Source of the DNA: an uncultured Desulfospira sp.
GTDB lineage: Bacteria; Desulfobacterota; Desulfobacteria; Desulfobacterales; Desulfobacteraceae
Assembly (NCBI GenBank): GCA_963663165.1
Contig: OY760175.1
Location: forward strand, 4,448,001 to 4,512,000
DNA length: 64,000 bases
Direction of reading: 5' to 3'
Shown: positions 1 through 64,000 of the stretch, in pieces
Layout: every line of letters starts with the position of its first letter
Numbering within the stretch: the first letter of the stretch is position 1
Made by a program: the position numbers and the translations under genes
Notes under the pieces: generated by a model
Databases searched by the model: none
Told to the model about the DNA's origin: nothing
Seen by the model: the letters and a program-made list of their open reading frames with translations, nothing else

Positions 1-1
1 C

Positions 2-457
2 AATGTTATTAAAATTTTGGCACGTATTCCATTTATTGCACATATGATGCGTAAAAGAGTGGAGAATAATATTGAAGAATCTTTAAAGAAATCGGTCTCC
101 TTTCCTGATGTTCTATCCAAAACTACCAGAGATTGCGAAACTATGAAGCTATTCAAAGAGCTTTCAACAGGAATGATGGACAATATGGCCAAACGCCTTC
201 CAGGTACAATCAATGATATCAGAATCACCCAAAGCCATGATTATGCCTTAAATGAGATCACGGTTCCATCTCTCATTGTTCACGGTACTGACGACCCACA
301 CGTCCCTTTCAATGCGCATGGCAGAAGATTAGCTGAAGAGATAGCAGATGCCCAATTATATTTAGCCGAAAAAGGAGAGCATGTTGCTATTTTTACACAT
401 CGTACCGAAGTGAAGATGGCAGTTACTGAATTTTTGAAAAATTTACCTAATAGTTAG
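2..457 (+). CDS. Alpha/beta hydrolase, C-terminal part (5'-truncated by window edge)
   Basis: Frame is open from the window edge; C-terminal hydrolase motifs PSLIVHGTDDPHVP and GEH; AT-rich compared with the rest of the window. Confidence 0.75.
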   Translation, partial: NVIKILARIPFIAHMMRKRVENNIEESLKKSVSFPDVLSKTTRDCETMKLFKELSTGMMDNMAKRLPGTINDIRITQSHDYALNEITVPSLIVHGTDDPHVPFNAHGRRLAEEIADAQLYLAEKGEHVAIFTHRTEVKMAVTEFLKNLPNS

Positions 458-754
458 AGTTTAATAAGTGTTCAATTTGTTTATCTAAGCTCGCCCTATC
501 CTATTTCAAAAAAGCATCCGATATCAGAAGTATTGTGGAGGAGGGATCATTTTAAATTTTTACTGAGGACTACACCATTATCGAAGTGACCCCAGTGTGG
601 AATTTCAAACCCCGGACTATTATTAAAAGCCATGACCATCCAATCCCCTATAAACGGCCACAGGCCGACTTGGTTATCCAGCCAGGCACCGCCCACAACG
701 AAAAATAATAGTCTTTTCAGTTTGTTAGTGAGACTTTCATATAATAAAGACGGA

Positions 755-997
755 TGCCCGAGGTTATTTGAAATCCTGGTGGCGTTGTATTCATAAAGGA
801 TTTTCATGGGGCATAATCCGCCAAAAACCTTCAGGGGTACGCAATAAACCTTTAATGGTTCGCCTGCCTTTATTTGCCTATTGTATAACAGCCGCAGACT
901 GATTGGGTTAGTCCGAAATATCCGGGTTGGGCGGCGAAAAATTGTCCACAACGAATATTGAAAGAATCATTTTTCAGGAGGCTTTCCGGCATCGTGA
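755..997 (+). pseudogene. Possible decayed ECF S-component (MptD-like) 3' remnant
   Basis: Broken-frame fragments GYLKSWWR, MVRLPLFAYCITAA and RILK-NHF...SGIV resemble the C-terminus of such S-components (recalled consensus KLLKKHFxKAGIV) and lie directly before ecfT. Confidence 0.3.
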
Positions 998-1011
998 GAG
1001 ACGGGCTTTTA

Positions 1012-1764
1012 ATGAAAAGCGGTAAGCCGCTGACAGACAGGTGTGCGGTGTTATGTTCCATGATTTATTCCCTGGATGAACGGGCCAAGCTGGCCGGTGC
1101 GGTTTTAACTGTTTTTGCGTCACTGGCCTGTATTCAATGGGAATGCCAGCTTGTTCTTCTGGCGGCATCGCTGCTGCTCTGCCTTGCCTGCCGGGCCGTG
1201 GCAGGGGTTCTGGTTTTTACAGGCGTTGCTGTCCTGCTGGCCGCCGGTATCTTTTTATACCACGGGATAACCGGGTCCCAGACCCTTACCGGTATGGGGC
1301 TCCTGTTTCTGGCTCTCAAGTTCGGCCCCATGTGCGCCATGATTGTCTTTTTGTACAAAGCTGTGGATACCACCCTTTTTTTAAGGGCCATGGCCAAAAT
1401 GAAGGTCCCGGCCATGATCCTTTTGCCCCTTGGGGTCACCTTGCGGTTCATGCCGTCGTTTGTCCGGGAATTTTCCCATGTCCGGGATGCGTTGGCCTTC
1501 AGGGGGCTTGTCCTGTCGCCCGCAACGGTTTTAGCCCATCCTTTCCGGGTGATGGAATCGGTTTTAATCCCGCTGCTGATGCGGTCTGTTTTTATCGGGG
1601 AAGAGTTGTCTCGGGCGGCCCTGGCCAGGGGAATTGATGCCCCGGGCGAACCGGTCAGTATTTACGAGATCCGCTTTTCATTAAAGGATCTGGCATGGAC
1701 GGGCAGCTGGGCTGCCGGTGCTTTTGCGATCCTTTTCTGGGATTGGCGGATGGGGGGAATGTGA
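1012..1764 (+). CDS. ecfT: Energy-coupling factor transporter transmembrane component T
   Basis: LDERAKL, LRFMPSFVRE..RDALAFRG, IPLLMRS..EELSRAALARG motifs; start uncertain (958, 1012 or 1060). Confidence 0.85.
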   Translation: MKSGKPLTDRCAVLCSMIYSLDERAKLAGAVLTVFASLACIQWECQLVLLAASLLLCLACRAVAGVLVFTGVAVLLAAGIFLYHGITGSQTLTGMGLLFLALKFGPMCAMIVFLYKAVDTTLFLRAMAKMKVPAMILLPLGVTLRFMPSFVREFSHVRDALAFRGLVLSPATVLAHPFRVMESVLIPLLMRSVFIGEELSRAALARGIDAPGEPVSIYEIRFSLKDLAWTGSWAAGAFAILFWDWRMGGM

Positions 1765-3275
1765 TCCGGATTAAAAATTTAAGCTTTACCTACAAACCGG
1801 ACAAAACCGGCTGGATACTTAAGGATGCCTGCCTGGATGCCGCACCCGGGGAATGCATCCTGGTCTGCGGGGCCAGCGGGTGCGGGAAAACCACCCTGAC
1901 CCGGGCCGTTAACGGATTGATTCCCCATTTTGAAAAAGGGTGGCGGGCCGGCCGGGTCCTGGTGAACCGGGCCGGGGCTTACCGGGATGTTAAGCATTTC
2001 AGACCCCATGAATTGGCCCGGATCATGGGATCTGTATTCCAGGACCCAAGATCCCAGTTTTTTACCACCCGGGTAGAAGATGAGGTTGTCTGGGGATGTG
2101 AGAACTTAAAATTTGAAAAGAAAAAGATGACGGATCGCCTGGCGCAGGCCCTTTCCCTGTTCAACCTGGAACATCTGCGGGACAGGAACGTGTTTGAACT
2201 GTCCAACGGGGAAAAGCAGCGGGCCGTGTTTGCCTCGGTTTGGGCCATGGAACCCGGCATCTATGTTTTGGATGAGCCCTCATCCAACCTGGACCCGGGG
2301 TCGGTTCAAAATTTACGCTGGATTATCCGCCGGCTCAAAGGAAAAGGCCACACCGTTGTGATTGCCGAGCACCGCTTATATTACCTGGCCGGCCTGATTG
2401 ACCGCATGGTGGTCATGGACCGGGGAAAAATTAAAGCCTGTTACCAGGGCGGGGAAATTCAAGCGCTTTCATCTTCAGCCCTTGAAACCCGGGGGCTTCG
2501 CAGAATGGATCCGGCACACCTTGAGTTTAACGGAGGATCGGGGAGTGCCGGTGCCGGCGGTTCCGGGAAGGTCGGCCGCCAGGACCTGGTGCTTAATAAC
2601 CTGGGATTCCGGCACAAAGGAGACGCCAACCCGGTGATTAGAGATGTCAGCTTTACCATTTCAAGGGGAGAAATTTTAGGGATTTGCGGTCCCAACGGGT
2701 CAGGGAAAACCACCCTGTGCCGGCTGGTCTCAGGCTTGATCCGGAAGACAACAGGTGAGGTCTGCCTTGGCAGCACCCCGTTGCCGGCCAAAGAGCGGCT
2801 TAAGATCTGCCATCTGGTGCTCCAGCAGGCAGACCATCAATTGTTCAGGGCCAGTGTCCGGCAGGAAGTTTTGTCCATGCCCCGGTGCGCAGGAAAAGAC
2901 CGTTTTGCCATAGAGGAGATCCTTCAGTGCCTGGGCCTGCTGGACCTGGCCGATTGTCATCCCCAGGCCTTGTCCGGGGGGCAGAAGCAGCGCCTGTCCA
3001 TTGCCTGCGCCCTGGCCAGGGCCCCGGATTTTTTGATCCTTGATGAGCCCACATCCGGCATGGATGCCGGGCATATGAACCGCCTTGCCGGCCTGCTCAA
3101 GGCGTTTGCCGAAAGGGGCCGCGCTGTGGTGGTGGTCACCCATGATGCGCAGTTTATGGCAAAGACCTGTGCCCGGGCTGTGCTTCTGGATCAGGGCCGG
3201 GTAAGGATGAACCTGGATCTTTCAGAACCCCATAAGGAATTTAACGATTATCTAACCCAGGGAATTTTACCCTGA
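1761..3275 (+). CDS. ECF/ABC ATPase with duplicated nucleotide-binding domains (A-A' fusion)
   Basis: Two Walker A (GASGCGKT, GPNGSGKT), signatures LSNGEKQR and LSGGQKQR, two LDEP Walker B; GTG start overlaps the ecfT stop. Confidence 0.9.
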   Translation: MIRIKNLSFTYKPDKTGWILKDACLDAAPGECILVCGASGCGKTTLTRAVNGLIPHFEKGWRAGRVLVNRAGAYRDVKHFRPHELARIMGSVFQDPRSQFFTTRVEDEVVWGCENLKFEKKKMTDRLAQALSLFNLEHLRDRNVFELSNGEKQRAVFASVWAMEPGIYVLDEPSSNLDPGSVQNLRWIIRRLKGKGHTVVIAEHRLYYLAGLIDRMVVMDRGKIKACYQGGEIQALSSSALETRGLRRMDPAHLEFNGGSGSAGAGGSGKVGRQDLVLNNLGFRHKGDANPVIRDVSFTISRGEILGICGPNGSGKTTLCRLVSGLIRKTTGEVCLGSTPLPAKERLKICHLVLQQADHQLFRASVRQEVLSMPRCAGKDRFAIEEILQCLGLLDLADCHPQALSGGQKQRLSIACALARAPDFLILDEPTSGMDAGHMNRLAGLLKAFAERGRAVVVVTHDAQFMAKTCARAVLLDQGRVRMNLDLSEPHKEFNDYLTQGILP

Positions 3276-3365
3276 AAGACCGTGGCGGCCTAAATTTTCG
3301 TTTAAGGTCCGCCCGCAGCAAGAGTGAAAAAAAGAACCGTTTTAAGCTGTACCAACCCGCGGACA

Positions 3366-3400
3366 ACTAACAGCTAATGGCTAACAGCTAACAGCTAATC
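3366..3400 (+). repeat. Heptamer tandem repeat family A (GCTAAYR)x5
   Basis: actaaca gctaatg gctaaca gctaaca gctaatc, directly before the RBS aaaggagg. Confidence 0.85.
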
Positions 3401-3411
3401 AAAGGAGGACC

Positions 3412-4431
3412 ATGGAAACCATAACCGACACCGGCATTAACTACCGAAGCATTGAACAGATGCTTTTCAGCAGTATTAAATCAAGGCTGTTGCTTTGTGC
3501 CATCAAGCTTAAAGTGTTTGACCTGCTCGATACCCCGGCCGAGAGTGAAACCGTGGCGGCAGCGCTGAACACCCACCCGGACAATACACGGCTGATGCTC
3601 AAGGGGCTTACGGCCTGCGGCCTTGTCCGGTATAAAGAGGGGAAATATGAAAATACAGGAGAATCAAACGCCTTTCTTAGGTCAAAAAGCGCGGCCTGCA
3701 TCACCGGATGGCTGGACCAGGCCGCCGGGATGTTCGGCCCGATCCTGGATAATTTTGAAACCCTGGTTAAGAAAGGTCCCACGCCTCCCGGGCCGGACAC
3801 CCATATGAACTCTGAGGCCATGTGCGAATTTTATACCCATGCCCATGCCCAGACCGAACTTGCCGGGGTGGCCGCCAAAACCGCCGGGATTGTCCGGGAC
3901 CTGTCTGAATTTTCAAGCATGAAGAAAATGCTGGATCTCGGGGGCGGGCCGGGGTTGAATTCAGTTGCCATTGTCCAGGCCCATGACACCCTTGAAAGCG
4001 TGGTGTTTGACAGGGCATCCGTGGCGGCCATTGCCCGGGCGTATATTGAACGGTTCGGCTGTGTCGGCCGGATCACCACGCTTTCAGGCGATTACACCAA
4101 AGATGACCCGGGAAACGGGTATGATCTGGTGCTGGCTTCAGATACCCTGTATTATGAGGGAAGCGAACTGGAACGGATTGCTGCCCGGGTTTATGATGCC
4201 TTAAATCCCGGCGGGGTACTGGTAGGGATTCACGGGGTGGTGACCAAGGACCGGACCGGCCCCGGGCCCATGGTCCTGGGCATGCTGCCCGATGCCCTTA
4301 TGGGCCAGGGGGAACTGCCCTGCGAAGGGTTTCTGGCACCGGCCCTGCTCCGGGCCGGGTTCAAACAGGTGCAGACCAGAAAAATGTTCATGGTATCTAA
4401 TGAAATGGAGGTAGACATCGCAAGAAAATGA
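3412..4431 (+). CDS. SAM-dependent O-methyltransferase (dimerisation HTH plus Methyltransf_2 type)
   Basis: N-terminal AIKLKVFDLL/wHTH region, MLDLGGGPG SAM motif; strong RBS. Confidence 0.85.
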   Translation: METITDTGINYRSIEQMLFSSIKSRLLLCAIKLKVFDLLDTPAESETVAAALNTHPDNTRLMLKGLTACGLVRYKEGKYENTGESNAFLRSKSAACITGWLDQAAGMFGPILDNFETLVKKGPTPPGPDTHMNSEAMCEFYTHAHAQTELAGVAAKTAGIVRDLSEFSSMKKMLDLGGGPGLNSVAIVQAHDTLESVVFDRASVAAIARAYIERFGCVGRITTLSGDYTKDDPGNGYDLVLASDTLYYEGSELERIAARVYDALNPGGVLVGIHGVVTKDRTGPGPMVLGMLPDALMGQGELPCEGFLAPALLRAGFKQVQTRKMFMVSNEMEVDIARK

Positions 4432-5246
4432 AACGTATCGTTGAATCTTTATCCAATCATGCCAATGAATATATCCGCTGCCTGGCCGGTTCCCATCCGT
4501 TACGAAAGCCGGTTCTCAGTGCCATGCTGGACTTTCTTTCCCTTGAGGGCAAAGGGCTTGATGTCGGCTGCGGCATCGGGCTTCCCGCTGTGGAGATGGC
4601 CCTGAAAGGCCTTGATGTGACCGGCCTTGACCGGGAAGGGGAGTTTATCGAAATTGCCCGGGGGACTGCCGAAACACTCGGGCTTAAAGACTCCCCGGTT
4701 TTTGTCCGGGGGGATGCCGGCCGCCTTGAATTTGAAGCCGATTGTTTTGACTGGGCCTGGAGCATGGATTGTGTCAATTACGCCAAAGGCCTGAATACCA
4801 CCCCTTTATCGGAAATGAAACGGGTGACAAAACCCGGGGGACGGCTGATCCTTTCCGCCTGGTCTTCCCAGATGCTGCTGCCGGGATATCCAATGCTGGA
4901 GGCCCGGTTGAACACAACCCCTGAGGGGTTGGCCCCCTTTGAGGCCGGCATGGCCCCGCTGCACCACTTCATGGCCACGGCAGGGGTATTCAAACAGATG
5001 GGCCTGAAAGCCGTTCGGTGCCAAACTTTTTTACGGGACATTTCCCTGCCTTTGTCCAGCGGGGAAACACAGGCCATGAAAGATATATTTTACATGCGCT
5101 GGTCAGGTTCTCCGTCCGGGCTGGCGCCTGGGGAAAAATCCCTGTACACGGCCCTGACCGATCCTGAGTCTGACCGGTTTGTCCTTTTAGAGCCCGGGTT
5201 TTACGGATTTTTTACCTATACGATGTTCACCGGTGTGGTGCCGTAA
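4428..5246 (+). CDS. Class I SAM-dependent methyltransferase
   Basis: LDVGCGIG, GDA..LEF, RVTKPGG motifs; ATGA overlap with the upstream gene. Confidence 0.9.
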   Translation: MKRIVESLSNHANEYIRCLAGSHPLRKPVLSAMLDFLSLEGKGLDVGCGIGLPAVEMALKGLDVTGLDREGEFIEIARGTAETLGLKDSPVFVRGDAGRLEFEADCFDWAWSMDCVNYAKGLNTTPLSEMKRVTKPGGRLILSAWSSQMLLPGYPMLEARLNTTPEGLAPFEAGMAPLHHFMATAGVFKQMGLKAVRCQTFLRDISLPLSSGETQAMKDIFYMRWSGSPSGLAPGEKSLYTALTDPESDRFVLLEPGFYGFFTYTMFTGVVP

Positions 5247-5335
5247 ACAGCAACCGGGGCTTTGGGCCATCATTGCCCCTGTAAATATGTATATTAAAAC
5301 CGCCATGGGGCTTTGGGCTGTCCTTTACTTTTTCT
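5245..5335 (+). pseudogene. 5' remnant of a YbtP/IrtA-like siderophore ABC transporter
   Basis: KQQPGLWAIIAPVNMYIKTAMGL resembles the recalled YbtP N-terminus (PLWQVITPVRRKVILAMAL); similarity stops after about 25 codons; 12-bp direct repeat GGGGCTTTGGGC at 5256 and 5307. Confidence 0.4.
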
Positions 5336-5432
5336 GCCGCCTTGTAACTGCCTGTGGCAAGGGGACAGCTTTGAATGGCGCCTTGATTTTATTCGGACAT
5401 TCATGGGGGGGGTGGCATCCTAAACCTGGGCT

Positions 5433-6443
5433 TCACCATGTGGCCGGCTGGCTCTTCCGGGCTGTCGCCTCTTTAAGGAGGGTGACCGGCGGATAGTTGA
5501 ACTGCCGGGTAAAGGCTCGGGTAAAATGGGCCCGGTTGGCATACCCGACCTGATAGGCCACCTCTGATACGGTGGTGTCCCCTTTTTCCAGCAGTTCATG
5601 TCCCTTTTCCATTCTCCTGGAAAGGACATAGGCCGAAATTGTGGTGTGGAACAGGTGCTTAAATCCTTTTTTCAATTTGGTCTGGTTCAGCCCGGTTTGC
5701 CGGGCAAGTGCCGCCAAGGTCGGCGGGTCGTGATACTGCCGGTCCAGGATTTGGCGGACCTGGTACAGCTGTTCTTTTTCACGGCTGGAGGGAAGGCGGC
5801 CATGGGCCTCAGGGAGAGAAGGAGATTTGAAGCGGCCCATGGCCAGCGCAATGATTTCCAAAGATTTGGCGGTCAGATAAATGGTTTTTGCGGTTCCCGT
5901 GAACCGGCAATCCATTAACTGCCGGGCCGCCATCCCCATGGAAGGACTTAAACTGTTTTTGACATACGGCAGCGGTTCAGATGCTTGGGCCTTTGCAAAA
6001 GGCAGGCCGCCCATGATGCGTTTGCTCATCTCCCGGTAAGGCAGCCTGTCCGGTTCAATCAGCAGACTGATCAGCAGGATGGGGTCATGGGGCATGCCCT
6101 CAATGATGCCATTATCCAGGTCAGATCCGGACAAGCACATCTCGAACTGCCCCGGCAGGGTCTGGTATGTGGGAACCGGCCCGGGCCGGTCCTGGGTCCA
6201 GTTGAGCCGGCCGGACATGCAAAGGGTGATTCCCAAAAAATAATGTTCAGGAATTACCCGGGCACACAGTTGTTCTTTTAAGGTATAATGTTCCAGGTAA
6301 AGCTTTAATCCTGGCTCCAGGGATATTTCCCTGCGGTACCCTTTGCCGATGGCATGGGGCAGGGTTCGCACAGTTTCAGCCCCATCCCGGGCAGGATGTC
6401 CTCCATAGCACTGAAACTGTTCAAATAATCTGGATGTATTCAT
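5433..6443 (-). CDS. AraC-family transcriptional regulator, PchR/YbtA-like
   Basis: PPTLAALARQTGLNQTKLKKGFKHLF...VSEVAYQVGY.NRAHFTRAFTRQF. Confidence 0.9.
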   Translation of the reverse strand: MNTSRLFEQFQCYGGHPARDGAETVRTLPHAIGKGYRREISLEPGLKLYLEHYTLKEQLCARVIPEHYFLGITLCMSGRLNWTQDRPGPVPTYQTLPGQFEMCLSGSDLDNGIIEGMPHDPILLISLLIEPDRLPYREMSKRIMGGLPFAKAQASEPLPYVKNSLSPSMGMAARQLMDCRFTGTAKTIYLTAKSLEIIALAMGRFKSPSLPEAHGRLPSSREKEQLYQVRQILDRQYHDPPTLAALARQTGLNQTKLKKGFKHLFHTTISAYVLSRRMEKGHELLEKGDTTVSEVAYQVGYANRAHFTRAFTRQFNYPPVTLLKEATARKSQPATW

Positions 6444-6468
6444 TAATCAAATAAAATTTTGTTCAACA

Positions 6469-6534
6469 TTGACAACTCAATTATATGAGTAAATTTTATT
6501 TGTCAACCAATTAATTTATTCATAATATGAATAA
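6469..6534. promoter_or_regulatory. AT-rich araC promoter region with palindromic operator candidates
   Basis: TTATTCATA-A-TATGAATAA (6516-6534) perfect 9-1-9 palindrome; ACTCA-N6-TGAGT (6475-6490); TTGACA-type hexamers on both strands. Confidence 0.5.
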
Positions 6535-6602
6535 TGTTCGTTTAATCAAATATTACAATTTACGAAAGCTTTCGGCCTTTTTATACCGTCACGTCAGGGG
6601 GG

Positions 6603-8711
6603 CTATCTGGCCGGGGATCGTGATATTTTGGCCTCGTCAAAGGATGCCATTTCGCTCATGATCCGGCATGCGGTCTGGGCAAGCTCAATGGCCAGGGCCG
6701 CGCCCGTGGCTTCTCCCAACCGCATGTCCAGATCCATTACGGGTTCAAGTCCCATGTATTCCAGGGCGGCGGCCTGGGCCGGTTCCACGGATTTATGGCC
6801 GCAGATAAGATACCCCCGGATTTGGGGGCAGAGCATATAGGCCAGAAGGCCTGCTGCCGTGGAGATAACCCCGTCCAGAACCACGGCGCACCCCTTTGAT
6901 GCGGCGGCCAGGGCCGCACCGGCAATGCCGGCCAGTTCAAATCCCCCAAGCTTCATGAGAACATCAAGCCCCTCTTCCGGGTCAATGGCGTGGAAATGAA
7001 GTATTTTTTCAACTACCTCTGCCTTATGGGACAGCCCTTTGTTGTCCAGGCCGATTCCCCTGCCCGTGGCCTGTGCCGGTGAAAGGCCTGTGACAGCACA
7101 GATTATGGCCGTGGCGCTGGTGGTATTGCCGATGCCCATTTCTCCCAACCCCAGGATCTGGGGGGGCTCCGGGTCGCTGACGGCGGCAAACGCCCGGATC
7201 CCGTTTTCAAGGGCCTGTACCGCCTCATCCCGGGTCATGGCAGGTTCTAAGGCCATGTTCCTGGTTCCTGACGCCACCTTGGCCCGGATCAGGTCCGGGT
7301 GGGGGGAAAAGTCTTTGTCCACCCCCATGTCCACCACCTTCATGTCAATGCCGTGACAGCGGCAGATCACGTTGATGGCGGCCCCGCCGTTAAGGAAATT
7401 ATCCACCATCTGCCCGGTAACCTCCCGGGGAAATGCCGACACTCCTTCTTCGGTAACCCCATGGTCTGCGGCAAACACCAGGACCGCTTTTTTCCGGATA
7501 GCCGGTTTCAGGCTGTTCTGGATAACGGCCATCTGCACCCCTAAGCCTTCTAATTTTCCAAGGGAGCCCAGGGGCTTGCTTTTATCGTCCATTTTGGCAC
7601 GGGCTTCAGGGCCGAGGGTGCCTGCCGGGTCAATTCCCTTGATGGTGTCCATGATTAACCGGCTTTGAGAAATTGTGGTGAAGGAAGAGAGGGCCTCCTG
7701 TTTTTTCGGCAGGGCCTGATCCCGGGCCGATGTCTTAGTGGTTTTTCCGGTAAAATCCAGGATATATTTAAAGGCCTTGCCTTTTAATACTTTTGGAAGC
7801 ACTTGCGGTGCCTGTTCCGGCTGAACCACCCCTTCAATTAGCCGGGCCAGGGATTTTTCATGGGAAATCAAAAAGGGGACACCCCGTTCCATATCTGATT
7901 TTTTCATGCCATAGGCCCCTGAAATGGCAATTTCCTTGTAGTGGATCAGGTTCAGCAGGTTGGTTTCAATGGATTCATTTTTGGTGATGCCGGAAAAAAA
8001 GGAGAAATGGCCGCCCTTGTCCACCTTGGTAAGGGCCTGGCTAAAGGCAATATAATCGGGACAGGCATTAATCACGATATCAAACCGACTGTCATGGGTT
8101 TCCTTGGCACAGGCCAGGTCTTCCGCCGCCAAAACAGGGGCGATTTTCTGGATTTTTACCTCATCCTTTTCCAGGATAAAGGGCTCAAGGCCCCGGTGCC
8201 GGGCATAAATGGCCGTGATCAGCCCCATGGTGCCCCCGCCGTAAACAAGGATCCGTTTGCCCGGGGTAACGGGAAATTGATCAAAGGCGTTGACCACGCA
8301 TCCCACAGGTTCGGCGAAACAGGCCACATGGGTATCCAGTTCGTCTGGTGCGGGAATAAGGCTTGCCAGGGGCACCACGGCTTTGTGGGCAAATCCGCCG
8401 TCCCGGTGAAACCCGATAATTTTCATTTCATCACAAAGGTTTTCCCTGCCGGATCTGCAATAAGAACAGGTCCCGCAGCTGGTTCCCGGCCAGACCAAAA
8501 ACCTTTGGCCGTCCCGGGCAAGGACCACCATCTCATGGCCTAACACCCGGGGAAACACCAAATCCCGCTGTCCCTGCACCCACATCTTGGCATCGGTCCG
8601 GCAGACAGCACAGGCCAGCACATCCACCAGGACTTCATCAGGTCCGGGTTCCCGGACAGGCAGCGGCTGGATTTCAAGTTTTCCCAACCCTGTCAGCACC
8701 ATTTGGATCAT
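6603..8711 (-). CDS. cobT: Fusion: Zn-dependent medium-chain dehydrogenase (N-terminal) and nicotinate-nucleotide-dimethylbenzimidazole phosphoribosyltransferase CobT (C-terminal)
   Basis: MDR motifs CAVCRTD, GHE, CGTCSYCRSGRENLC, GGGTMG; CobT motifs KPLGSLGKLE, AADHGV, GEMGIGNTT, RLGEATGA; one uninterrupted frame of 702 aa. Confidence 0.92.
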   Translation of the reverse strand: MIQMVLTGLGKLEIQPLPVREPGPDEVLVDVLACAVCRTDAKMWVQGQRDLVFPRVLGHEMVVLARDGQRFLVWPGTSCGTCSYCRSGRENLCDEMKIIGFHRDGGFAHKAVVPLASLIPAPDELDTHVACFAEPVGCVVNAFDQFPVTPGKRILVYGGGTMGLITAIYARHRGLEPFILEKDEVKIQKIAPVLAAEDLACAKETHDSRFDIVINACPDYIAFSQALTKVDKGGHFSFFSGITKNESIETNLLNLIHYKEIAISGAYGMKKSDMERGVPFLISHEKSLARLIEGVVQPEQAPQVLPKVLKGKAFKYILDFTGKTTKTSARDQALPKKQEALSSFTTISQSRLIMDTIKGIDPAGTLGPEARAKMDDKSKPLGSLGKLEGLGVQMAVIQNSLKPAIRKKAVLVFAADHGVTEEGVSAFPREVTGQMVDNFLNGGAAINVICRCHGIDMKVVDMGVDKDFSPHPDLIRAKVASGTRNMALEPAMTRDEAVQALENGIRAFAAVSDPEPPQILGLGEMGIGNTTSATAIICAVTGLSPAQATGRGIGLDNKGLSHKAEVVEKILHFHAIDPEEGLDVLMKLGGFELAGIAGAALAAASKGCAVVLDGVISTAAGLLAYMLCPQIRGYLICGHKSVEPAQAAALEYMGLEPVMDLDMRLGEATGAALAIELAQTACRIMSEMASFDEAKISRSPAR

Positions 8712-8911
8712 GACAAATCCTCTTCTGTTAACACCAGTTTTTTAATCGTGACCTTCGGATATCCTTTTTCTGAGGCCTGCCGCATAAGCTTTCTGACCTC
8801 TTCCAGCCGGTCCATGGGAAAGACCGACGCCTTGTCCAGGCCGACCTCAAGAATGCCGCTGTCCTTAAATCTTAAATATGTATGGTGGGATTTTATAATC
8901 AACAGTTCCAT
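8708..8911 (-). CDS. Small hypothetical protein (67 aa) in the B12 operon
   Basis: AAGGA RBS, 10 nt after the trpD-like stop; its stop overlaps the start of the fusion gene (ATGA). Confidence 0.75.
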   Translation of the reverse strand: MELLIIKSHHTYLRFKDSGILEVGLDKASVFPMDRLEEVRKLMRQASEKGYPKVTIKKLVLTEEDLS

Positions 8912-8921
8912 GATGGTGTCC

Positions 8922-10031
8922 TTAAACCAGTGAATGAAGGGTGTTTAATCCTTTCTCAGGATGACTGTTCTGGGCCGATACCCAGTTTTCCAGGGTTTCA
9001 AAGGCCCTGCCGTTTTCCAGGAGGCAGGCGGCCTGTTCAATGCCCTGGTCCAGGTCGTTGGCCTTGCCGGCGCAAAGCAAGATCAGGCCGGCATTGAGAA
9101 TGGCCGCATCTTTTCGGGCGCTGCTTTCCCTTCCGGCCATGAGCCTTGCAAATCGTTTCACCTCCCGGTCCATTTCAGGTTCCGGCCTTAAATCTTCACA
9201 GGATGAGGCGGCCAGTCCCAGGGGCCTGGGGTCAATGGTGAAACGCTTGATCTGTGCCTGGCCGGTTGTTTTATCGGTTGAGATTTCAGCGCAACGGGTC
9301 TGGCCGCAGACCGAAGCCTCATCCATGCCCTGTCCTGAACCGTCTACCCGTCCGTGAAGCACAATAGCCCGGGTATAGCCGATTTCTTTCATGACCTTGG
9401 CCACCGGCATGATCATTTCCTCAGCGTATACCCCCCGGACGCCAATGGACGGCAGGGCCGGGTTGGCCAGGGAGGCGGCAATGTTCAGGGTGGACCCGAA
9501 ATAAAGCTGGGAGAGAATCCGGCCCAGGGCATTGGGGTGAATCTTAGGGCTCATCCCGTTGAACAGCCCCAATCCGGCAGACTGGATGCTTTTGGCCACA
9601 GTCTGGGCGGAACACTCCACATCCACCCCTAAAGATTCGGCCATATCCACCGTGCCGCAGGTCGAGGTAATGGCCCGGGCCCCGTGCCGGGCCATGGGAA
9701 CGCCTCCTGCGGCGGCTATAATGGATGAGGCAGTGGAAATATTAAAGGTTTTAAAAGAGTCCATGCCGGTTCCGGAATTTTCCGCGACCGCCAGGTCCAG
9801 GGCTACTTTGGTGGTGTCCAACTCGTAAATGGCTTCCCAGGCCCCGGCCACTTCTTCAGCACTTTCGCCTTTGGCGGTAAGGGCGGCCAGAAAGGCCCCC
9901 TGCTGGATCTGGGTGGTGGCATTGCTGAGAATGGTGGAGAACGCCTCAAAGGCGGCTTCCCGGCTTAGATTTTCCTTGTTGATGAGGCGGGTGATGACAG
10001 CCCCAAAGGCCCTATCGGTTTTTATGGTCAT
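8922..10031 (-). CDS. Anthranilate phosphoribosyltransferase (TrpD)-like paralog, glycosyltransferase family 3
   Basis: GAFLAALTAKGESAEE, SGTGMD..TFNIST, RHGAR, GMDE motifs; GGAGG RBS; no other trp genes nearby. Confidence 0.85.
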   Translation of the reverse strand: MTIKTDRAFGAVITRLINKENLSREAAFEAFSTILSNATTQIQQGAFLAALTAKGESAEEVAGAWEAIYELDTTKVALDLAVAENSGTGMDSFKTFNISTASSIIAAAGGVPMARHGARAITSTCGTVDMAESLGVDVECSAQTVAKSIQSAGLGLFNGMSPKIHPNALGRILSQLYFGSTLNIAASLANPALPSIGVRGVYAEEMIMPVAKVMKEIGYTRAIVLHGRVDGSGQGMDEASVCGQTRCAEISTDKTTGQAQIKRFTIDPRPLGLAASSCEDLRPEPEMDREVKRFARLMAGRESSARKDAAILNAGLILLCAGKANDLDQGIEQAACLLENGRAFETLENWVSAQNSHPEKGLNTLHSLV

Positions 10032-10113
10032 AAGAATCCTCCAAATACTTCCCTGGTGTCGGGAAAATTATTCAACAGGACCTTATTCCAGCGGCAATCC
10101 TTTGGCGCTTTTT

Positions 10114-10376
10114 TGTCCGGGCAGGCTTTCCGGCTTGCGGATCACTCTAATTGCTGCACCTTCCCCTGAATTGAGCTATTAGCTTTTAGCCGTTAGCCAT
10201 TAGCTTTCGGCTAACGGCTAATGGTTTATAGCTAACAGCTTTTTCACAGAGTGGCATATTGCAGGTTTCGTCCCCGCTTACGGCAACGGCTGGTATGCAA
10301 CGGATTTTCACCGTTTTTCCTTTTACCCCGGATCCCGCTTTCAGTTAAAAAGCCGGGAAACCCAGGCACCCTGACA
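10114..10376 (-). ncRNA. Cobalamin (B12) riboswitch
   Basis: Minus strand: AGGGTGCC...TAAAAGGAAAAACGGTGAAAATCCGTTGC...GCCGTAA...GCCACT...GGGAAGG...AAGCCGGAAAGCCTGCC; P1 TGTCAGGG/CCCGGACA; upstream of the cobT-containing operon. Confidence 0.9.
10174..10240. repeat. Family A heptamer hairpin inside the riboswitch
   Basis: agctattagcttttagccgttagccattagc-tttcg-gctaacggctaatggtttatagctaacagct, near-perfect inverted repeat of GCTAAYR units. Confidence 0.85.
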
Positions 10377-10385
10377 GTGACGTAA

Positions 10386-10415
10386 ATTATAAGGATTACA
10401 AGGGGGTTTTGTCAA
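10386..10415 (-). promoter_or_regulatory. Sigma70 promoter for the riboswitch operon
   Basis: Minus strand TTGACA-N18-TATAAT, both hexamers perfect, ending about 10 nt before the riboswitch 5' end. Confidence 0.8.
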
Positions 10416-10445
10416 TCCCCTGACCGGATAATCGCAGATAATTTG

Positions 10446-10991
10446 TTACCGCCGCCCACCCCGTAAAAAACCGAAGACGGCACCGATACATCCGCCGGCC
10501 AGGTGGCCGAACTGGGAGATATTGTCGGTTTTAAAGATGTCGGTCAGCTCAGAGCCAATGTAAATGGCGGCAATAAGGATAAAGGTTAACGGGATCTCCC
10601 GGCTCCTGAAATTGGAAAAAGAACCCAGCAGGATCATCATAAACACCAGGCCGCTGCCGCCGATCAGGCTGGTGTGAAACAGGGCGGCATTGAATAACGC
10701 CGTTGCGGCCGCCGTGATGACAAACATTTCAAAGAGCCGCCAGGACCCGTATTTTTCCTCTAAAAGCGGGCCTAAAAGCAGGATGAAAATGATATTTCCT
10801 TTAAAATGAGTCCATCCGGCGTGGGCCAGGACATGGGTAAACAGCCTGATGTAAAACTTCGGGTCTGAAAAGGCCATGTGGGAAGGGGAGGAAAGGCTCA
10901 GTCCCGTAAAATTTGAAACCGGCAGCAGCAGGCAGATCAGGGCCAGAATGCCGTAGGTAAGAATAACAGGGGAGTTGTATCTGATTTTCAT
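10446..10991 (-). CDS. Rhomboid family intramembrane serine protease
   Basis: FTHVLAHAGWTHFKGN, LEEKYGS, GGSG catalytic Ser, GHLAG catalytic His; AGGAGG RBS. Confidence 0.9.
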   Translation of the reverse strand: MKIRYNSPVILTYGILALICLLLPVSNFTGLSLSSPSHMAFSDPKFYIRLFTHVLAHAGWTHFKGNIIFILLLGPLLEEKYGSWRLFEMFVITAAATALFNAALFHTSLIGGSGLVFMMILLGSFSNFRSREIPLTFILIAAIYIGSELTDIFKTDNISQFGHLAGGCIGAVFGFLRGGRR

Positions 10992-11226
10992 ATCCGCCTC
11001 CTTAAATCAGGTTTTACAAGGGGATCTTGAGCAAACATGGTTTTGTTTTTCGTATTTTGGGCTTTAAATAAAAGCCAAAACGCCTCTGACAGTCCGTCCT
11101 GAGGGTTATACCCGGGCAAACCGGCCCGGTCAACCCTGATTCGCCATGTTTCCAGGACAGGGCCATCACATGTAAAAAAACAATCCATCCTGGAATGGGG
11201 GAATAAGGATACCGCCAATAAAACGT

Positions 11227-11319
11227 AAGGAGACCGGAGGAAAGGAGACCGCAGACCGGAATGCGAAACCCCTAAGGATGCGCGATCCGGTCTCCCGTCT
11301 CCTTTCCTCCGGTTTCCTT
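11227..11319. repeat. Long inverted-repeat hairpin (GGAGACC/GGAGGAA units)
   Basis: aaggagaccggaggaaaggagac...gtctcctttcctccggtttcctt followed by a T-run, in the rhomboid/panB divergent spacer. Confidence 0.7.
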
Positions 11320-11488
11320 TTTTTATTTATTATCCTTATCATCGAAATCGACATCACCAGCAGGCAAGTTACATGCGATCACCCTTTTTCCGGGACAGAC
11401 AGCCTTGAAACTTAACGGATTTTGATTTAGTGTAGTCACGCATCAATGTCCGCTTGTTTATAAATTTTTAGTCAAAGGAGAGTGCCCC

Positions 11489-12280
11489 ATGCCGGCCCGC
11501 GTCACCACGTCAAGTTTGATGAAAATGAAACAGGAAGGGAAAAAAATTACCGCCCTGACCGCATATGACTATCCTTTTGCCTCTTTGCTGGACCAGGCCG
11601 GGATCGACATGATCCTGGTGGGGGATTCTTTGGGGATGGTGGTTCAGGGAAAAGAGACCACCCTGCCCGTTACCATGGATGAGATGATCTACCATACGGC
11701 CATGGTGTCACGGGCCTGCCAATACTCAATGGTGGTGGGGGATATGCCGTTTATGTCCTATCAGGTCTCGTTGGACAAAGCTGTTGAAAATGCAGGACGG
11801 ATCATCAAGGAAGGTCTCGCCCAGGCCGTAAAGCTTGAAGGCGGGGCCGATGTCTGCCCGGCCATTAATGCCATGGCAAAGGCCGGGATTCCGGTTCAGG
11901 CCCATATCGGCCTGACCCCCCAGTCGGTCCACCAGATGGGCGGGTTCAAGGTCCAGAGGGATGAAGAGCGCCTGTTAAAGGATGCTAAGGATGTGGAAAA
12001 TGCCGGGGCTTTTTCCGTTGTTTTGGAAGGGATTCCATCCCCCATCGCCGCAAAGATCACCCAGGCCCTGGCCATCCCCACTATTGGTATCGGGGCAGGG
12101 GCCGGATGTGACGGGCAGATCCTGGTTCTTCACGACATGCTGGGCATCAATGACCGGTTTTTGCCCAAGTTTGTCAAAAAGTATGCGGACCTGGCCATTG
12201 AGGCCAAAAAAGGTGTGGCCGCCTACATTGAAGAGGTCAGGCAGGGAACCTTTCCCTCTGAAGATTATGAATACAAATAA
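11489..12280 (+). CDS. panB: 3-methyl-2-oxobutanoate hydroxymethyltransferase
   Basis: [41 protein letters not shown]. Confidence 0.97.
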
Positions 12281-13163
12281 CCTTTCCTTTACCATTATCG
12301 GATGCGGCCGCCTGGGAACCAACCTGGCGGCTTTTCTGGCCCAGAATGGATTTGTGCCGGCGGCCCTGTGCAGCAAAACCGAACAGTCTGCCCGCCGGGC
12401 TGTCCAGGCGGCGGGCGCAGGCAAGGTGGTGGATGACCCCATTGAAGCGGCCCGGACCTCTAACCTTATTTTTATCACCACCCCGGATACGGTCATTGAG
12501 TCTTTGTGTGGCCATATGGCTTCAAAGGGCGGATTTGGACCGGACTCTATTGTCTTTCACCTTTCAGGGGCCCTGCCGTCCAGTATTCTGGATTCAGCCG
12601 GAAAGGTCGGGGCCGGTATCGGGTCCATCCATCCCCTCCAGGCCTTTGCCCCTTACAAACCGGGGCAGGCATCCCCGTTTAAAGGAATTAACATCTCACT
12701 GGAAGGCAGTGAGAGAGCGGTCAGCCTGGGCAAAGAGATTGTCAACAGCCTTGGGGCCAATTACTTCACTATTCCCACCCGGGCCAAGGTCCTTTACCAT
12801 GCATCGGCTGTGGCTGCTTCCAATTATCTGGTAACCCTGGAGCATTTTGCCCTTTGCCTTTTGATGGAAACCGGGCTTCCCGAAAGCCGGGCCTATGAAA
12901 TTCTGGAACCGTTGATTCAGGGAACCTTGAAAAACATTAAAGCCCGGGGCAGCGTGAATGCGCTGACCGGCCCCGTGGCCAGGGGGGATGATGATATCAT
13001 TGCCCGGCACCTGGCCGATATCGACGAAAAAATGCCACGATTTTCAGATCTGTACAGACTCTTGGGACGACATACCCTGGATATCGCCGGCCAGAGAGGA
13101 GAGATTTCTCAACAGGCTATGGACAGGCTTTCCCGCTTGTTTAGTTCTGAAAAAGCGCATTGA
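12267..13163 (+). CDS. Rossmann-like/DUF2520 oxidoreductase, probable PanG-type ketopantoate reductase
   Basis: [41 protein letters not shown]; start overlaps the panB 3' end. Confidence 0.85.
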
Positions 13164-13300
13164 TCTGCGTTTTTGCTACTTCAGGAGCCGTAAAAACGCT
13201 GCGGTTTTTGAAATGAGATGGGACACGGACCGAATATTCAGCAGGCGCTGGATTTCGTCGCATAGGGATTATCAATTCTTTTTTACGTCGCGTATGCAAA

Positions 13301-13371
13301 TAATCAATTTGATTAGTTGGCCGGTCTTCATCTATGAGTGGTAAAGGGAGAATTATGATATGAAATCATAA
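13301..13371. promoter_or_regulatory. Palindromic operator candidates upstream of the hydrogenase operon
   Basis: TAATCAA-T-TTGATTA (13301-13315) and TTATGAT-N5-ATCATAA (13353-13371). Confidence 0.45.
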
Positions 13372-13390
13372 GTATACCAATGGAGGTGCT

Positions 13391-14332
13391 ATGCAAAAAG
13401 AGTCTAAAAAAACGTTTTACGAAAAGTTGGAAGCAAAAGGGGTCTCAAGAAGGGATTTCCTCAAGTACTGTACTGCCCTTACCGCTACCATGGGATTGTC
13501 CTACTCCTGTGTGGGCAAGGTCGCCGAGCAGATTGAACAGGCCGCAGCAACCCGGCCGCCTGTGGTCTGGCTGCATTTCAGTGAATGCACCGGCTGTTCG
13601 GAAGCCTTCCTGAGGACACCGGATGTGGGGGGCATTATCCTTGAAACCATTTCAGTTGAGTACCATGAAACCATCATGGCCGCAGCCGGCCATCAGGCCG
13701 AAAAGAACCTGCATGACGCCGTTGAAAAGTACACCGGTAAATTCGTATGTGTCGTGGAAGGCGCTATTGCCACCAATTACAACGGGGCCTACGGCAAAGT
13801 TGCCGGCAGAACTTTCCTGGAAATCGCCAAGGATGTCGTGCCCAAGGCCGCGGCAACCATCTGTCTGGGAACCTGTGCCTGTTACGGCGGCGTAGCGGCA
13901 GCCGCTCCCAACCCGGGTGGATACAAGGGCGTGGGTGATGCGCTGGGCATCTCCCCCATCAACCTCCCCGGTTGTCCCACCAATCCCCTTAACCTGCTGG
14001 GGACCATTCTCAAATACCTGAACAATGAAGCCATGGAGCTGGACGATTACGGCAGGCCCATGTTCGCCTATGGCGAGACGGTTCACGACAACTGCCCCCG
14101 GCTTAAGCATTACGAAGAAGGCAATTTTGTTGAAGAATTCGGGTCCAAGGAAGCTGAAATGGGCTACTGTCTTTACCAGATGGGCTGTAAAGGGCCTGAA
14201 ACCTATAATAACTGTCCTACTGCAAAATTTAATGATGCCACCAGCTTTCCCATCCAGGCCGGCCATCCCTGCATCGGATGCAGCGAGCCTGACTTCTGGG
14301 ACAGCATGACACCGTTTTACGAAGAATCTTAA
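13391..14332 (+). CDS. Periplasmic [NiFe] hydrogenase small subunit
   Basis: Tat signal SRRDFLKYC; ECTGCSE, GTCACYGG, LPGCP, HDNCPR, CLYQMGCKGP, HPCIGCSEPDFWD; no C-terminal membrane anchor. Confidence 0.96.
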   Translation: MQKESKKTFYEKLEAKGVSRRDFLKYCTALTATMGLSYSCVGKVAEQIEQAAATRPPVVWLHFSECTGCSEAFLRTPDVGGIILETISVEYHETIMAAAGHQAEKNLHDAVEKYTGKFVCVVEGAIATNYNGAYGKVAGRTFLEIAKDVVPKAAATICLGTCACYGGVAAAAPNPGGYKGVGDALGISPINLPGCPTNPLNLLGTILKYLNNEAMELDDYGRPMFAYGETVHDNCPRLKHYEEGNFVEEFGSKEAEMGYCLYQMGCKGPETYNNCPTAKFNDATSFPIQAGHPCIGCSEPDFWDSMTPFYEES

Positions 14333-14337
14333 CCGCC

Positions 14338-14404
14338 ACTGACGGCTAACGATTAACAGTTAAAAGCTAATGGCTGACGGCTAACCGTTAAAAGCCAACA
14401 GCTT
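14338..14404 (+). repeat. Family A heptamer tandem array (about 9 units)
   Basis: actgacg gctaacg attaaca gttaaaa gctaatg gctgacg gctaacc gttaaaa gccaaca, just before the large-subunit RBS. Confidence 0.8.
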
Positions 14405-14420
14405 ACGAAAGGATATTATT

Positions 14421-16058
14421 ATGGGTAAAAGAATTATTGTTGACCCGATTACCAGAATCGAGGGTCATTTGAGAATCGAAGTTGAAGTTGAAAACGGCAA
14501 AGTCAAGGATGCCTGGAGTTCAGGGCAGATGTTCCGGGGTATTGAGATGATGCTCCAGGGCCGGGATCCTCAGGATGCCCACCATTTTGTACAAAGGTCC
14601 TGCGGGGTCTGTACCTATATTCATGCCCTTTCTTCTGTCAGGGCTGTGGAAGATGCCTGTAACATTGAAATCCCTGAGAATGCCCGAATTATCCGGAACC
14701 TGCTTCACGGGGCCCAGTACCAGCATGACCATATTGTTCATTTTTATCACCTCCACGCCCTGGACTGGGTGGATATTGTCAGCGCCCTGTCAGCAGATCC
14801 GGTTAAAACCGCTAAACTTTCGGAAAATGTGTCCGGACGTCCCCAGAGTTCAGAATATTTCAAAACGGTTCAGACCAAGCTGACAACCTTTGTCAACAGC
14901 GGTCAGCTCGGCCCGTTTAACAACGCTTACTGGGGCCACTCCGCCTATCAGCTGCCGGCAGAAGCCAATCTCATGGCGGCTTCCCATTACCTGGAAGGCA
15001 TCAAACTCCAGGCCAAAGCCGCCCGGATGCATGCCATTTTCGGCGGCAAAAACCCCCATCCCCAGTCCCTGGTGGTGGGCGGTGTCACCTGTGTGGGCGA
15101 CCTGACCCCGGAAAGAATTGATGAGTTCGTGGATATCTGGAAAGAAACCAAAGCCTTTGTGGACGAAGTGTATCTGCCGGATCTCCTGGCCGTGGCCTCT
15201 TTTTATAAAAATTGGGGCGCCATTGGCGGAAACAACGACACCTTCCTGGCTTATGGCGACTTCCCCCAGAAAAATATCAATGACGACCTGCTGCTTCCCA
15301 GCGGGGTTCTTTTAGGAGACCTTAGCCCCAAAGCCGTGGATACTCAAAAAATCACTGAGGACGTTACCCGGTCCTGGTATGAAGACGGCAGCGCCAAACA
15401 TCCCTATGAGGGGGAAACCAAGCCCATCAAGGGTGAAGTGACCTACAACACGGAGGATAAGTACTCCTGGATAAAAGCCCCCCGGTATGCGGGCAAATCT
15501 GCTGAAGTCGGCCCCCTTTCAAGGGTTCTCGTGGCCTATACCAGCGGCCAGGAACACGTAAAGAAACTGGTGGACCATACCCTTAAAACCCTGGACGTGA
15601 AAACCGATGCCCTGTTCTCCACCCTGGGCAGAACCGCTGCCCGGGCCATTGAAACCGTGGTGGTCGGTGATGCCATGGAAGGATGGATTGATACCCTTAA
15701 ATCCAACATTTCTGCGGGCAACAAAAAGACCTACCAGTCCTGGACCATGCCGGACAAGGGCAGGGGATACGGCCTCAATGATGTTCCCCGGGGCGCTCTG
15801 GGCCACTGGATCGATATTGAGGGCGGCAAGATCAAAAATTACCAGTACGTGGTTCCCTCCACCTGGAACCTTGGTCCCAGCGACGCCTCAAATCAGAAAG
15901 GGCCTGTGGAAAGCTCTTTGATCGGCACCCCCATTGCCGATCCCCAAAAGCCCCTGGAAGTGTTGAGAACCGTCCATTCCTACGATCCGTGCATTGCCTG
16001 TGCCATACACGTGATTGATCCGCATACTAACGAAACCTATAAGGTAAGAGTGATATAG
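14421..16058 (+). CDS. Periplasmic [NiFe] hydrogenase large subunit (group 1)
   Basis: DPITRIEGH, RSCGVC, DPCIACAIH followed by a cleavable C-terminal tail; Cys, not Sec. Confidence 0.97.
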   Translation: MGKRIIVDPITRIEGHLRIEVEVENGKVKDAWSSGQMFRGIEMMLQGRDPQDAHHFVQRSCGVCTYIHALSSVRAVEDACNIEIPENARIIRNLLHGAQYQHDHIVHFYHLHALDWVDIVSALSADPVKTAKLSENVSGRPQSSEYFKTVQTKLTTFVNSGQLGPFNNAYWGHSAYQLPAEANLMAASHYLEGIKLQAKAARMHAIFGGKNPHPQSLVVGGVTCVGDLTPERIDEFVDIWKETKAFVDEVYLPDLLAVASFYKNWGAIGGNNDTFLAYGDFPQKNINDDLLLPSGVLLGDLSPKAVDTQKITEDVTRSWYEDGSAKHPYEGETKPIKGEVTYNTEDKYSWIKAPRYAGKSAEVGPLSRVLVAYTSGQEHVKKLVDHTLKTLDVKTDALFSTLGRTAARAIETVVVGDAMEGWIDTLKSNISAGNKKTYQSWTMPDKGRGYGLNDVPRGALGHWIDIEGGKIKNYQYVVPSTWNLGPSDASNQKGPVESSLIGTPIADPQKPLEVLRTVHSYDPCIACAIHVIDPHTNETYKVRVI

Positions 16059-16146
16059 GTTGATAGACTGAAGGCTGAAGGTGGATAGACTTAAAGGATG
16101 ATCAGAGCACTGACTTCCTTCAGCCTAAACACCTTCAGTCTAAACC
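16058..16146. repeat. Family B inverted repeat (AGACTGAAGGCTGAAGG / CCTTCAGCCTA)
   Basis: ggttgatagactgaaggctgaaggtggatagac...ccttcagcctaaacaccttcagtctaaacc. Confidence 0.85.
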
Positions 16147-16159
16147 CCTAAAGAAGATT

Positions 16160-16663
16160 ATGAATGACAATATTACCGTTCTTGGCGTGGGCAACATCCT
16201 TTACAGTGATGACGGCGTGGGCGTGCGCGTGGTTGAAGCGCTCATGGCGGCATACGAATTTTCAGACAACGTTTCCGTGGTGGACGGCGGGGTTTTGGGA
16301 ATCAACCTGCTGGGGGTGATTTCCAGTGCCGGCCGGCTCATTGTGGTGGATACGGTGTTAAATCATGGAAAGCCCGGTGATTTTCACCGTCTGGAACATG
16401 ACCAGATCCCGGACCGGATTCTGGCCAAGAACTCCCTTCACCAGGTGGACCTGATTGAGGCCCTGACCCTGTGCAAAGCCCTGGACCATGTGCCCCGGAC
16501 CACCATCATCGGCATTGAGCCTGAAGACTTAAATACCCTAAGCGACAAGCTGACCCCAACCATCCAGAACAAACTGGAAGAACTGACCCAAAAAGTCCTG
16601 GAGGAAGTCGGTAAACTCGGGGGCTCCTACACGCCTAAAAACGGGCAGCCTAAATCTTGTTGA
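16160..16663 (+). CDS. Hydrogenase maturation protease (HyaD/HybD family)
   Basis: VLGVGNILYSDDGVG, VDGG, SLHQ, IGIEP. Confidence 0.95.
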   Translation: MNDNITVLGVGNILYSDDGVGVRVVEALMAAYEFSDNVSVVDGGVLGINLLGVISSAGRLIVVDTVLNHGKPGDFHRLEHDQIPDRILAKNSLHQVDLIEALTLCKALDHVPRTTIIGIEPEDLNTLSDKLTPTIQNKLEELTQKVLEEVGKLGGSYTPKNGQPKSC

Positions 16664-19658
16664 GCGTTAACGGCGGCCGGTTTTCCTTTTCAAGGGCCTG
16701 ATTGGCGTCTTCAAGGCGTTCCTTGCTGGAAATCACACAAACGCCTTTTTCTTTGTCATCAATATTAAAATAATTTTGGGCAATCTGCTGGATTTTCTGT
16801 TTGTCCAGCCTGAGCAGCTCATCCTTGAAATGTTTACGGATCTCGTCGGACAATTGGGTGATATCCCGGTAAAATGCCTTCATGGCGGCAGGCCCCGGGG
16901 TTTCAGGTTTGTCAATGTCCGAACAGACCTGGAGAATGGCCTCTTTAACATCGGTGGGGGTATATTCCCCCTTCATGATAAAGTCACAGGCGCTTTTATA
17001 AACATCCAGGGTCTGCTTGATATGGGGGTCCCGGTAGGACCCAAAGGAAAAAACTCCCTCTTCGGTGTTGTACATGGCAAACCCGCCGTAAGCCCCGCCT
17101 TTTTCCCTGATTTCCCGGTGAAGGTATAAGGAACGCAGCAGCTTGCTGATTACCGAAAGGCCGGGAGAATCGTCATGGGTGATCTTCACGGCCTTAAATG
17201 ACTGGCCTACGAAGGAGACGGCGGTATTGGTATACCACCCCTCATTGGGCAGGCGGGTGTCGTTGGAGATATCCGGGGTATGAAACGCCGGCTTGGTGGT
17301 ATTGGGAAGCCCTTGGTAAATCCGGTCTATATTCTTTTCTGAGGCCAGAATGGATTGGCCCGAGCCCACCAGGGCCGGTTTAAAATTGCCTTTCCGGAAC
17401 AGGGCCTGGGCAATCCGGGTAAAATCGGATTCAAGGGAATCCAGGGTTTTGGGCTTTTCAATTTTTGCAATGATATCCTGGATGGCCTTGTACTGGGCAA
17501 TGCCATGCCAGAGTTCATTAATGTAGGCCGCTTTGGACAGATGGCGGGCCGAAAGGGACACGGCATACCGGTGGCCGGTGGACACAATAGACGCCTGAAT
17601 GCCGGCCTGATATTGGAGAAGCAGGCTTTTAATCCGATCATGGTCCTTGAACCCATACCCGTGGACAAACTCCCGAATCAGTTCAAACAGTTTATCCACA
17701 TTCCGGTCCAGGGCCTTCCCCTGAAGGGCCAGAAAAGAATGAAATCCGCCCTGCTCACTGAAATAGGTGCCGGAAAACGGGGACATGGTAATGCCGCCGG
17801 TATAAAGGTCCATGTCTTCGGCCATTTTTTCATAGCCATATTGCTGGGTGCCGCAGTTGGTAAACACCCGGCTGAAAAAAGGCACCAGGGGGAACAGGGA
17901 AGGCTCAATCAGCCCTGCCCCCACAGGACAGGTAAAATAAAGAATCCCCGACGTCGGCTTATTGTACGCCGCTGACAGGCAAACGCCATCCATGCGGTCC
18001 GGCCGGATCATTTCAATTTCCGGCGGCACATCGGACAGTTCCAGGGTGGGCAGGACCGTGACATCCTCTTCCTGTTCCTGGAGAGCTTCCAACGCCTTGC
18101 TCTGGGCTTTGATCTGCTCAATGTCCTCAGGGGTCAGTTCCTTGAGTTTGGCCGCCAATTCGGCTTTTATCCGGTTAAGTTCCCTGTTTTCAAGATCAGG
18201 GTCGGGTTCCAGGGTGAACAGCAGCCGGTGGGGGTTGTCAATAAAATAGGCTTTGATCTTGTTTTCAAGGAACGGGCCCTGGTCTGTCAGGGTTTTGAGC
18301 CGCTTTATATCATCGTCAATGTTAATGCAGGCCACCGGGTCGCCGCCGTGGATCATGGTTCCGGCAAAGGTCAGCAGCAGCTTGATGCCGAAAGGATAGG
18401 GCGTATTGGTGATTTCCTTTCTGTGGAATTCAATCTGATGGATGGCCGATTCGATAAGCCGCTTATCAATCCCGTTGTCAACAAGGTCATTTAAGGTTGA
18501 AAAGATGATGTCTTCCACTTTTTTGACCGAGTCTTTGGTGATGTCCTTGAGGCCGCATGAAAACATGGTGTCCCGGTTATCCGAATCAAACCCGGAAGAG
18601 TCTGACAGGGCAGACCCCAGTTTTGAATCAATCAGGGCTTTTCGCAATGGGGAGGCCGAGTTGCCCAGAAGAATCTGCTCTAAGACGGCCAGGACCAGAA
18701 TTTCAAATGAATCGCGTATGTCGCAGGTCAGCCAGGCCACACAGCCTTGATATTTTTTGTCGATTTCCTCCAGGTCTGAAAAGGGATAGGCCTGGGTTCT
18801 GGTCCTGGGGGCATCCCAGCGGGGCTGGGGGGCCACCGCTGAATCCACCTCAAGAAAATCAAACCGGTCCAGTGCCTTTTGGGAAATAAATTCAAGGGTG
18901 TCTTGAAGGGGCAGGTTGCCGTAAGTATAAAAAAAAGAATTTGAGGGATGATAGTATTCGGCGTGGAAATCTTTCAACCCCTGCCAGGTCAGGTTTGGGA
19001 TGTCCGAAGGCTCGCCGCCGGAGTTGTTGCTGTAGGTGGTGTCCGGGTATAGCCCGGCCATAAGGGACCGGCCCAGGACCTGGCCCGGAGATGACATGGC
19101 CCCTTTCATCTCGTTATAAACCACCCCTTTGTACTCAAGCTCAGCAGAATCGTCTTCACCGGGGACAATGTCCAGCCGGTGGCCTTCCTGCCTGAAACTG
19201 AGTTCATCAATATTGGGAAAAAACGCGGCGTCCAGATAGACCTCCATGAGGTTGTAGTAATCCTTGCGGTTCTGGGAGGAAAACGGATACATGGTCCAGT
19301 CTGACGCGGTAAATGCATTCATGAACGTGGACAGGCTGCGCTTGATCATGGAAAAGAACGGATCCCTGACCTTGAATTTCTCAGACCCGCACAGGACCGT
19401 ATGCTCAAGAATGTGGGCCACGCCCGTGGAATCTTTGGGCACGGTTCTGAAAAATACGCCAAAGGTGTTTTCTTTGTCCTTGTTGGCAATATGAATATGA
19501 GTGGCTTTGGTTTGTTCATGAACCAGAAGAATCAGTTCCGAGCCGATGGCCGGCAGGGATTCGGTTTTAATGACCTGGTACCCTTTGATTTTCTGGCCTG
19601 TTGTTAACGACTGGATGCCGGTGGTATGGTTTTCCATTGATTTTGTTTTGTACCTCAT
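16650..19658 (-). CDS. M16C Zn-metallopeptidase (presequence protease/insulinase family)
   Basis: HILEHTVLCGSEKF, FMNAFT, GVVYNEMKG, IREKGGAYG, SYRDP; start may be 19637. Confidence 0.95.
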   Translation of the reverse strand: MRYKTKSMENHTTGIQSLTTGQKIKGYQVIKTESLPAIGSELILLVHEQTKATHIHIANKDKENTFGVFFRTVPKDSTGVAHILEHTVLCGSEKFKVRDPFFSMIKRSLSTFMNAFTASDWTMYPFSSQNRKDYYNLMEVYLDAAFFPNIDELSFRQEGHRLDIVPGEDDSAELEYKGVVYNEMKGAMSSPGQVLGRSLMAGLYPDTTYSNNSGGEPSDIPNLTWQGLKDFHAEYYHPSNSFFYTYGNLPLQDTLEFISQKALDRFDFLEVDSAVAPQPRWDAPRTRTQAYPFSDLEEIDKKYQGCVAWLTCDIRDSFEILVLAVLEQILLGNSASPLRKALIDSKLGSALSDSSGFDSDNRDTMFSCGLKDITKDSVKKVEDIIFSTLNDLVDNGIDKRLIESAIHQIEFHRKEITNTPYPFGIKLLLTFAGTMIHGGDPVACINIDDDIKRLKTLTDQGPFLENKIKAYFIDNPHRLLFTLEPDPDLENRELNRIKAELAAKLKELTPEDIEQIKAQSKALEALQEQEEDVTVLPTLELSDVPPEIEMIRPDRMDGVCLSAAYNKPTSGILYFTCPVGAGLIEPSLFPLVPFFSRVFTNCGTQQYGYEKMAEDMDLYTGGITMSPFSGTYFSEQGGFHSFLALQGKALDRNVDKLFELIREFVHGYGFKDHDRIKSLLLQYQAGIQASIVSTGHRYAVSLSARHLSKAAYINELWHGIAQYKAIQDIIAKIEKPKTLDSLESDFTRIAQALFRKGNFKPALVGSGQSILASEKNIDRIYQGLPNTTKPAFHTPDISNDTRLPNEGWYTNTAVSFVGQSFKAVKITHDDSPGLSVISKLLRSLYLHREIREKGGAYGGFAMYNTEEGVFSFGSYRDPHIKQTLDVYKSACDFIMKGEYTPTDVKEAILQVCSDIDKPETPGPAAMKAFYRDITQLSDEIRKHFKDELLRLDKQKIQQIAQNYFNIDDKEKGVCVISSKERLEDANQALEKENRPPLTLNKI

Positions 19659-19750
19659 GGGCAGTCCTCAGGTTCAATCAGGGGACCTGCCGGAACCATA
19701 AATAAAACATAATCCCGGGGTGTAAGCCGGGAACTTTTAAAAATCAGGCC

Positions 19751-20113
19751 TTAGATTTTTTTATAAATGCCCCGCCTGACTTTTTCGATTTTTCCTATTT
19801 TATCGAGCCTGAAAATAATATTCCTTAATTTTTTGTCATCATACCCTGTGGCGGCTTTGATGGTCTTAAAATTGGTGCCGTCAGTGTAATTTGAAATGAC
19901 TTCCAGCACGATGGCAGAAGCACTTTTCTTTTTGGCCGTTTTCTGCATGGGCTCTTTTTTCGTTCCGAGCGGCTTTTGGTATATCAGTTGTTCTAACCGG
20001 TCAAGCCTGTGGTGCAGATCCTGGATGTCGCCTTTGGTGGGGATGTCCAGACGATGAAAAAGTACTTTTACAAATCCTTCCCAGCTGGTTCCGATTTCTT
20101 CATTTGTTTCCAT
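19751..20113 (-). CDS. Hypothetical protein: phasin-like coiled segment plus C-terminal winged helix
   Basis: LDIPTKGDIQDLHHRLDRLE, then a Lys-rich linker, then IKAATGYDDKKLRNIIFRLDKIGKIEKVRRGIY; AGGAG RBS. Confidence 0.7.
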   Translation of the reverse strand: METNEEIGTSWEGFVKVLFHRLDIPTKGDIQDLHHRLDRLEQLIYQKPLGTKKEPMQKTAKKKSASAIVLEVISNYTDGTNFKTIKAATGYDDKKLRNIIFRLDKIGKIEKVRRGIYKKI

Positions 20114-20362
20114 ATCAATCTCCTTTCCCGGGTTGCCTTTGGCCCGAAAGATGTTGCCCTATTCCGCTATTTATGTTGAATACTTCGGTTTATTGAAGTA
20201 TAGAATAGGGTCTGTAAGAATTAATTGTCTACGGCAATAATATAAAATTACTTTGTTAACTAGGAAAAGTCAAATATTATATTTCAAGGAAAGAAAGTAA
20301 TCCCTTTGCGGGGAGTTTGAGGGGAATGCACCCTTAACTCTCTGGTAAATCAGGTGGATAGA

Positions 20363-21241
20363 ATGACCCATCCAGGACAGATACTCAAACGTGAAAAACT
20401 CTATGCCGGAAAGGAAATGGGGCAGAATTTCCTTTCAGACCCGGCCACGGCTCAAATGATAGTAGACCGGACAGGGATCACAAAAGATACAAGAGTCTTG
20501 GAGATCGGCCCGGGATTGGGGGCTTTGACCGTGCATATCGCAGCTGTATCCGATTGGGTGACCGTGGTTGAAAAAGACCGGCGCCTGGTCCCATTGCTTG
20601 CCCGGGAACTTGAAGACAGGCAGATTTCTCATGTCCATATTTTAAATCAGGACATTCTTAAGACAGATATACCGGGGTTGGCCAAAGGCGGCCATTTGAC
20701 CGTTATTGGGAACCTGCCCTATAATATTTCTTCCCAGATTCTGTTCGGGCTTGTGAAAAACAGGCAGGTTGTGGACAAGGCCTTTTTAATGTTTCAAAAG
20801 GAGCTGGCCCTTAGGATTGTGGCTGATCCCGGCAGTAAAGATTTTTCCAGGCTTTCTGCCGTGGCCGGGTATGCGGCCAGAATCCGTTTTCTAGCCCATG
20901 TGGGCCCGGCGTCATTTTTCCCTAGACCGGATGTGGATTCAACGGTTTTGGAGTTTGATTTCATAAAAGACACAGGGCTCGAAGGGGGTAAGGAAGATCT
21001 GCTATTTTCAGTGATCAAGGCCGCGTTTTCACAGCGCAGAAAGTCGTTGAAGAATTCCCTGGCCGGAAAAGAGATCGGGCTGGATAAGGCCCAATCTATC
21101 CAGGCCCTGGAACTGGCCGGCATTGACCCCCAAAGACGGGCAGAAACCCTGTGCGTGGCAGAATTTATCAGCCTGACCCGGGCCGTCTGGGATGTGTGTA
21201 AAAAAATGGATTATAATAAAAATCAACTTAATATAATGTGA
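20363..21241 (+). CDS. rsmA: 16S rRNA m6,2A dimethyltransferase
   Basis: GQNFL, LEIGPGLGALT, GNLPYNIS, FSQRRK, RRAETL. Confidence 0.97.
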   Translation: MTHPGQILKREKLYAGKEMGQNFLSDPATAQMIVDRTGITKDTRVLEIGPGLGALTVHIAAVSDWVTVVEKDRRLVPLLARELEDRQISHVHILNQDILKTDIPGLAKGGHLTVIGNLPYNISSQILFGLVKNRQVVDKAFLMFQKELALRIVADPGSKDFSRLSAVAGYAARIRFLAHVGPASFFPRPDVDSTVLEFDFIKDTGLEGGKEDLLFSVIKAAFSQRRKSLKNSLAGKEIGLDKAQSIQALELAGIDPQRRAETLCVAEFISLTRAVWDVCKKMDYNKNQLNIM

Positions 21242-21252
21242 AAGGATAAACC

Positions 21253-22482
21253 ATGATCCGAGCCAACGAAAATTATCAAAAATTAAAAGCGTCCTATCTC
21301 TTTTCCGATATTGCCAAAAGAGTAGAGGAATTTCAGAACAGCCATCCGGATACCCGGATTATCCGGTTGGGTATCGGTGATGTGACCCGGGCCCTTCCCG
21401 ATGCGGTGATCAAAGGCTTTCATGAGGGCGTGGATGAAATGGCCCATGACGCCACCTTCAAGGGGTACGGCCCGGAACAGGGATATGCATTTTTAAGGGA
21501 AAAAATTGCGGCCCATGATTTTCAGGCCAAGGGCGCGGATGTTCATCCGGAGGAAATTTTTGTCAGCGATGGGGCCAAATGCGATACCGGCAATTTCCAG
21601 GAGCTGTTTGCCACGGATATTACCATTGCCATCCCGGACCCGGTTTATCCGGTATACCTGGACACCAATGTCATGGCCGGACGGACCGGCGGATTTGAAA
21701 ACGGCCGGTACGGGTCTGTGGTGTATATGGATTGCCTTAAAGAAAATAAGTTTCTTCCCCTCCTGCCCGACCAGAACGTGGACCTGATCTATCTTTGTTT
21801 TCCCAACAATCCCACGGGTGCGACCGCCACAACATCGGACTTAAAGGAATGGGTGGATTATGCCATAAAAAATAAGGCCCTGATTCTGTTTGACGCGGCC
21901 TATGAGTCCTTTATCCGGGACGATTCCCTGCCAAAGTCTATTTATGAAATTGAGGGCGCAAGGCAGGTGGCCGTCGAATTCCGCAGTTTTTCCAAAACCG
22001 CCGGGTTTACCGGGACAAGGTGCGGTTTCACCGTGGTCCCCAAAGAGTGCATGGTATACACCAGCCAGGGGGAAAGCGTTTCATTGCATGGGCTGTGGAA
22101 CCGGCGTCAGAGCACCAAATTCAACGGGGTCTCCTATCCGGTTCAAAAAGCGGCTGAAGCCGCCTATTCTCCAGAGGGTCAGGCCCAGATCAAGGAGTTT
22201 GTAGATTCTTATATGGCCAATGCCGATGTCATCAGAAAAACCATGGGGGCTCTGGGATTTGAATGCTATGGCGGCGACAATTCGCCTTATATCTGGATTG
22301 ACGGCCAGGGACGGGATTCCTGGGACTTCTTTGACCTGCTGCTCAACAAGGCCGGTGTGGTCTGTACGCCAGGCGGCGGATTTGGAAAATGCGGGGAACA
22401 GTACATCCGGATTTCTGCGTTTAACAGCCACGCGAATGTTGCTGAGGCTATGGAAAGGGTCAAAGCTGCTTTGAAGCCCTAA
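21253..22482 (+). CDS. dapL: LL-diaminopimelate aminotransferase
   Basis: [59 protein letters not shown]. Confidence 0.96.
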
Positions 22483-22587
22483 CATTATTTTAACTTTGGT
22501 TTAATCCTTAGGTAACCAAGTTTCTTTACCATGGTCTTCGTCAAAACCGAATGTCGATTCCAATGAACAATTAAAGTTGGAGGCCGT

Positions 22588-23001
22588 ATGACCATGGAGA
22601 CCATGTATATCCCGTCCCCGGAAGAACCGTATATGAATGCAAGGCAGATCGCCTATTTCAGGGACAAGCTGGCAGCTCATAAAATTGCGCTGACCGGGAA
22701 AATCGAAACCACATTGAACAAGATTAAAACCCTGAAGACGGTCCAGGCCGATATCCTGGACAGAAGTAATTCCATGATCAGCCTTGAGGCTGAAGTCTGT
22801 GCTTTTGAACGGTATATCGGGCAGGTTAAACAAATTGAAAAAGCGCTTGAGCGGATAGAAAGCGGTGATTTTGGATACTGTGAGCTGACCGGTGAGGAAA
22901 TTGGCTTAAAGCGTCTGGAAGTCATGCCCTTTGCAACCATGTCCATCAAAGCCCTGGAAAATCTGGAAGCCGAATCCCGGCAGAGAGCTTACCTGGCATA
23001 A
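22588..23001 (+). CDS. dksA: DksA/TraR family protein, one-cysteine (non-Zn-finger) type
   Basis: YIPSPEEPYMNARQ.AYFR, tip DILDRS, ALERIESGDFGYCELTGEEIGLKRL. Confidence 0.85.
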   Translation: MTMETMYIPSPEEPYMNARQIAYFRDKLAAHKIALTGKIETTLNKIKTLKTVQADILDRSNSMISLEAEVCAFERYIGQVKQIEKALERIESGDFGYCELTGEEIGLKRLEVMPFATMSIKALENLEAESRQRAYLA

Positions 23002-23050
23002 AAACAGCGGGCCGCCAAGCCATATACCAAGTTTATTTATCAACCAGTTT

Positions 23051-23092
23051 AAATTAAAAAAGGACAGCAAAAATGCTGTCCTTTTTTAATTT
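23051..23092. terminator. Bidirectional intrinsic terminator
   Basis: aaattaaaaaaggacagca-aaaa-tgctgtccttttttaattt between convergent dksA and ompA-like genes. Confidence 0.9.
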
Positions 23093-23129
23093 ATTTCTGC
23101 GGTTTAAAACCGCTGTGCTCTATATTCTG

Positions 23130-24299
23130 TTAGTAAGGATGAATCTCAACCCTTCTGTTCAGGGAGCGTCCAAACTTGGTTTCATTGAGGGCAACGGGTT
23201 TTGAGAAACCAAAGCCTGTGGTGGCCAGCCGGTTTCTGGCAACGCCTTTGTCAACCATATAAGCGGCTACAGCGTTTGCCCGTCTCAGCGAAAGGCCCTG
23301 GTTGTATTTTTCAGGGCCGATATTATCGGTGTGACCCTGGAGTTCCACGCTCATGGCAGGATTCTCTTTCAGGATTTTAACCACCGCATCCAGCTGGGGT
23401 AATGCTTCGGCTTTAATTACGGCCTTGTCAAAGTCAAACAGGACGTTGTCAAGGAACCAGCAGCCAACAGCGTTAACTTTTGCACCTCTGGGAGTTCCGG
23501 GGCATTTGTCTTCATCATCATAGACGCCGTCACCGTCAGAATCTTTTCTGCCCTCGGTGGTCACAACGGGTTTGGGTGCTGGCGGCGCAGGGGCATCTTT
23601 TTCTTCAAGGAAAACGTCTGTTACAAATGCTGTCATCCCGGCAGCTGTCAGGACTTCATCTGCAGTCAGGGATTTGCCGCAGCCGCCGATTTTGGCAACT
23701 TCTTCAAGCAGGGCCTGACCTTCAGCGCTCTCACCAACCTGGATTGTATAGATGCACAGGGTGTCGCCATATTTGTCTTTAAGGGCCTGGGCTTTGGAGG
23801 CAGACGCTTTCATCTGAAGGCCATCTGAAATAATGATGACAACATTTCTGCTTCCGCTTAATCCTTCAAAATCAGCTATGGTGGCTTTTAAGGCACCGCT
23901 GAGAGGGCTGTTCCCGCCAGGTTTGGAAATAGGGCCAAGTTTGGCACCCAGGTCTGCGGTGGCATATGGCGCCATGCCGTAGAAAAGGTTGGTGTCTTTC
24001 TTGCAGACAGCCGGATGGTGACCGAAAGATCTTAAACCGGCGGTTTGTCCCATCTCAGGAATGGTCAGGTTCATCCGGTTGGCCACGGCTTTGGCAACGT
24101 CGAACTTGGCATTGGTTTCCATGGAGCTGGAAGCATCAAGGATAATCAGGAAATTATCCACCTTTGAAACGTAATTGTCCGTATCAATGGTCTGGGCTGA
24201 AAAGGACGGCAGATTGGCCGGCTGCTGGGCCGCGCATCCAAAGAAAAACAGCAGTGCAAATAGGGACAAAAGGGTCTGAACTACAAACTTCTTTTTCAT
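23130..24299 (-). CDS. OmpA-family lipoprotein with VWA domain and TSP3-like Ca-binding repeat
   Basis: Lipobox FFFGC, MIDAS DASSS, DSDGDGVYDDEDKCP, GHTD..G..YN..LS.RRA, NRRVE. Confidence 0.9.
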   Translation of the reverse strand: MKKKFVVQTLLSLFALLFFFGCAAQQPANLPSFSAQTIDTDNYVSKVDNFLIILDASSSMETNAKFDVAKAVANRMNLTIPEMGQTAGLRSFGHHPAVCKKDTNLFYGMAPYATADLGAKLGPISKPGGNSPLSGALKATIADFEGLSGSRNVVIIISDGLQMKASASKAQALKDKYGDTLCIYTIQVGESAEGQALLEEVAKIGGCGKSLTADEVLTAAGMTAFVTDVFLEEKDAPAPPAPKPVVTTEGRKDSDGDGVYDDEDKCPGTPRGAKVNAVGCWFLDNVLFDFDKAVIKAEALPQLDAVVKILKENPAMSVELQGHTDNIGPEKYNQGLSLRRANAVAAYMVDKGVARNRLATTGFGFSKPVALNETKFGRSLNRRVEIHPY

Positions 24300-24443
24300 G
24301 TTTCACCTCATTAAAAATTTAGCATTTTCGGTCTAAAAAACCGTATATACTGTGCATTTGAATTGCAAAATACCTTAATTTTTATACAGGAATAAATGGT
24401 AGAAATCAACTCTCTTTTGATAAGTGTCTTTTTTTTCATTGTT

Positions 24444-25754
24444 TTATTTAGCTAATTCCTGCTTTATGGCCACGGCCAGTTTGCGAATGGTAAACGGTTT
24501 CTTAATATACTGCCCGGCCCCGAGTTCCAGGGCTTTTCTAACCCTTTCATTTTCCGCATATCCGCTGGCAATGATCGCTTTCTGTCCGGGGTTGATTTCA
24601 AGGGCCCCTTCAAAGGTTTCCAATCCGTCGATTCCCCGGTCCATTTTCATGTCCAGGAGTAAAAGGTCCATGGGATTCTTTTCTAGGAAAGCCAGGGCAT
24701 TTTTTCCTCCATTGGCAGAAAAAGGGGAATACCCCAGCATCTCAAGGACTCCCTTGGCAATTTTTCTTTGCTCTTTGATGTCATCAATGACCAGTATTTT
24801 TTCCTGGTTTCCCCTGAAATCCTCAATCCGGATATCCTCGGGCACGTATCCGGATTTGTTCCGGGTGGCCGGGAAATAGAGGTCGAAAACCGTTCCCTGA
24901 TCTTTCTGGCTGGTTACGTCGATATAGCCGTTATGGTCCTTTACCGTATTCCAGACCACGGACAGCCCAAGTCCGGACCCGCTTCTTCCCATCTTCTTTT
25001 TGGTATAAAAGGGTTCAAATATCCGTTCAAGATCCGGTTTGGATATGCCCTGCCCGTCATCACTGACCCGGAGGATGACATATTCCCCCTCGCTAATCTG
25101 ATCACACCCGCAAACGGGCCGTTCAACATACCGGTTAAAGGTTTCTATGGTTACACACCCTGCAATGGCCACGGCCTCTGCCGCATTCATGACCAGATTC
25201 ATGACTATTTTGGAAATGTGGGCCCCGGAACCGTTGATGTCCATGAGGTCCGGTTCTGAGTCCGTCTTAAACAGCACATGGGGGTAATTTAGTTCCAGCT
25301 GCTGATGGGTCGGACTGTTTAAGTATTCATGGACCACATTATTCAAATTGATCACATCCCCTTTTTTGACCTTGCTCCGGGTCAGGGTCAACAGATCCTG
25401 TACAATGGCCGCAGCCTTTGTCCCTGAATCGTGGATGAATTTGATGGGGTCGACAAGGGGACTGTCTTTTTCTAATTGATGAAGCAGAACTTCAGGGTAG
25501 GAAACCAGGCCTGAAAGAATATTATTCAAGTCATGGGCCACCTCACCGGCCATGATGCCGATCAGTTCCATTCTCTCAGACCGCTTGAGCTTCGTTTCCA
25601 GATTTTCTATTTTTTCAGTTAAAATCCGGATTTGTTCCGCCATGTCCGAAGGCCGGTCAACAGCGTTGTCAACTGCCTGGTCTTCGGCGATCTGTTTTTC
25701 GGAATAATTTTCCATCATTTGGTTTCTTTTGGGGCTTGTAAATTCAGAATTCAC
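24444..25754 (-). CDS. Cytoplasmic hybrid sensor histidine kinase (HisKA-HATPase-REC)
   Basis: VAHDLNNIL, NLVMNA, DDGQG, FEPFYTKK, GSGLGL, receiver ILVIDD...LLDM...KP. Confidence 0.92.
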   Translation of the reverse strand: MNSEFTSPKRNQMMENYSEKQIAEDQAVDNAVDRPSDMAEQIRILTEKIENLETKLKRSERMELIGIMAGEVAHDLNNILSGLVSYPEVLLHQLEKDSPLVDPIKFIHDSGTKAAAIVQDLLTLTRSKVKKGDVINLNNVVHEYLNSPTHQQLELNYPHVLFKTDSEPDLMDINGSGAHISKIVMNLVMNAAEAVAIAGCVTIETFNRYVERPVCGCDQISEGEYVILRVSDDGQGISKPDLERIFEPFYTKKKMGRSGSGLGLSVVWNTVKDHNGYIDVTSQKDQGTVFDLYFPATRNKSGYVPEDIRIEDFRGNQEKILVIDDIKEQRKIAKGVLEMLGYSPFSANGGKNALAFLEKNPMDLLLLDMKMDRGIDGLETFEGALEINPGQKAIIASGYAENERVRKALELGAGQYIKKPFTIRKLAVAIKQELAK

Positions 25755-25899
25755 TTTTTTAATAGCGTTTCATCGCCATCTGTTCAAGGTTTATTTTAAA
25801 ATGGTGCATAAAACTAAACAGATTCAAACTTGCAAATCACAGGTACACATTATATACGAAAGGCTGGCCCCGGCTCGTAATGGCAATTAACAAAGGAAA

Positions 25900-26736
25900 A
25901 TGTTTGAGATGGAAATATACCAGGGAATCATATTGGGAATTTTACAGGGACTCACCGAATTTCTGCCCGTGAGCAGTTCAGGGCATCTGGTCCTTGGCCA
26001 GCTTTATTTTGGAATCAAAGAATCGGTCCTGTCCTTTGACATCAGCGTTCATATGGGGACCCTGGCCGCGGTGCTGGTGGTTTATTTTTCAGATATCAAG
26101 GCCATATTGGCCTCAATGGCTTCCTGCCTTTCCCGGCGGATGCAGGGCCGGGCGGTCCGTCATTTGTTCAACGAGGACCCGAACCTGAAATTTGCCCTGA
26201 TGATCATTATCGGGTCCGTGCCCACGGCTTTGATCGGTCTTGTGATCAAAAAATTTGAACATCTGCTCTTTACTTCTTCTCTGGTGGTCGGGTTGATGCT
26301 GATCCTGACCGGATCTGTTTTATGGGCGTCCAGAAAATTTTACCAGCCCCGTGAATCCGGAGCCGGGCTTAACGTGAAACGGGCGGTATTGATCGGGATT
26401 ACTCAAGGCCTTGCCGTGATTCCGGGGATCTCCCGGTCGGGCAGCACCATCGCCGCAGGCATGTTTGCCGGGCTTGACCGGTCCCAGGCTGCCCGGTTTT
26501 CTTTTCTACTGTCCGTTCCGGCCATATTCGGGGCAGAACTCTTAAGTGTGAAAGAATCCTTAAAAAATGGCCTGGCTATTGATCCTGCAACGGTTTGTGG
26601 TACAATTGTATCGTTTTTGACCGGCCTTGCGGCTTTAAAATTACTATTAAAACTGGTTCATACAGGAAAGTTTCACCTGTTTGCCCCTTACTGTTGGCTG
26701 GCCGGGGCCCTTGCCCTGCTGTCCAACCTGATTTAA
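25900..26736 (+). CDS. uppP: Undecaprenyl-diphosphate phosphatase
   Basis: QGLTEFLPVSSSGH, PGISRSGSTI, AARFSFLL. Confidence 0.96.
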   Translation: MFEMEIYQGIILGILQGLTEFLPVSSSGHLVLGQLYFGIKESVLSFDISVHMGTLAAVLVVYFSDIKAILASMASCLSRRMQGRAVRHLFNEDPNLKFALMIIIGSVPTALIGLVIKKFEHLLFTSSLVVGLMLILTGSVLWASRKFYQPRESGAGLNVKRAVLIGITQGLAVIPGISRSGSTIAAGMFAGLDRSQAARFSFLLSVPAIFGAELLSVKESLKNGLAIDPATVCGTIVSFLTGLAALKLLLKLVHTGKFHLFAPYCWLAGALALLSNLI

Positions 26737-26746
26737 AGGAGGGATC

Positions 26747-28102
26747 ATGAATCCTGGAATTTTTAGGGAATACGATATTCGTGGCGTGGCTGGCACAGAC
26801 ATCCTGGACGAGGATGTGACCAACATCGGTAAAGCCTATGGAACCCTTCTGCTCCGGAAGGGAAACAAGAAAATATCCGTGGGCAGGGATTGCCGGCAGA
26901 CGTCAGACCGGTATGCTGACCTGTTTATCCAGGGCATTACGTCAACGGGATGCGATGTGGTGGATATCGGGATCTGCCCCACACCGGTGCTTTATTTTTC
27001 CATTCACCACCTTGACCTTCAAGGCGGTGCCATGGTGACGGCAAGCCACAATCCCCCGGAGTATAACGGGTTCAAGATGATGAGCGGCCATGACTCCATC
27101 CATGGTGAAGGGCTTCAGGAGGTCCGGAAGGTCATTGAGGCAAATGACTTCACCCAGGGGCAGGGAACAAGGACACAGGCCGATGTGATCACCCCTTATA
27201 AGGCCAACATCCTTGACACCATTGCCATCAGCAAACAGATCCGCATCGGCATTGATGCCGGCAACGGCACCGGCGGACTCACCGCCTTGTCTGTTTTAAA
27301 GGATCTGGGCTGCGAGGTCCATGACCTTTACTGCGATTTAGACGGCACCTTTCCCAACCATGAAGCCGATCCCACCCAGAAGAAGAACCTTACCGACCTC
27401 ATTGCCCTGGTCAAGGAAAAAAAATTGGACTTAGGCGTCGGCTACGACGGGGATGCAGACCGTATCGGCGTGGTGGATAAAAACGGCAACGTGATTTACG
27501 GGGACCAGCTCATGGTGATTTACGCCCGGGAAATCCTGGAAAGAAGCCCCGGGGCCACCTTTATCTCCGAAGTCAAATGCTCCATGGTCATGTACGAAGA
27601 TATCCGGAAGCACGGCGGAAATGCCATCATGTGGCGGACCGGCCACTCGTTGATCAAGAAAAAGATGAAAGAGGAAAATGCAGCCTTGGCCGGAGAGATG
27701 AGCGGCCATATGTTTTTCAAGGACCGGTACCTGGGCTTTGATGATGCCCTTTATGCCACCTGCCGCCTTTTAGAAATCATGGCCGATACCGGCAAGGGCG
27801 TGGACGAACTCATTGCCGATCTTCCCAAAACCTTTACCACCCCGGAACTCCGGGTGGACTGCCCCGATGATATCAAGTTCGACGTGGTGGCCAAAATGGT
27901 GGCCCACTTCAGGGAAAAACAGGAGATCATTGACATTGACGGCCTGCGGGCCCTTTACGATGACGGCTGGGGCCTTGTCCGGGCATCCAATACCCAGCCG
28001 GCCCTGGTCCTGAGGTTTGAGGCCCTGACCGAGGCCCGGTTGGAAGAAATCAGAACTGAAATTGAAACCACTTTAAAGCAGATTATAGATAAGACCGCTT
28101 AA
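26747..28102 (+). CDS. Phosphomannomutase/phosphoglucomutase
   Basis: FREYDIRG, TASHNP, DGDADR, GEMSGH, VRASNT. Confidence 0.95.
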   Translation: MNPGIFREYDIRGVAGTDILDEDVTNIGKAYGTLLLRKGNKKISVGRDCRQTSDRYADLFIQGITSTGCDVVDIGICPTPVLYFSIHHLDLQGGAMVTASHNPPEYNGFKMMSGHDSIHGEGLQEVRKVIEANDFTQGQGTRTQADVITPYKANILDTIAISKQIRIGIDAGNGTGGLTALSVLKDLGCEVHDLYCDLDGTFPNHEADPTQKKNLTDLIALVKEKKLDLGVGYDGDADRIGVVDKNGNVIYGDQLMVIYAREILERSPGATFISEVKCSMVMYEDIRKHGGNAIMWRTGHSLIKKKMKEENAALAGEMSGHMFFKDRYLGFDDALYATCRLLEIMADTGKGVDELIADLPKTFTTPELRVDCPDDIKFDVVAKMVAHFREKQEIIDIDGLRALYDDGWGLVRASNTQPALVLRFEALTEARLEEIRTEIETTLKQIIDKTA

Positions 28103-28116
28103 CCACATCATACCTT

Positions 28117-29979
28117 ATGCAATTATCCGAGCCCCAGCAGAAAGCTGTTGATCACACCGGCTCCCCGGCACTGGTTGTCGCGGGAGCCGGTTCCGGCAAG
28201 ACCCGGACCCTGACAGCCAAATTCTCACACCTGATTAACATGGGCCATGATCCCAAACGGATCCTGGCCATTACGTTTACCAACAAAGCCGCCGACGAGA
28301 TGAAGGCAAGGCTCATGGACATGACCGGTCTTTCCCGCCAGGAGTTCTTATGGGTGCGCACCTACCATTCCGCCTGCCTGATGATCTTAAAACGGCATTG
28401 CACGGTCATGGGATATGCCCCCCCTGTCCAGGTGTTTACCGTGTACCAGCAGGAAAAGCTTATTAAAGAGCTGTGCGTTACCAACAATGTGGACAAAAAA
28501 CAGGCCCGGAAAATCCTGAGTGCCATATCCCGGGCCAAAAATTCAGGCAATCCCGAAAAATACCTTGACCATGGTCCCCGGATAATCGGGGTGAGAATTG
28601 ATGATTTTTTTGTCCAGTACGAGGACCGGCTCAAAGGAATGAACTGCGTGGATTTTGACAATATCCTTTTAAAAACACGGGATCTTCTGCGGGACCATCC
28701 GGATATCAGAGAGCAGTACCAGCGGCTTTTTTCCTATATTCTGGTGGATGAGTACCAGGACACCAACAACCTTCAGGAGGATCTGACCGGGCTCCTGTTA
28801 GGGCCCCACCGGAACCTTTTTTGCGTAGGCGATGACTGGCAGGCCGTGTATGGCTTCAGGGGGAGCAATGTCCGGCATTTTTTAAGCTTTCCCAAAAAAT
28901 ACAAAGATTCAAAAATTTTCCGGCTCGAAGAAAATTACCGGTCAGCCGATGAGATTGTCCAGGCGGCCAATGACATGATTGACTATAATCCTGACAAAAT
29001 GGATAAAAAGTGTTTTTCCCGGAAAAAGGGAGGCGTGGTTGAAATTTATGATTTTTTGAGTGATGCCCATGAAGCCGAATGGGCCGCCAAACGGATTTTG
29101 GCCTTAAACCGGAACGGACAGGGAATCCCCTTTGACCGGATGGCCGTGGTTTACCGGACCAAATTCTGCTCCCTGCCCTTTGAAAAAACCTTCCGGCAGT
29201 TCCGGATCCCTTACCAGCTCATGGGGGCGCAAGGGTTTTTTGAGCGCATGGAAATTCTGGACATCAACTCCTATTTAAGCGCCACCTGTTTTCCCAATGA
29301 TGACCTTTCTTTTGAGCGGATCGTGAATACCCCTAAACGGGGCATCGGCCCTGCCATGGTCAAAAAAATGGCCGCGGCCCGGCAGCCCGGCATGAGCCTG
29401 CAGGAATCGGCAAGGGCCATGGTCAAAGAAAAAATTTTAACCAAAAAGGTTCATGACAACCTGTCCGATCTGTTCGAACTTATTGACACCATCCATGACA
29501 TGGCCCCGGCCATGGCCATTCAAACCGTTATCGACCGGACCGGGTATGATGAATACCTGGAAAGCAAGACCAAAACCCGGGAGGAATATATTTCAAAAAA
29601 AGAAAATATCGAGCAGCTCATCCATACGGCAAGGCCCAAGGACAGCCTTCTGGATTATCTGGAAGAGGCGGCCCTGATCCGGGAAGATAAGGAGGACCAG
29701 GATGAGGCTGACACCAATGGCGTGGGGCTTTTGACCATCCATTCCGCCAAGGGGCTGGAGTTTGACACAGTGTTTATCGCCGGCTGTGAGGAGCGGCTGT
29801 TTCCCCACTGGCGGTCCATTGACGACGGGGACCAGGCCCTGTCCGAGGAGCGCCGCCTCATGTATGTGGCCATGACCCGGGCAGAGCGCTTTTTATACCT
29901 GACCCACGCCAACTACCGGAAAGGAGATTTCTCCACCCGGAGCCGATTTCTGGATCAGGTTGAGGAGTATCTGCGGTAA
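28117..29979 (+). CDS. UvrD/Rep/PcrA superfamily 1 DNA helicase
   Basis: AGAGSGKT, TFTNKAA, DEYQDTN, VGDDWQAVYGFRG, TIHSAKGLEF, EERRLMYVAMTRA. Confidence 0.95.
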   Translation: MQLSEPQQKAVDHTGSPALVVAGAGSGKTRTLTAKFSHLINMGHDPKRILAITFTNKAADEMKARLMDMTGLSRQEFLWVRTYHSACLMILKRHCTVMGYAPPVQVFTVYQQEKLIKELCVTNNVDKKQARKILSAISRAKNSGNPEKYLDHGPRIIGVRIDDFFVQYEDRLKGMNCVDFDNILLKTRDLLRDHPDIREQYQRLFSYILVDEYQDTNNLQEDLTGLLLGPHRNLFCVGDDWQAVYGFRGSNVRHFLSFPKKYKDSKIFRLEENYRSADEIVQAANDMIDYNPDKMDKKCFSRKKGGVVEIYDFLSDAHEAEWAAKRILALNRNGQGIPFDRMAVVYRTKFCSLPFEKTFRQFRIPYQLMGAQGFFERMEILDINSYLSATCFPNDDLSFERIVNTPKRGIGPAMVKKMAAARQPGMSLQESARAMVKEKILTKKVHDNLSDLFELIDTIHDMAPAMAIQTVIDRTGYDEYLESKTKTREEYISKKENIEQLIHTARPKDSLLDYLEEAALIREDKEDQDEADTNGVGLLTIHSAKGLEFDTVFIAGCEERLFPHWRSIDDGDQALSEERRLMYVAMTRAERFLYLTHANYRKGDFSTRSRFLDQVEEYLR

Positions 29980-30173
29980 GCCCCTGACGCAAAAAAAACT
30001 TGACTTGGCCATGGGAATTGATAATATCCAAAATGCCGTTTTTCTTAATAACAACGGCTATGGTTTTCAAATGATTGATTTTATTGATGGTTTTGCTTGT
30101 TTCGGCGACACAAAGGGTTGTGCTGACGGACATCGGTAATCGACAATCAAAATTTTTAAATTTGGAGCAAAAA

Positions 30174-30722
30174 ATGAAATTAATGAAGAAATTGGGATTG
30201 ATGCTGGTCATATTGTTATTGGCCGGCACTGTGGGGACTGCTGGCGCCGCGACGTATGATCTTATAGATGATAGGGATATCGCTCTTTTATCGAACGGTA
30301 ATCGTGACTCTTGGGAGTTTAATTTATCAGATTATACAAATATTGAATCAGTATCTTTGATAATCTGGGCGAGTGACATTGATGATGATTCTAATTGGTC
30401 AACTTTTGAGGTGGCTTTTGAAAGACTTATAGTGTCGGTAAATGGTTCTTTTCTCGATTACATGAGGGATGGCGATGGTGCCATTTGGAATGATATTTCT
30501 TCATATTTGAATGAAGGTCCTCTTACAATAACCGTCGAACTGGAAACGATTACGAATATCACGGGCTATTCTTTCGATGGTGTAACCGCCACTAAAGCAA
30601 AACTCACAATCGAAGGGGAGAAGACATCCGACCCGCAGGATCCGGTTCCCGTACCCGGCTCCATTCTTCTGCTGGCCAGCGGCCTTACAGCTCTGTTGGG
30701 ATTCCGGAGACGCCTGTCTTAA
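30174..30722 (+). CDS. VPLPA-CTERM (PEP-CTERM-like) exosortase-sorted surface protein
   Basis: Signal peptide MKLMKKLGLMLVILLLAGTVGTAGA; C-terminus PVPVPGSILLLASGLTALLGFRRR; GGAG RBS. Confidence 0.85.
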   Translation: MKLMKKLGLMLVILLLAGTVGTAGAATYDLIDDRDIALLSNGNRDSWEFNLSDYTNIESVSLIIWASDIDDDSNWSTFEVAFERLIVSVNGSFLDYMRDGDGAIWNDISSYLNEGPLTITVELETITNITGYSFDGVTATKAKLTIEGEKTSDPQDPVPVPGSILLLASGLTALLGFRRRLS

Positions 30723-30751
30723 AAACTAAACTGTTTCAAGCACATAAAGAT

Positions 30752-30786
30752 AAAAAAGCCGGCGGAGAATTCCGCCGGCTTTTTTT
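30752..30786 (+). terminator. Intrinsic terminator
   Basis: aaaaaagccggcgga-gaat-tccgccggcttttttt. Confidence 0.9.
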
Positions 30787-30832
30787 GTCGGCTATTTTCT
30801 GCATAAAATATGGTATAAGGGCGTACCCTAAA

Positions 30833-30915
30833 TTAGCTATTAGCCATTAGCCGTTAGCTTTTGGGCGGCATCGGCTTGCTAATGGCTAACAGCTAACCGC
30901 TAACCGCTAACCGCT
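30833..30915. repeat. Family A heptamer inverted repeat
   Basis: ttagctattagccattagccgttagc...gctaatggctaacagctaaccgctaaccgctaaccgct upstream of the MFS gene. Confidence 0.85.
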
Positions 30916-30940
30916 TTCACAAGAAGGAACCCGAAACAGG

Positions 30941-32203
30941 TTGTTTATGGATTTTTTTTATACCTTGAAAGAGCCGGTTTCCAAGCTTTCTTCCATGATT
31001 TTCAAGCAGGGCGTCAGGATCATTCCCTCGGATCACAAGCAGGTTTTTTTAACCCTTTTTTTTGCCATTTTTGCCACCATTACCGGGGTAGGGGTGGTGG
31101 TTCCCCTGCTGCCGGTATATGCCCATGGGTTAGGGGCTACCGGTGTCTATGTGGCCATGATCTTTGCCTCCCTTTCCCTTTCCCGGACATTTTTTCTGCC
31201 CGTATTCGGCCGGATGTCCGACAAAAGAGGCCGCAAACCCTTTATCGTGTGCGGCCTGTTTTCTTATGTGCTGATATCCATCGCCTTTTTGTTTTCCAAA
31301 AGTGTTGAGCAGCTGATCATTATCCGGTTTTTTCAGGGGATGGGGTCTGCCATGGTCATGCCCGTTGTCCAGGCCTATGTGGGGGAGATCACCCCCGAGG
31401 GGTCTGAAGGATATTCCATGGGGTTGTTTAACCTGTCCATGTTTTTGAGCTTAAGCTTAGGGCCGCTCATGGGCGGATTGATCAACGATGTCTGGTCCTT
31501 GAACGGTGCCTTTATCTGCATGGGGGTGTTGTCCGTGGCCGGGCTTTGTTTATCTGTCTTGTATCTTCCGCCGTTGTCCGAGGAAAAACTGAACACCAGA
31601 TCCAAATCCCCGGTCCCGTGGTCGGTCCTGCTCAAGGATTGGGAGCTTTCAGGTCTGTTTCTTTTCCGGTTCGCCTATACCGGGTGCATCGGGATTATCT
31701 GGTGTTTTCTGCCCCTTTTTGCTGACACGGCCTTTCACCTTTCCGGATCACAGATCGGCCTGCTGGTCATGATGGGGGTGTTTGTATCCGGGGTGTTGCA
31801 GCTGCCCATGGGATATGCGGCAGACCGGTTCAATAAAAGCGCCATGATCATTATTGGCGGATTGATCGCAGGCCTTGGCATGTTCATGGTTTATGTCTCC
31901 GGCTCTTTTGTCCATCTTCTGTTAGCGGTTTCCCTGTTCGGGGTCGGGGGCGGCATCTCCATGCCGGCGGTGACGGCATTGGCCGTCATCAAAGGGGATT
32001 TGTCCGGCGCCATGGGGTCTATTATGGCGGTGATGACCGTGGCCCACAGCCTGGGCATGTTTACCGGCTCTATCCTGGCCGGGCTGGCCATGGATTTTTT
32101 CAACCTGGGCCTGGCATTTCCCTGGGGGGCCCTGTGCATGGTTCTGGGCGCGTTGGGGTATCTGATATTGGGGATGAAACATTTTAATAGGAGAACACCA
32201 TGA
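30941..32203 (+). CDS. MFS transporter (DHA1-like)
   Basis: About 12 hydrophobic segments, motif A GRMSDKRGRK, RFFQGMG, GYAADRF; start uncertain. Confidence 0.9.
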   Translation: MFMDFFYTLKEPVSKLSSMIFKQGVRIIPSDHKQVFLTLFFAIFATITGVGVVVPLLPVYAHGLGATGVYVAMIFASLSLSRTFFLPVFGRMSDKRGRKPFIVCGLFSYVLISIAFLFSKSVEQLIIIRFFQGMGSAMVMPVVQAYVGEITPEGSEGYSMGLFNLSMFLSLSLGPLMGGLINDVWSLNGAFICMGVLSVAGLCLSVLYLPPLSEEKLNTRSKSPVPWSVLLKDWELSGLFLFRFAYTGCIGIIWCFLPLFADTAFHLSGSQIGLLVMMGVFVSGVLQLPMGYAADRFNKSAMIIIGGLIAGLGMFMVYVSGSFVHLLLAVSLFGVGGGISMPAVTALAVIKGDLSGAMGSIMAVMTVAHSLGMFTGSILAGLAMDFFNLGLAFPWGALCMVLGALGYLILGMKHFNRRTP

Positions 32204-33138
32204 CCTTCAAACCATCCATAGGCTTTAAAGCCAAAGCGAGAATCGGAAAAACAATGGCCGAGGCTTTTTATAAAAAGGCCGGTAAAAGGCTTGGGGCACA
32301 GCTATATACCCACAAGGGCAGAACCCGTATCGAGTGGGCCAAAATTTCATCGGGCAACCCCGAAACCCTGCTGCTGGTCCATGGGTTTTCAGACCGGAAA
32401 GAAAGCCTTTATTTCACCTCAAGGGGCTTAACCAAAAAATTTGACATCATTATTCCGGATCTGCCCGGATTCGGGCAAAGCAGCGCAGACCCCAATCTGT
32501 TGTACAGTCTGGACAATTACATCCTCTGGCTGGGGGAGTTCATTGAACAGACCGGTCTGGATTCTTTTCACCTGGCCGGCTGTTCTCTGGGCGGGGCCAT
32601 TGCCGCAAAGCTTGCCGCAGCCTTTCCCGCAAAGGTAAAGACCCTTTCTTTAGTAGGACCGGCCGGCTTTTACCAACTTATCGGCAGGTCCATCTATGAC
32701 GATGCCCTTGCCGGCATTAATATTTTTGAAATCGAAAACCCTGAAGAATATGAGGCCCTGCAAAACCGAATATTTAAAAAAAGGCCGGCCATACCCGTCT
32801 GTGTCAGGGAACACATGATCAGCCATGCCATAGAAAACAGGCTCTGGTACAAGAAGCTTTTAGATGAACTCATGGTTCTGGATGCCGTATCCTCAGACCC
32901 GCAAGCCCTGGAACAGGCCTCCCTTAACCATTTGTGTCCGGACCTGACCATGCCCGTCATGCTGCTCTGGGGCCGCCACGACACCCTGTTCCCCTGTGAA
33001 ACCGCCCATTTTTTAAAAGAACGCCTGCCCCGGGCCCAGGTTCACATCTTTGAGGAATTCGGCCACGCCCCCCATTTGGAAGGGCCTAAGGCGCTGGCAG
33101 ACCGAATTCTGGCATTTATTAATTCGCAATCCTTTTAA
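32200..33138 (+). CDS. Alpha/beta hydrolase (lipase/esterase-like)
   Basis: LLVHGF, PDLPGFG, nucleophile GCSLGG, WGRHD, GHAPH. Confidence 0.9.
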   Translation: MTFKPSIGFKAKARIGKTMAEAFYKKAGKRLGAQLYTHKGRTRIEWAKISSGNPETLLLVHGFSDRKESLYFTSRGLTKKFDIIIPDLPGFGQSSADPNLLYSLDNYILWLGEFIEQTGLDSFHLAGCSLGGAIAAKLAAAFPAKVKTLSLVGPAGFYQLIGRSIYDDALAGINIFEIENPEEYEALQNRIFKKRPAIPVCVREHMISHAIENRLWYKKLLDELMVLDAVSSDPQALEQASLNHLCPDLTMPVMLLWGRHDTLFPCETAHFLKERLPRAQVHIFEEFGHAPHLEGPKALADRILAFINSQSF

Positions 33139-33209
33139 GTTAAACGCCGGCTGCCGCCGGGATCTGTATTTGATCCGGCAGCAGCCGACTTTCGTTTTCC
33201 GGCGTTGGA

Positions 33210-34046
33210 TTATGCGGTTTTCCACCAGAGCGTCATGCCCTGCCAGGTATAGGGGAGAATGACTTTACCATTCTTTTTTTCCACCACAGTTTCATAGTAA
33301 TCTCTTATTTCAGACACCTGTTCCTGGGACAATTTCGGCATTCTCATGGTGAAATCAGCCACCATGTCGTCCAGGCTGTCAAAGTGATGTTCCATCTTTC
33401 CCGGGAAAACATCCACATTAGGATAGATGCCCTTTTGATAGAGAAGGTTGAAAATAACGTTTGCCTGGGGCATGCCAGGATATTCCATATTAAACAGGGT
33501 TTTAAAAATATATGTGGAATCCTTATCCCATGAGGGCGGGCCGGCAAACCAGAGCAGAAAAACATGGCCTTTGGACACTTTGAGCATCTTTTCAATGGCC
33601 AGGCCAATGTCCGGCATCCCCAGAGAAAAAGAGGCAACAACCACATCAAAGTAAGGTGAAAGGTCTTTTTGTTCGTCAACCTCTTCCCATTTCTTTTGGA
33701 CGCAGTCAACATTGGTCAGGTTGTTGGCCTTGATGTTCTCACGGAGTACTGCGGCCATGGCCCCTGACGGTTCTACGGCGGTAATATGCCCCACCTTAGG
33801 GGCTAAAGGGATGGTCAGGGTGCCGGGGCCGGCCCCCACATCCAGTATCCGGGAGGTTTCATCAACCGGGAAGGTGTCCAGCAGATCGTTTATCCATCCC
33901 TGCTCATTTAAGACCATCTGCCAGTAATTGCGGGCTGACGCCTCATTATCAAAGGCCCGGGCACAGTCTGATCCCCCCATGGCGGCAACCATAGCTGCCA
34001 TTTGTTGTTTCCAAATTTCATTCCAGTCCATCTGATTTATTTTCAT
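33210..34046 (-). CDS. Class I SAM-dependent methyltransferase
   Basis: ILDVGAGPGTL, TAVEPS, FDVVVAS; directly downstream of the TonB-dependent receptor. Confidence 0.9.
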   Translation of the reverse strand: MKINQMDWNEIWKQQMAAMVAAMGGSDCARAFDNEASARNYWQMVLNEQGWINDLLDTFPVDETSRILDVGAGPGTLTIPLAPKVGHITAVEPSGAMAAVLRENIKANNLTNVDCVQKKWEEVDEQKDLSPYFDVVVASFSLGMPDIGLAIEKMLKVSKGHVFLLWFAGPPSWDKDSTYIFKTLFNMEYPGMPQANVIFNLLYQKGIYPNVDVFPGKMEHHFDSLDDMVADFTMRMPKLSQEQVSEIRDYYETVVEKKNGKVILPYTWQGMTLWWKTA

Positions 34047-34060
34047 TTTAAATATTCTCC

Positions 34061-36190
34061 TTAAAACTTATATCCGAGACTGATGCCAAATACCCTGCCG
34101 ACGGCCGGAATTTTGTATTCTTCTTCGTAATCGGTATCAAAAACGTTGGTGACATACAGTTTGACCTTGGCCTGCTGGTTTAAAAACCGTTGCTCAAATG
34201 CCAGATCCATGGTGGTAAAGGCGTCAATTTCCTGGTCCAGGCTGGTTTTTCTCTTGTCCACATACCGGACATTGCACATCAGGATACTGTTGTCGAAAAT
34301 GGCGTAGCTTAAGCCTAAAGCGGCTTTATGTTTGGGAAGCTGGTAATGGTCGTCGTAAAGCTGGCTCTCATCCACCTGGGTCGGGCCCAAGTCCGACTCC
34401 TGGTAGGTGTAGTTCAGATAACCGTTAAGCCCGTCAAAAAGGCTGAACCGGATTTCGGCTTCAATTCCTTTCAGCTTGAGATAGTCGGCATTAAAAACCA
34501 TATCTTCAATATTGCCGGCGGCAAGCAGGGCATTATAGTTCTGGTTAAACATAACGTAATTGTCGATATCATAATAGTAACAACCCAACCGAGCGGTAAT
34601 GTCTTCAGAAACCTTCTGGATAATGCCGCCTTCATATTCCATGGCGGTTTCCTTATCAAGGTAGATGCCTGTAGGAGCGCCCATCCAGAGCACTTCCATG
34701 CCCGTTGGGGTGCGGAACGCCCGGCTGATGTTCAGATACCCTGTGGTTCCGGGCCGAAATTCATAGTTGAGACGGGATTTGGGTGACCAGACATCGGTAT
34801 CCTCGGAAAAATCTTGATCTTCATATCCTGGATAGGATGCTTCAATTTCCATGTCGACCTTGTCATAACGAAGCCCTAAAGTCAGGCTCAGCTTATCCGT
34901 TATCTGCCAGGCATCCTCAATAAACGCTGCCTTATGGGTAATCATCTTGGCTGATGGCACATGCCATTCCATCATTCCCCCCATATCAGCGTTATACCCC
35001 AGATCATATTCACGCCCTTCTGCACCGATGGTGATATGATGGGCATCCGTCAGATAAAACCGGTTATGGATAATCCAGCCCCAGTCATCAAAGGTAACAT
35101 CCATGGGATAGTCATAGAAGCCGAAATAAGGGCTGTAATTGTAATGGCTTTCATCTCGGAATTCTTCAGATTTGTACAGGTGGAATTTCCAGTCCCCTAT
35201 GGGGGTGGACTGTTCATAGAAAAGATCAAAATATTCGGTTTCGCGTTTTTCAAAACTGTCGCTGCCCGGGTAGTTATTGCTTGATCCGGTCAACGCTTCA
35301 ATAACCGGATAACTGGAATCGTAAAAGCCTCCTGCCAGAACGTCGTCAGGATCATTAACCACATAAGGTTCCTTATCCTGGAAACTTCCCTTGTATCCAA
35401 AGGTCAGGCGGCCCTCAAAGGGAAAGGTATAGGATAAACGGCAGTTGACATCCTTGAGTTCATATTCACTGTTTTTCAGGTAACCGTCAGACGTCCTGTA
35501 AGCCCCGCCAACCGCATATCCAAAGGATTTAATGTTTCCTGCCAGCCCTGCTGTGGCTTTCTGGGTACCGTATTCGGAGATATCCACCATGACATTGGCC
35601 TCGGGCTTTTTGTCTTTTTTGGTGCTTCCTTTTTTGGTTACGATATTAATGGTACCCCCAATGGTTTCTCCGTAAACCGCTGAATGCCCGCCACGGATGA
35701 CTTCCACCCGCTCCACATTTTCCAGGGTCAAAGAGTTCCAGTCCACCAGTTTGTCCGAGAAACCCCCGGCATTCCGGATGGGCCGTCCGTCGATGCGGAG
35801 TAAAATCCGCCGGGCCCCCATGCCCCGTATTTTGACCACATCCTTCCCATCGGACAGGGTCTGGTCCCCCCGCTGAATATCGATGCCGGCCATGCTTTCC
35901 AGAATGTCCTGTACCGTGGTGGGGGTTTTGGCGCTTTCATAGGTCTCAATGACCACGCTGGTGGCGGTAGGGTCAATGGCGATACCCATGGCCTCACCTT
36001 CTCTGTCCGAAGTGACCACAATTTCGCCCAGCTCACAGGCTTCCTGGCTGTTATCATCAGAAACCGCCTGTGACGAGGTCCCCCATGCCGTCATGGGCAC
36101 TAGTATAAAAATCCCCAAAGCCGTCGCTATCATGCCCTTTCTCCAAGAGCCCGGGAACAGCCGTATTAACGTTTTGTCCTGCTTTTTCAT
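34061..36190 (-). CDS. TonB-dependent outer-membrane receptor
   Basis: Signal peptide, ELGEIVVTS TonB-box-like, IRGMG...IDGRP, VERVEVIRG..SAVYG...GGTINIVTK, NVFD..Y, C-terminal Phe. Confidence 0.93.
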   Translation of the reverse strand: MKKQDKTLIRLFPGSWRKGMIATALGIFILVPMTAWGTSSQAVSDDNSQEACELGEIVVTSDREGEAMGIAIDPTATSVVIETYESAKTPTTVQDILESMAGIDIQRGDQTLSDGKDVVKIRGMGARRILLRIDGRPIRNAGGFSDKLVDWNSLTLENVERVEVIRGGHSAVYGETIGGTINIVTKKGSTKKDKKPEANVMVDISEYGTQKATAGLAGNIKSFGYAVGGAYRTSDGYLKNSEYELKDVNCRLSYTFPFEGRLTFGYKGSFQDKEPYVVNDPDDVLAGGFYDSSYPVIEALTGSSNNYPGSDSFEKRETEYFDLFYEQSTPIGDWKFHLYKSEEFRDESHYNYSPYFGFYDYPMDVTFDDWGWIIHNRFYLTDAHHITIGAEGREYDLGYNADMGGMMEWHVPSAKMITHKAAFIEDAWQITDKLSLTLGLRYDKVDMEIEASYPGYEDQDFSEDTDVWSPKSRLNYEFRPGTTGYLNISRAFRTPTGMEVLWMGAPTGIYLDKETAMEYEGGIIQKVSEDITARLGCYYYDIDNYVMFNQNYNALLAAGNIEDMVFNADYLKLKGIEAEIRFSLFDGLNGYLNYTYQESDLGPTQVDESQLYDDHYQLPKHKAALGLSYAIFDNSILMCNVRYVDKRKTSLDQEIDAFTTMDLAFEQRFLNQQAKVKLYVTNVFDTDYEEEYKIPAVGRVFGISLGYKF

Positions 36191-36259
36191 CCGGTTCTTC
36201 TCCTTTTCAAATCAGTAAATAATTAAGAACAACTCCTTTCTCGTTTCAGCGCTACAAAT

Positions 36260-36315
36260 AAAAAAAGCCACGGAAGACTATTCCGGAATTCCGGAATAAA
36301 AAGCCTCCGTGGCTT
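36260..36315 (-). promoter_or_regulatory. Leader hairpin with U-tract (possible attenuator) upstream of the TonB receptor
   Basis: Minus strand AAGCCACGGAGG...TATTCCGGAATTCCGGAATA...CTTCCGTGGCTTTTTTT, about 70 nt before the ATG and downstream of a TTGACA near 36402. Confidence 0.6.
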
Positions 36316-36475
36316 AATTTCTAATTAGACAACAAATAAAATAAGAACTGCCTTCTGGCAGATATTGACAGGTCTGATAGTATAAAATTTTGATTATGTC
36401 AAAGAATTAAATGTTTTTTTGCCCGGCACCAGACGAAACAAATCGAATCAAGGGCGTCGCCCTCTTTTTTATATG

Positions 36476-36547
36476 CTCACGCAAAGTCGCTAAGGCACAA
36501 AGAATAACAATGCCCAGGGCAATTTAAACTTTGCGCCTTTGCGTGAG
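36476..36547. repeat. REP-like inverted repeat (CGCAAAG units)
   Basis: ctcacgcaaagtcgctaaggcacaaag...ctttgcgcctttgcgtgag. Confidence 0.75.
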
Positions 36548-36633
36548 TTTTTTTAAGTGCATGGTAGTATGCCTGCTGAAAACACCACGTTCATGGCTGT
36601 GGAGGATCGAAGAATATGGAGATCTATTATTTC

Positions 36634-36672
36634 TTGACAATTCAAAATAAATCTGTACAGTAAACTGTACAG
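36634..36672 (+). promoter_or_regulatory. yefM-yoeB promoter and autorepression operator
   Basis: TTGACA-N16-TACAGT; two CTGTACAG palindromes (36653, 36665) 12 bp apart, matching the TGTACA core and spacing known for YefM-YoeB operators. Confidence 0.8.
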
Positions 36673-36683
36673 GAGGTGCCGGA

Positions 36684-36935
36684 ATGGAAGCCATTACTTA
36701 TACAAATGCAAGGCAAAATCTCGCTAAAACCATGGAAAAGGTCTGTAATGACCGTGCCCCCATCATTGTGACCCGAAAATCTTCAGGTTCTGTGGTCATG
36801 ATATCACTTGAAGATTATGAAGCCCTTGAAGAAACCGCCTATCTTCTGCGGTCACCAAAAAACGCCAGGCGTCTTATCGAATCCATCGCCCAGCTTGAAA
36901 GCGGTAAAGGACAGGAAAGGAAGCTGCTGGAGTGA
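36684..36935 (+). CDS. yefM: Antitoxin YefM (Phd/YefM family)
   Basis: ITYTNARQNLAKTM...PIIVTR...SLEDYEALEETAYLLRSPKNARRL. Confidence 0.97.
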   Translation: MEAITYTNARQNLAKTMEKVCNDRAPIIVTRKSSGSVVMISLEDYEALEETAYLLRSPKNARRLIESIAQLESGKGQERKLLE

Positions 36936-37186
36936 AGCTCATTTTTTCGGACCATGCATGGAATGACTATCTCTTCTGGCAGAAAACCGATAAAAAAGTT
37001 CTACGCCGTATTAACACACTTATTAAAGATACAAAGCGAACCCCATTTGAGGGTGTTGGTAAGCCTGAACCTTTAAAACATGCGCTTTTCGGCTACTGGT
37101 CCAGACGGATAACCGATGAACACCGGTTTGTATACCGGGTTTTTGAAAATTCAATTGAAGTTGCTCAACTGCGATACCACTATTGA
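36932..37186 (+). CDS. yoeB: Toxin YoeB (Txe/YoeB)
   Basis: AWNDYLFWQ.TDKK...PFEGVGKPEPLKH...WSRRITDEHR...LRYHY; GTGA overlap. Confidence 0.97.
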   Translation: MKLIFSDHAWNDYLFWQKTDKKVLRRINTLIKDTKRTPFEGVGKPEPLKHALFGYWSRRITDEHRFVYRVFENSIEVAQLRYHY

Positions 37187-38037
37187 TTTAAAACCACGCA
37201 GGCCATGATGTTGTAGACCAGCTGGGCGGCGGTAAAAGAGCAGGAATGAAGATAAGGGATCGGCGCCAGTTCAACCACATCAAAGCCGATACAGGTCCGG
37301 TTTTTTGTGATCGGTTTGATCAGGTCCATGGCCTGGAACCAGCCAAGGCCGCCGGGAACCGGGGTGCCGGTGGCCGGGACCAGGGACGGGTCCAAGCCGT
37401 CAATGTCAAAGGTGATATAGATTTGTTCGGGAAAATCGTCGGGCAGGGGGTTTTTCGGCAAATGCCGGTGGATCTCTTCGCTGTCAAAAAAGGGGATGGC
37501 GTGCTGTTGCCGGTATTCCTGCTCTTCAAGGCAATAACTCCGGGTGCCGACCTGGACCAGCGGAATGCCAAGCTCGTGTACCCGGCGCATGACACAGGCA
37601 TGGCTTAATGGGTTCTCTTCATAAATATTTCTTAAATCGGCATGGGCGTCAAACTGGACTACGCCAAACTGGGGGTGCCGTTTTCTCAAAGCGTTGACCG
37701 CGCCCAGGGTCACGGTATGTTCGCCGCCGAGAACAACCGGGATGCTGCGGGCAAGGCTTACCTCGTCTTCAATTCGTTCCAGCACTGCAGACACCGGGCC
37801 TTGGCAGTCAATGGGGGCTGCGGTATGAATGCCGTGGATGGAGGGATCAACCCCTAAGGCCAGGGTCTCCAGCTGGCAGGAGGCTTCAAGAATGGCGCTG
37901 GGGCCGTTGGCCGTACCGGTGCCGTAGGAGACAGACTGCTCTAAAGGAACCGGGATAACGTGGAACAGGGCGTCTTCAGGTGATGACGGGGCAACGTCAT
38001 CACCATGAAAATGAAGGTGCCGGGCTTCTTTTTTCAT
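37180..38037 (-). CDS. speB: Agmatinase
   Basis: GGEHTVT, DAHADLR, SHAC, DIDGLDP, PATGTPVPGG. Confidence 0.93.
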   Translation of the reverse strand: MKKEARHLHFHGDDVAPSSPEDALFHVIPVPLEQSVSYGTGTANGPSAILEASCQLETLALGVDPSIHGIHTAAPIDCQGPVSAVLERIEDEVSLARSIPVVLGGEHTVTLGAVNALRKRHPQFGVVQFDAHADLRNIYEENPLSHACVMRRVHELGIPLVQVGTRSYCLEEQEYRQQHAIPFFDSEEIHRHLPKNPLPDDFPEQIYITFDIDGLDPSLVPATGTPVPGGLGWFQAMDLIKPITKNRTCIGFDVVELAPIPYLHSCSFTAAQLVYNIMACVVLNQ

Positions 38038-39209
38038 TTGATCCTCCCCAGGTAATCGTCGTAACCAAAGGACTTTACCAGCCGGGGGGAATCATCCTTG
38101 CCTGAAAAAGTATAGATGGCCGGCAGCTCTACCCCGTTAAACGTAGTGTTTTTTACAAAAGTGTACAGGGCCATATCCGTTAAAACCAGCCGCTCCCCTG
38201 TCCTAAGGGGCGCAGCAAAAGAATAGTCGCCGATAATATCCCCGGCAAGGCAGGAAATTCCCCCTAACCGGAAGGTGTGGGCAAATTCTTCCGGTGTACC
38301 TGATCCCAGAATGTGGGGCCGATAGGGCATGGCCAGCACATCGGGCATGTGGGTTTCGGCTGAGCAGTCCAGCACGGCAATGTCAAGATCGTTGTGAATG
38401 ATGTCCGCCACCGAGGTGACAAAGACCCCGGCGTCAAGGACCACGGCTTCCCCGGGTTCAAGATAGACATCCACATGGTACTGTCTGCGAAACCGGTTGA
38501 TGGTGTCACAGAGCAGGTCAATGTCGTAGCCGGAGCGGGTGATATGGTGCCCCCCGCCCAGGTTGATCCATTCCATTTGCTGGATATAGGGTTTGAACCG
38601 GTCCTCGAAGCTTTCTAAAACCCGGACCAGCACATTGGCTCCCTGTTCGCAAAGGGCGTGAAAGTGAAGCCCGGTGATGCCTGACAGGTCTGCCCCTTCA
38701 AGGTCTTTGGCAGACACCCCGAACCGGGAGCCCGGCAGGCAGGGGTTGTATAAATCCACTTTAACCTCGGCATGGCCCGGGTTTACCCGGAGCCCTGCCT
38801 TAATCTTCCCTTTTTGGTTTACCTGCTCTTTATACCGGTTCCACTGGCCCATGGAGTTGAAGATCACATGATCAGAATAGGTTAACACCCGCGCCATCTG
38901 GGACGGTGTATAGGCCGGTGCATAGGTGTGGACCTGGCCGCCGAACTCCTCCCGGCCAAGCCTGGCCTCGATGGGGCCGGAGGCGCAGACCCCGGAAAGG
39001 TACCGGGAAAGCAGGGGAAATACCGCGGGCAGGGCAAAGGCCTTGAGGGCCAGCAGGATTTTAACACCGGCCTGTTCCCGGACCCGGGAAAGGATCCGGC
39101 CGTTGCGGTGCAGGACATCCTCGCTGATCAGGTAGCAGGGGGTTTTTACCTGATCAATGATCCGGATCGGAAAATACGCCAGGGTTTTCTGATCAAGGGC
39201 CTTGTTCAC
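38034..39209 (-). CDS. nspC: Carboxy(nor)spermidine decarboxylase
   Basis: LLALKAF, YNPC..GSRFG, GLHFHALCEQ, NLGGGHHIT, EPGEA, HMPDVL.MPY, CLAGD, VKNTTFNG; GTG start at 39209. Confidence 0.95.
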   Translation of the reverse strand: MNKALDQKTLAYFPIRIIDQVKTPCYLISEDVLHRNGRILSRVREQAGVKILLALKAFALPAVFPLLSRYLSGVCASGPIEARLGREEFGGQVHTYAPAYTPSQMARVLTYSDHVIFNSMGQWNRYKEQVNQKGKIKAGLRVNPGHAEVKVDLYNPCLPGSRFGVSAKDLEGADLSGITGLHFHALCEQGANVLVRVLESFEDRFKPYIQQMEWINLGGGHHITRSGYDIDLLCDTINRFRRQYHVDVYLEPGEAVVLDAGVFVTSVADIIHNDLDIAVLDCSAETHMPDVLAMPYRPHILGSGTPEEFAHTFRLGGISCLAGDIIGDYSFAAPLRTGERLVLTDMALYTFVKNTTFNGVELPAIYTFSGKDDSPRLVKSFGYDDYLGRIK

Positions 39210-39213
39210 CGCA

Positions 39214-40431
39214 TTACTCCGGAAGGCTGCCCGTAAAGTCAACGGCCTGCCAGGGAAGCCCGTTCTGGTTGAGCTCTTCCATAAAGGGGTCCGGGTCAAG
39301 TTGCTCCACGTTAAACACCCCCTGCCCTTTCCAGATGCCTTTGACCATCATCATGGCCCCGATCATGGCCGGCACACCGGTGGTGTAGGAGACGGCCTGG
39401 GCCTGCACCTCTTTAAAGGCCTCGGCATGGTCGCAGACATTGTAAATATATTTCTGAACGGGATTCCCGTCTTTTTCCCCTTTAACCACACAGCCGATAA
39501 CGGTTTTGCCCGTGTAGTTGCTCCCAAGGGAACCGGGATCGGGAAGCAGGGCCTTTAAAAACCGGATGGGGACGATCTTCTGCCCTTGAAACTCAATTTC
39601 ATCAATCCGGGTCATCCCCACGTTTTCCAGGACCTTAAGATGGGTCAGGTAAGGCTGCCCAAAGGTCATCCAGAACCGGATCCGTTTCAGGCCCGGGATA
39701 TGCCTGACCAAGGATTCCATTTCTTCGTGATACAGCAGATAGCTTTCCTTTGGGCCGGCCACCGGGTAGTCAAAGGTAAAGTGGACGCAGTCGTCTTCCA
39801 GGATCGGCGGGGTTTCCACCCAGGTGCCCTCCTGCCAGTGGCGGACCACCTGGGTGACTTCCCGGATATTGATTTCCGGGTTAAAGTTGGTGGCAAAAGG
39901 GTGGCCGTGGTCACCGGCATTGCAGTCCAGGATATCAATGGTTTCAATGGAAGAAAACAGATGCTTCTGGGCCCAGGCGCAGAAAATGTTGGTAACACCG
40001 GGATCAAACCCGCACCCCAGCAGGGCCATGAGCCCTTTTTCCTTAAATTTATCCTGGTAGGCCCATTGCCAGCTGTATTCAAAGTGGGCCGTGTCCTCGG
40101 GCTCATAATTGGCCGTGTCCATATAGTTGACCCCGCATGCAAGGCAGGCGTCCATAATGGACAGGTCCTGGTAGGGCAGGGCCACATTAATCACCAGTTC
40201 CGGCCGGCACCGCTCAAGCAGTTCAACCAGGTCATCCACCTTGTCGGCATCCACCTGGGCCGTGGTGATGGAAACGGTGCACAATTTTTCCACTTCTTCA
40301 GCGATGGCTTCGCATTTGGACAAGGTCCGGCTGGCAAGCCATATATCAGAAAATACATTTTTGTGCATGGCGCATTTTTTGGCGACCACGTTGCCGACGC
40401 CGCCGGCGCCGATAATCAGGACACGTGACAT
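39214..40431 (-). CDS. Carboxy(nor)spermidine dehydrogenase (saccharopine dehydrogenase family)
   Basis: IIGAGGVG, NVALPYQDL, DTANYEP, GFDPG, FATNFNPEINIRE, QAVSYTTGVP; between speA and nspC. Confidence 0.93.
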   Translation of the reverse strand: MSRVLIIGAGGVGNVVAKKCAMHKNVFSDIWLASRTLSKCEAIAEEVEKLCTVSITTAQVDADKVDDLVELLERCRPELVINVALPYQDLSIMDACLACGVNYMDTANYEPEDTAHFEYSWQWAYQDKFKEKGLMALLGCGFDPGVTNIFCAWAQKHLFSSIETIDILDCNAGDHGHPFATNFNPEINIREVTQVVRHWQEGTWVETPPILEDDCVHFTFDYPVAGPKESYLLYHEEMESLVRHIPGLKRIRFWMTFGQPYLTHLKVLENVGMTRIDEIEFQGQKIVPIRFLKALLPDPGSLGSNYTGKTVIGCVVKGEKDGNPVQKYIYNVCDHAEAFKEVQAQAVSYTTGVPAMIGAMMMVKGIWKGQGVFNVEQLDPDPFMEELNQNGLPWQAVDFTGSLPE

Positions 40432-40442
40432 ATTTTTCCTCC

Positions 40443-42344
40443 TTACTCTTTTTCAAAATAGGTGTAGCCCCGCAGGCCCTCTTCAAATTTCTTGAGAATG
40501 GTCTTGCGTTCTTTTGTTTTGATCAGCCCTTTTTCAATGGATTCTTCGGCTATCGCTTTGAGCCGCCCTTTAAAGGCCCGAAGGTCGTATTCCACATAAG
40601 ACAGGATATCTTCCACGGAGTCCCCCTCAATTTCATGGGCAAACTGGTAAGACCCGTCGGGGTTTGCCCTGATGGAGACAATATTGGTATCCCCGAACAG
40701 GTTGTGCAGGTCGCCTAAGGTTTCCTGGTAGGCCCCGACCAGGAAAACCCCCAGATAATACTCTTCATTTTCACGCAAAGGGTGAAGGGGAATCCGGTTT
40801 CTTTCCTGGTCTACCCCGGGAAAGGTGTCTAATTTACCGTCGCAGTCACAGGTGATATCGGAAATAATGGCCGGCCGGGTGGGTTCCTCGGTGAGCCGGT
40901 GAATGGGCATGATGGGCATGATCTGGTCTATGGCCCAGACATCGGGCAGGGATTGGAACAAGCTGAAATTGCCGTAATAGATGTCATAGACCAGCTCTTC
41001 AATGTTTTTGACCTCTTTGGGAACCCGGGTCAGGGTTTTGGCCACCTGGCTGATTTTAATCAGGATATGCTGGACCAGGTTTTCGGCAAGGGCCCGCTCC
41101 CGGATGGAGATCTGGCCGTGTTTGAACAACTGCCGGGCCTGGCTCCGGTAAAACAGGACATCGTTGCAGCACTCCTGCAGGTCCTTTGGGCTGACCATAT
41201 GATAATTGGCCAGTAAATTGTCAATCAGGTCATGGGCGGTTTCGGGCAGGTTTTCAGGAACAGGGGGCGGCTCAAAGGAGCTGACATCCAGAATGTTAAA
41301 CAGCAGAACAGATGAATAGGCCACCGTTGCCCTGCCCGATTCGGTGATGATAGTGGGGTGGGGAATCCCGCTTTTATCGAGCATGGTGATGATGGACTCC
41401 ACAATGTCGGTGCAGTATTCCTCCAAGGTGTAGTTCCGGCTTGAGGGGGTGTTGGAGTGGGACCCGTCATAGTCCACGGCAAGGCCACCGCCAAGGTCAA
41501 TAAACCCCATGGGAGCGCCTTCTTTGATCAGTTCTTCGTAAAGCCGGCACGCCTCCATGGCCCCGGCCCGGATGTCGCTGATGTTGGGAATCTGGGAGCC
41601 GATGTGGTAGTGGAGCAGTTTTAAAGTGGACAGCATATTTTCCTGTTTAAGCCGGTCAATGACATCTATCACATGGCTCATGGTCAGGCCAAAGACGCTG
41701 CTGTCCCCGCCGGATTCCGTCCATTTCCCTTCGGCCTGGGTGGACAGTTTGATCCTAAGGCCGATGTTGGGGGATATGGAAAGAACATGGGCCCGTTCAA
41801 TGATCAAATCGATTTCTCCGGGAACCTCCACCACAAAAATGACCTGGAACCCCATTTTAATGGCAAAAAGGCCAAGATCAATGAATTCTTCATCCTTGTA
41901 CCCGTTGCAGACCAGGCAGGCATCCCGGTTGTCCAGCATGGATATGGCGGCAATGAGCTCTGATTTGCTGCCCGCTTCAAGGCCGTGATTGTATTCCCTG
42001 CCGTATTTGGTGATGGTTTCCACCACCTGTTCCTGCTGGTTTACCTTTATGGGATAAACTCCCTTATATTCACCGGTATATCCGTTTTCTTTAATGGCGG
42101 TTCGAAACGCATCATGGAGAGATCCGATCTGGGAGCCAAGGATGTTTTCAATGCGAAGCAGAACCGGCATGGAATGGCCCCGGGCCTCTATTTCCCGGAT
42201 GATGTCAAACAGGCTGACTTTTGTATTGTTCCGGGCGCCAAACGGGGCAACAACCACCTCTCCCCGGTCATTTATGCTAAAGTATTCTGCCCCCCATTTG
42301 TCCACACCGTACAATTCGGTGGCCTGTTCCAGTGTCCAGGTCAT
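40443..42344 (-). CDS. speA: Biosynthetic arginine decarboxylase
   Basis: YPIKVNQ, GLEAGSK, CNGYKD, HYHIGSQI, DLGGGLAVDYDG, ESGRA, DITCDCDG, GAYQETLGDLHNLFG. Confidence 0.97.
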   Translation of the reverse strand: MTWTLEQATELYGVDKWGAEYFSINDRGEVVVAPFGARNNTKVSLFDIIREIEARGHSMPVLLRIENILGSQIGSLHDAFRTAIKENGYTGEYKGVYPIKVNQQEQVVETITKYGREYNHGLEAGSKSELIAAISMLDNRDACLVCNGYKDEEFIDLGLFAIKMGFQVIFVVEVPGEIDLIIERAHVLSISPNIGLRIKLSTQAEGKWTESGGDSSVFGLTMSHVIDVIDRLKQENMLSTLKLLHYHIGSQIPNISDIRAGAMEACRLYEELIKEGAPMGFIDLGGGLAVDYDGSHSNTPSSRNYTLEEYCTDIVESIITMLDKSGIPHPTIITESGRATVAYSSVLLFNILDVSSFEPPPVPENLPETAHDLIDNLLANYHMVSPKDLQECCNDVLFYRSQARQLFKHGQISIRERALAENLVQHILIKISQVAKTLTRVPKEVKNIEELVYDIYYGNFSLFQSLPDVWAIDQIMPIMPIHRLTEEPTRPAIISDITCDCDGKLDTFPGVDQERNRIPLHPLRENEEYYLGVFLVGAYQETLGDLHNLFGDTNIVSIRANPDGSYQFAHEIEGDSVEDILSYVEYDLRAFKGRLKAIAEESIEKGLIKTKERKTILKKFEEGLRGYTYFEKE

Positions 42345-42607
42345 GGGCGTGTATCCTTTCTTTGTCCATATTGTTCAATGATACATTAATGTGTGAACCA
42401 TAACAGAAAAACTGCTTTTACGTAATAGCACAATTATTGTCAATAACAATGAAAAGGAAGGCGGTTGATTTTTTTATACCGTTAAAAAATTTGCATTTAT
42501 GTAATTTTTTTAAAGACTGAAGGCTGCTGGCCCGGATATGTCACGACCTGTTGTTGTCTCAGGGACAGGGCCATTTTGACAGACAGTGCCTGGGCAAACA
42601 CACCCAT

Positions 42608-42725
42608 AAAAAAGGCCGGAAAGGAGGAGCGTCCTTTCCGGCCTGTGGCCCTGCGGAGGGAACTTAAAGGAGGGGTGCGGCAGCGTTGGGAGGAGGAGGG
42701 CCGCTGCCGCGGGTGTAACGCAAGC
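42608..42725 (-). ncRNA. Candidate 3'-UTR sRNA with CCUCC-rich stem-loops ending in an intrinsic terminator
   Basis: Minus strand GCGGCAGCG-GCCCTCCTCCTCCCAA-CGCTGCCGC, linker ACCCCTCCTT..CCCTCC, terminator AGGCCGGAAAGGA-CGCTCC-TCCTTTCCGGCCT-TTTTT. Confidence 0.55.
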
Positions 42726-42733
42726 AGGAACCT

Positions 42734-42934
42734 TTAGCCTACTTTAAGATGGATATTATGGGATGCCAGGGTCGAGGTGACGGCCTGGTTCATTTGGGCA
42801 GGCGTCAGGTTTGACCGGTATTTCCCGCCAATCTCATTGATCTCAATTCCATCTATATTTTTCCGGGTCAGTTTAAGCAGTACGCTGAGCCCGAATGTTT
42901 TTTTAACTTCAAATAATTCTTTGGTGCTGTCCAT
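42734..42934 (-). CDS. Small hypothetical protein (66 aa)
   Basis: AAGGA RBS, own sigma54 promoter upstream and terminator downstream. Confidence 0.8.
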   Translation of the reverse strand: MDSTKELFEVKKTFGLSVLLKLTRKNIDGIEINEIGGKYRSNLTPAQMNQAVTSTLASHNIHLKVG

Positions 42935-42980
42935 TTTATATATGTCCTTAAATTGCGTGTTAAACTATGAAAATTTATAA

Positions 42981-42997
42981 TGCAAACCGTGTGCCAA
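42981..42997 (-). promoter_or_regulatory. Sigma54 (RpoN) -24/-12 promoter
   Basis: Minus strand TTGGCACACGGTTTGCA, matching TGGCAC-N5-TTGC. Confidence 0.85.
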
Positions 42998-43376
42998 ATT
43001 TTTCAAACTGGACAAAAAATTTTAAAAGCCTTGGGGGTAAACGGATTTCAAGGGGTAAAAACGCAATGCCCGGGGGGTGATATTGAAATGGCAGAAAATA
43101 AATAACATTTTTGTTTTTATCTGGCCGGGGGGTATGGCGGGAAGCGAAGGCGCTGTTTTAATGTTTTCAATATGTTGGCATAAAATACAAGGCCTGGTTT
43201 TCCGCCGGGTAATTTTATGCAAAAAATACAGAATATGTTGCGTTTACCACAGATTTACTGTTATGGTGGCCTTTATTGAAACCGTGGACCCACCGGGATT
43301 TTTTTCAAGGTATTGAAGCCCTGGACGGCCATTGGTTTTATTCATGTTCTTTCAATTTAACCCACAGGAGAGATCA

Positions 43377-43895
43377 ATGACCGGAACCATTGCAGCCCTG
43401 GTTGCTGTGGCCGCGGCTATAGGAATAGGCGTGACGGTGTTAAAAAAAAAGAAGCCGGCCCCGGCTTCTTCCGAGCCACCGCCCCCTGAGCCGGAACAGC
43501 CCCCTAAAGATGAGACAGAGTTCAGAACTGTCCTGGATTCTTTACTCAAGCTTAATTTGATGGTCAGAACCGATGCCGGGTTCCCTTCAGACCTGACCCT
43601 TGAGATTGAGGCCATCATGGATGACTTAAAATCCGTAATTCCTCCCATGATGGAGCGGTACCCGGGTGAAGCCCTGACCTATGAACTCAAAAAAATCGGG
43701 GGAAACCACCTTCATAAAATTGTAAAGGAATTTCTGGATCTTTCCGCTGAGAGCAGAAAGGCCCAGGACAATATTTTTAGAAATTCCATCAAGAACCTGC
43801 AAGAGGTGACCAAACGCTCCCGGCAGATTATTGAAAGCAATGAAACCGCTGAGTTTAAAACCATGGCGCACTTTCTGGCCGGAAAGTTCTCCTGA
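43377..43895 (+). CDS. Membrane-anchored helical protein, XpaC-like partner of TelA
   Basis: N-terminal TM, KKKK, Pro-rich linker, helical body; AGGAG RBS; position directly before telA as in xpaC-telA pairs (inference). Confidence 0.65.
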   Translation: MTGTIAALVAVAAAIGIGVTVLKKKKPAPASSEPPPPEPEQPPKDETEFRTVLDSLLKLNLMVRTDAGFPSDLTLEIEAIMDDLKSVIPPMMERYPGEALTYELKKIGGNHLHKIVKEFLDLSAESRKAQDNIFRNSIKNLQEVTKRSRQIIESNETAEFKTMAHFLAGKFS

Positions 43896-43898
43896 AAA

Positions 43899-43959
43899 TT
43901 TCGGACGAACCCTCACCCGGCTGCTGCAAAAATTTGTATCCGGGTAAATTTGGTCCAAC
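43899..43959. repeat. Short inverted-repeat element related to the 45285-45409 element
   Basis: ttcggacgaac...cacccgg...ccgggtaaatttggtccaa. Confidence 0.45.
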
Positions 43960-44049
43960 GCCAAATCGATAATATTGAAAAACAGATGAAGGCCGCCGGA
44001 TAATCATTTTCATCCTTTATCCCTCATCCTTTCATACAAGGAGAGATCC

Positions 44050-45282
44050 ATGAGCGAGGCAGTACAAGATCTTCAAAGTGTTGTGAGCCAGGCAAAGGCC
44101 CCGGTTCTGGCAGAAGTTACAGAAACGTCAGGTCAGGGCGCGTTAACGCCGGTTCAGGCTCCCTCCAACCTGGTGCCGGTGGAACCCAGACACCTGGCCC
44201 CTGAAGACCTCAAGGCCCTGGAGGCTGAGGCCGACGAATTTATAGAAAAGGTTAAAGCCGATCCGTCCAACTGGCAGCTGGGAAATTTTGTCTTTTCCTT
44301 AGGCCAGGAGATCATGGAACAGACCCAGGCCCAGGTCAGCCTTTATGACCGGAAAATGGGCAGTGTCCTTAAAAACGTGGCCACGGATGAATCCTCCCCG
44401 GTGGGGAAAAATATTCTGGCCATCAAAGTCGAGCTGGACAAGGTCAACCCCACCGTGGTGGCCAGAACCGAAATGCCCTTTCCCAAAAAGGTGATGGGCC
44501 TGTTTACAAGGACCGTAAACCGGCTGCCCAAGGGGGATGAGATCCTTAGAATTATTTCGGAAAGACGGGAAACCGTGAATTCCACCATTGACGGCATCCG
44601 GACCCATCTGCGCAACGAGGCCGACCAGGTGGCCTTTGATGCCTCGGAACTGGCCGTAATCTGTGATGCCTTAAAAGAGGTCCAGCCGGCCCTTCAGGAA
44701 AGAATTTTCCTGGGCCAGTTGATCTGGACCCGGCTTATGGCCCAGATTGAACAGGCCCAGGACCCCCGGATCAAGGAAGCCCTGACCACCCTCACCTCAG
44801 ACCTTGCCATGGCCGTGGTAGACCTTCAGACCATTGACAACTCCAATCTCCAGACCCGGTTCGGCGGGGAGATGATGGTTAGAAATTCCCATCTGGTCAA
44901 ACGGCTGGTCCAGAGAACCGACATGATCCTGTCCACGGCCGTGAAAAACGCGTTGGCCGTCCGGGTGGCGGCTGAACAGCAGATGGAAACCATGCAGCAT
45001 CTGGACATGGTCCAGCAGGCGGCCGCTGAAACCATGAAAGACACGGCCAAAGTAATTGGTGCTGCAGCAGTCAAGGGGGCCCAGATGAGCCAGTCCATGA
45101 CCGTGAATATTGATGCTTTGGAAGAGGCCTGCCAGACCTATGAACAGGCATTTGAAGCCTATGCCCAGATTTCAAAGGAGACCATCAGCATTGCCTCCCA
45201 GAGTTCCACGGCCTTAGGGCAGATGAATGAAAAATTCCGTGCCAGGACCGATGCCCTGACCGCCAGAAGACAGGAGACATAA
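44050..45282 (+). CDS. Toxic anion resistance protein (TelA/KlaB family), long coiled-coil
   Basis: 410-aa helical protein with LGQEIMEQ...ILAIKVELDKVNP...TVNSTIDGI...VNIDALEEA pattern typical of TelA. Confidence 0.75.
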   Translation: MSEAVQDLQSVVSQAKAPVLAEVTETSGQGALTPVQAPSNLVPVEPRHLAPEDLKALEAEADEFIEKVKADPSNWQLGNFVFSLGQEIMEQTQAQVSLYDRKMGSVLKNVATDESSPVGKNILAIKVELDKVNPTVVARTEMPFPKKVMGLFTRTVNRLPKGDEILRIISERRETVNSTIDGIRTHLRNEADQVAFDASELAVICDALKEVQPALQERIFLGQLIWTRLMAQIEQAQDPRIKEALTTLTSDLAMAVVDLQTIDNSNLQTRFGGEMMVRNSHLVKRLVQRTDMILSTAVKNALAVRVAAEQQMETMQHLDMVQQAAAETMKDTAKVIGAAAVKGAQMSQSMTVNIDALEEACQTYEQAFEAYAQISKETISIASQSSTALGQMNEKFRARTDALTARRQET

Positions 45283-45284
45283 GC

Positions 45285-45409
45285 GTTTGAACGACAATTC
45301 ACCCATCTGCGGCGTGGCTTCACAAATGATGTAATCCCCACAACCCTGAAGGTTGCTCCGGTTACAAATTTGCCTGCGCCTTGCATTTTAAGCAAATTCT
45401 CGTCCAAAC
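45285..45409. mobile_element. MITE-like non-autonomous palindromic element
   Basis: Imperfect terminal inverted repeats gtttgaacgacaatt / aattctcgtccaaac, nested hairpin tgtaatcc..caacc/ggttg..ggttaca; about 125 bp, non-coding. Confidence 0.6.
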
Positions 45410-45555
45410 CCAGGCCCCCGGCCAGACATTAAAGTATATATAAAATATGTAGATTATAAATTCACAACAAACCATGAAAGCCATGAAGGTCATGGCACTG
45501 GCAACCCTAACAGCCTTCAGCCTATGCCCCTTCAGTCTTTCATACGGGAGAAACT

Positions 45556-46194
45556 ATGATTGATCCGGCAGTGAAAAAATCCTATGAGGAACGGTTTTCC
45601 ATTATCCGGACCCTGACACCCGAAGCCCTGGTTCCGGAAAGGCAGCAGATGGAACTGACCCTGAAAGACATCGGGGCCGGGGCTTTTTTCAGCTTTGAAG
45701 GCCAAAGTTTTTATGTCAAAGAAACGGCCGTTTATGAGGAAACCTCTGAAAATTTCAAGACCCGCCAGGGATATACGGTTACTGAACTGACCTGTCTGTG
45801 TCTTGAAACCGGTGAGACCATCTGGTTTGAATGGGAATATGACGATGAGCTGGAAATCAGCCTGACCCAGGAACGGATTTCTTTTCGGCAACTGACGGAT
45901 GAAGACGGGGAGTCCATTGATGAGGATGACCTGGACCAGATTGCCGATGACCAGGATGTCGTGGTATATAAAGGGGAGAAATTCTGGTATGAAGACGACT
46001 GGGCCGCCATCTATGAACGGGGCGGCCAGGAAGAGAAGCTCTTTGTTTATGAGTTTGAAAACGAGGCGGGAAACCGGTACCTCTCCATTGAGGAATGGCA
46101 GGGCTCGGTCAGGGAAGAATACCAGATCTATACCAGCAGGCCTGTGGCCCCCGGTGCCGTCAATATTATCGCTGCAAAGACTGAAGGGAAATAG
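45556..46194 (+). CDS. DUF4178-like acidic protein
   Basis: Very acidic, aromatic beta-rich (IWFEWEYDDE, YLSIEEW); operon context with DUF350 and spermidine synthase. Confidence 0.65.
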   Translation: MIDPAVKKSYEERFSIIRTLTPEALVPERQQMELTLKDIGAGAFFSFEGQSFYVKETAVYEETSENFKTRQGYTVTELTCLCLETGETIWFEWEYDDELEISLTQERISFRQLTDEDGESIDEDDLDQIADDQDVVVYKGEKFWYEDDWAAIYERGGQEEKLFVYEFENEAGNRYLSIEEWQGSVREEYQIYTSRPVAPGAVNIIAAKTEGK

Positions 46195-46243
46195 ACTGAA
46201 GGCTGAAGGTTGCTCATACTTCAGCCTAACACCCTTCAGCCTA
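46178..46243. repeat. Family B inverted repeat overlapping the DUF4178 stop codon
   Basis: agactgaagggaaatagactgaaggctgaagg...cttcagcctaacacccttcagccta. Confidence 0.85.
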
Positions 46244-46273
46244 AGACCTAATACAAAAGGAGACTGATACAGG

Positions 46274-47905
46274 ATGTTTATAGGACACAGGAAGCTTTTC
46301 CAAAAGCTTATTCCCATCCTGATCCTGATTCCGGCACTGCTGGGATTGTCAGGATGCGGCCCCGGTCTTCCCGACCAGGTAAAACAAAAGGCCAAGGAAA
46401 TCCCCGGTGCCATAGAAAAATCGCGAACCACCCTGGAAGACCAGAGGAAAAAATTTTCTGTTCTTGTTTCCAGCCCGGATTTTAACCCCTTTGCTTCCTA
46501 TGCCCAAAAAGAGGACTGGGAGGGTAACTTTCAAAAAGCCGCCACCGGCCTTGACCGGGCAGAGACCCTTTTTAAACAGGATTTAAAGCCCCTGATCAAA
46601 CAGGACAAGCCGGAACTGTCCGGGCCCGTAACCGCCCAGACCCTGCGGATTAACAAGGTGATCAAAGAGGCTGGCCAGCAGGCCCGGTATCCCTTCGAGC
46701 GGTTTGCAAAGTTTAAAATTGCCCGGGAAAACATGGCCGGTATCCAGAAAGAGGCCCAGGACCAGGCCCGGAAAATTCAGGCCCTGGTGAACGACCTTGA
46801 AGGGACCGAAGTGGCAAAGGCCAAAACAGATTTTCCCGATGCGGTTGAAAAAATCGATGCCCGGTTTGCCCCGTTTGTGAAAATGCGCCGGGACTGCCAG
46901 GCCGCAACCAAAGCCATTGAAAAAGAGGTCAAAAACAAACAGGCCGGGCAGGCGGTTGACCTGGCGTTGTTCGTTGACAGCGCCGATGCCGTGGCAGAGG
47001 ATTATACCCTTGCAGCCGAGTCTGAAAAAAAATTCAAATCATCCATAGCCGGGCTTTACCAAAGCTATACCAAGGTCCTTCAGGATATGAAGCAGGAGTA
47101 TGCTGTGACCATCAAGCGCGAATCCTGGGATGAGCGGTCTGATTACAACACCTCCAAGATTGAGGTCTACAGACAGCCGGTGGATGCCCAGACCTTTGAG
47201 GCCCTGAATGACACCGAGCTTGACTCTATTGCATCCATTGTCCCGGGATTTTCTTCCAGCAGCCTGAAAAACCGGATCGGCCCGGCCTGGGATGCGCTGA
47301 ACATCAACCCCACAGAGCGCTGGCCTTCCGGGCATAATGCGGCCGAGTTCTGGGTTGACCAGACCGTGGTCCGCTGTTTTCACAAGTATCTTCTGGAAGA
47401 GGAAGGAAAAACCCGGGAAACCGACTGGGAAGAGGTGAACCCAAGTTTTTTTGAACAAAACTTTGAAAATTTGGGCATGGCCATTGTGTCCAAGCCTTAC
47501 GGGGTATTTGAGGAAGACTGCCTTACCCAGGCGGCCCCCCCGGGCATGGCCTATGTGGGCAACCCGGAATACGGGGAGTGGAAAACCGATAACAACGGGG
47601 ACCGCTTCTGGTCCTGGTACGGCAGATATGCCTTTTTCTCCAACCTGTTCTTTTTTCCGCCCTATTATTACTCTTACCGCTCCTGGCGGGGCTGGCATGA
47701 CAACTACCGGTATAAAAAGCCCTACTACGGCACCACGGCATCCGGGGGGAAGACGTTCGGCACCTCTGGCTCAACGGTTAAAACCTCGCCCCGGTATCAA
47801 GGTTCAACCTTTTCCAAGTCCGGCGGCTTTAAAACCAAGGCTCCGTCCGTCAGGGGGGCAAGCTCCAGGGTCCGGGGCGGCGGCCCGGGGGCAAGAGGGA
47901 AGTAG
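46274..47905 (+). CDS. Hypothetical lipoprotein with coiled-coil body and Gly/Ser/Arg-rich tail
   Basis: Lipobox LGLSGC; APPGMAYVGNPEYGEW...FWSWYGRYAFF; tail SSRVRGGGPGARGK. Confidence 0.85.
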   Translation: MFIGHRKLFQKLIPILILIPALLGLSGCGPGLPDQVKQKAKEIPGAIEKSRTTLEDQRKKFSVLVSSPDFNPFASYAQKEDWEGNFQKAATGLDRAETLFKQDLKPLIKQDKPELSGPVTAQTLRINKVIKEAGQQARYPFERFAKFKIARENMAGIQKEAQDQARKIQALVNDLEGTEVAKAKTDFPDAVEKIDARFAPFVKMRRDCQAATKAIEKEVKNKQAGQAVDLALFVDSADAVAEDYTLAAESEKKFKSSIAGLYQSYTKVLQDMKQEYAVTIKRESWDERSDYNTSKIEVYRQPVDAQTFEALNDTELDSIASIVPGFSSSSLKNRIGPAWDALNINPTERWPSGHNAAEFWVDQTVVRCFHKYLLEEEGKTRETDWEEVNPSFFEQNFENLGMAIVSKPYGVFEEDCLTQAAPPGMAYVGNPEYGEWKTDNNGDRFWSWYGRYAFFSNLFFFPPYYYSYRSWRGWHDNYRYKKPYYGTTASGGKTFGTSGSTVKTSPRYQGSTFSKSGGFKTKAPSVRGASSRVRGGGPGARGK

Positions 47906-47911
47906 GGCATT

Positions 47912-48012
47912 TAGGTGGATAGGCTGAAGACTGAAGGTCATTTTTAAGAATAGGGATTAACAACATACTTCAGCCTAAACCCCTTCAGCCTATCAGCTAA
48001 GCTTACAGCTAA
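47912..48012. repeat. Family B inverted repeat plus family A units
   Basis: taggtggataggctgaagactgaagg...cttcagcctaaaccccttcagcctatcagctaagcttacagctaa. Confidence 0.85.
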
Positions 48013-48031
48013 TTAAAAGGAGACATATATC

Positions 48032-48922
48032 ATGACGGCAGGAGGCATCTTCACAGGTCTGTTCCAGGGATTTTTCTTTTCCCTGGTCAGTATTTTTTTT
48101 ATATGGCTTGCCAAAATTGCTGATGACCGGCGGACCCGGGATTTTGATGATGATGAGCACATTGACAATGGAAACCTGGCCGTGGGCCTTCGGCGGGGCG
48201 GCCTTTATCTCGGGATTGCCCTTGGCCTGTCAGGCGCCCTTGACGGCCCTTCAGTTGGGTTTTTTACAGATACCTTCCATCTGATTGTCGACGGGGTCCT
48301 GGTGGTGGGGTTTTTGTTTTTATCCCGGTTTATCAATGACTTTCTCATGCTGGGCCATGTGTCCAATGATGAGGAGTGTGTCAGACAGTTTATTTTGGAG
48401 GACGGCCGGACCATTGTGGGAAATACGGCGGTGGGGCTGGTGGAAGCCGGCATGTATATTGCCACAGGGCTGATCCTTAAAGGCAGCCTGTCCGGCGGGG
48501 GCGGCACCTTTTTTCAGTCTCTGGGCAGTGCGGTTCTGTTTTTCATCTTAGGCCAGCTCGCCCTTTTGATTTTCGGATTTCTCTATGAACTGGCCACCCG
48601 GTTTAATATCAGGGATGAAATCAAAAAGAACAACCCGGCCGCAGGCTTAAGCCTTGGCGGCATCCTCATTGCCTTAGGGGTAATTTTAATGGGAAGCGTT
48701 TCCGGCCCGTTCCTGGGGTGGGGAGCCGACGTTGCCGGATTTTTTGTCTATACCGTATACGGCATTATCCTGCTGCTGGCATTCCGGCTGCTCATTGACC
48801 GGCTTTTGCTGCCCACCACCAATATGGCTGTTGAAATCACCGAAGACCAGAATGTTTCGGCCATGGTTGTGGTGGAATGTGCTATGACGGCGGTGGCCCT
48901 GGTGATTGCCTTTGCCATGTAA
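48032..48922 (+). CDS. DUF350 (YjfL-like) membrane protein, duplicated domain
   Basis: Repeated EHIDNGNLAVGL / GNTAVGL / DEIKKNNPAAGL / EITEDQNVSA motifs between TM helices. Confidence 0.85.
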   Translation: MTAGGIFTGLFQGFFFSLVSIFFIWLAKIADDRRTRDFDDDEHIDNGNLAVGLRRGGLYLGIALGLSGALDGPSVGFFTDTFHLIVDGVLVVGFLFLSRFINDFLMLGHVSNDEECVRQFILEDGRTIVGNTAVGLVEAGMYIATGLILKGSLSGGGGTFFQSLGSAVLFFILGQLALLIFGFLYELATRFNIRDEIKKNNPAAGLSLGGILIALGVILMGSVSGPFLGWGADVAGFFVYTVYGIILLLAFRLLIDRLLLPTTNMAVEITEDQNVSAMVVVECAMTAVALVIAFAM

Positions 48923-48924
48923 TT

Positions 48925-49010
48925 TGGGGATATGGGACTTGGGACCTGGGATGTGGGGTGCGCTGTCGGATAACCCCAAACCCCATGTCCCATATCCCAA
49001 ACCCCATGTC
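48925..49010. repeat. Family C heptamer inverted repeat (TGGGAYN)
   Basis: tggggatatgggacttgggacctgggatgtgggg...ccccaaaccccatgtcccatatcccaaaccccatgtc; right arm contains the probable speE start. Confidence 0.85.
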
Positions 49011-50706
49011 TTTTAAAGATCCTTTGACATCACCGTTTAAAAATAGATCCTTCAACTTTGCCTCTTTTCTGCTGGCCTCCTGCATGCTGGCGTCCGGGGC
49101 CTGCGGGATTATTCTGGAGTATATCCAGGCATCCCTGGCCTCCATGATCCTGGGCAATGCCTTTGAGCAGTGGGCCATGGTCATCGGGCTGATGCTGTTC
49201 TGGATGGGGTTCGGCAGCCTGATTCAAAAAAATATCCCTAAAGCCCTTTTGATTCCCGCCTTTATCGGCATTGAAACCGGGCTGGCCCTGGCCGGGGGAT
49301 TTTCCCCGACCTTGACCTATCTGTCTTACGGGTATACGGGCCATTATCCCCTGATTCTCTATTTTTTTGTCAGCCTGATCGGTATCCTCATCGGGCTTGA
49401 GATTCCGGTGATCATAAGGATCAACAACGATTATTCAACCGAGCTGTCCACCAATCTGGGCCATATCCTGAGCGCCGACTATATCGGGTCTTTGATCGGG
49501 GCCCTGGTTTATGTCTTTGTCCTGCTCCGGTTCTTTCCCATTACCGAGGGGGCGTTTCTGACCGCCGGGATCAACTTTTCCCTGGCCCTGGTGACCTTTG
49601 TCTATTTTACGAAAAAAAAGTTGATTCCGGGGGGCGGGCTTCTTTTTGTGCTGATGGCCCTGGTGTGTGCGGCCCTTGTCTTCGGGTATCACAACAGCCG
49701 ACAGTGGCAGGTCAAAAACGAACAGCCCCTTTATGATGATCCGGTGGTGTTCAGTAAAACCACCCGGTATCAGCACATTGTCATTACCCATTACAAGCCG
49801 TTGGATGAGATCCGGCTGTTTTTAAACGGCAACCTTCAGCTTTCCAGCCTGGATGAAGACCGGTACCATGAGTCGCTGGTCCACCCGGCCATGAACCTGG
49901 CCGTTGCCAAAACCAGGGTGTTGATCCTGGGCGGGGGAGACGGCTGTGCGTTACGGGAGGTCCTTAAATACCCTGAGGTCAAAGCGGTGGTCCTGGTGGA
50001 CCTTGACCCGGATATGACCCTCCTTGCCGCATCCCACCCCCTGCTGGTCCGGCTCAATGGGGGCGCATTCAAGGACAGCCGGCTGGTTTGCCTTGACGGT
50101 TCCGGAATCAGCCCGGGAGAAGATCGCAAGGTTTATGTGAATACCGGTTCCAGAAAAAAAGGAACCCTGAAGGCAAAGGAACTTGCCCGGGTCAATATCA
50201 TGAATATTGATGCGGACCGGTTTTTGTCTAAGGTGAAAGGGTTCTGGGACGTGATCATTGTGGACCTGCCCGATCCCTCCACCCCGGAGCTTGCCAAGCT
50301 TTACTCAAAGGAGTTTTATGCCAAAATCAAGCGAAAACTGGGCAAAACCGGCCTGGCCGTGATCCAGGCCACCTCCCCGTATTTTGCAAAGCAAAGCTTT
50401 CTTTGTATCGGCAGGACTCTTGAAGCCGCAGGCCTTTGTATCCTTCCCTTCCACGAAAACGTGCCCAGCTTCGGCGACTGGGGCTGGTTCCTGGCCTGGA
50501 ACCCGGTGCTGGGTGAACCCTTTGTCTCAGGCCGGATGAATCAGCTTGAAATTCCGGTTCCCACCCGGTTCATCAGCCCTGAGGTGTTTAAGCGCCAGAC
50601 GATTTTCGGCAAAGGCATGCTCAAGACCCAGGAAACATCAGTCAACACCCTGCTTTATCCGGTGCTGCTCACTTTGTACAACCATGAATCCTGGCTTACG
50701 GAATAA
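49006..50706 (+). CDS. speE: Polyamine aminopropyltransferase (spermidine synthase-like) with N-terminal membrane domain
   Basis: About 7 TM helices, then TRYQHI, LFLNGNLQ..SLDEDRYHESLVHP, LILGGGDG..LREVLK, VDLD, DVIIVDLPDP, VPSFGDWG. Confidence 0.9.
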   Translation: MSFKDPLTSPFKNRSFNFASFLLASCMLASGACGIILEYIQASLASMILGNAFEQWAMVIGLMLFWMGFGSLIQKNIPKALLIPAFIGIETGLALAGGFSPTLTYLSYGYTGHYPLILYFFVSLIGILIGLEIPVIIRINNDYSTELSTNLGHILSADYIGSLIGALVYVFVLLRFFPITEGAFLTAGINFSLALVTFVYFTKKKLIPGGGLLFVLMALVCAALVFGYHNSRQWQVKNEQPLYDDPVVFSKTTRYQHIVITHYKPLDEIRLFLNGNLQLSSLDEDRYHESLVHPAMNLAVAKTRVLILGGGDGCALREVLKYPEVKAVVLVDLDPDMTLLAASHPLLVRLNGGAFKDSRLVCLDGSGISPGEDRKVYVNTGSRKKGTLKAKELARVNIMNIDADRFLSKVKGFWDVIIVDLPDPSTPELAKLYSKEFYAKIKRKLGKTGLAVIQATSPYFAKQSFLCIGRTLEAAGLCILPFHENVPSFGDWGWFLAWNPVLGEPFVSGRMNQLEIPVPTRFISPEVFKRQTIFGKGMLKTQETSVNTLLYPVLLTLYNHESWLTE

Positions 50707-50708
50707 AA

Positions 50709-52100
50709 TTAGCCGGCCGACAGGCAGGAAAACACAGGGGCCAGATCAAAGGTTTTTGAAAAACACAGATCAAAGGCCTCCTGAAGTTGCGTCAGGGCGT
50801 TATCGTCCAGCACTCCCGAAGCAATGGCCCTGAATTTGGACTCTGTCTCTATGGGGCTCATGGGGTTTCTGGGGTCTCCTTTTGGGATCCGGACTTCTTT
50901 TTTATAAACGCTTCCGTCTTTGGCCGTCACCGCCACCCGGGACATCAGTTCCCGGTTTACCAGAGGATAAAGTTCATTGGCCTCATCCCACTGGTCAATG
51001 GTTACTTTCCGTGCCGTGGCCAGGATGCTTTCATCTGAAAGAAAATCTTCTCTGAACCAGTCGGGGCCCGGGGGAATCCGGTGCATCACCAGGGAGGCCA
51101 CATAAGGGGCACTGAACACGATATCAAAGGGCAGGCTGGGCATGGAGGTGTAATCTTGGGCCACCTCATAAAAGGTTGAGATCCGGATGCTTTGGATATC
51201 CTCAGGTGGCAGGCAGGTTTCCGATGCCACAGCGGTCAGACCGTCCAGGGTCGGATGGATATGCCGGCAGGCACAATAGGGTTTGGTGTGGACTTTAAGG
51301 GTTTTGAATTCATTCAGGGGCTGGTGGAGCTTTTCATAATCGCACCGGTCTGAAGAGGCCATAATCCAGAATCCGTCTTCCCCGTCAAAAATGGTGGTGT
51401 CGGCAATAAAGCCCTCTTTGGCCAGCATGGCGGACAACACCCCGCCGTAGGAGGTATAACCGAAGTTGTTTTTCAGCCATTGGATTTTTCCGTCAATAAA
51501 TCCCCATTTGCGCAGGGACGGCACCGTGGCATGGATGGCCGCATGGCCAAAGGCGTGGGCGGTCTGTTCCAGATCCAGGTCCATGATTTTGGCGGCAACT
51601 GCTGTGGCGCAGAAAATCTGCCAGGTATTGATCCCCCGGACCACCCGGGTTCGTTCCGGTGTGGGTTTGATCCCGTCAGAAACCCGGATCCCGATTTCGT
51701 ATCCGGCCACCACGGCTTCAATGAGTTTTTTGGCGGATATGCCTTTTTGGCAGGCCAGGGTTAAGGCCACCGGAACAATGGTTGAGCCCGGATGCCCGTC
51801 ATAGGTATCATCCATGTCCAGCACTGTGGAGAGATACGCATTGACATATACAGCGTTGAGCAGCGGCAGCTTTTTGTCGGTACCAAAGATGTCCGCGTCC
51901 CCGACCCCGCCCATGGCGCTGTACAGATTGATGACCTTTTTTCCTTGTTCCATTACCACACCGCCCAGCATGCAGCCTAAAGAATCAAAAATCAGCTCTC
52001 TGGCCTTTTCTACAACCTCCCCGGGCAGGGCATCGTACCGGATCTGCTGTGTGAGGTCCGCCAGGACATATGTGGTTCTTAATTTTTTATCCATATTCAT
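50709..52100 (-). CDS. MmgE/PrpD family protein
   Basis: LDMDDTYDGHPG, VVAGYEIG, HTKPYCACRHIH, PKGDPRNPMS. Confidence 0.9.
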   Translation of the reverse strand: MNMDKKLRTTYVLADLTQQIRYDALPGEVVEKARELIFDSLGCMLGGVVMEQGKKVINLYSAMGGVGDADIFGTDKKLPLLNAVYVNAYLSTVLDMDDTYDGHPGSTIVPVALTLACQKGISAKKLIEAVVAGYEIGIRVSDGIKPTPERTRVVRGINTWQIFCATAVAAKIMDLDLEQTAHAFGHAAIHATVPSLRKWGFIDGKIQWLKNNFGYTSYGGVLSAMLAKEGFIADTTIFDGEDGFWIMASSDRCDYEKLHQPLNEFKTLKVHTKPYCACRHIHPTLDGLTAVASETCLPPEDIQSIRISTFYEVAQDYTSMPSLPFDIVFSAPYVASLVMHRIPPGPDWFREDFLSDESILATARKVTIDQWDEANELYPLVNRELMSRVAVTAKDGSVYKKEVRIPKGDPRNPMSPIETESKFRAIASGVLDDNALTQLQEAFDLCFSKTFDLAPVFSCLSAG

Positions 52101-52120
52101 ACCTCAATTCTAACCATAAA

Positions 52121-52146
52121 CAGCAGGGAGGCTTCCCTCCCTGCTG
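52121..52146. terminator. Intercistronic hairpin (mRNA stabiliser or partial terminator)
   Basis: cagcagggagg-cttc-cctccctgctg after the binding-protein gene. Confidence 0.6.
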
Positions 52147-52181
52147 CATAGCATGGTCAATTCAAGACGTTAAACCCGCAT

Positions 52182-53407
52182 CTAACGGTCTTTCCAGGCC
52201 GGGATGGGATATTTGACCTGGCCTGTGGCCACGGCTTCAGGATAGAGCAGCACAATATTGGGCTTGCCGTCCACTTTCTGAACCTGGGTGACGATAAAGG
52301 GCATCTGAAGCTGTTTGCCCGCATCATCGATTTCATAGGGGCCGGTCATAACGGTCACCTTGTTGGACAGATCCAGGGCAGCCTTTTTCAGGGCGGCGCC
52401 CTCAAGGGAATCGGCGGTTTCGATGAATTTTTCAAGCAGGACACCGGCACCGTAAGCCAGAGAGCTCTGGAAGTCCGGGGGATTCTCGGCTTTGGGATAG
52501 GTTTCGTTGAACACTTTTTCAAATTCAATCCGGGTCAGGCCGGCGTTGACCTTCCAGTTCAGGCTGTTGTGGTAAAGGGTGTGGCCGAAGATGTAAAGGC
52601 CGTCGTCCCCCTGGTCAAACCATTGGGGCATGCCCGAGTACACCATGTAAACATAGGGGAACATGAGGTTGGCCTCTTTCATCTGACGGACCATAATTTT
52701 CTGGTCATCCATATAGGCAGAGGCATAGAACGCATCCGGTTTGGAAATGCGGACCTTCTGGAGGAGGATGGAAAAGTCCTTGGTTCCCGGAGAGAATTTT
52801 TCATACATGACCACTTCAATGCCCTGTTCTTCGGCCAGCCGTTTGGCATGCTTGGCCAGACCGGAGGGGAAGGGCTCGTCCACATAGACAATGGCCAGTT
52901 TCTTGACTCCCAAAGCGGCCATGTGATCCACTTCGGGTTTGGGCATCAGGGAAACCGGGGCTTCCGTAGCCGAAACAACGGTCTTGTAGCCCTGCTCATA
53001 AATGGCGTCTGATGCGGCAGACCAGATCACCAGCATTTTGCCGTATTTTTCCGTAATGGCGGCTGCCGCACCGGTCAGGGTGGAACCAAAGGGGGCAAAG
53101 CAGATGTCCACCTTGTCCTCGTTAATCAGCTTTTCATAGAGCTTGACAACGGTTTCCTTGTCGCTTCGGTCATCGTAATAGACCAGTTTTACCGGCAGCT
53201 TTTTCCCGTCAAGGGTGATGCCGCCGTTTTGTTGACCTGGTCCGCCCAGATGGAAACCCCTTTGAATCCCTGGGAAGAGGCAAAGGTATACTTGCCGCTG
53301 GTGGAAACGGTCAAACCGATTTTAATTACATCTTTGGCATAGGCAGAGCCTGAAAAACTCAGGGCCAGCAAGGCCAGTACAATTAACGCCAATGATTTTT
53401 TCTTCAT
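52182..53407 (-). pseudogene. LIV-type ABC substrate-binding protein with a single frameshift
   Basis: Signal peptide and IKIGLTVSTSGKY from ATG 53407 join GGITLDGKKLPVKLVYYDDRSD...APFGS in another frame; adding one A to the 4-A run at 53227-53230 restores one ORF. Confidence 0.85.
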
Positions 53408-53488
53408 GGATAGATCCTCCTTAAAAATAGCTACTTTATAGATTAGACGGAACATTGAGGGGCACAAAGCCGGTCCGGACATGACGTG

Positions 53489-54205
53489 TTAATCCAGCCA
53501 TCCTTTGATCATCTCTTTAAGTCCGCTGTCAAACGCTTCTTTGGTGCCTGTGACCTTGTTTTGTCCAAGCTCCAGGACACAGATGGTATCGGAGATGTCA
53601 AAGGCCTGGCGGATCCGCTGATCCACCATGACAATGGTCATCTCCTCTTTTTTTAAATCAAGGATGGTCGAATAGATCTCCTTGGCAATACTCGGGGCCA
53701 GGGTGGCCGTGGGCTCATCGAAAAGACAGATTTCAGGGTCCGTAAGCAAAGACCTGCCGATTTCAAGGATCTTCTGCTGGCCCCCGCTTAATAGCCCGGC
53801 CCGGTCCTTTCTTTTTTGGTACAGGATGGGGAACCGGTCCCAGACCTTTTCAATGGCGAGGTTCACCCGTTTTTTGTCCTTTTTAAATATCCAGGTGCCC
53901 AGCTCCAGGTTCTCCTTGACCGTCAGTTCCGGAAAAATGGAGCGCAGCTGGGGCACATAGGTCACCCCAAGGCCGATGAACTCGTGAACTTTTCTTCGGG
54001 TAACGTCTTCATTGTTGAGCAGGACAGATCCTTTTTTGGGCTTTAACAGGCCGTAAAGGGATTTTAAAAGGGTGGATTTTCCGGCCCCGTTGGGACCGAT
54101 AATGGTGGTGATCTGCCCTTTTTCCGCCTTTAAGGAAACGTTTTTTAAAATTTCAATGTCCCCATGGTAGGACACGGTGATCTCTTTGGCTTCAAGCAGT
54201 GTCAT
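53489..54205 (-). CDS. Branched-chain amino-acid-type ABC ATPase (LivF-like)
   Basis: GPNGAGKST, LSGGQQK, FDEPT. Confidence 0.92.
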   Translation of the reverse strand: MTLLEAKEITVSYHGDIEILKNVSLKAEKGQITTIIGPNGAGKSTLLKSLYGLLKPKKGSVLLNNEDVTRRKVHEFIGLGVTYVPQLRSIFPELTVKENLELGTWIFKKDKKRVNLAIEKVWDRFPILYQKRKDRAGLLSGGQQKILEIGRSLLTDPEICLFDEPTATLAPSIAKEIYSTILDLKKEEMTIVMVDQRIRQAFDISDTICVLELGQNKVTGTKEAFDSGLKEMIKGWLD

Positions 54206-54207
54206 GG

Positions 54208-54930
54208 CTAGTTTCCCAGATAGGCCTCAATGACCTGGTCGTTGTTCTTGATGTCGTCCTGGCTTCCCTTGGCAATGATTTTGCCTAAGTCAAAAACGAT
54301 GATTTCATCGGACAGGGTATAAACGGACTTCATATCATGGCTGATGAGAATAAAGGTTTTTCCCATGTCCTTGAGGGCCAGGATCTCATTGTAAAATAAA
54401 GATTTCAGCTCCGGATGGACCCCGGCAAAGGGCTCGTCCAGAAGAACGAGGTCCGCATCCATGATCCAGACCCGCAACAGTTCGATGAGCTTTTGCTGGC
54501 CCCCGGACAATTCACCGCCCAGGCTGTCCTTTTTGTCGGCCATGCCCACCCGTTCCAGCAGGGCCAGGGCCTGTTCCCTCAAATCCGTCATATCGGTGGG
54601 GGAATCCAGGACCGGTGCCAGGATATTGTCAATAACGGAAATCTTCTGGAACATCCGGGCCACCTGAAAGGTCCGGCTGATGCCCATCCGGGCGATCTCG
54701 TGGACCTTTTTGCCGGTAATTTCCCGGCCGTTAAACCGTATGGTCCCTTTTTCCGGGGTGTAGATGCCGTTGATACAGTTCAAAAAGGTTGTTTTGCCCG
54801 ATCCGTTGGGACCGATGATGGAAACCACGGAATTTTCAGGTACGGATAGGGAGATATCCTCCAGGGCTTTATTGCCGCCAAAGGATTTTTCAATGTGTTC
54901 CGCTTCAATCAGGTTGTTCATTTTTTTCAC
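54208..54930 (-). CDS. Branched-chain amino-acid-type ABC ATPase (LivG-like)
   Basis: GPNGSGKTT, SRTFQ, LDEPFAGV, VIEAYLG. Confidence 0.92.
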   Translation of the reverse strand: MKKMNNLIEAEHIEKSFGGNKALEDISLSVPENSVVSIIGPNGSGKTTFLNCINGIYTPEKGTIRFNGREITGKKVHEIARMGISRTFQVARMFQKISVIDNILAPVLDSPTDMTDLREQALALLERVGMADKKDSLGGELSGGQQKLIELLRVWIMDADLVLLDEPFAGVHPELKSLFYNEILALKDMGKTFILISHDMKSVYTLSDEIIVFDLGKIIAKGSQDDIKNNDQVIEAYLGN

Positions 54931-54931
54931 C

Positions 54932-55816
54932 TTAAATCCGGGTGGATACCTTGCCTAACAGGCCCTGGGGGCGAACCATGACCATGAATATCAAAATAAC
55001 AAACCCCACCACGGGAGACAGGGCCACGGGCATGAACACGGAGCTTAAACTTTCGGCCACCCCGTAAATCAGGCCGCCTAAAAGGGCGCCAAGGGGGGTG
55101 CCAAGGCCTCCCAAAACGATGACCAGAAAGGCAATGGTGGTATAGAACTGCCCCTGGACCGGGGTGATGACCGGAAAGCTTAAAGTGATCAGGCATCCGG
55201 TGATGGCCACAATGGCCAGGCCGGCCCCGAACACCAGGGCCGACACCCGTTTAACGTCAATCCCCAAAATGGAGACCGCTTCCCGGTTTTCGATAATGGC
55301 CCGCACCGCCTTTCCCATGGAGGTCCGGTACAAAAACAGGGTCAGCAGGATGATGACCAGAATGCAGATGCCCGCCGAAATCAGCCGTCCCATGGGCAGG
55401 AAAATGGGACCGATAAAAACCGATACCCGTTCAAAAGGAAAGGGGATGCTTCTTGGGTCGGCTTCCCAGATCTGGAGGATCAGGGCCGTGATGATCAGGG
55501 AAACCCCGAAAAAAACCAGAAACGAGGCCACCTCAGGATCATCGGACCGCTGAATCCGTTCATATAAAAACGAGTGCAGGACAAACCCCAGCAGGAAAAA
55601 AACCGGGATCACGATAAAAATGCTCTGGAGGGCGTTGAGCCCGAATCCCTTGCTCAGGGCATAGGCCAGGTATGCGCCCAGCATCATGAATTCCCCATGG
55701 GCAAAGTTAACGATGCGCATGACCCCGTAAAGGATATTCATGCCGATGCCCACAAGCCCGTAGATTAACCCCATCAATATACCGGAGGCCAGTGCCATGA
55801 GAATTAATTCCTTCAT
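54932..55816 (-). CDS. LivH-like ABC permease
   Basis: YGVMRIVNFAHGEF, GKAVRA, IVLGGLG, RPQGLLG. Confidence 0.92.
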   Translation of the reverse strand: MKELILMALASGILMGLIYGLVGIGMNILYGVMRIVNFAHGEFMMLGAYLAYALSKGFGLNALQSIFIVIPVFFLLGFVLHSFLYERIQRSDDPEVASFLVFFGVSLIITALILQIWEADPRSIPFPFERVSVFIGPIFLPMGRLISAGICILVIILLTLFLYRTSMGKAVRAIIENREAVSILGIDVKRVSALVFGAGLAIVAITGCLITLSFPVITPVQGQFYTTIAFLVIVLGGLGTPLGALLGGLIYGVAESLSSVFMPVALSPVVGFVILIFMVMVRPQGLLGKVSTRI

Positions 55817-55833
55817 TTGTATTTTCCTCCAGG

Positions 55834-56757
55834 TTATTTAATGACCTGCCGCAGGCGGGGCCGTTTGTGGAGAAGGGTCCCCACAACCCCCTTGGGCAGG
55901 AAAAGGATTAAAAAAACCACCATGATTCCCAAGGCCATCAGGTTCATCAAAGGGAAATGGCCCCAGATAAAATCATCCAGTTCGTACATGAACAAACTGC
56001 CGAACACGGGGCCGGTGATGGTGCCAAGGCCGCCGAACATGGCGTAGACAATGGATTTGGCTGTAAACATGGCGTTAAACGAGGTGTCCGGGTCCACAAT
56101 GGCGGTAAACCAGGTTTCGATGCCGCCGGCAAGGGAAGGGAACAAGGCCGCCAGACACCAGGCCTTAAGGCGGCTCATCTGCACGTTGATTCCCATGACC
56201 ATGGCGGCGGCCTCATCATCCCGGATGCAGCGCAGGGCAATCCCGAGCCTTGACCCGGACAGCCACAGAGAAACCCCCACGGTGACCACCATAAGCACCA
56301 GCATCAGGTAATATCCGGCCACAGGGTTGTAGGCCCCGGTCAGGGTGATGCCGAAACTGCCCCCGGTCCAGGATTCGGGCAGGTTGGACACCAGTATTCG
56401 CAGAATCATGGCCGAAGAAAAGTTGACAATGGCAAAATAGATGCCCTTAAGGCGCAGGGTGGGGGCAAACAGCAGGGCAAGGCCCACCCCCACCGCACCG
56501 GACATCAGGATCCCTAAGGGAACCGGCACCTGGAACCGGCTCCACAAAATGGCCGTGGTATAGGTTCCCACCCCGTAGAACATGACATACCCAAAGGGCA
56601 GGTATCCCACAAACCCGTATATAATGTTAAACGCACTTGCCACAACGACCCAGAACATCAGGTAGAAGAAATAGGGCTGGGACAGGGGCAGTACCGGTAT
56701 GGCGGCAAAAAACAAAACCGCTGCAACAACCATAATCCTTATTAGTCTGGTACCCAT
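55834..56757 (-). CDS. LivM-like ABC permease
   Basis: GFVGYLPFG, LRLKGIYFAI, IRDDEAAA, FGGLGTITGP, PKGVVG. Confidence 0.92.
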   Translation of the reverse strand: MGTRLIRIMVVAAVLFFAAIPVLPLSQPYFFYLMFWVVVASAFNIIYGFVGYLPFGYVMFYGVGTYTTAILWSRFQVPVPLGILMSGAVGVGLALLFAPTLRLKGIYFAIVNFSSAMILRILVSNLPESWTGGSFGITLTGAYNPVAGYYLMLVLMVVTVGVSLWLSGSRLGIALRCIRDDEAAAMVMGINVQMSRLKAWCLAALFPSLAGGIETWFTAIVDPDTSFNAMFTAKSIVYAMFGGLGTITGPVFGSLFMYELDDFIWGHFPLMNLMALGIMVVFLILFLPKGVVGTLLHKRPRLRQVIK

Positions 56758-56805
56758 TGTTAAACCATATTTGTTAAATGTTTGGAGGACCCGGTCTGAT
56801 TCGTC

Positions 56806-58128
56806 CTAAATATTGACATAAGTCTTAAGTTCCCAGGGATGGACCGTGGCGGCAAACTGCGCCACATCTTTGCGCTTTAACGCCAGATAAGTATCGGTGA
56901 ATGCCGGGCCAAAGGCCTTGCACAGCACCTCATCGGCCTCAAAGGCATCCAGGGCTTCTTTCAGGCCGGCCGGCAGGTTGCCGATGCCGTGGGCCTTTTT
57001 TTCTTCCGGCGTCAGGTCATAGATGTTCCCGTTGTAAGGTTCCGGGGGAGCCGCTTTTCTGCGCAGCCCGTCAAGGCCGGCCGAGAGAATGGCCCCAAAG
57101 GCCAGATAGGGGTTGCAGCTTGAATCGGGATTTCTTGTTTCCACCCGCCGTGCCTTGGGGTTGCCGTTGGGGATGCGCAAAAGGCTTGAGCGGTTGCCAA
57201 ACCCCCATGACACATAAACCGGGGCTTCCCAGCCCGGCACCAGCCGTTTATAAGAGTTGATGGTGGGGTTGGTGATTCCGGCAAGCCCCTGGGCATGGTC
57301 GATCAGGCCGGCGATGAAATGCCGGGCCGTATCGGACAGGAAATCCGGTTTGGCCTCATCGTAAAACAGGTTGCTTTTTTGGGCGGCATCCTGAAGGCTT
57401 AAATGGACATGCATGCCGCAGCCGTAAGTCCAGTCAAAGGGTTTGGCCATAAAACAGGCGGTCAGTCCCTTCTGGGCGGCCAGCTGTTTGACCACCTGCC
57501 GGTAGACCATGGTCATGTCGGCAACGGCCAGGGCATCGCTGTACTCAAATGTGATCTCATGTTTTCCCGGCGGGACCTCATGGTGGTTCTTCTCCGTGTT
57601 GATCCCCACGGAATCCAGGGCACGGCTGATGTCCTTGCGGAATTCACACCCCTGGTCATAGGGCGGGATCTCAAAATAGGATCCCCGGTCCGCCGGGATA
57701 TAGTTTCCGTTTTCGTCCTTGTCCAAAAGGAAAAATTCGATTTCCGGGGCGAGCATCAGCTCCCAGTCGGCGCCGAACTCTTCTTTCATCTGGGCGATCA
57801 TCCGTTTGAGCATGCCCCTGGGATCGGACTCAAAGGGGACGGTGCCGTCTCCTGAATAGACATCACAGATAAAGGATGCGGTTTTGTTTTCAGGCCGGCC
57901 CCAGGGCAGGACCCGGTAGGTTGAAAGGTCCGGAATCAGGCAAAGGTCACTTTGGTTGACGGGCACATATCCACAGGATGAACCGTCAAAGGCCAGGCCG
58001 TCTTTTAAAAGGGATTCAAGGTTTTTGGCAGGATTGATGAGCTGGCGGATGCTGCCGTTGATGGTGGTGAACTGGAAATTGATGAACTGGATCTCATCTT
58101 CTTTCAAACGCTTTATGGTTGCTTCCAT
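56806..58128 (-). CDS. Glutamine synthetase type I-alpha-like
   Basis: FDGSS, PEIEFF, HHEV, FMAKP...GCGMHVH, NSYKRLVPGWEAP, NRS, RVETR; AGGAG RBS before ATG 58128. Confidence 0.88.
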   Translation of the reverse strand: MEATIKRLKEDEIQFINFQFTTINGSIRQLINPAKNLESLLKDGLAFDGSSCGYVPVNQSDLCLIPDLSTYRVLPWGRPENKTASFICDVYSGDGTVPFESDPRGMLKRMIAQMKEEFGADWELMLAPEIEFFLLDKDENGNYIPADRGSYFEIPPYDQGCEFRKDISRALDSVGINTEKNHHEVPPGKHEITFEYSDALAVADMTMVYRQVVKQLAAQKGLTACFMAKPFDWTYGCGMHVHLSLQDAAQKSNLFYDEAKPDFLSDTARHFIAGLIDHAQGLAGITNPTINSYKRLVPGWEAPVYVSWGFGNRSSLLRIPNGNPKARRVETRNPDSSCNPYLAFGAILSAGLDGLRRKAAPPEPYNGNIYDLTPEEKKAHGIGNLPAGLKEALDAFEADEVLCKAFGPAFTDTYLALKRKDVAQFAATVHPWELKTYVNI

Positions 58129-58142
58129 GGTGGGTATTCTCC

Positions 58143-59411
58143 TTAATTTGGGTTGTCTAAAATCAATAACGCCTCTAAAAGACATTGGGCGCCTTTTACC
58201 AGTTGGTCGGTGGTTGTAAATTCTTCAGGGCAGTGGCTTAAGCCCCCTTTGCAGGGGATAAAGATCATGCCGGCTTTGGAGATGCTGCCCATGTGGGCGG
58301 CGTCGTGGCCGGCCATGCTGGCCTGGTTCATATAGGAAAGCCCCAATTTATCACAGGCCCGGGAGATGGCCCGGATCACCTGGGGATCAAACTTTGTGAT
58401 GGGCTTGTTGTAGTCAACACGGCGTTCAACAGCGACCCCTCTTTTTTTCTTGAGGTCTTTTACGCCGGTATTGATTTTGCTTTTTATGGTTTCAAGGCTG
58501 TCCGGGTAAAAGGTTCGAATTTCAAAATTGAGGCGGACCCGGCCGGGAATGATGTTGATGGCGTTGGGAAATACGTTCAAGGTCCCCACCGTGGCCACGG
58601 CCCGTCCGTCTTCTTCGGCTGCGGCGGATTCAACGGCAAGGACAAATTCGGCTGCCGCACACAGGGCGTCTTTTCTGTCGGCCATGGGGGTGGTGCCGCA
58701 GTGGCCGGCTTTTCCCTCAATGGTGACGGCTTCCCTGTATATGGCCGTCACCCCTTCCACAACGCCGATGTCTTTGTTTTCTCTTTCCAGAAAAGGCATC
58801 TGCTCGATGTGGAGCTCCACAAAGTGCTTGATCCGGTCCGGTCCGATCTTTGCGTCTTCAACGGATTCAAGATCAATTCCAATGGTTTTCACGGCATCGC
58901 CGATCAGGGTCCCCTTTGCGTCCTTAAGGGGCCTTAACATATCGGCGGTGGTCTTTCCGGTAACGATCTGGCTGCCGAAGGTGGATATGCCGAAGGTGTT
59001 GGGCTCTTCGGAGGTCATGACGCACAACTCAAATGGATGGCGGGTCTGGATGCCGGCAAGATCCAGTGCGCGAAAGGCCTCAAAGGCACAAAACACACCG
59101 GCAGGGCCGTCATATTTTCCGCCGTTTCGAACCGAGTCCAGATGAGAGCCGGCCATGATGACCGGAAGGTCGGGCCGGCTGCCCTGCCGCAAGGCAAACA
59201 GATTTCCGGCCGCATCCATGCGGACTTCAAGGTTGAGTTCCTTTTTGACCATGTCGCAGAACAGATCCCTTGCGGCTTTGTCCTCCTTGCTGAAGGCCAG
59301 GCGGGAAATTCCACCGGCCGGGTCTGCCCCGATCCGGGCAAAGGTTTCGATTAAATGTTCCATCCGGGAGTTTGAGAAAAACGACGCTGGGTTTTGATGG
59401 TTGGTGTTCAT
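58143..59411 (-). CDS. M20 Zn-amidohydrolase (N-carbamoyl-amino-acid hydrolase/allantoate amidohydrolase family)
   Basis: GSHLDSV.NGG.YDG, EEP, ELHIEQ, GHCGTTPM, AGHDA, SHCPEE. Confidence 0.9.
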   Translation of the reverse strand: MNTNHQNPASFFSNSRMEHLIETFARIGADPAGGISRLAFSKEDKAARDLFCDMVKKELNLEVRMDAAGNLFALRQGSRPDLPVIMAGSHLDSVRNGGKYDGPAGVFCAFEAFRALDLAGIQTRHPFELCVMTSEEPNTFGISTFGSQIVTGKTTADMLRPLKDAKGTLIGDAVKTIGIDLESVEDAKIGPDRIKHFVELHIEQMPFLERENKDIGVVEGVTAIYREAVTIEGKAGHCGTTPMADRKDALCAAAEFVLAVESAAAEEDGRAVATVGTLNVFPNAINIIPGRVRLNFEIRTFYPDSLETIKSKINTGVKDLKKKRGVAVERRVDYNKPITKFDPQVIRAISRACDKLGLSYMNQASMAGHDAAHMGSISKAGMIFIPCKGGLSHCPEEFTTTDQLVKGAQCLLEALLILDNPN

Positions 59412-59444
59412 ATATAAAATTTCAATGTTCCTTTAAACTGCGGG

Positions 59445-60299
59445 TCATAAAAATGTTCGGGTATCCCTTGCCAGGGTTTCGAAAGCCCGTGACAAGGCCT
59501 GGGACTCTTTGCTGTTTTTGCGGCCCACCTGGGTGACGATACTGTTAAAGAGGCAAAGCAGCGAACTGTAGGAGTCAAAAAGGGTGCTGAAGGTAATGGG
59601 GATTACGGTCAGTGTGGAGACCACCCGGCCCAGGGGGGAGTCGATTTTATCGCTGATGCCGATGGTGGTCATGCCGTTCTTTTTGCAATATGCCGCGATT
59701 TCAATGGTTTCCCTGGGGTAACGGGGAAAGGCCATGGGGATGACAAGGGTGTTGGGCGGTGCATTGAGCAGTTGGTCGTAGGCATCGGTGGAGCCGTTTA
59801 CCATGGGAAAGACTCCGGATTTTACCTTGGCCAGGAAATAGGCAAAGTACTGGGCTAAGGATGCCGTTCCCCGGGTGCCGATGATAAACACCTTGTCGCT
59901 GGTGCAAATCCGGTCCACCAGAAGATCAAACTCCTGCTGGGGAAATTCATTGGACAGCTGCTCCAAGGTCTGAATTTCCCGGGAGATGATGTCCAGAGCA
60001 GCGCTCTCCGGATCTTTACCGTTTTTAAGGCTCAGGTTCAGGCGGTCGGTGGAGGTCAGGTCTTCATTGAGGACCTTTCTGAAGGCTTCTACAAACAGGT
60101 TGTACTGGGGGAATCCTAAAAACTGGGCAAACCGGATGACCGTGGGCTGGCTGACCCCGGCCTTTTTGGCAAGCTCGGTGGCCGTTAAAAACCCCATGTC
60201 CTTATAATTTTCGATAAGGTAAGCCGCAACCTTAAGCTGCTGCTTTGAGAACTCTCCCCGTTTTTCCTTGATGTATTGAATGATGTTGCCGGCTGCCAT
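59445..60299 (-). CDS. RpiR/MurR family transcriptional regulator
   Basis: ELAKKAGVSQPTVIRFAQFLGF HTH plus SIS domain (FPRYPRET). Confidence 0.93.
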   Translation of the reverse strand: MAAGNIIQYIKEKRGEFSKQQLKVAAYLIENYKDMGFLTATELAKKAGVSQPTVIRFAQFLGFPQYNLFVEAFRKVLNEDLTSTDRLNLSLKNGKDPESAALDIISREIQTLEQLSNEFPQQEFDLLVDRICTSDKVFIIGTRGTASLAQYFAYFLAKVKSGVFPMVNGSTDAYDQLLNAPPNTLVIPMAFPRYPRETIEIAAYCKKNGMTTIGISDKIDSPLGRVVSTLTVIPITFSTLFDSYSSLLCLFNSIVTQVGRKNSKESQALSRAFETLARDTRTFL

Positions 60300-60318
60300 G
60301 CTACCTTCTCTGTTTGAA

Positions 60319-60359
60319 GAATATTATTCTTTATTTTCTTTTTTTGATGAATACTATTC
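60319..60359. promoter_or_regulatory. Tandem palindromic operator candidates for the RpiR regulator
   Basis: GAATA-T-TATTC (60319-60329) and GAATA-C-TATTC (60349-60359), 30 bp apart, just downstream of a minus-strand TTGACG at 60376. Confidence 0.6.
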
Positions 60360-60700
60360 TTCAAAGTCGGCGTCAAGTGATAAATTCATTTTTTTTAATT
60401 TATTTTAGTTGCAATATTGTATATTTATATAATTAGAAAGGTGGTCATTATTGTAGTTTTTTGCAGAAGGCTTGTTTTTTATCATTTATTAATGTGTTTG
60501 CGGCCTGTATTGCCGGCACAAGCTATGGGACGTCCTGTCGGGCAGCTTATCCATTAAGCAGGCTTTGCCGACCATGGTGCGATCTTTAGAACAAGATCAT
60601 TCTCATTTGAGTTGATAATTTAATCAAATTGTTATAGAGTTTGGGCGGCATAAATGTCACGGCCCGCCTTGGATTCAACTTCCTTGCCAGGACCGGAAAC

Positions 60701-60775
60701 GATTAGCCTTTAGCTTTTGGTTTGCAGCGGTCAGTTAAAAGCTAACGGCTAATGGCTAACGGCTAACAGCTAACA
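60701..60775. repeat. Family A heptamer inverted repeat upstream of dnaN
   Basis: gattagcctttagcttt...gttaaaagctaacggctaatggctaacggctaacagctaaca. Confidence 0.85.
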
Positions 60776-60799
60776 CAACATTGCGGATAAGGACAAAGA

Positions 60800-64000
<3,201 letters not shown>

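Follow-up and report, generated by a model that had tools for sequence, protein, structure and literature searches.

In an uncultured Desulfospira sp., a cobalamin-riboswitch operon that joins a TrpD-like phosphoribosyltransferase, a small conserved protein and a dehydrogenase fused to CobT may encode an undescribed route of lower-ligand supply, self-contained and repressed by B12, which would depend on PRPP and NAD(P) and feed its own dedicated CobT; we give this reading about an even chance of being correct. The operon lies on the minus strand of the window (the whole 64 kb stretch analysed, C1:4448001-4512000), in the order promoter, cobalamin riboswitch, TrpD paralogue (TrpDL), 67-aa protein (small67) and Zn-MDR dehydrogenase::CobT fusion. 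The literature searches made returned no description of such a module. An earlier note had read these genes as a lower-ligand or linker module, which is supported by the analysis, with a biochemical role that is suggested by genomic context.

The operon is headed by a predicted sigma-70-type promoter, TTGACA-18-TATAAT (10386..10415, minus strand), which matches the consensus at 12/12 positions and the 3′ end of which reaches the first bases of the aptamer. A scan of the whole 4.4 kb found three promoter-like sites versus 2.7 expected in shuffles, and the weight therefore lies with the perfect match and its position only. Directly downstream is the cobalamin riboswitch aptamer (RF00174; 10103..10388, minus strand), which scores 71.2 bits in Rfam (gathering threshold 31.5; E 1.4e-15), covers the whole model (1-189 of 189), has 75 extra nucleotides inserted in one peripheral stem, and is the sole Rfam match within the window. 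The ATG of TrpDL follows on the same strand, 71 nt past the aptamer end, and the expression platform in between (10032..10102, minus strand) carries a GGAGG ribosome-binding site 6 nt before this start codon. The leader scan detected nothing resembling a terminator in this interval, and in the minimum free energy fold the ribosome-binding site and start region are paired with upstream bases, at a z-score of only -1.43; from these two features we infer that the riboswitch probably acts at translation initiation. The genes themselves are closely packed, with 10 nt between TrpDL and small67 and a 4-nt overlap between small67 and the fusion gene. Promoter, riboswitch and tight gene spacing had all been claimed from the letters of the DNA, and all three are borne out.

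TrpDL (369 aa; 8922..10031, minus strand) has the PF02885 and PF00591 domains, matches canonical TrpD over the full length of the fold and scores 237.3 bits against TIGR01245, above the cut-off of 199.05; its closest solved relative is 9ucw (264.6 bits). It is not the trpD of this genome: a canonical copy scoring 405.1 bits lies in a trpE-G-D-C-F operon at C1:2.25 Mb, which also settles the earlier concern that TrpDL might be the only trpD. The two paralogues are 34% identical, and TrpDL shares 30-37% identity with canonical TrpDs and 42-62% within its own subfamily, which is never the trp-operon copy. The subfamily signature consists of GTGMD, RHGAR, GMDE and an added C-terminal WVxxQN extension. 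Most PRPP-loop residues are kept, as is the metal-binding acidic pair G.DE, which is an invariant GMDE in both alignments (A1 and A2). In contrast, the GTGGD and KHGN(R) motifs, which we take to be substrate-binding in canonical TrpD, are shifted to GTGMD (333/336 homologues) and xHGA ([KR]HG[AS]R in 332/336; KHGN in none of the 336), and Leu occupies the column of the Arg that presumably binds the acceptor. The canonical TrpDs of this genome and of genome G231 have GTGGD and KHGNR. These changes suggest an acceptor site that has been remodelled next to a largely retained PRPP/Mg site.

The fusion gene (702 aa; 6603..8711, minus strand) encodes a dehydrogenase part and a CobT domain. Its Zn-dependent MDR dehydrogenase part (residues 1-320; 7752..8711, minus strand) has Pfam matches across residues 23-281, of which the GroES-like ADH_N (PF08240) lies above its cut-off (57.8 versus 23.5 bits) and the Rossmann ADH_zinc_N (PF00107) just below (30.9 versus 31.8 bits; 47.0 in the G160 orthologue). 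The motifs CRTD, GHE, EP and four Cys, presumably the catalytic Cys/His/Glu-type and structural zinc ligands, are at least 95% conserved in 79 orthologues and place the domain in the polyol/threonine-dehydrogenase branch of Zn-MDR enzymes, with 4ej6, a putative Zn-binding dehydrogenase, as the closest solved structure (111 bits). Unlike members of that branch, the domain matches no named equivalog and has a conserved motif of its own, CRTD.K..G.RDL..PR; L-threonine 3-dehydrogenase, its best NCBIfam match, was rejected as an assignment (104.4 bits versus a cut-off of 380 for NF003808; 103.5 versus 458.35 for TIGR00692).

The CobT domain (NaMN:base phosphoribosyltransferase; residues ~352-702; 6603..7658, minus strand) is a full-length match to TIGR03160 (419.5 bits, cut-off 319.3; profile positions 8-334 of 334) and to DBI_PRT/CobT (PF02277; 420 bits, residues 366-696). 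Its active-site segments, GEMGIGNTT and MRLGEATGAALA, align with their counterparts in 1wx1, 4hdk_A and 4kqj, and we assume for the Glu of the LGE motif the role that it has in Salmonella enterica CobT. The solved relatives include 1wx1, 4hdk (ArsA) and 1d0s, with ArsA in third place (241.9 bits), which we read as phylogenetic nearness only. ArsAB is a heterodimer of two tandem CobT homologues that activates phenolic bases, and was dismissed as a model for this operon, which has a single CobT domain. The module's CobT differs from others in its 320-residue N-terminal dehydrogenase and in its phylogeny: the MDR-fused CobTs, 65 rows in the tree, group in a single clade (SH-aLRT 100; stem length 1.0), apart from the CobTs that these genomes have next to ThiC-like genes and, here, from the stand-alone CobT.

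The third protein, small67 (8708..8911, minus strand), is a conserved ORF with no Pfam or NCBIfam match; tblastn detected it in 64 of the 80 related loci. An alignment of 34 sequences shows the conserved pattern LLIIK...Y.R.K...LDKASVFP, and the AF2 model (pLDDT 96.6) has four strands, a helix and a further strand, for which Foldseek found no PDB fold at E<=1e-3 and the best VIA Z was 4.4. It might assist the fused form as an accessory subunit.

The genes are conserved as a set, whereas the earlier note had named a lack of joint conservation as grounds for refutation. Carriers in culture include Desulfospira joergensenii, Desulfocicer vacuolatum and Desulfogranum mediterraneum. Across the 80 related loci the dehydrogenase adjoins TrpDL in 76 and is in a single frame with CobT in 60, and 70 loci have a riboswitch-like element immediately 5′ of the genes in the same orientation, while 10 lack it (11 of 12 re-checked with Rfam were confirmed); the flanks are poorly shared, the largest flanking cluster being present in 14/80. 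In a sample of 301 genomes of the phylum, the TrpDL type was found in 11 and the MDR type in 12, with both in 10. In the two extra MDR-type genomes the neighbour of the dehydrogenase is a TrpD paralogue that is more divergent, in one case under a 97.6-bit cobalamin riboswitch, and four of the 12 MDR-type genomes lack the riboswitch. The MDR type occurs only next to TrpD-like genes or fused to CobT, and genomes with the pair or a TrpDL-like gene encode CobS (13/13) and CbiC (12/13). Unfused arrangements are also found: riboswitch-MDR-TrpDL-CobT-CobS in G231, directly downstream of the trp operon, this same arrangement extended by a CobD-type aminotransferase and CbiB in G034, and two-gene riboswitch operons of MDR and TrpDL distant from any CobT in G294, G279 and G152. 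As the fused or operon-borne CobT is the sole CobT of G145, G089, G231 and G034, it is functional.

In the proposed supply route, TrpDL would use PRPP to N-ribosylate a nitrogen nucleophile other than anthranilate, and the Zn/NAD(P) dehydrogenase would carry out a redox step on this ribotide or its precursor that yields or unmasks a heteroaromatic base. The fused CobT domain would take over the base directly and convert it with NaMN to the alpha-ribotide used by CobS, and plentiful cobamide would shut the operon through the riboswitch. Operons for anaerobic benzimidazole biosynthesis, the bza operons, were reportedly described by Hazra et al. 2015. A close parallel to the module is offered by these operons, which are organised, as summarised in PMC7617358, as cobalamin riboswitch, bzaAB or bzaF, cobT and bzaC/D/E. 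Both systems are led by a cobalamin riboswitch, have presumptive base-supply genes before or joined to cobT, sometimes with cobS, and form accessory modules of patchy occurrence among anaerobes; in distant genomes the MDR/TrpDL pair occupies the place of the bza genes in known operons. In contrast to bza operons, the module has no ThiC-family radical-SAM enzyme; its place is taken by a phosphoribosyltransferase of TrpD fold and a Zn-MDR dehydrogenase, and CobT is part of the same polypeptide as the dehydrogenase. A second parallel is BluB, the aerobic DMB synthase, in that benzimidazole would be supplied by one or two enzymes; BluB is unrelated to the module in sequence and requires O2 and FMNH2. 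In the last stages of BluB catalysis, an aryl diamine with a sugar-phosphate chain undergoes cyclisation and oxidation, with loss of erythrose 4-phosphate, and by analogy PRPP-dependent ribosylation together with a dehydrogenase could reach similar chemistry without O2. Certain sulfate reducers make 5-methylbenzimidazolyl cobamide. Several points count against base supply: the riboswitch is absent from some loci and genomes (see above), the module is present in only ~12 of the 217 CobT-positive genomes of the phylum sample, and the unfused gene order MDR-TrpDL-CobT differs from the pathway order TrpDL, MDR, CobT. Moreover, since purine bases need no dedicated synthesis, there is no strict need for a new base route in genomes without BzaF or BluB.

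The earlier note saw none of the BluB, Bza, ArsAB or CblS/CblT routes, which holds for the window and fails for the genome as a whole. Outside the window, at C1:5091993-5094621, lies a second locus, which that note did not mention, composed of an 84.7-bit cobalamin riboswitch, the genome's single ThiC-family (BzaF-type) gene (C1:5093087-5094343) and a stand-alone cobT. The module is thus an additional system here and not the sole possible base supply. Such a second-type, lower-scoring ThiC-family gene is found in six of the 11 TrpDL-type genomes, this one included, so that the module is not simply a replacement for Bza, and it adjoins its own CobT in G000 (this genome), G206 and G160. G145 has no ThiC-family gene, G089, G231 and G034 have the high-scoring ThiC only, and BluB (TIGR02476) is above the cut-off in none of 11 module genomes (best 85.8 versus 150 bits).

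Two other assignments within cobamide synthesis are each rather unlikely. In one, TrpDL would make the beta-ribotide required by CobT from PRPP, either NaMN from released nicotinate or a pyridinium donor, so that nicotinate would be catalytic and the ribosyl group would come, on balance, from PRPP; the dehydrogenase would serve to prepare the carrier or to regenerate it. TrpD-fold enzymes convert alpha-PRPP to beta-N-ribotides by inversion, the configuration that the CobT donor needs; the close linkage and fusion of these genes to CobT would fit, as would the failure to find nadC in this genome or G206. However, 10 of the 12 module genomes have nadC and hence NaMN, cobamide flux is tiny relative to NAD flux, the conserved dehydrogenase would have no clear role, and most CobT-bearing genomes do without the module. 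The other, to which we assign a similarly small probability, places the dehydrogenase after activation: the fused CobT would make the alpha-ribotide of a common base, such as 5-hydroxybenzimidazole from a BzaF-type enzyme or a purine, and the dehydrogenase would then modify this ribotide, with TrpDL as an auxiliary. It would resemble BzaC, which according to Mathur et al. 2020 reportedly acts on the activated base, and is in line with the MDR::CobT fusion, which suggests consecutive steps, with the ThiC-like-CobT pair that often accompanies the fused form (as in the three genomes above) and with the O-methyltransferases (Dimerisation+Methyltransf_2 type) that are encoded within the G152 operon and, here, at a distance of 2 kb from the module. 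Against it stand the fused form without a BzaF-like gene in G145 and G089, the riboswitch-controlled pairs far from any CobT, and the lack of a defined role for TrpDL.

It is highly improbable that the dehydrogenase supplies the nucleotide loop with aminoacetone/aminopropanol or with a linker variant, as its L-threonine 3-dehydrogenase relatives, among the best-scoring named ones in NCBIfam and PDB, might suggest; the equivalog scores are far below the cut-offs (104 versus 380; 103.5 versus 458), the G034 operon already covers the usual linker route with its CobD-type aminotransferase and CbiB, and the obligate TrpD-like partner and CobT fusion would be unexplained. The slimmest chance is left to a role outside cobamide synthesis, as a spare anthranilate phosphoribosyltransferase or a B12-independent bypass repressed by B12 in the manner of metE, which could account for the TIGR01245 score, the two-gene operons without nearby cob genes and the position of the G231 module after the trp operon, but not for the canonical trp operon elsewhere, the altered acceptor-site motifs in 332-333 of 336 homologues, the fusion to CobT in most loci and the pair inside cobT-cobS-cobD-cbiB operons.

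The preferred reading remains dedicated lower-ligand supply. More broadly, the module is a set that recurs in many anaerobes, where it is likely to perform an undescribed step of assembling the lower part of B12-type cofactors.

The operon occupies the reverse strand and consists of a TrpD-like phosphoribosyltransferase gene (TrpDL; 8922-10031, 369 aa), a gene for a 67-aa protein (small67; 8708-8911) and a gene for a 702-aa single-frame fusion protein (MDR::CobT; 6603-8711), with a gap of 10 nt between the first two and an overlap of 4 nt between the last two. TrpDL contains both TrpD-fold Pfam domains and scores 237.3 bits with TIGR01245 (cut-off 199.05), and small67 matches no family in Pfam or NCBIfam. 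Residues 1-320 of the fusion form a Zn-type MDR dehydrogenase, for which the top NCBIfam match, L-threonine 3-dehydrogenase, reaches 104 bits, far under its cut-off of 380, and residues ~352-698 form a full CobT (TIGR03160, 419.5 bits against 319.3). The cobalamin riboswitch claimed in the earlier note was borne out by Rfam at 10388-10103 (-), with 71.2 bits over a gathering threshold of 31.5, E 1.4e-15 and all 189 model positions; no other Rfam family was found in the 64-kb window. A peripheral stem of the aptamer carries a 75-nt insertion (10170-10245, -), which contains the near-repeats GCTAAT.GCT / TAGCCGTTAGCC and could form a long hairpin; the aptamers at most related loci are ~180-230 nt long and lack it. 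Directly 5' of the riboswitch lies a perfect match to the promoter consensus, TTGACA-18-TATAAT (10415-10386, -), and, as promoter-like sites are not in excess over the region (3 found, 2.7 expected), weight is placed only on the perfectness of this match and its position. No terminator-like site was found between the aptamer and the start codon, and in the leader fold the GGAGG/ATG region pairs with upstream bases, at a z of -1.43 that is not significant; we infer that the riboswitch acts on translation.

On the downstream side of the operon, an AraC-type regulator (5433-6443, -) lies 159 nt beyond MDR::CobT, and 958-5246 (+) encodes a CbiQ-type ECF transporter component, a double ABC ATPase, an O-methyltransferase (Dimerisation and Methyltransf_2 domains) and a second SAM methyltransferase, an arrangement kept in a relative at 93% identity (locus L046). 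The operon of genome G152 also includes an O-methyltransferase with the Dimerisation and Methyltransf_2 architecture (L038:4493-5485). On the other side are an ordinary-looking rhomboid protease gene (10446-10991, -) and panB (11489-12280), followed by equally ordinary-looking genes for the small and large subunits of a NiFe hydrogenase and a maturation protease (13391-16663, +).

The concern raised in the earlier note, that the TrpD-like gene might be the only trpD of the genome, does not apply. The genome, a single contig (C1) of 6.74 Mb that is 96.7% complete, contains a second and far stronger TrpD match (405.1 bits, C1:2252424-2253404), which is flanked by chorismate-binding and GATase genes and by IGPS and PRAI genes and thus belongs to a trpE-G-D-C-F operon. 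The gene in the window is a paralogue, 34% identical to this canonical TrpD. It retains the G.DE metal motif and has GTGMD in place of the canonical GTGGD, RHGAR in place of KHGNR, a Leu at the column of the canonical Arg in the xRKE segment, and its own C-terminal addition, a WVxxQN...G segment. The changed positions are those that we take to be the PRPP- and anthranilate-binding residues of TrpD. Among 336 TrpDL homologues, which are the best 120 of each of three overlapping searches and were thus chosen as top matches, GTGMD is present in 333, [KR]HG[AS]R in 332 and KHGN in none. Judged from these residues, the acceptor pocket appears remodelled, for which reason the acceptor is predicted not to be anthranilate. 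In genome G231 a complete trpD-C-F-B-A operon is followed immediately by a riboswitch-MDR-TrpDL-CobT-CobS operon (L039, 6220-10697), and the canonical TrpD and TrpDL genes are thus 5 kb apart on the same strand.

A sample of 301 genomes from the phylum includes 11, the present genome among them, with a TrpDL-type match (265-458 bits, 42-62% identity); every other match in that search scores at most 178 bits. Of the 10 TrpDL loci taken from the sample, 8 have the MDR gene as a neighbour, the exceptions being G206, in which the dehydrogenase is encoded away from TrpDL as a stand-alone MDR::CobT gene, and G028, whose contig stops 150 nt before TrpDL on the upstream side; Rfam places a cobalamin riboswitch upstream in six of the ten. 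Two architectures can be distinguished. The fused type, riboswitch-TrpDL-small67-MDR::CobT, is found in the window, G145 and G089, and its gene order also in G160, where Rfam did not find a riboswitch. The unfused type, riboswitch-MDR-TrpDL, stands alone in G294, is followed by CobT and CobS in G231 and by CobT, CobS, a CobD-type aminotransferase and CbiB in G034, and is extended in G152 by an acyltransferase, an unknown 194-aa gene and an O-methyltransferase. In G089 the TrpDL match (L044/L015) is broken by one internal TAG and splits into two tblastn pieces that differ in frame, which could reflect either a pseudogene or an error of assembly; the MDR::CobT gene downstream is intact.

A pattern scan of a species-genome collection returned 559 relatives, and the best 80 of these 559 loci were kept, all of them from Desulfobacterota by title, generic labels aside. 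The joint conservation of the module genes predicted earlier holds in this set: MDR adjoins TrpDL in 76 of 80 loci, and three of the other four end at a contig edge within 212 nt. The remaining one, L102, has 7 kb available and truly lacks the neighbour; it has a riboswitch and TrpDL (3100-4179), and MDR, small67 and CobT are absent within the 7 kb downstream. MDR and CobT share one open frame in 60 loci and do not do so in 4 (one of which, L045, has only a CobT fragment), and MDR lacks a CobT match in 12, of which 5 are cut within 500 nt and 7 continue for 1,160 nt or more. In 64 loci small67 was found. Riboswitches were surveyed with an nhmmer profile seeded by six Rfam-confirmed aptamers and run for two iterations, which matched directly upstream and on the same strand in 70/80 loci (two of these being short pieces), 22-354 nt from the start codon. 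When 20 loci were re-checked by Rfam at the gathering threshold, the riboswitch was recovered in 11 of the 12 that had a full nhmmer match, the remaining one being truncated at the contig start; the one short-piece locus was not confirmed, and none of seven nhmmer negatives had a riboswitch. The genes on either side of the module show no conservation, and the largest cluster among them is present in 14/80 loci. In five loci (L035, L080, L095, L096 and L106) TrpDL is preceded by a SKI-family gene. Shikimate kinase was rejected as part of the module: this gene is the sole SKI-family gene of G206 and hence most likely a housekeeping aroK.

In the 301-genome sample the dehydrogenase is specific to the partnership with TrpD-like proteins. 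The MDR domain is found at E <= 1e-35 in 12 genomes, ten of which are TrpDL genomes; in the other two, G264 and G279, it adjoins a more divergent TrpD paralogue (31-32% identity) with GTGSD and KKGA at the two motif positions. The G279 pair lies behind a cobalamin riboswitch (97.6 bits), and none was found at the G264 pair. An alignment of 79 MDR orthologues keeps CRTD, GHE, EP and four Cys at 95% or more, motifs to which we assign zinc-ligand roles, and this conservation is compatible with an active zinc enzyme. Small67 is a real protein, as seen from a conserved alignment of 34 sequences and an AF2 model with a pLDDT of 96.6. It occurs only with the fused architecture, and in G206 it stays beside TrpDL. 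Comparison of the model with the PDB gave no significant match, a likeness to the RuBisCO small subunit (Z 4.1 over 49 residues) being too weak, and an ESM Atlas search returned only hypothetical-protein clusters, all from the same phylum.

Of the known routes to the lower ligand, none of the 11 module genomes has a BluB over the cut-off; a ThiC-like gene of lower score is present in six of them, a high-scoring ThiC alone in four, and neither in G145. The sole ThiC-family gene of the present genome (C1:5093087-5094343) immediately precedes a stand-alone CobT and follows a cobalamin riboswitch (84.7 bits), not a TPP riboswitch (locus C1:5091993-5094621, L125:7979-10622). As NCBIfam calls it ThiC (554 bits) and the BzaB model reaches 478.7, under its cut-off of 700, its designation as BzaF-type is a tentative one based on context; if it is correct, a distinct ThiC to serve thiamine synthesis is lacking from the genome. 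G145, G089, G231 and G034 have no CobT other than the fused or operon one. A quickly computed ML tree was made from 76 CobT domains, after removal of rows in which under 300 query residues aligned. In this tree all 65 CobTs that are fused or adjacent to MDR group in one clade (SH-aLRT 100, stem length 1.0), the three ThiC-like-linked CobTs and that of G294 in a separate clade (99), and the two unfused-operon CobTs in a third (100). The fused CobT has Phe and Met where the S. enterica enzyme has S80 and Q88, presumably specificity positions; these were set aside as markers, since Thermus CobT and ArsA carry Tyr and Met there and the positions are not diagnostic. CobS is present in 13/13 genomes examined and CbiC in 12/13, the exception being G028, a doubtful member. 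Because CobT is found in 217/301 genomes of the sample, the module is a minority accessory of cobamide producers.

TrpDL extends beyond the phylum. The G034 protein retrieved homologues at 49-51% identity whose named sources are archaea (Candidatus Syntrophoarchaeum butanivorans, an archaeon and a Nitrososphaerales archaeon) and bacteria (Candidatus Formimonas warabiya, a Desulfitobacteriaceae bacterium and a Chitinispirillales bacterium), and all six have GTGMD and [KR]HGAR. TrpDL passes the curated TrpD model and is systematically mis-annotated, being labelled anthranilate phosphoribosyltransferase at source in Desulfobacterota, Firmicutes, Fibrobacterota-related bacteria and archaea. A full-text search, to which subscription journals are mostly closed, found no literature that ties cobT or the synthesis of lower ligands to trpD-like genes or MDR dehydrogenases; one paper names trpD and a dehydrogenase only in the legend of a Chlorobium gene-cluster figure, without comment (PMC8620254), and another concerns T-box trp operons (PMC12452182).

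Four features locate the module at the CobT step in the building of cobamides: the riboswitch, membership in cobT-cobS-cobD-cbiB operons, the fusion to CobT and the almost perfect pairing of two enzymes that have no other relation. TrpD-fold chemistry leads from PRPP to beta-N-ribotides, and the dehydrogenase would add one redox step. The most likely role, held with about even confidence, would be the supply of a base to a dedicated CobT. Supply of the donor for CobT seems improbable. Ten of 12 module genomes carry nadC, although a whole-genome search with TIGR00078 gave no match in the present 96.7%-complete contig or in its family-mate G206. Tailoring after activation is to be doubted to a similar degree as donor supply. 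Supply of the linker is very unlikely, and a function outside cobamide metabolism has about as slight a chance.

Base supply might, as a tentative suggestion, amount to a third lower-ligand route, in which TrpDL and the Zn dehydrogenase work without radical-SAM chemistry and without O2. An aromatic or heteroaromatic amine would be joined to PRPP, the ribosylamine cyclised or rearranged, and a benzimidazole- or purine-type base freed by NAD(P)-dependent oxidation straight into the dedicated fused CobT. The lower ligand determines whether a given organism can use a cobamide, and to our knowledge several natural lower ligands have no known biosynthetic genes; a riboswitch-controlled, widely conserved, CobT-fused module is a direct and testable candidate for a missing route or step, and the native cobamide can be measured because cultured carriers exist, namely Desulfospira joergensenii DSM 10085, Desulfocicer vacuolatum DSM 3385, Desulfogranum mediterraneum DSM 13871 and Desulfobacula phenolica. 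5-Methylbenzimidazolyl cobamides were the subject of a 1988 paper, and 5-methylbenzimidazole is reported for sulfate reducers; Desulfobacterium autotrophicum is absent from the named rows among the 120 matches listed for the Desulfocicer vacuolatum orthologue, most of which are nameless. If such a route exists, it would provide a gene basis for an orphan ligand such as the 5-methylbenzimidazole of sulfate reducers, and thousands of proteins of anaerobic bacteria and archaea now labelled ‘anthranilate phosphoribosyltransferases’ would need re-annotation.

Follow-up and report, generated by a model that had tools for sequence, protein, structure and literature searches.

Why should a bacterium that carries a canonical trpD in its tryptophan operon also keep a TrpD-like protein behind a cobalamin riboswitch? 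This question is raised by a locus in a stretch of 64,000 nucleotides from an uncultured Desulfospira sp. (contig OY760175.1, positions 4,448,001 to 4,512,000; hereafter the window), in which a first-pass annotation had noticed a TrpD paralogue with an altered acceptor site. The boundaries it gave are those of one exact reading frame, although it missed that the gene lies on the minus strand (Table 1). The synthesis of cobamides, the B12 family of cofactors, is regarded as essentially mapped; the open points include the origins of some lower ligands (benzimidazole and 5-methylbenzimidazole), a number of non-orthologous replacements within the nucleotide-loop branch, and the rules of cobamide choice. 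We propose that the paralogue probably performs a step of B12-type cofactor synthesis that has yet to be described.

Table 1. Features of the cobalamin-linked locus, in positions of the window and in the order in which they are read.
Feature	Position	Strand	Basis
Sigma-70-type promoter, TTGACA-18 nt-TATAAT	10386..10415	-	12 of 12 consensus matches; ends at the start of the riboswitch aptamer
Cobalamin riboswitch aptamer RF00174, full-length match	10103..10388	-	71.2 bits (gathering threshold 31.5)
TrpD paralogue, 369 aa	8922..10031	-	One exact open reading frame, stop included
Conserved small ORF, 67 aa	8708..8911	-	24 homologues aligned
Dehydrogenase-CobT fusion, 702 aa	6603..8711	-	Matches to TIGR03160 and to dehydrogenase models

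By domain content and fold the paralogue resembles TrpD. It consists of PF02885 and PF00591 and scores 237.3 bits against TIGR01245, above the cut-off of 199.05. Its AF2 model (pLDDT 91.9) was compared with the PDB using Foldseek, and the best matches listed were all TrpDs (TM 0.77-0.86, 23-31% identity). Every source name among the listed homologues is likewise 'anthranilate phosphoribosyltransferase'. The same genome encodes a canonical trpD elsewhere, which scores 405 bits and lies within trpE-G-D-C-F, whereas the paralogue gene has no trp context and has instead a B12 riboswitch in front and a link to CobT. In a quick IQ-TREE tree, the branch separating the paralogue group from canonical TrpD had an SH-aLRT value of 100. 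Because a canonical trpD is present in a trp operon, and because both the essential Arg and the Asn of KHGN are replaced (see below), the paralogue is not the housekeeping TrpD, and the initial claim of paralogy was borne out. Judged by its sequence and setting, it belongs to a distinct and widely conserved TrpD-fold family without a role in tryptophan synthesis, which the TIGR01245 cut-off lets through as TrpD.

To locate the changes, we aligned the paralogue with MAFFT to 97 full-length representatives (canonical TrpDs, subfamily members, and a few intermediates) and to the genome's own TrpD, and with HMMER to the solved TrpDs 9ucw, 1vqu, and 5noe. In both alignments the canonical strings were GTGGD, KHGN(R/K), and F--AP..HP...vRkeLGiRTvFNllGPLtNP; the corresponding motifs in the translation of the paralogue are GTGMD (residues 87-91), RHGAR (115-119), and LGRILSQLYFGSTLNIAASLANP (169-191), next to FNIST (96-100) and DE (237-238). 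Residues were numbered after T. kodakarensis TrpD (TkTrpD), whose numbering the HMMER alignment reproduced, and their roles are those given in passages of PMC5537072. Gly77 of TkTrpD corresponds to Met90 of the paralogue, Lys101 to Arg115, and Asn104 to Ala118, while DE217-218 is kept as D237-E238. The same passages describe TkTrpD Arg159, in helix alpha-8 and equivalent to Mtb Arg193 and Sso Arg164, as anthranilate-binding and catalytically essential (PMC5537072); this residue aligns with Leu173. Across 102 homologues of the paralogue from Bacteria and Archaea, position 173 is Leu in all 102, and an Arg two residues before the lost one (Arg171) is equally invariant. The alignment has a two-residue gap just upstream, which leaves a small chance that its register is off and that Arg171 is the true counterpart of the essential Arg. 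Gly179, Asn158, and D237-E238 are each kept in 102 of 102 homologues, Met90 in 101, and the Asn position of KHGN is Ala in 95 and Ser in seven. Gly179 occupies the 'GIRT' position, which is Lys in TkTrpD and R, K, P, or S, among others, in the canonical TrpDs of the MAFFT alignment. The motifs of the PRPP type (GTGxD, NIST, HG.R, and DE) are kept. Since these features are conserved over 102 homologues from both domains, the altered acceptor site is not due to chance.

Most of what the first-pass annotation had said about these motifs stands, with corrections. GTGMD in place of GTGGD and the retention of the PRPP/Mg elements GTGxD, FNIST, and DE were confirmed. For RHGAR in place of KHGNR, the Asn-to-Ala change holds, but the Lys-to-Arg change is specific to lineages (position 115 is Lys in 68 and Arg in 34 of the 102 homologues). 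The string LGRILSQLYFGSTLNIAASLANP, which had been set against vRrelgiRTiFNllGPLtNP, is present and has lost an Arg; the key Arg, though, is the first R of 'vRr' and not that of 'GIRT'. Alignment with solved TrpDs, the check proposed at the time, found the anthranilate-binding residues replaced and not intact. The suggestion that both an Asn and an Arg contacting the anthranilate carboxylate had changed is correct for the Arg; the Asn has also changed, but in passages of PMC5537072 HGN is a PRPP-binding element, the Lys is the residue for anthranilate, and GTGGD is the glycine-rich signature loop. With HGN on the PRPP side, the Asn-to-Ala change may affect the ribose or PRPP side as well as the acceptor, and because the Gly-to-Met change in GTGGD and the Asn-to-Ala change in KHGN both touch residues that the same source assigns to PRPP, the donor of the paralogue may itself differ.

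The surroundings of the gene point to cobamide metabolism. The RF00174 aptamer lies 71 nt upstream of the start codon of the paralogue on the same strand, and an RF00174 match was found directly upstream in 17 of 20 Desulfobacteraceae loci and likewise at 9 of 10 bacterial loci outside the phylum. The promoter is a consensus match only, and the region holds three promoter-like sites against 3.3 expected from shuffles, of which it is the sole perfect one. No terminator-like site was found between the aptamer and the ATG, and pairing of the ribosome-binding site within the riboswitch fold was no better than in shuffles (z -1.02). The TGA stop of the small ORF overlaps the ATG of the dehydrogenase-CobT gene (ATGA). 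Its aligned homologues share an invariant A-S-V-x-P core, and its AF2 model has a pLDDT of 96.6; it has no Pfam match, a fold search gave no PDB match at E<=0.001, and an Atlas search with the protein returned 'hypothetical protein' clusters only. In one protein (P0140) the small ORF is fused to a homologue of the TrpD paralogue, and a search of longer proteins with the small protein as query found no fusion, which is weak evidence. We consider the features in Table 1, from the promoter to the Zn-dehydrogenase-CobT gene, to be one predicted B12-repressed unit. An O-methyltransferase (window 3412-4431) was considered as a BzaC-like partner and is not counted in the module: it belongs to a set of eight paralogues encoded by the genome, and the methyltransferase found after the dehydrogenase and TrpD paralogue in another locus (L059) shares just 24% identity with it.

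The last gene of the unit encodes a Zn-dependent medium-chain dehydrogenase (about residues 1-340, window 7692-8711) followed by CobT, the NaMN:base phosphoribosyltransferase (residues 369-696; TIGR03160, 419.5 bits, cut-off 319.3), and this CobT domain is 45% identical to the standalone CobT of the genome. The best model for the dehydrogenase domain is Tdh, at 104 bits far below its cut-off of 380. The Zn ligands, the structural-Zn cysteines, GxGxxG, and the acidic residue after beta-2 are kept in 85-91 of 91 homologues, suggesting a working enzyme. A long-frame cobT of this dehydrogenase-CobT type is present in 29 of the 31 Desulfobacteraceae genomes that encode the TrpD paralogue and in 1 of the 30 that do not. 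Six genomes of the family yielded no cobT other than the fused one; hence a cell can rely on the fusion alone for CobT.

The pairing of dehydrogenase and TrpD paralogue extends well outside this genome. Directly downstream of the paralogue, the dehydrogenase was found in 27 of 30 Desulfobacteraceae loci. The same holds for 18 of 20 wider loci, in which it is the only conserved neighbour, and other families of the phylum have the two genes side by side in 10 of 11 loci. In a genome collection, 71 of 76 loci have the dehydrogenase on the same strand and no more than two genes away, the 76 being the loci with a called paralogue ORF among 80 fetched. Within 7 kb on either side of the paralogue, 5 of the 76 loci have a bacterial-type CobT and 36 an archaeal-type CobT (TIGR00303, 324 bits), and these genes stand beside the pair in the gene order; in Methanomassiliicoccales loci no CobT was found within 7 kb. 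One operon type reads ADH-TrpD paralogue-CobT-CobS-CobD-CbiB, and in one protein of 732 aa (P0304) ADH and the paralogue are fused. The cassette ranges over Methanothrix, ANME-1-type archaea (Methanophagales), Desulfobacteraceae, Dehalococcoidales, Aquificota, and Firmicutes, with at least 572 confirmed loci. Among Desulfobacteraceae genomes, a BzaF-type gene is present in 21 and absent from 10 of those with the paralogue, and present in 12 and absent from 18 of those without it. We found no complementary distribution of the two in these genomes, which argues that the module is not simply an alternative to BzaF. No such complementarity was found in the family for PncB-type NAPRTase either (20 of 31 genomes with the paralogue, including that of the window, and 9 of 30 without it).

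Taken together, we think it rather probable that the paralogue and the dehydrogenase form a PRPP-type transferase module with an acceptor other than anthranilate, in the CobT (lower-ligand) branch of cobamide assembly. The initial guess of a benzimidazole or purine acceptor, and the ribazole phosphates listed with it, fit the riboswitch in front of the gene and the dehydrogenase-CobT behind it. The first-pass annotation had overlooked both of these, as well as the obligate dehydrogenase partner, although they hold most of the clues to function. The paralogue would ribosylate a nitrogen nucleophile other than anthranilate, with PRPP or a close ribosyl-phosphate as donor; an NAD-type dehydrogenase would then oxidize the adduct, and the pair would deliver or condition the substrate of CobT, which makes the alpha-ribotide of the cobamide lower ligand. 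We infer the order from the precedent of BluB-CobT, in which a base-making enzyme precedes CobT: by analogy, the dehydrogenase would act last before CobT and the TrpD paralogue before the dehydrogenase. One and the same acceptor is expected in all lineages, since the residues of the pocket do not vary anywhere from Methanothrix to Desulfobacteraceae. A direct PRPP-dependent ribazole synthase does not follow from this, since TrpD chemistry on alpha-PRPP gives beta-N-ribosides and cobamides need the alpha form.

A more specific version of this transferase module, which we put forward as speculation with a low chance of being right, is a route to a benzimidazole-type lower ligand that is independent of O2 and of radical SAM chemistry and builds the ring from PRPP. 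Here the paralogue would transfer ribose-5-phosphate from PRPP to an aromatic ortho-diamine (or a similar amine), the adjacent amine would attack C1' to close a ring, and the dehydrogenase would oxidize the cyclic aminal, so that C1' would become C2 of a base passed to the fused CobT. This would be the enzymatic, anaerobic counterpart of a non-enzymatic cascade of diamine and ribose-5-phosphate reportedly described by Maggio-Hall et al. in 2003. Benzimidazole and 5-methylbenzimidazole cobamides are said to have been isolated from Desulfobacterium, Desulfobulbus, and Methanothrix (work attributed to Kraeutler, Kohler and Stupperich in 1988 and to Kohler in 1988), and Desulfobacteraceae and Methanothrix, relatives of these producer lineages, are rich in the cassette. 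Our literature search found no passage naming 5-methylbenzimidazole producers. If true, the route could be the missing source of both types of cobamide. More generally, the dehydrogenase and TrpD paralogue, riboswitch-linked, broadly conserved, and fused in turn to CobT, to each other, and to the small protein, are a strong candidate for a missing cobamide step. The lineages that carry them dominate methanogenic, sulfate-reducing, and other anoxic habitats, where the type of cobamide shapes cross-feeding.

Other readings of the module explain part of this evidence. The paralogue could be an ATP-independent nicotinate phosphoribosyltransferase that recycles the nicotinate released by CobT with PRPP to NaMN, making PRPP the net ribosyl donor. 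The association holds for the bacterial and the archaeal type of CobT alike, across domains, which suggests a feature that all CobT reactions share (NaMN or nicotinate) and speaks against a base peculiar to one lineage. The pocket does not vary between lineages, the shifted invariant Arg could suit a meta- instead of an ortho-carboxylate, and four cassette genomes (one Methanothrix-type, two Methanomassiliicoccales, and one Dehalococcoidales) had no PF04095 NAPRTase. We nevertheless consider this improbable, as it leaves the obligate dehydrogenase without a task, PncB-type NAPRTase is commoner with the cassette than without it and occurs in the genome of the window, and the nicotinate flux from cobamide synthesis is tiny. 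Both enzymes would have a task if the paralogue made a beta-ribotide from PRPP and the dehydrogenase oxidized its 2'-OH (or 3'-OH), allowing C1' to invert before re-reduction to the alpha-ribotide, either alongside CobT or ahead of it. Such an epimerization would account for a PRPP enzyme in an alpha-glycoside pathway, and the enlarged pocket (Asn to Ala, Arg to Leu, and Gly179 at 'GIRT') is as expected for a bicyclic base. CobT would then be superfluous, although no third partner is more constant and the dehydrogenase is itself fused to it; to our knowledge there is no Zn-MDR precedent for such an epimerization, and we give this reading little weight.

Equally doubtful is a paralogue running as a phosphorolytic or pyrophosphorolytic enzyme that frees a base for CobT, be it from a nucleotide or from a loop fragment undergoing salvage or remodelling. 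Dehalococcoidales include corrinoid salvagers, and the pair is present in a Dehalococcoidales genome of 1.2 Mb; one locus (L060) has genes for a CbiZ-like amidohydrolase and BtuB after the pair, and a figure legend in PMC8620254 names cbiZ, trpD, and 'DH' together in a Chlorobium genome region. The fold is shared with NP-II phosphorylases, if weakly by score (AMP phosphorylase 42.7 and thymidine phosphorylase 43.1 bits), but no phosphorylase comes anywhere near TrpD in its similarity to the paralogue, whether in sequence or in structure, and the paralogue retains the diphosphate/Mg motifs. Repression by a B12 riboswitch suits synthesis as well as salvage and so does not discriminate. We regard it as very unlikely that a threonine-dehydrogenase-like enzyme supplies the linker, as aminoacetone or (R)-1-amino-2-propanol, with the pair standing in for L-threonine kinase, a step of the aminopropanol-phosphate arm that is often missing. 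L-threonine 3-dehydrogenases are the best named models for the dehydrogenases (104-161 bits), the locus L064 and Dehalococcoidales loci have CobD (Thr-P decarboxylase) and CbiB nearby in the operon, and a passage of PMC8305020 gives EC 2.7.1.177 as a pathway gap in haloarchaea. All Tdh scores, though, are far below the cut-offs of 380 and 458, the Methanothrix form of the dehydrogenase scores higher as scyllo-inosose dehydrogenase (182 bits), a PRPP enzyme has no obvious role in that arm, and the fusions seen are among dehydrogenase, TrpD paralogue, and CobT, with none to CobD or CbiB. An ordinary second anthranilate phosphoribosyltransferase, as the TIGR01245 score and the listed source names would have it, is hardly credible given the invariant Leu at the essential Arg, the canonical trpD, the missing trp context, and the linkage to riboswitch and CobT.

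Among known systems, the closest in fold is TrpD itself (EC 2.4.2.18; TIGR01245; PF02885 and PF00591; for example 9ucw, 1vqu, 5noe, 1kgz, and 1zyk), with which the paralogue shares the two-domain class IV PRT fold. It differs in GTGMD, in Ala or Ser for the Asn of KHGN, in Leu for the essential Arg with the new invariant Arg two residues earlier, in '(A/G)S' for 'GP', in insertions of two residues (FNGMSP) and of five residues before GMDE, in forming a separate clade, and in its riboswitch and CobT context in place of a trp operon. YbiB/TrpD2 and the thymidine, pyrimidine-nucleoside, and AMP phosphorylases belong to the same superfamily, but against all NP-II phosphorylase and YbiB models the paralogue scores about 43 bits or less, with cut-offs of 185-559 (YbiB 26 bits against 185; the AMP and thymidine phosphorylase cut-offs are 535 and 434). 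In context, the module resembles the bza operons (BzaAB or BzaF, CobT, and BzaC-E), which reportedly serve anaerobic benzimidazole synthesis (work ascribed to Hazra et al. in 2015): both have a cobalamin riboswitch in front, a CobT partner, and a lower-ligand setting. Unlike them, the module uses a PRT fold and a Zn-MDR and has no ThiC-family radical SAM enzyme, and no such synthase was found among the annotated genes of window 1-13163. The same genome has a bza-type unit of riboswitch, ThiC-like (BzaF-like) gene, and the standalone CobT about 635 kb away. In the full texts searched we found no description of the paralogue family; the only paper found with both terms, PMC8620254, has 'anthranilate phosphoribosyltransferase' and 'cobT' in one figure legend, where they pass without comment. 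The architecture of the dehydrogenase-CobT protein is that of the BluB/CobT2 fusion of Propionibacterium freudenreichii, (PMC4657239), in which CobT carries a base-making enzyme at its N-terminal end. That enzyme, BluB, destroys flavin in an O2-dependent reaction, whereas here a Zn-dependent dehydrogenase takes its place, in strict anaerobes and with the TrpD paralogue as a needed partner.

We found that TrpD*, the TrpD paralogue, is a single open reading frame of 369 codons plus stop whose translation (P0001) carries both TrpD domains (PF02885 and PF00591) and scores 237.3 bits against the NCBI TrpD model TIGR01245, above the cut-off of 199.05. The solved structures nearest to P0001 by sequence are TrpDs only (9ucw, 153.7 bits; 1vqu; 5noe), and the best listed PDB matches of its AlphaFold model in Foldseek are all TrpDs (TM 0.77-0.86, 23-31% identity). 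The model, built from a 27-sequence alignment, has a mean pLDDT of 91.9 and is least confident at residues 171-180 (pLDDT 63), inside the 169-191 stretch. Judged from its sequence, TrpD* appears to work like TrpD and to descend from it. The genome (6.74 Mb, one contig) holds a second TIGR01245 match, of 405 bits, at another place, inside trpE-trpG-trpD-trpC-trpF, which bears out the proposal of the first-pass annotation that TrpD* is a paralogue and not the housekeeping TrpD.

P0001 was aligned with 97 full-length representatives from a 50%-identity library (canonical TrpDs, members of the TrpD* subfamily, a few intermediates) as well as the TrpD of its own genome. About 14 of the library representatives share its signature: GTGMD instead of the canonical GTGGD, (R/K)HGAR for KHGN(R/K), F-NG-MSP with a two-residue insertion, xRILSQxxFG(S/T)xLNIA(A/G)SLANP in place of vRkeLGiRTvFNllGPLtNP, and five extra residues ahead of GMDE. 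Passages of PMC5537072 on the Thermococcus kodakarensis TrpD describe KHGN (101-104) as the conserved anthranilate-binding motif, GTGGD as the signature PRPP loop of the family, DE as metal binding, and Arg159 (Arg193 in Mtb, Arg164 in Sso) as hydrogen-bonding anthranilate and essential for catalysis. A HMMER alignment of P0001 to this protein (5noe) reproduces the numbering of those passages and pairs Gly77 with Met90, Lys101 with Arg115, Asn104 with Ala118 and Arg159 with Leu173, with DE kept. The earlier claim of an altered acceptor site was therefore right, and all the strings cited for it occur in the translation. Among 102 TrpD* homologues, of which 76 come from the genome collection and the others from the same phylum, position 90 is Met in 101, position 118 is Ala in 95 and Ser in 7, and Arg171, Leu173, Gly179, Asn158 and D237-E238 are each present in all 102; Arg171 lies two residues before the lost key arginine position (Leu173). 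With residues this close to invariant, the acceptor site is under strong selection and not decayed. At position 115, 68 homologues have Lys and 34 have Arg, and the Lys-to-Arg change is peculiar to this lineage. Thus, of the proposed RHGAR-for-KHGNR replacement, the Asn-to-Ala part stands and the Lys-to-Arg part fails as a general mark; the proposed arginine change also stands, refined in that the key residue is the first Arg of 'vRr', now Leu. The anthranilate-specific residues are lost, and the diphosphate/Mg machinery typical of PRPP enzymes is retained, as had been predicted.

In a quick maximum-likelihood tree (88 rows, SH-aLRT support only), a branch with support 100 splits canonical TrpDs from TrpD*-like sequences, and a core clade with support 99 takes in 39 of the 40 sequences labelled TrpD*. 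The exception, locus L066 of genome G088, has no neighbouring dehydrogenase and groups with P0133, a GTGGD/RHAAR variant. L066, P0133, P0141, P0147, P0156 and P0179 represent sister lineages that fall between TrpD* and canonical TrpD and carry mixed motifs, such as GTGGD with RHAAR or GTGAD with KHGAR.

Features of the TrpD* module, motifs of P0001 and neighbouring genes
Feature	Position	Strand	Remarks
Predicted sigma-70 promoter	10415..10386	-	perfect consensus match
Cobalamin riboswitch aptamer, full-length	10388..10103	-	71.2 bits
TrpD*	10031..8922	-	stop at 8922
Small ORF, 67 codons	8911..8708	-	starts ten bases past TrpD* stop
Dehydrogenase-CobT gene, 702 codons	8711..6603	-	ADH_N, ADH_zinc_N; TIGR03160
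GTGMD	P0001 87-91		
FNIST	P0001 96-100		
RHGAR	P0001 115-119		
LGRILSQLYFGSTLNIAASLANP	P0001 169-191		
DE	P0001 237-238		
AraC-family regulator	5433-6443	-	right after dehydrogenase-CobT gene; own promoter-like site 6549..6522; conserved in same genus only
Block divergent from module	958-5246	+	CbiQ-like ECF T component; double ECF/CbiO-type ATPase; O-methyltransferase (Dimerisation + Methyltransf_2; 8 paralogues in genome); class I SAM methyltransferase (best named model corrinoid-protein-associated methyltransferase, 42 bits); conserved in same-genus genome only
Putative [NiFe]-hydrogenase genes	13391-16663	+	small subunit (twin-arginine leader), large subunit, maturation protease; translations read by eye

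The TGA of the small ORF overlaps the ATG of the 702-codon gene (ATGA). The N-terminal half of that gene encodes a Zn-dependent medium-chain dehydrogenase (ADH) whose best named model, L-threonine 3-dehydrogenase, reaches 104 bits, far below its cut-off of 380, and its C-terminal half is a genuine CobT (419.5 bits, cut-off 319.3). Of 91 homologues, 85-91 retain the catalytic Zn ligands Cys37, His59 and Glu60, all four cysteines of the structural Zn site, GxGxxG and the acidic residue that follows beta-2, so the dehydrogenase looks functional, and the acidic residue would suggest a preference for NAD. Besides the ADH-CobT fusion of this lineage, we observed an ADH-TrpD* fusion with all four Pfam domains (P0304, 732 aa, 54% identity over 99% of P0001) and, in one representative (P0140), a fusion of TrpD* to the small protein. 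In a further library protein (P0305, 787 aa), TrpD* is joined to a Peptidase_C11 domain, possibly by a merged gene call.

TrpD* was found in 31 of 61 Desulfobacteraceae genomes (16 of 19 genera). The close homologues listed (67-93% identity) have the source names Desulfobacter, Desulfobacula, Desulfospira, Desulfotignum and Desulfopila, and all of them are named 'anthranilate phosphoribosyltransferase'. The dehydrogenase directly follows TrpD* in 27 of 30 short family loci, a set that counts the window's own; of the other three, one is cut off by a contig end and two are real exceptions. The riboswitch precedes TrpD* in 17 of 20 loci scanned, and no other gene was conserved in the 20 loci with 8-kb flanks. 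A long-frame cobT (>=590 aa) is present in 29 of 31 TrpD*-positive versus 1 of 30 negative family genomes, the single negative being a fragmented assembly in which the gene sits on a contig edge. In six positive genomes, 88-99% complete, no cobT was found besides the fused gene. The TrpD*-small ORF-[ADH-CobT] architecture is typical of Desulfobacteraceae. Across Desulfobacterota, 13 of 401 genomes from 10 families had a match, and outside Desulfobacteraceae the dehydrogenase adjoins TrpD* in 10 of 11 loci, mostly as a separate upstream gene, as in ADH-TrpD*-CobT-CobS-CobD-CbiB (L064), ADH-TrpD*-CobT-CobS (L061) and CbiJ-CbiE-x-ADH-TrpD*-CbiZ-like-BtuB (L060).

A prokaryote-wide scan (one genome per species, two family-specific peptide patterns) matched at least 600 stretches, of which at least 572 were confirmed. 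When these loci are ranked against a Methanothrix member, the best 80 belong to archaea (Methanotrichaceae, Methanomassiliicoccales, Methanophagales, Syntrophoarchaeum) and bacteria (Dehalococcoidales, Aquificota, Peptococcaceae and other Firmicutes, Actinomycetota, Calditrichales). TrpD* ORFs were called for 76 of the 80, and 71 of these 76 have the dehydrogenase at most two genes away on the same strand (three of the five lacking it are contig starts). Among the same 76, the flank contains an archaeal-type CobT in 36 loci (TIGR00303, 324 bits, cut-off 240) and a bacterial-type CobT in 5, adjoining the dehydrogenase/TrpD* pair in gene strings; no CobT was found in the flanks of the Methanomassiliicoccales loci. 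The riboswitch directly precedes the pair in 9 of 10 bacterial loci from other phyla. TrpD* is under B12-riboswitch control and functionally tied to the Zn-dehydrogenase and CobT.

A small ORF homologue follows TrpD* in 27 of 30 short family loci, in L057, L058 and L067 from other families of the phylum, in one Peptococcaceae locus and, weakly (28 bits), in one Firmicutes locus; none was detected in the archaeal loci. In one family genome with the dehydrogenase-CobT gene elsewhere, it remains beside TrpD*. It matches no Pfam family, and its model (pLDDT 96.6; four strands, helix, fifth strand) gave no PDB fold match at E<=0.001. Judging by its location, its overlap with the next start codon and the single fusion, the small protein may be an accessory subunit of TrpD*. 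The TrpD* gene of L067 (G149, 9331-10430) consists of two overlapping pieces with an in-frame TAG, which could reflect a damaged copy or a fault in the assembly; the small ORF and dehydrogenase-CobT gene beside it look intact.

The genome carries eight cobalamin riboswitches. One heads a second lower-ligand unit (C1:5091993-5094621, L037) with a ThiC-like (BzaF-type) gene and a standalone CobT 45% identical to the fused one, so the module is a second, separate CobT system. Three more (C1:717888-718075, 723946-724174 and 736883-737092; L033, L034) have AraC/PocR-like regulators nearby and precede genes without NCBIfam match at E<=1e-20 (e.g. ORFs of 481, 275, 207 and 259 aa). From C1:711037 onward (L033:7368-9434), a riboswitch-controlled 689-aa protein with a periplasmic-binding-protein part and a CbiZ/CbiS-like amidohydrolase part stands before BtuF, BtuC, BtuD and CbiK. 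A NAPRTase gene (PF04095; C1:4359790-4360431, minus strand) lies about 10 kb from a riboswitch-controlled cbi operon (C1:4337001-4350000), which may be chance.

We propose that TrpD* would transfer ribose-5-phosphate onto a nitrogen nucleophile other than anthranilate. Given the invariant pocket, one and the same nucleophile is expected in every lineage. The dehydrogenase would use the TrpD* product as its substrate, with the result passed on to CobT. The BluB/CobT2 fusion (PMC4657239) is a precedent for a base-forming enzyme placed ahead of CobT in one protein, and by analogy the dehydrogenase might be the last step before CobT. The observation of the first-pass annotation is confirmed, and its interpretation, a transferase or base-releasing enzyme acting on a non-carboxylated aromatic amine, benzimidazole or purine, is partly supported and considerably extended. 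PRPP chemistry gives beta-glycosides and cobamides need alpha, which counts against this simple account, as does the chance that the GTGGD and HGN changes alter the donor. We also considered, as less likely alternatives, beta-to-alpha epimerisation via transient oxidation, base release or remodelling, and supply of the aminopropanol linker. Recycling of nicotinate to NaMN by TrpD* would account for the link to both CobT types and for the shifted arginine, but it leaves no task for the dehydrogenase, and PncB-type NAPRTase is commoner with the cassette (20 of 31 positive versus 9 of 30 negative family genomes). Complementary distribution of the module with BzaF or PncB was tested in the 61 family genomes and was negative. 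The BzaF-type gene is present in 21 and absent from 10 of the positive genomes (12 and 18 of the negatives). The module is therefore no simple substitute for BzaF and does not depend on it, a further point against the simple account.

A plain TrpD is very unlikely: TrpD* lacks three of the sequence features that define the TrpD family, as well as its genomic context, and should not be filed as an anthranilate phosphoribosyltransferase. Full-text literature searches found no description of the family; the one text found to mention both 'anthranilate phosphoribosyltransferase' and 'cobT' is the legend to a figure of a Chlorobium genome region (PMC8620254), which names trpD, a dehydrogenase and cbiZ among the genes without comment. 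TrpD* belongs to neither the NP-II phosphorylases nor YbiB, and its gene is not part of a bza operon. We conclude that with TrpD* the TrpD fold has a new functional variant, which probably acts in a widespread and so far undescribed step of cobamide lower-ligand metabolism.

Follow-up and report, generated by a model that had tools for sequence, protein, structure and literature searches.

A sigma-54-driven mRNA in the 64-kb window (the whole stretch of DNA analysed here) may serve two purposes: beside encoding a 66-aa protein, it would carry in its 3' UTR an anti-Shine-Dalgarno (anti-SD) riboregulator. We give this interpretation about an even chance of being correct. Transcription, processing, pairing and targets of the tail are what we infer from the sequence. 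An enhancer-binding protein would switch on the sigma-54 RNA polymerase, which would produce an mRNA of ~360 nt encoding a protein specific to Desulfobacteraceae. In its last ~125 nt, several CCUCC anti-SD copies would be exposed on a hairpin, a linker and a terminator. Either inside the full-length mRNA or as a ~120-nt 3' fragment freed by RNase E, the tail would reduce the translation of other mRNAs by base-pairing with their GGAGG-type ribosome-binding sites, and would do so independently of Hfq.

Architecture of the transcription unit

The first-pass annotation had listed a consensus -24/-12 promoter, a 66-aa ORF, a 9-bp GC stem with a CCUCC loop on the same strand, two further CCUCC motifs in the linker, and a terminator with CUCC in its loop. 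All of these elements were recovered (Table 1); in the terminator, the motif is a CUCCUCC that spans the loop and the 3' arm.

Table 1. Features of the small-protein unit, in window coordinates, listed in the order of transcription.
Feature	Position	Strand	Basis
Candidate enhancer (UAS) for a sigma-54 activator	43169..43240	.	repeats and position
Sigma-54 (-24/-12) promoter, TGGCAC-N5-TTGCA (sequence TGGCAC-ACGGT-TTGCA)	42981..42996	minus	sequence, 0 mismatches
5' UTR with weak Shine-Dalgarno AAGGA at 42949-42945	42935..42969	minus	sequence reading; putative transcription start
66-aa ORF, uncharacterised small-protein family	42734..42934	minus	ORF list and homologues
Spacer between stop codon and SL1, AGGUUCCUGCUUGCGUUACACCC, 23 nt; possible RNase E entry site	42711..42733	minus	CcsR1 alignment
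SL1: 9-bp stem (8 G-C), 16-nt loop GCCCUCCUCCUCCCAA holding CCUCCUCCUCCC	42677..42710	minus	sequence and folding
Linker, 32 nt, C-rich and G-poor, mostly unpaired: CCCCUCCUUU and CCCUCC	42645..42676	minus	sequence and folding
Intrinsic terminator: 13-bp stem, 6-nt loop, U6	42607..42644 (hairpin 42644..42613)	minus	terminator scan

The promoter at 42996..42981 was the sole match to TGGCACN5TTGCW without mismatches in the window, and it was one of 25 such sites in the 6.74-Mb genome. It has the GG at -24 and the GC at -12 of the sigma-54 consensus, and the genome encodes one copy of rpoN, whose presence supports a riboregulator expressed in this way. We observed a -24/-12-like element 5' of the small-protein gene in 29 of the 42 homologous loci; judged by this retention, sigma-54 control is an old trait of the 66-aa protein family.

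In the stretch ~180-240 nt upstream of the -24/-12 element, a repeat search found an inverted repeat of 12 nt (43175-43186 / 43212-43223) and, flanking it, AATATGTTG in two copies; the stretch is near-identical in the sister species. Its position makes it a candidate UAS. The Sigma54_activat domain had 57 matches in the genome and none inside the window. Strict short-motif regular expressions found no upstream motif shared among 71 sigma-54-like sites. Judged by eye, the upstream regions of the small-protein genes and of glnK-amtB may be alike. The 5' UTR is identical to that of the sister species save 3 positions upstream.

The 66-aa family comprised 42 loci in a collection with one genome per species, all of them titled Desulfospira, Desulfobacter, Desulfobacula or unnamed Desulfobacteraceae/Desulfobacterales. 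By the distribution of its sequences, then, the family is confined to Desulfobacteraceae. Homologues were present in 7 of 61 related genomes (the window's own counted), and each of the 293 protein clusters of the family is named 'hypothetical'. No Pfam family was matched at E <= 10, and for 8 members no NCBIfam family was found beyond two chance-level rows. The alignment of the 42 sequences has 15 invariant columns. Between the window and the sister species, 8 of the 201 nucleotides of the ORF changed with a single amino-acid change (the protein is 98% identical), and by this pattern the family is clearly coding.

The 3' end of the genome's 16S rRNA reads GGAUCACCUCCUUUC, with CACCUCCUUU as its tail. 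The first linker motif resembles this 16S tail, and a linker stretch CACCCCUCCUUU mimics the 16S end. The 141-nt 3' region folded at -58.5 kcal/mol (z = -3.66), and none of 200 shuffled sequences was as stable. When the whole 366-nt mRNA was folded, both hairpins persisted and the SL1 loop, the linker and the ribosome-binding site were free. The loop and the linker are thus unpaired in both folds, which supports a tail available for pairing in trans.

Consensus scans detected no promoter-like site inside or after the ORF on the minus strand; as far as such scans reach, the tail shares the terminator of its parent and has no promoter of its own, as is the case for processed 3'-UTR sRNAs. The common strand of promoter, ORF and U-tract terminator, together with this lack of an internal promoter, supports a riboregulator made as part of the mRNA. 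A cut that would release the tail can be placed in the spacer: the 5' end of the Rfam CcsR1 model, GUUUCuugcu, aligns there to GGUUCCUGCU, and part of PMC8034643 gives GUUUCC as the RNase E site of CcsR1. RNase E cleavage in the spacer is possible.

The first-pass annotation had also raised the alternative that the functional RNA is read from the plus strand, as a decoy with GGA/GGAGG loops that titrates CsrA. The plus strand does place GGAGGAGGAGGG in the same hairpin loop and holds further GGA motifs, and one CsrA is encoded in the genome. However, that strand has neither a promoter-like site upstream nor a U-tract after either hairpin, and the sole terminator-like site at the element lies on the minus strand, in which direction the family-conserved sigma-54 promoter and the ORF are also read. 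The loops of the minus strand, for their part, hold no GGA as would be expected of CsrA/RsmA-titrating sRNAs of the CsrB/RsmZ type. With promoter, ORF and U-tract terminator all on the minus strand, we find a plus-strand decoy scarcely credible.

A cis-acting or autoregulatory tail would be another way to use the same anatomy. The tail could be bound by the 66-aa protein or by Rho, or it could pair with the ribosome-binding site of its own gene, and in this manner set the stability or translation of the mRNA. There is a precedent, since CcaF1 binds and shapes its own ccaF1-CcsR precursor transcript (part of PMC8034643). Also, the 66-aa protein is slightly basic and its confident AlphaFold model (pLDDT 84) is a small alpha/beta domain; the linker is rich in C and poor in G; and by eye one can pair the linker with the gene's own AAUUUAAGG over ~9 bp. 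Nevertheless, this long-range pairing is absent from the whole-mRNA fold, in which neither the ribosome-binding site nor the loops are occupied, and chance alone should by our own estimate yield ~0.4 matches of 9 bp when G-U pairs are allowed. The model had no match in the PDB by Foldseek at E <= 0.001 (the top rows were weak KH, ACT-like and ferredoxin-like folds), and in a wide VIA-align search, with a best Z of 4.7, neither a fold in general nor an RNA-binding fold was recognised. Furthermore, 40 other members of the family are without a CCUCC tail, and the intrinsic terminator makes Rho unnecessary. We regard a cis-acting role as very doubtful.

We counted six CCUCC in 126 nt, compared to 0.084 expected, which is the densest CCUCC cluster of the 6.74-Mb genome. 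No other locus has five or more per 126 nt, and 5 loci reach four. This density supports a riboregulator. Neither the 12-nt core of the SL1 loop nor the hairpin arms have a second copy in the genome, and a BLAST search with the unit returned only the self-match there. The octamer CCTCCTCC was not enriched in the 64-kb window (4 matches compared to 3.2 expected; 40 of 100 shuffles reach 4). In a metagenome scan with a loop-plus-linker pattern, all 11 stretches found were low-complexity C/T-rich DNA without a hairpin.

Conservation and origin of the tail

We compared the downstream regions of the 42 homologous loci, two of which had no downstream sequence. The CCUCC module was found 3' of a single homologue, that of a sister Desulfospira species (locus L023), with six CCUCC as in the window. 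A single CCUCC within 220 nt downstream was present at 7 other loci, and the module was absent behind the three paralogues of Desulfospira joergensenii. From its presence behind this sole homologue, the CCUCC tail is, on sequence grounds, a young, lineage-specific element of two sister species. The first-pass annotation had held that a lack of conserved CCUCC loops downstream of orthologues would speak against its proposal. That is half the case, as among the 42 loci the loops are kept in the sister species only. Because the protein of the sole module-bearing homologue is 98% identical, the comparison has little evolutionary depth and contains no covariation, and both this and the single occurrence weaken the case for a riboregulator.

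Within the pair of sister species the degree of conservation varied along the tail. SL1 was identical at all 34 positions and the terminator hairpin was unchanged, compared to 29 of 32 positions in the linker (3 changes, with all six tail CCUCC pentamers kept) and 19 of 23 in the spacer between the stop codon and SL1 (4 changes). Past the U-tract, the DNA of the two genomes could not be aligned. The third codon positions of four flanking genes were identical at 321/369, 59/66, 164/188 and 116/124 positions, in total 660/747 (88%). At this rate, by our own arithmetic, the absence of changes in the 66 hairpin positions has a probability of ~3e-4, while for the 22 loop positions alone the value is ~0.07 and not significant. 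The unchanged hairpins, set against 88% third-position identity, therefore support a function of the tail as a riboregulator; that support is weakened because the loops taken alone do not reach significance and terminator stems are conserved anyway. DNA contigs of four public runs contained only the window form and the sister form, which differ at 42644, 42645, 42650 and 42668.

The Desulfobacter orthologues, with proteins 73-80% identical, have stop codon, hairpin, linker and terminator in the same order as the window. Their first hairpin is UUUGCCGGG...CCCGGCAAA. The terminator arms CCGGAAAGG / CUUUCCGG are common to the window and these orthologues, whose terminator loops lack CUCC. As the layout is shared and the content differs, the comparison indicates that the two-hairpin 3' UTR is ancestral and that SL1 and the CCUCC motifs were gained recently in one Desulfospira sublineage.

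These observations bear directly on the main competing explanation, an ordinary structured 3' end. Here the hairpins would only stabilise and terminate the mRNA, and the CCUCC motifs would be a by-product of CCU slippage in a young insertion, without a role in trans. The Desulfobacter orthologues, with the same layout and terminator arms and no CCUCC loops, indicate that the architecture does not need CCUCC. The restriction of the module to two sibling species, the lack of significance for the loops and a target prediction that did not discriminate (see below) point in the same direction. Moreover, (CCU)n looks like a slippage-prone microsatellite, which weakens the riboregulator interpretation in itself, and a CCU run has expanded in one Desulfobacter amtB tail. 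On the other hand, with six CCUCC in 126 nt the tail stands alone in the genome. Since the motifs sit in four separate places (the loop, two linker sites and the terminator), a single slippage event is insufficient to produce them. All six were kept in the sister species despite the three linker changes around them, and the same bacterial family contains another CCUCC-loop RNA that is well conserved. An ordinary 3' end is a reasonable possibility, less likely than a riboregulator.

Relation to cuckoo RNAs and to the amtB tail of Desulfobacter

Cuckoo RNAs were defined by Reinkensmeier and Giegerich (2015; part of PMC4615179) as hairpins of 24-50 nt with loops of 9-27 nt containing CCUCCUCCC. 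In the ccaF1-CcsR system, a small-protein gene is followed by 3' UTR hairpins with CCUCCUCCC anti-SD loops and the RNA is processed by RNase E (parts of PMC8034643 and PMC4615179); each CcsR RNA has two hairpins with such loops (part of PMC8034643).

Two Rfam models aligned to the tail at sub-threshold scores. The ar14 model (RF02344) aligned end to end with 42716-42608, including the terminator loop, at 31.9 bits compared to a gathering score of 58.8 (E 0.0016; E 1e-3 per genome), and this was the better of two ar14 hits in the genome. The CcsR1 model (RF02791) aligned over its whole length with 42732-42672 at 24.7 bits compared to 65.3, and the tail ranked first among 14 weak hits genome-wide. 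At E <= 0.01, ar14 had no match in 14 control genomes and matched 4 of 151 genomes across the phylum, the window's genome counted; in this phylum scan one other locus (L125) had a strong hairpin, with a CCCUCCUCCC loop. The rank of the tail as the genome's best ar14/CcsR1 match supports a riboregulator, and scores below gathering weaken it.

By the hairpin definition alone SL1 would qualify, with 34 nt, a 16-nt loop and the CCUCCUCCC motif. Cuckoo RNAs, however, have 2 to 4 adjacent motif-loop hairpins, and in the tail the terminator loop is 6 nt long with half of CUCCUCC in the stem. They also occur in Rhizobiales and Rhodobacteraceae, usually in several copies per genome, compared to one locus here with relatives in Desulfospira and Desulfobacter. 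The CIN1 (ccaF1-type) group has an adjacent DUF1127 ORF, whereas the 66-aa protein is without a Pfam match. Because the Rfam cut-offs, DUF1127, the taxon, the copy number and the hairpin count all fail, the likeness is one of design; the tail is best explained as cuckoo-like by convergence, neither homologous to the cuckoo RNAs nor a member of their family.

Comparison with individual systems leads to a similar picture. The unit resembles ccaF1-CcsR1-4 of Rhodobacter sphaeroides (RF02791) in that an alternative sigma factor drives a small-protein gene (71 aa there, 66 aa here) and in that a 3' UTR hairpin with a CCUCCUCCC anti-SD loop is followed by a terminator. It differs in having one full module instead of four two-hairpin sRNAs, and in combining sigma-54, a non-DUF1127 protein and Desulfobacteraceae instead of RpoHI/II, DUF1127 and Alphaproteobacteria. 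Furthermore, no Hfq gene was found in the window's genome. With ar14/NfeR1 of Sinorhizobium meliloti (RF02344) it shares hairpins and a terminator that display CCUCCUCCC; ar14 has several copies per genome and the tail a single one. Part of PMC10746234 describes NfeR1, an ar14 member, as Hfq-independent and as occluding the ribosome-binding site of ntrB; it is wired to nitrogen control as a free-standing, NtrC-repressed gene with its own promoter, whereas the RNA described here forms the tail of a sigma-54 mRNA.

The sRNAs that RNase E releases from 3' UTRs include SorX and others. They resemble the tail in sharing the parent terminator, with no internal promoter detected and RNase E/G genes present in the window's genome. 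The difference is in the pairing region, a gene-specific seed there compared to a generic anti-SD motif here. SorX itself, of R. sphaeroides, is a 3'-UTR-derived sRNA released by RNase E (part of PMC8034643).

The first-pass annotation had proposed a unit in Desulfobacterota analogous to the cuckoo RNAs, which it did not know to be described. In support of the analogy, the parallel in anatomy and the best ar14/CcsR1 match of the genome stand; the sub-gathering scores, the non-DUF1127 protein and the sister-only distribution count against it. As for novelty, the titles and abstract openings of the literature searched described no anti-SD/CCUCC sRNA in sulfate reducers or Desulfobacterota, in agreement with the annotation, and the titles and abstract openings on cuckoo RNA or CCUCCUCCC concerned Alphaproteobacteria or unrelated topics only.

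We also observed a conserved CCUCC-loop RNA, outside Rfam, in the amtB 3' UTR of Desulfobacter. When 151 Desulfobacteraceae genomes were scanned with ar14 at sub-threshold level, nine had hits: the window's genome, the sister species and 7 of 25 Desulfobacter. The second hit in the sister genome was a CRISPR-like repeat. The Desulfobacter hits were one conserved RNA located directly 3' of the gene of a 440-aa ammonium transporter, amtB, with scores of 27.5-36.4 bits, a level similar to that of the window's tail. This RNA has a CCUCCUUAC loop, a GC-rich terminator with a CCCUCCC or similar loop, and a further CCUCC on the 5' side.

A covariance model built from the seven copies and searched in the 151 genomes at E <= 0.001 matched 26 of them: 21 of 25 Desulfobacter, 4 of 41 in another genus, and D. 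joergensenii. An anti-SD-type hairpin loop was present in 16 of 17 strong matches compared to 1 of 9 weak ones; the latter owe their scores to the end of the amtB reading frame and to the terminator. The Desulfobacter amtB tail is like the tail in the window in belonging to the same bacterial family, in lying in the 3' UTR of a gene and in having CCUCC-type loops with a GC-rich terminator. It is unlike it in its locus, its upstream gene and its genus-wide conservation. The existence of such tails in the same family supports a riboregulator in the small-protein unit.

In the window's genome, the glnK-amtB operon has a sigma-54 promoter, and the amtB tail has diverged, with UUUUUCCUCC and the loops CUCUCC and CCUCUCCUUU, scoring 19.8 bits. 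Paralogy between this amtB tail and the small-protein tail was considered and rejected: in local alignment, 49 of 1000 shuffles and 63 of 2000 random genome windows scored as high. Their hairpin arms look alike by eye, but at this chance level paralogy is unsupported.

Machinery, targets and genomic neighbourhood

The genome carries two RNase E/G genes, whose presence supports the proposed processing. Hfq was not found by Pfam in this genome, which is 96.7% complete. This result weakens the case for a riboregulator; still, NfeR1 works without Hfq, so that a missing Hfq is no obstacle to anti-SD action, and the precedent is in this respect favourable.

The first-pass annotation had suggested target prediction as a check. 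The ranking, made by duplex energy over 5459 crude gene starts, was not discriminating and yielded no coherent set of targets, and this too weakens the case. The real loop was not separated from shuffled C-rich loops (1st percentile of -22.7 kcal/mol compared to -19.7 to -21.4 kcal/mol). The top targets centred on the ribosome site had no common theme and included a flagellin, a ParD-like protein, a PLP enzyme and others; an RNase J fragment among the top candidates is probably an internal start. The neighbouring speA ranked 5048 of 5459. A first pass over all possible start codons was discarded, being dominated by spurious starts and G-runs.

The unit lies, as the first-pass annotation had it, between polyamine-related operons. 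Downstream is a minus-strand operon of arginine decarboxylase, a saccharopine-dehydrogenase-family protein, an Orn/DAP/Arg-decarboxylase-family protein and an arginase-family protein (agmatinase type); upstream is a plus-strand cluster of TelA, DUF4178, DUF350 and a spermine-synthase-domain protein. In the sister species, speA is kept downstream of the small-protein unit. The Desulfobacter orthologues of the small-protein gene adjoin a different gene, and the link to polyamines is therefore not conserved.

A bolder proposal can be formulated, to which we assign a low probability. Desulfobacteraceae may have independently evolved a class of Hfq-independent anti-SD riboregulators in the 3' UTRs of sigma-54 genes (the amtB tail and the small-protein tail), which would couple nitrogen/polyamine status to a global damping of the translation of strong-SD mRNAs. 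The 66-aa protein would then be an RNA partner analogous, but unrelated, to CcaF1.

Regulatory RNAs have hardly been explored in sulfate-reducing Desulfobacterota. An inactive tail would be a useful warning that clusters of cuckoo-like motifs can arise as by-products. If it is active, the 'small protein gene plus anti-SD RNA tail' design of Alphaproteobacteria would have arisen again, under sigma-54 and without Hfq. The element would then also be seen at a very young stage, where the gain of a motif on an older two-hairpin 3' UTR shows the birth of an sRNA from a terminator region. Together, the small-protein tail and the amtB-tail RNA of Desulfobacter offer two concrete, easily testable entry points to riboregulation in Desulfobacterota.

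Elements flanking the small-protein unit

Upstream of the small-protein unit (the sigma-54 promoter, the 66-aa ORF and the tail with the CCUCC hairpin and terminator) we found a 12-nt inverted repeat flanked by two copies of AATATGTTG. The repeats precede the sigma-54 promoter by ~180-240 nt, and the sister species has an almost unchanged copy of the region; they are candidates for the activator site of the divergent promoter region. In the orthologue group (the window's genome, G000, as well as loci L023-L031, L033 and L034), the regions upstream of the small-protein genes also share, as judged by eye, a motif rich in A/T and built around ACAAAAATGT(A/T)A; it lies ~100-130 nt upstream of the -24 element.

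On the downstream side, the unit is followed in both genera by a near-palindromic motif, TTACAT(A/T)AATG(T/C)A (the window; Desulfobacter orthologues L006, L007, L024-L030). The next gene after the motif differs, being speA in the window vs a crcB-like gene in Desulfobacter. This motif may function as an operator or as a promoter element.

One of the three small-protein paralogues of Desulfospira joergensenii has two in-frame stop codons (TGA and TAA) and no in-frame ATG; it is probably a pseudogene.

Coordinates of the features in the window and in the compared genomes
Feature	Location	Strand
Near-palindromic motif, here TGCATTTATGTAA	window 42492-42504	plus
12-nt inverted repeat TTGGCATAAAAT / ATTTTATGCAAA, arms 25 nt apart, with the flanking copies of AATATGTTG	window 43169-43240	
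Cobalamin riboswitch, Rfam RF00174, 71.2 bits	window 10103-10388	minus
Small-protein paralogue, D. joergensenii	L008, contig 2, 742580-742756	
Strong hairpin CCUGCCGCC[CUCCUCCC]GGCGGGCAGG	L125 (genome G296), contig 136, 86-193	
CRISPR-like array, second ar14 match	L084 (sister genome G001), 3880048-3880152	
amtB tail, G000	L085:1289-1518 (contig 1, ~842,980-843,190)	minus
amtB 3' UTR RNA, Desulfobacter genomes	L076, L077, L079-L083, L089-L105, ~1501-1760 of each locus	

Other RNA matches

Within the window, the cobalamin riboswitch was the only Rfam family above gathering. A strong hairpin in another genus of the phylum, immediately 3' of a separate terminator, is a possible further CCUCC-loop RNA. 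The second match of ar14 (the RF02344 model, used below its gathering cut-off) in the sister genome was rejected as a false positive of the CCUCC search, being a CRISPR-like array whose repeat forms a CCCCCUCCCACGGGGG hairpin.

RNA in the amtB 3' UTR

In G000, the glnK-amtB operon has a sigma-54 promoter, TGGCACCTGTTTTGCT, and its upstream region has words resembling, by eye, the ACAAAAATGT(A/T)A motif. The amtB tail of this genome is pyrimidine-rich (UUUUUCCUCC) despite divergence, with loops CUCUCC and CCUCUCCUUU.

The amtB 3' UTR in Desulfobacter carries a conserved RNA of ~150-250 nt, with a GC-rich terminator and hairpin loops CCUCCUUAC and CCCUCCC. The amtB tail of one Desulfobacter genome (L105, genome G132) has an expanded run CCUCCUCCUCCUCCUCCU on its 5' side; CCU repeats thus grow and shrink in these amtB tails. 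The model built for this RNA matched 21 of the 25 Desulfobacter genomes, and an anti-Shine-Dalgarno (anti-SD) type loop was present in 16/17 strong matches; compared with Rfam, the RNA scored below the cut-off of every family. Probably, this Desulfobacter RNA is an anti-SD sRNA with a link to nitrogen.

Follow-up and report, generated by a model that had tools for sequence, protein, structure and literature searches.

Membrane-bound relatives of spermidine synthase are found in operons which also encode a DUF350 protein, a lipoprotein and a DUF4178 protein, and this SpeE/DUF350/lipoprotein/DUF4178 core has already been published as a PspA-linked operon (PMC11237479). In the PspA-CesT/Tir operon described there, a two-gene unit of DUF2170/CesT-Tir and PspA directly precedes DUF4178; in Shewanella PspA itself lies directly before DUF4178, while a mycobacterium has a PspA-less operon in the order DUF4178-DUF2617-lipoprotein-YjfL-SpeE, which in domain terms reads TM+DUF4178, DUF2617, DUF4247 lipoprotein, YjfL and TM+Spermine_synth (PMC11237479). 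A parallel type, represented by E. coli yjfIJKLMC, combines CesT/Tir-PspA with DUF350, a DUF1190 lipoprotein and an ATP-grasp glutathionylspermidine-synthetase-like ligase, and the core idea that membrane aminopropylation acts in stress was proposed in the same account of 2024 (PMC11237479). Both observations on which the first-pass annotation of the present locus had relied are confirmed there: DUF4178, DUF350 and 7TM-SpeE are linked with PspA, and a yjf-type operon with an ATP-grasp enzyme has a parallel layout. In Firmicutes, telA and its membrane partner xpaC belong to the envelope-stress response (PMC6811118; PMC12791056), and a Listeria telA mutant is reportedly 2-fold more sensitive to tellurite (PMC12791056, citing Collins 2010), its nisin effect being larger than the tellurite effect (PMC12791056).

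The window, a stretch of 64,000 nucleotides from an uncultured Desulfospira sp., carries a putative six-gene operon of sulfate-reducing bacteria which is real and strongly conserved (Table 1) and which joins an enzyme of polyamine type, embedded in the membrane, with the stress protein TelA. As the first-pass annotation had stated, 43377-50706 holds six ORFs, all on the + strand. Their products are two integral membrane proteins (SpeE and DUF350), one exported lipoprotein and three proteins on the cytoplasmic side (g1, TelA and DUF4178). What is new here is that a small membrane protein and TelA replace CesT/Tir-PspA directly before DUF4178, an arrangement of which we found no record in the literature.

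Table 1. Features of the operon and of the divergent cluster upstream of it, in window positions
Feature	Position	Strand	Basis and remarks
Polyamine cluster (agmatinase, nspC, CASDH-like, speA), divergent	37180..42344	-	HMM scores; context only
g1	43377..43895	+	ORF and RBS; 172 aa
TelA-family gene	44050..45282	+	PF05816 match; 410 aa
TelA-DUF4178 spacer	45283..45555		273 nt
DUF4178 gene	45556..46194	+	PF13785 match; 212 aa
Lipoprotein gene	46274..47905	+	lipobox LSGC; 543 aa
Doubled DUF350 gene	48032..48922	+	PF03994 match; 296 aa
Membrane SpeE gene	48985..50706	+	PRK03612 match; alternative starts 48877, 49006

Synteny was examined in the best 80 of 134 lipoprotein relatives in genomes, a sample of the closest relatives of one lipoprotein and hence no census. 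The detected operon genes were co-directional in all 80 loci, g1, TelA and DUF4178 were present in 62 of the 67 loci having at least 2.7 kb of upstream DNA, and the doubled DUF350 and SpeE in 63 of the 64 having at least 2.8 kb downstream, the order g1-TelA-DUF4178-lipoprotein-DUF350-SpeE being kept. This strong synteny is far beyond chance. The exceptions include two Desulfatibacillum loci with g1 but without TelA and two more loci which lack the entire upstream trio. The order was retained in loci labelled Acidobacteriota (2), Bipolaricaulia (1) and Nanoarchaeota (1), with DUF2617 added; in six distant relatives (L067, L068, L077, L072 and L075 among them) Pfam placed DUF2617 between DUF4178 and the lipoprotein. 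The intergenic gaps of the window, 154, 273, 79, 126 and about 62 nt from 5' to 3', exceed the median values of relatives (33.5, 30, 2, 21 and 6 nt), and no terminator-like sites were found within the spacers of the window operon.

The first gene, g1, has its ATG start preceded by AGGAGA, although the ORF itself opens at TTG 43332. Its product has a single N-terminal TM (residues 4-22) followed by KKKK, a linker rich in Pro and then some 120 aa of helical domain, and because KKKK comes after the TM this domain is predicted to lie in the cytoplasm, on the side of TelA. We found 258 g1 homologs at E<=1e-3, whose alignment showed conserved motifs and, in distant members, two TM; g1 adjoins TelA in 62 of the 67 loci with enough upstream DNA, and the Alteromonas counterpart was matched by hhalign (94%, E 1.4e-7). 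A Pfam search with the window protein and family members gave no family match. XpaC is by architecture a small TM-anchored helical protein, and g1 shares this trait, lying directly upstream of telA. The first-pass annotation had placed a TelA plus XpaC-like pair in the PspA slot; TelA with a small membrane partner indeed occupies that slot, but the XpaC identity fell at the HMM test, as neither the window protein nor any of 29 family members matched PF10112 (XpaC/Halogen_Hydrol) at E<=10. The sole XpaC likeness by comparison came from a language model, in which a PF10112 cluster appeared at rank 14 with a score of 0.77.

The family assignments made earlier for TelA, DUF4178, DUF350 and Spermine_synth were all upheld by HMM searches. 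TelA matched PF05816 with 79.5 bits (cut-off 30, E 3.1e-22, model positions 31-328 of 332), and the TelA proteins of Alteromonas and of L002, L067, L068, L070, L073 and L077 also passed. It is all-helical without TM and, with a median identity of 82% across Desulfobacteraceae, is better conserved than any other member of the operon. Its AF2 model is poor (pLDDT 54.4) and has long helices at 164-235, 239-313 and 354-409, and the fold likeness to Vipp1/PspA, drawn from this model, has non-significant E-values; in sequence the TelA profile was unrelated to that of E. coli PspA (hhalign 0.14%). The DUF4178 protein (PF13785, 44.4 bits against 25, E 2.3e-11) is acidic, has neither signal peptide nor TM and is predicted to be cytoplasmic; DUF4178 has been described as a beta-rich intracellular partner (PMC11237479). 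The DUF350 protein matched PF03994 with 165 bits (E 1.2e-48) in two stretches, which makes it a doubled domain, and by hydropathy it is an integral membrane protein of YjfL type with about 8 TM.

The lipoprotein carries its lipobox at Cys28, followed by a helical bundle at residues 34-262, a beta-rich domain at 265-450 and a tail rich in aromatic residues and Gly which ends in an invariant, disordered ...RGGGPGxxGK, the invariant residues being R527, R534, G537, P538, G542 and K543. Its AF2 model reached a pLDDT of 89.1; no Pfam family, DUF4247 included, and no PDB fold at E<=1e-3 was matched. It has 777 representative relatives, and since 137 of the best 150 are 500-575 aa long, the size which had been called unusual is the family norm. 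This size fits the published 'LipoSIG+Ctha_1186+Low-comp' architecture (PMC11237479), with which the Cys28 lipobox and the low-complexity tail also agree, a likeness of architecture alone.

SpeE, whose start is uncertain among the three positions of Table 1, matched NCBIfam PRK03612 (NF002956) with 576.7 bits against a curated equivalog cut-off of 472, and consists of an N-terminal 7-TM domain and a C-terminal SpeE catalytic domain. The motifs YQ, YHE, GGGDG, DLD and DxPDP, to which the SpeE literature assigns dcSAM- and amine-binding roles, are each invariant in all 64 operon SpeE sequences, the set including an acidic residue after strand 2 and DxxDP, which bears out the earlier description of an aminopropyltransferase with intact motifs. 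Its best PDB matches, on alignment to solved enzymes, were a polyamine aminopropyltransferase and thermospermine synthase, and the enzymes nearest to its catalytic domain are thermospermine and long-substrate aminopropyltransferases. The 7-TM domain is conserved as highly as the catalytic one, with E97 (inside TM3), E139 (inside TM4) and D165 invariant. Seven hydrophobic segments were found and none further before the catalytic domain; the even loops carry on average 8.58 K+R per sequence and the odd loops 0.08, with even exceeding odd in 64 of 64 sequences, and by the positive-inside rule this hydropathy window and these charge counts, the only basis of the topology, predict an extracytoplasmic catalytic domain in all 64. 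Such an orientation is difficult to reconcile with a dcSAM donor in the cytoplasm.

Divergently upstream of the operon lies a cluster with speA (820.6 bits, cut-off 369), nspC (476.8, cut-off 409), agmatinase (202.6, cut-off 174.3) and a CASDH-like gene (408.5, under the cut-off of 800), which by these scores is a putative alternative, carboxyspermidine route to spermidine; among the 80 loci this adjacency is common only to L001, the closest relative. No AdoMet decarboxylase was found in the window, nor did any of the 80 loci have one within 10 kb. Two Alteromonas plasmids have the order SpeE-speD-g1-like-TelA-DUF4178-lipoprotein-DUF350, and since an AdoMet decarboxylase, above curated cut-offs, thus lies inside a TelA-type operon, SpeE is tied to dcSAM.

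Compared with the described systems, four of the six products resemble the Shewanella oneidensis SO_3765 context (7TM+Spermine_synth, 8TM DUF350, DUF4178 and a lipoprotein with low-complexity tail; PMC11237479). As in the PspA-CesT/Tir operon, a two-gene unit of a partner and a helical membrane-stress protein directly precedes DUF4178, but here it is g1 and TelA, the gene order is a cyclic permutation and the RHH regulator is lacking; Pfam assigned none of the six operon proteins to a PspA or CesT family. The order DUF4178, lipoprotein, DUF350, SpeE is that of the mycobacterial-type PspA-less operon (PMC11237479 supplement), from which the window differs in having g1 and TelA upstream, no DUF2617 and no DUF4247 in its lipoprotein. 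With E. coli yjfIJKLMC it shares a membrane-stress protein, DUF350, a lipoprotein and an enzyme of polyamine chemistry (PMC11237479), although the enzyme is an aminopropyltransferase instead of an ATP-grasp ligase, DUF350 is doubled and TelA stands for PspA; no ATP-grasp glutathionylspermidine-synthetase-like domain was found in the six genes or their neighbours. In the Firmicutes xpaC-telA (yaaN) pair, too, a TelA-family gene is preceded by one for a small membrane protein whose cytoplasmic part is helical, but in the accounts consulted here the pair is not joined to SpeE, DUF350 or DUF4178. Furthermore, the cluster resembles in part one in which a membrane domain is joined to a SpdSyn-like domain, with DUF350 nearby; the Alteromonas variant shares AdoMetDC with it as well. 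Li et al. 2019 (Biochem J 476:2579) reportedly described this MFS-SpdSyn fusion with AdoMetDC and DUF350. The window SpeE differs in belonging to PRK03612, its score against NF037959 (35 bits) being below the cut-off of 40.

On balance we favour, with some reserve, a TelA-type variant of the 7TM-SpeE/8TM-DUF350/lipoprotein/DUF4178 envelope operon in which, as a putative mechanism, membrane aminopropylation serves stress. SpeE would transfer the aminopropyl group from decarboxylated SAM onto an amine at the membrane; this would most likely be spermidine or another polyamine from the separate carboxyspermidine pathway, giving a longer polyamine, and less likely a non-polyamine envelope molecule. 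Handling of the cationic substrate or product, whether across the membrane or inside it, may fall to the conserved acidic 7-TM domain and to DUF350, and the lipoprotein would be their partner in the periplasm. TelA, for which g1 is the proposed membrane tether or partner, would with DUF4178 take the role of PspA and stabilise or monitor the stressed inner membrane.

The predicted topology of SpeE also allows another reading, in which a periplasmic catalytic domain, supplied with dcSAM or amine through the 7-TM domain, aminopropylates an envelope target. This might be the head group of a lipid, a polymer of the cell wall or surface, or the partner lipoprotein at its invariant C-terminal tail. 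The loop charges and the seven hydrophobic segments argue for it, as do the invariant glutamates within TM3 and TM4 and the export of a lipoprotein whose disordered tail holds invariant residues, and 'aminopropylation of other substrates' has been raised in PMC11237479. We still consider it unlikely, given that the dcSAM-binding motifs are ordinary and the topology is that of a hydropathy window and charge counts. Moreover, to our knowledge there is no dcSAM pool outside the cytoplasm. Its most specific form, in which SpeE modifies a lipid head group or the ...GGGPGxxGK tail, dcSAM or the acceptor passes the inner membrane by way of the 7-TM domain and perhaps DUF350, and TelA, g1 and DUF4178 guard or gate the cytoplasmic face, seems to us distinctly unlikely; if true, it would make a novel type of cationic modification of the envelope, and dcSAM would have its first role beyond soluble polyamine synthesis. 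With an outward catalytic domain, if real, one would have to ask 'which envelope molecule' in place of 'which polyamine'.

That SpeE is the housekeeping spermidine synthase, merely membrane-anchored and beside unrelated genes, agrees with the equivalog match ('polyamine aminopropyltransferase'), the intact catalytic residues and the adjoining polyamine biosynthesis genes. These genes, however, already form a complete carboxyspermidine route, and because speA, the CASDH-like gene, nspC and agmatinase adjoin, SpeE is probably not the housekeeping enzyme, a possibility which the first-pass annotation had raised against itself. Its fixed place beside five non-metabolic genes, kept in 63 of 64 loci, and the equal conservation of the TM domain make this identity very unlikely, and the related membrane fusions of Li et al. 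2019 reportedly did not complement an E. coli speE mutant. The suggested role in phage defence found no support and is highly improbable: SpeE matches the PADLOC model mad2 at 4e-11, but over the common methyltransferase fold only, and the other five proteins had no match in PADLOC-DB 2.0. The Alteromonas copy is indeed plasmid-borne, with a DNA cytosine methyltransferase and numerous hypothetical genes next to it, and a YefM/YoeB pair is 6 kb away in the window; yet the GC content of the operon is in line with that of its surroundings, the flanks are conserved housekeeping genes (e.g. BipA in 30 loci), and nucleases, NTPases and abortive-infection effectors are absent. We give just as little credence to a tellurite or toxic-anion resistance determinant, which the PF05816 membership of TelA and the tellurite sensitivity of the Listeria mutant would favour (PMC12791056), since the nisin effect in that account is larger, no other Ter or Teh gene was seen among the window ORFs scanned, and the operon partners are polyamine and envelope proteins.

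The SpeE/DUF350/lipoprotein/DUF4178 module is found, in published accounts or here, in records labelled proteobacteria, actinobacterium, Acidobacteriota and Thermodesulfobacteriota, and one cassette accepts PspA with a chaperone or TelA with a membrane partner. The TelA-type operon thereby offers a second, independent handle on the job of the core cassette, and TelA, long named a 'tellurite resistance' protein, gains a concrete and testable role, that of substituting for PspA when the membrane is under stress. The Alteromonas version, having its own AdoMet decarboxylase, would be a compact gene set for heterologous reconstitution.

The spacer between TelA and DUF4178, in which Rfam gave no match, is unusually long in the window, and about 210 nt of it are missing from L001.

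The six genes of the operon run in the order g1 (a 172-aa membrane protein), TelA, DUF4178, lipoprotein, a doubled DUF350 (DUF350x2) and SpeE, and ORF calls, Pfam, NCBIfam and hydropathy bore out the coordinates and gene list of the first-pass annotation, with TelA, DUF4178 and DUF350 all above their Pfam cut-offs. SpeE was assigned by NCBIfam to PRK03612, 'polyamine aminopropyltransferase' (576.7 bits; cut-off 472), and fell under the cut-off of the MFS/SpdSyn fusion family (35 vs 40); g1 and the 543-aa lipoprotein matched no Pfam family. By hydropathy g1 has one TM segment, DUF350x2 about eight, SpeE seven and TelA and DUF4178 none, and the lipoprotein carries a signal/lipobox segment (LSGC) with Cys28. 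The G+C content of the window is about 51%, and its homologues assign it to Desulfobacteraceae. The spacers of the operon (154, 273, 79, 126 and ~62 nt) are longer than those of its relatives; about 210 nt of the TelA-DUF4178 spacer are missing from L001, the closest relative (an uncultured Desulfospira chromosome, lipoprotein identity 90%), and the median of this gap in relatives is 30 nt. No terminator-like site was found in the spacers and no Rfam match in the operon, this spacer included. A direct repeat, CCCAAACCCCATGTC, is present in two copies which flank two candidate ATG starts of SpeE.

Coordinates and scores of features in the window and in related loci (L numbers denote loci in other genomes)
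Feature	Locus	Position	Strand	Remark
Operon, six ORFs	window	43377-50706	+	ORF calls
g1	window	ATG at 43377	+	AGGAGA ribosome-binding site in front
TelA	window		+	Pfam 79.5 bits, cut-off 30
TelA-DUF4178 spacer	window	45283-45555
DUF4178	window		+	Pfam 44.4 bits, cut-off 25
DUF350, two copies in one 296-aa protein	window		+	Pfam 165 bits
SpeE	window		+	Pfam Spermine_synth 104.3
SpeE residues 1-240	window	48985-49700
Direct repeat at SpeE starts	window	48960-49010
speA	window	divergent, directly 5' of operon	-	820.6 bits, cut-off 369
CASDH-like gene	window	divergent, 5' of operon	-	408.5 bits, under cut-off of 800
nspC	window	divergent, 5' of operon	-	476.8, cut-off 409
Agmatinase	window	divergent, 5' of operon	-	202.6, cut-off 174.3
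66-aa ORF	window	42734-42934	-	between speA and operon
Sigma-54 consensus	window	42981-42996		47 nt ahead of ATG of 66-aa ORF
Terminator	window	42644-42613		13-bp stem
Cobalamin riboswitch	window	10103-10388	-	RF00174, 71.2 bits
YefM/YoeB pair	window	36684-37186
[NiFe] hydrogenase genes	window	13391-16663
Interrupted operon	L025	2405-9941		~7.5-kb insertion
Two-TM g1-like gene, DUF4178	L072	8174-9417		Desulfatibacillum; without TelA
Two-TM g1-like gene, DUF4178	L075	8145-9402		Desulfatibacillum; without TelA
Operon without upstream trio	L074, L079
Operon without downstream pair	L007
DUF2617	L067	9412-9972
DUF2617	L068	9411-9980
DUF2617	L072	9417-10007
DUF2617	L075	9312-9986
DUF2617	L077	3146-3874
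Potassium-channel gene	L068	14512-15120
Potassium-channel gene	L029	18563-19591
Potassium-channel gene	13 other loci
Alteromonas TelA-type operon, permuted order	L082 (NZ_CP018025.1)	6977-13635		also NZ_CP018028.1

The identity of this operon as a variant of a known, uncharacterised envelope system is well supported. PMC11237479 describes an operon in which a CesT/Tir-PspA dyad is accompanied by four other products, namely a 7TM-fused spermine/spermidine-synthase, a YjfL-family 8TM DUF350 protein, a novel lipoprotein (architecture 'LipoSIG+Ctha_1186+Low-comp') and a beta-rich DUF4178 protein, the Shewanella order being lipoprotein, YjfL, SpeE, CesT/Tir, PspA, DUF4178, RHH. The core is common to both operons, whereas the two-gene unit directly before DUF4178 differs, as partner-PspA-DUF4178 in Shewanella corresponds to g1-TelA-DUF4178 in the window. 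On account of this shared core and exchanged two-gene unit, we take the window operon to be a variant of the published one, with TelA and a membrane partner in place of PspA and a chaperone. TelA is not mentioned in the main text or supplement of PMC11237479, which was also the only work on DUF4178 in the literature searched, and none of the papers among the matches listed joined TelA to DUF4178. The same paper lists a PspA-less mycobacterial operon (TM+DUF4178, DUF2617, DUF4247 lipoprotein, YjfL, SpeE), for whose gene names the literature searched returned no functional data, and a sister group of the E. coli yjf type with an ATP-grasp ligase instead. In the proposal of its authors, such systems would monitor polyamines or transfer aminopropyl groups to other substrates so as to alter membrane structure; the mechanism of the window operon is one that we infer.

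Conservation was analyzed in the best 80 of 134 genomic relatives of one lipoprotein, a set drawn mostly from Desulfobacteraceae and not a census, with the window proteins as queries on the ORFs that each locus contains; the genome scan used a profile of a 12-sequence lipoprotein alignment, the 42-sequence alignment being too diverse for it. The detected operon genes lay on one strand in all 80 loci, g1, TelA and DUF4178 stood immediately 5' of the lipoprotein in 62 of the 67 loci whose upstream sequence extends 2.7 kb or more, and DUF350x2 and SpeE were present in 63 of the 64 with at least 2.8 kb downstream, which upholds the synteny of the six genes. Median gaps, gene by gene, were 33.5, 30, 2, 21 and 6 nt, assuming longest-ORF starts. 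The full order was retained in distant relatives labelled Acidobacteriota (L067 and L070), Nanoarchaeota (L068, a label we take at face value) and Bipolaricaulia (L077). Of these, L067, L068 and L077 were scanned with Pfam, and in each, as in L072 and L075, a DUF2617 gene separates DUF4178 from the lipoprotein, which links these distant relatives to the PspA-less mycobacterial-type operon. Since L072 and L075 carry a g1-like gene and no TelA, g1 can occur without TelA. A 522-aa protein 5' of g1 in L072 was considered as a TelA candidate and found not to be TelA-like. In L025 the insert contains genes for dihydroorotate dehydrogenase subunits and a phosphoribosyltransferase, along with one for an HD-domain signalling protein. 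A co-directional potassium-channel gene (Ion_trans_2 with RCK/TrkA domain) was noticed 3' of SpeE in 15 loci and recalls the channel reported for the ATP-grasp sister operons. Promoter-like words, CTTGTAAA and TGCATTATT, mostly 18-19 nt apart, were found in 32 of 65 upstream regions, in most of these 32 at 50-125 nt 5' of g1, which fits g1 as the probable first gene of the operon; a sigma-54 promoter was found 5' of g1 in none of the 65.

Among the six genes, TelA showed the highest median identity to the window across Desulfobacteraceae (82%, against 47% for the lipoprotein), while TelA proteins of the distant loci are about 25% identical to it and score higher on the Pfam model (155-179 bits), so that the window protein belongs to a diverged, tightly held subfamily. 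A sequence relation of the TelA profile to E. coli PspA was not found by hhalign (0.14%), and profiles of TelA, DUF4178 and the lipoprotein gave nothing meaningful against PDB by sequence. The AF2 model of TelA is poor (pLDDT 54.4) with helices of at least 70 residues, and Foldseek on this poor model returned no match at E<=1e-3; the weak matches listed include nine chains of Vipp1/PspA and one of ESCRT-III (probability up to 0.99, E 0.03-0.3), a possible fold likeness to Vipp1/PspA which we take as a lead only. The product of g1 forms a family of its own (258 matches at E<=1e-3), in which a TM segment (two in distant members) and basic residues are followed by a Pro-rich linker and then by a helical domain, about 120 aa long, that contains invariant positions. 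It had been labelled 'XpaC-like', but PF10112 was matched neither by the window protein nor by any of 29 family members at Pfam E<=10, and the sole sign of kinship, a language-model neighbour at rank 14 (score 0.77), is a lead at most. The likeness to XpaC holds in kind, as a small membrane protein encoded ahead of telA. In Firmicutes, xpaC-telA is part of the envelope-stress response. It influences phospholipid domains and the binding of daptomycin in Enterococcus faecium (PMC6811118), and in Listeria it is among genes discussed as bacteriocin-responsive, a telA mutant being more sensitive to nisin (PMC12791056). Fused g1 forms were not found among the longer proteins searched, which is weak evidence, and from adjacency and topology only we infer that g1 would bind TelA.

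The lipoprotein, with 777 representative relatives at E<=1e-3, had been called unusually large; its size is normal for the family, since 137 of the best 150 relatives measure 500-575 aa. Its AF2 model is confident, with two domains (pLDDT 89.1), and gave no PDB fold match; the language-model atlas returned unnamed clusters only. The tail (residues 522-543) is disordered, and R527, R534, G537, P538, G542 and the terminal K543 are invariant or nearly so in 42 diverse relatives, which suggests a recognition or modification motif. For the catalytic domain of SpeE the best PDB matches were polyamine aminopropyltransferase 7xif (2.7e-28), thermospermine synthase 6bq2 and the Thermus enzyme. The motifs YQ, YHE, GGGDG, DLD and DxPDP, whose residues we take to have the roles given in the SpeE literature, are invariant in 64/64 sequences (window and 63 loci), as is LNGN, a change specific to the family at a site occupied by LDD, LDG or LDK in the solved enzymes compared. 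The TM domain is conserved as strongly as the catalytic domain, and its invariant acidic residues E97 (TM3), E139 (TM4) and D165 look like a cation-handling site and not a mere anchor. Mean K+R counts of successive loops were 2.42, 0, 2.14, 0.03, 2.0, 0.05 and 2.02 in these 64 sequences, the even loops summing to 8.58 and the odd to 0.08, with even above odd in every one. The positive-inside rule accordingly predicts a cytoplasmic N-terminus, and since the catalytic domain starts about 20 residues past TM7 with no hydrophobic segment between, it would lie outside. This predicted topology, together with an exported lipoprotein of confident model and invariant disordered tail, would be consistent with extracytoplasmic aminopropylation of an envelope target by SpeE. 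However, no extracytoplasmic dcSAM pool is known and the topology was derived from simple hydropathy and charge counts, for which reasons we consider this reading improbable.

That SpeE is simply the housekeeping spermidine synthase is unlikely, because the genes directly upstream (speA, CASDH-like, nspC and agmatinase), judged from their family matches, make up an alternative route to spermidine. Among the 80 loci, only L001 shares with the window this polyamine cluster next to the operon, and we therefore count the cluster as context, outside the system; beside the cluster lies a YefM/YoeB type II toxin-antitoxin pair. No AdoMetDC was found in the window, and a search of the 80 loci out to 10 kb for one similar to that of Alteromonas gave none either. 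Membrane SpeE genes on Ralstonia, Ensifer and Gemmatirosa replicons lie outside such an operon, which makes the operon a marker of one part of the enzyme family; the passages of PMC11107197 examined do not mention membrane forms. Phage defence, which had been put forward along with envelope stress, finds a PADLOC match of SpeE to mad2 (4e-11) at fold level only, but the other five proteins have no PADLOC match, the operon is like its surroundings in composition and its flanks are housekeeping genes, and we do not retain it. For tellurite resistance, the family name of TelA is the sole point. Thus the observation of the first-pass annotation is confirmed and its interpretation holds in part, families and synteny standing, and the XpaC label, lipoprotein size and phage defence falling away.

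Furthermore, two Alteromonas mediterranea plasmids carry, in one direction, SpeE, speD, a g1-like gene, TelA, DUF4178, lipoprotein and DUF350. The speD gene encodes an AdoMet decarboxylase (PF02675, 1.2e-28; TIGR03330, 105.5 vs 75.65), the g1-like gene aligned with g1 by hhalign at 94% (E 1.4e-7), TelA matched PF05816 (1.1e-25), and the lipoprotein matched by hhalign at 99.9%. By these matches the TelA type extends to Gammaproteobacteria, and speD inside the operon ties SpeE to dcSAM, which makes the Alteromonas version a compact, AdoMetDC-containing gene set for experiments. A tblastn search of TelA against plasmids returned no match. The Alteromonas operon adjoins a DNA cytosine methyltransferase gene.

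In the window, the 66-aa ORF between speA and the operon is conserved in L001, matches no Pfam or NCBIfam family and is followed by a strong terminator. The perfect sigma-54 consensus ahead of it, TGGCACACGGTTTGCA, is the sole 0-mismatch match of 28 in the window. The cobalamin riboswitch lies 5' of two genes, one of glycosyl-transferase family 3 and one a fusion of alcohol dehydrogenase with DBI_PRT (CobT-like), and the [NiFe] hydrogenase genes encode small and large subunits with a maturation protease.
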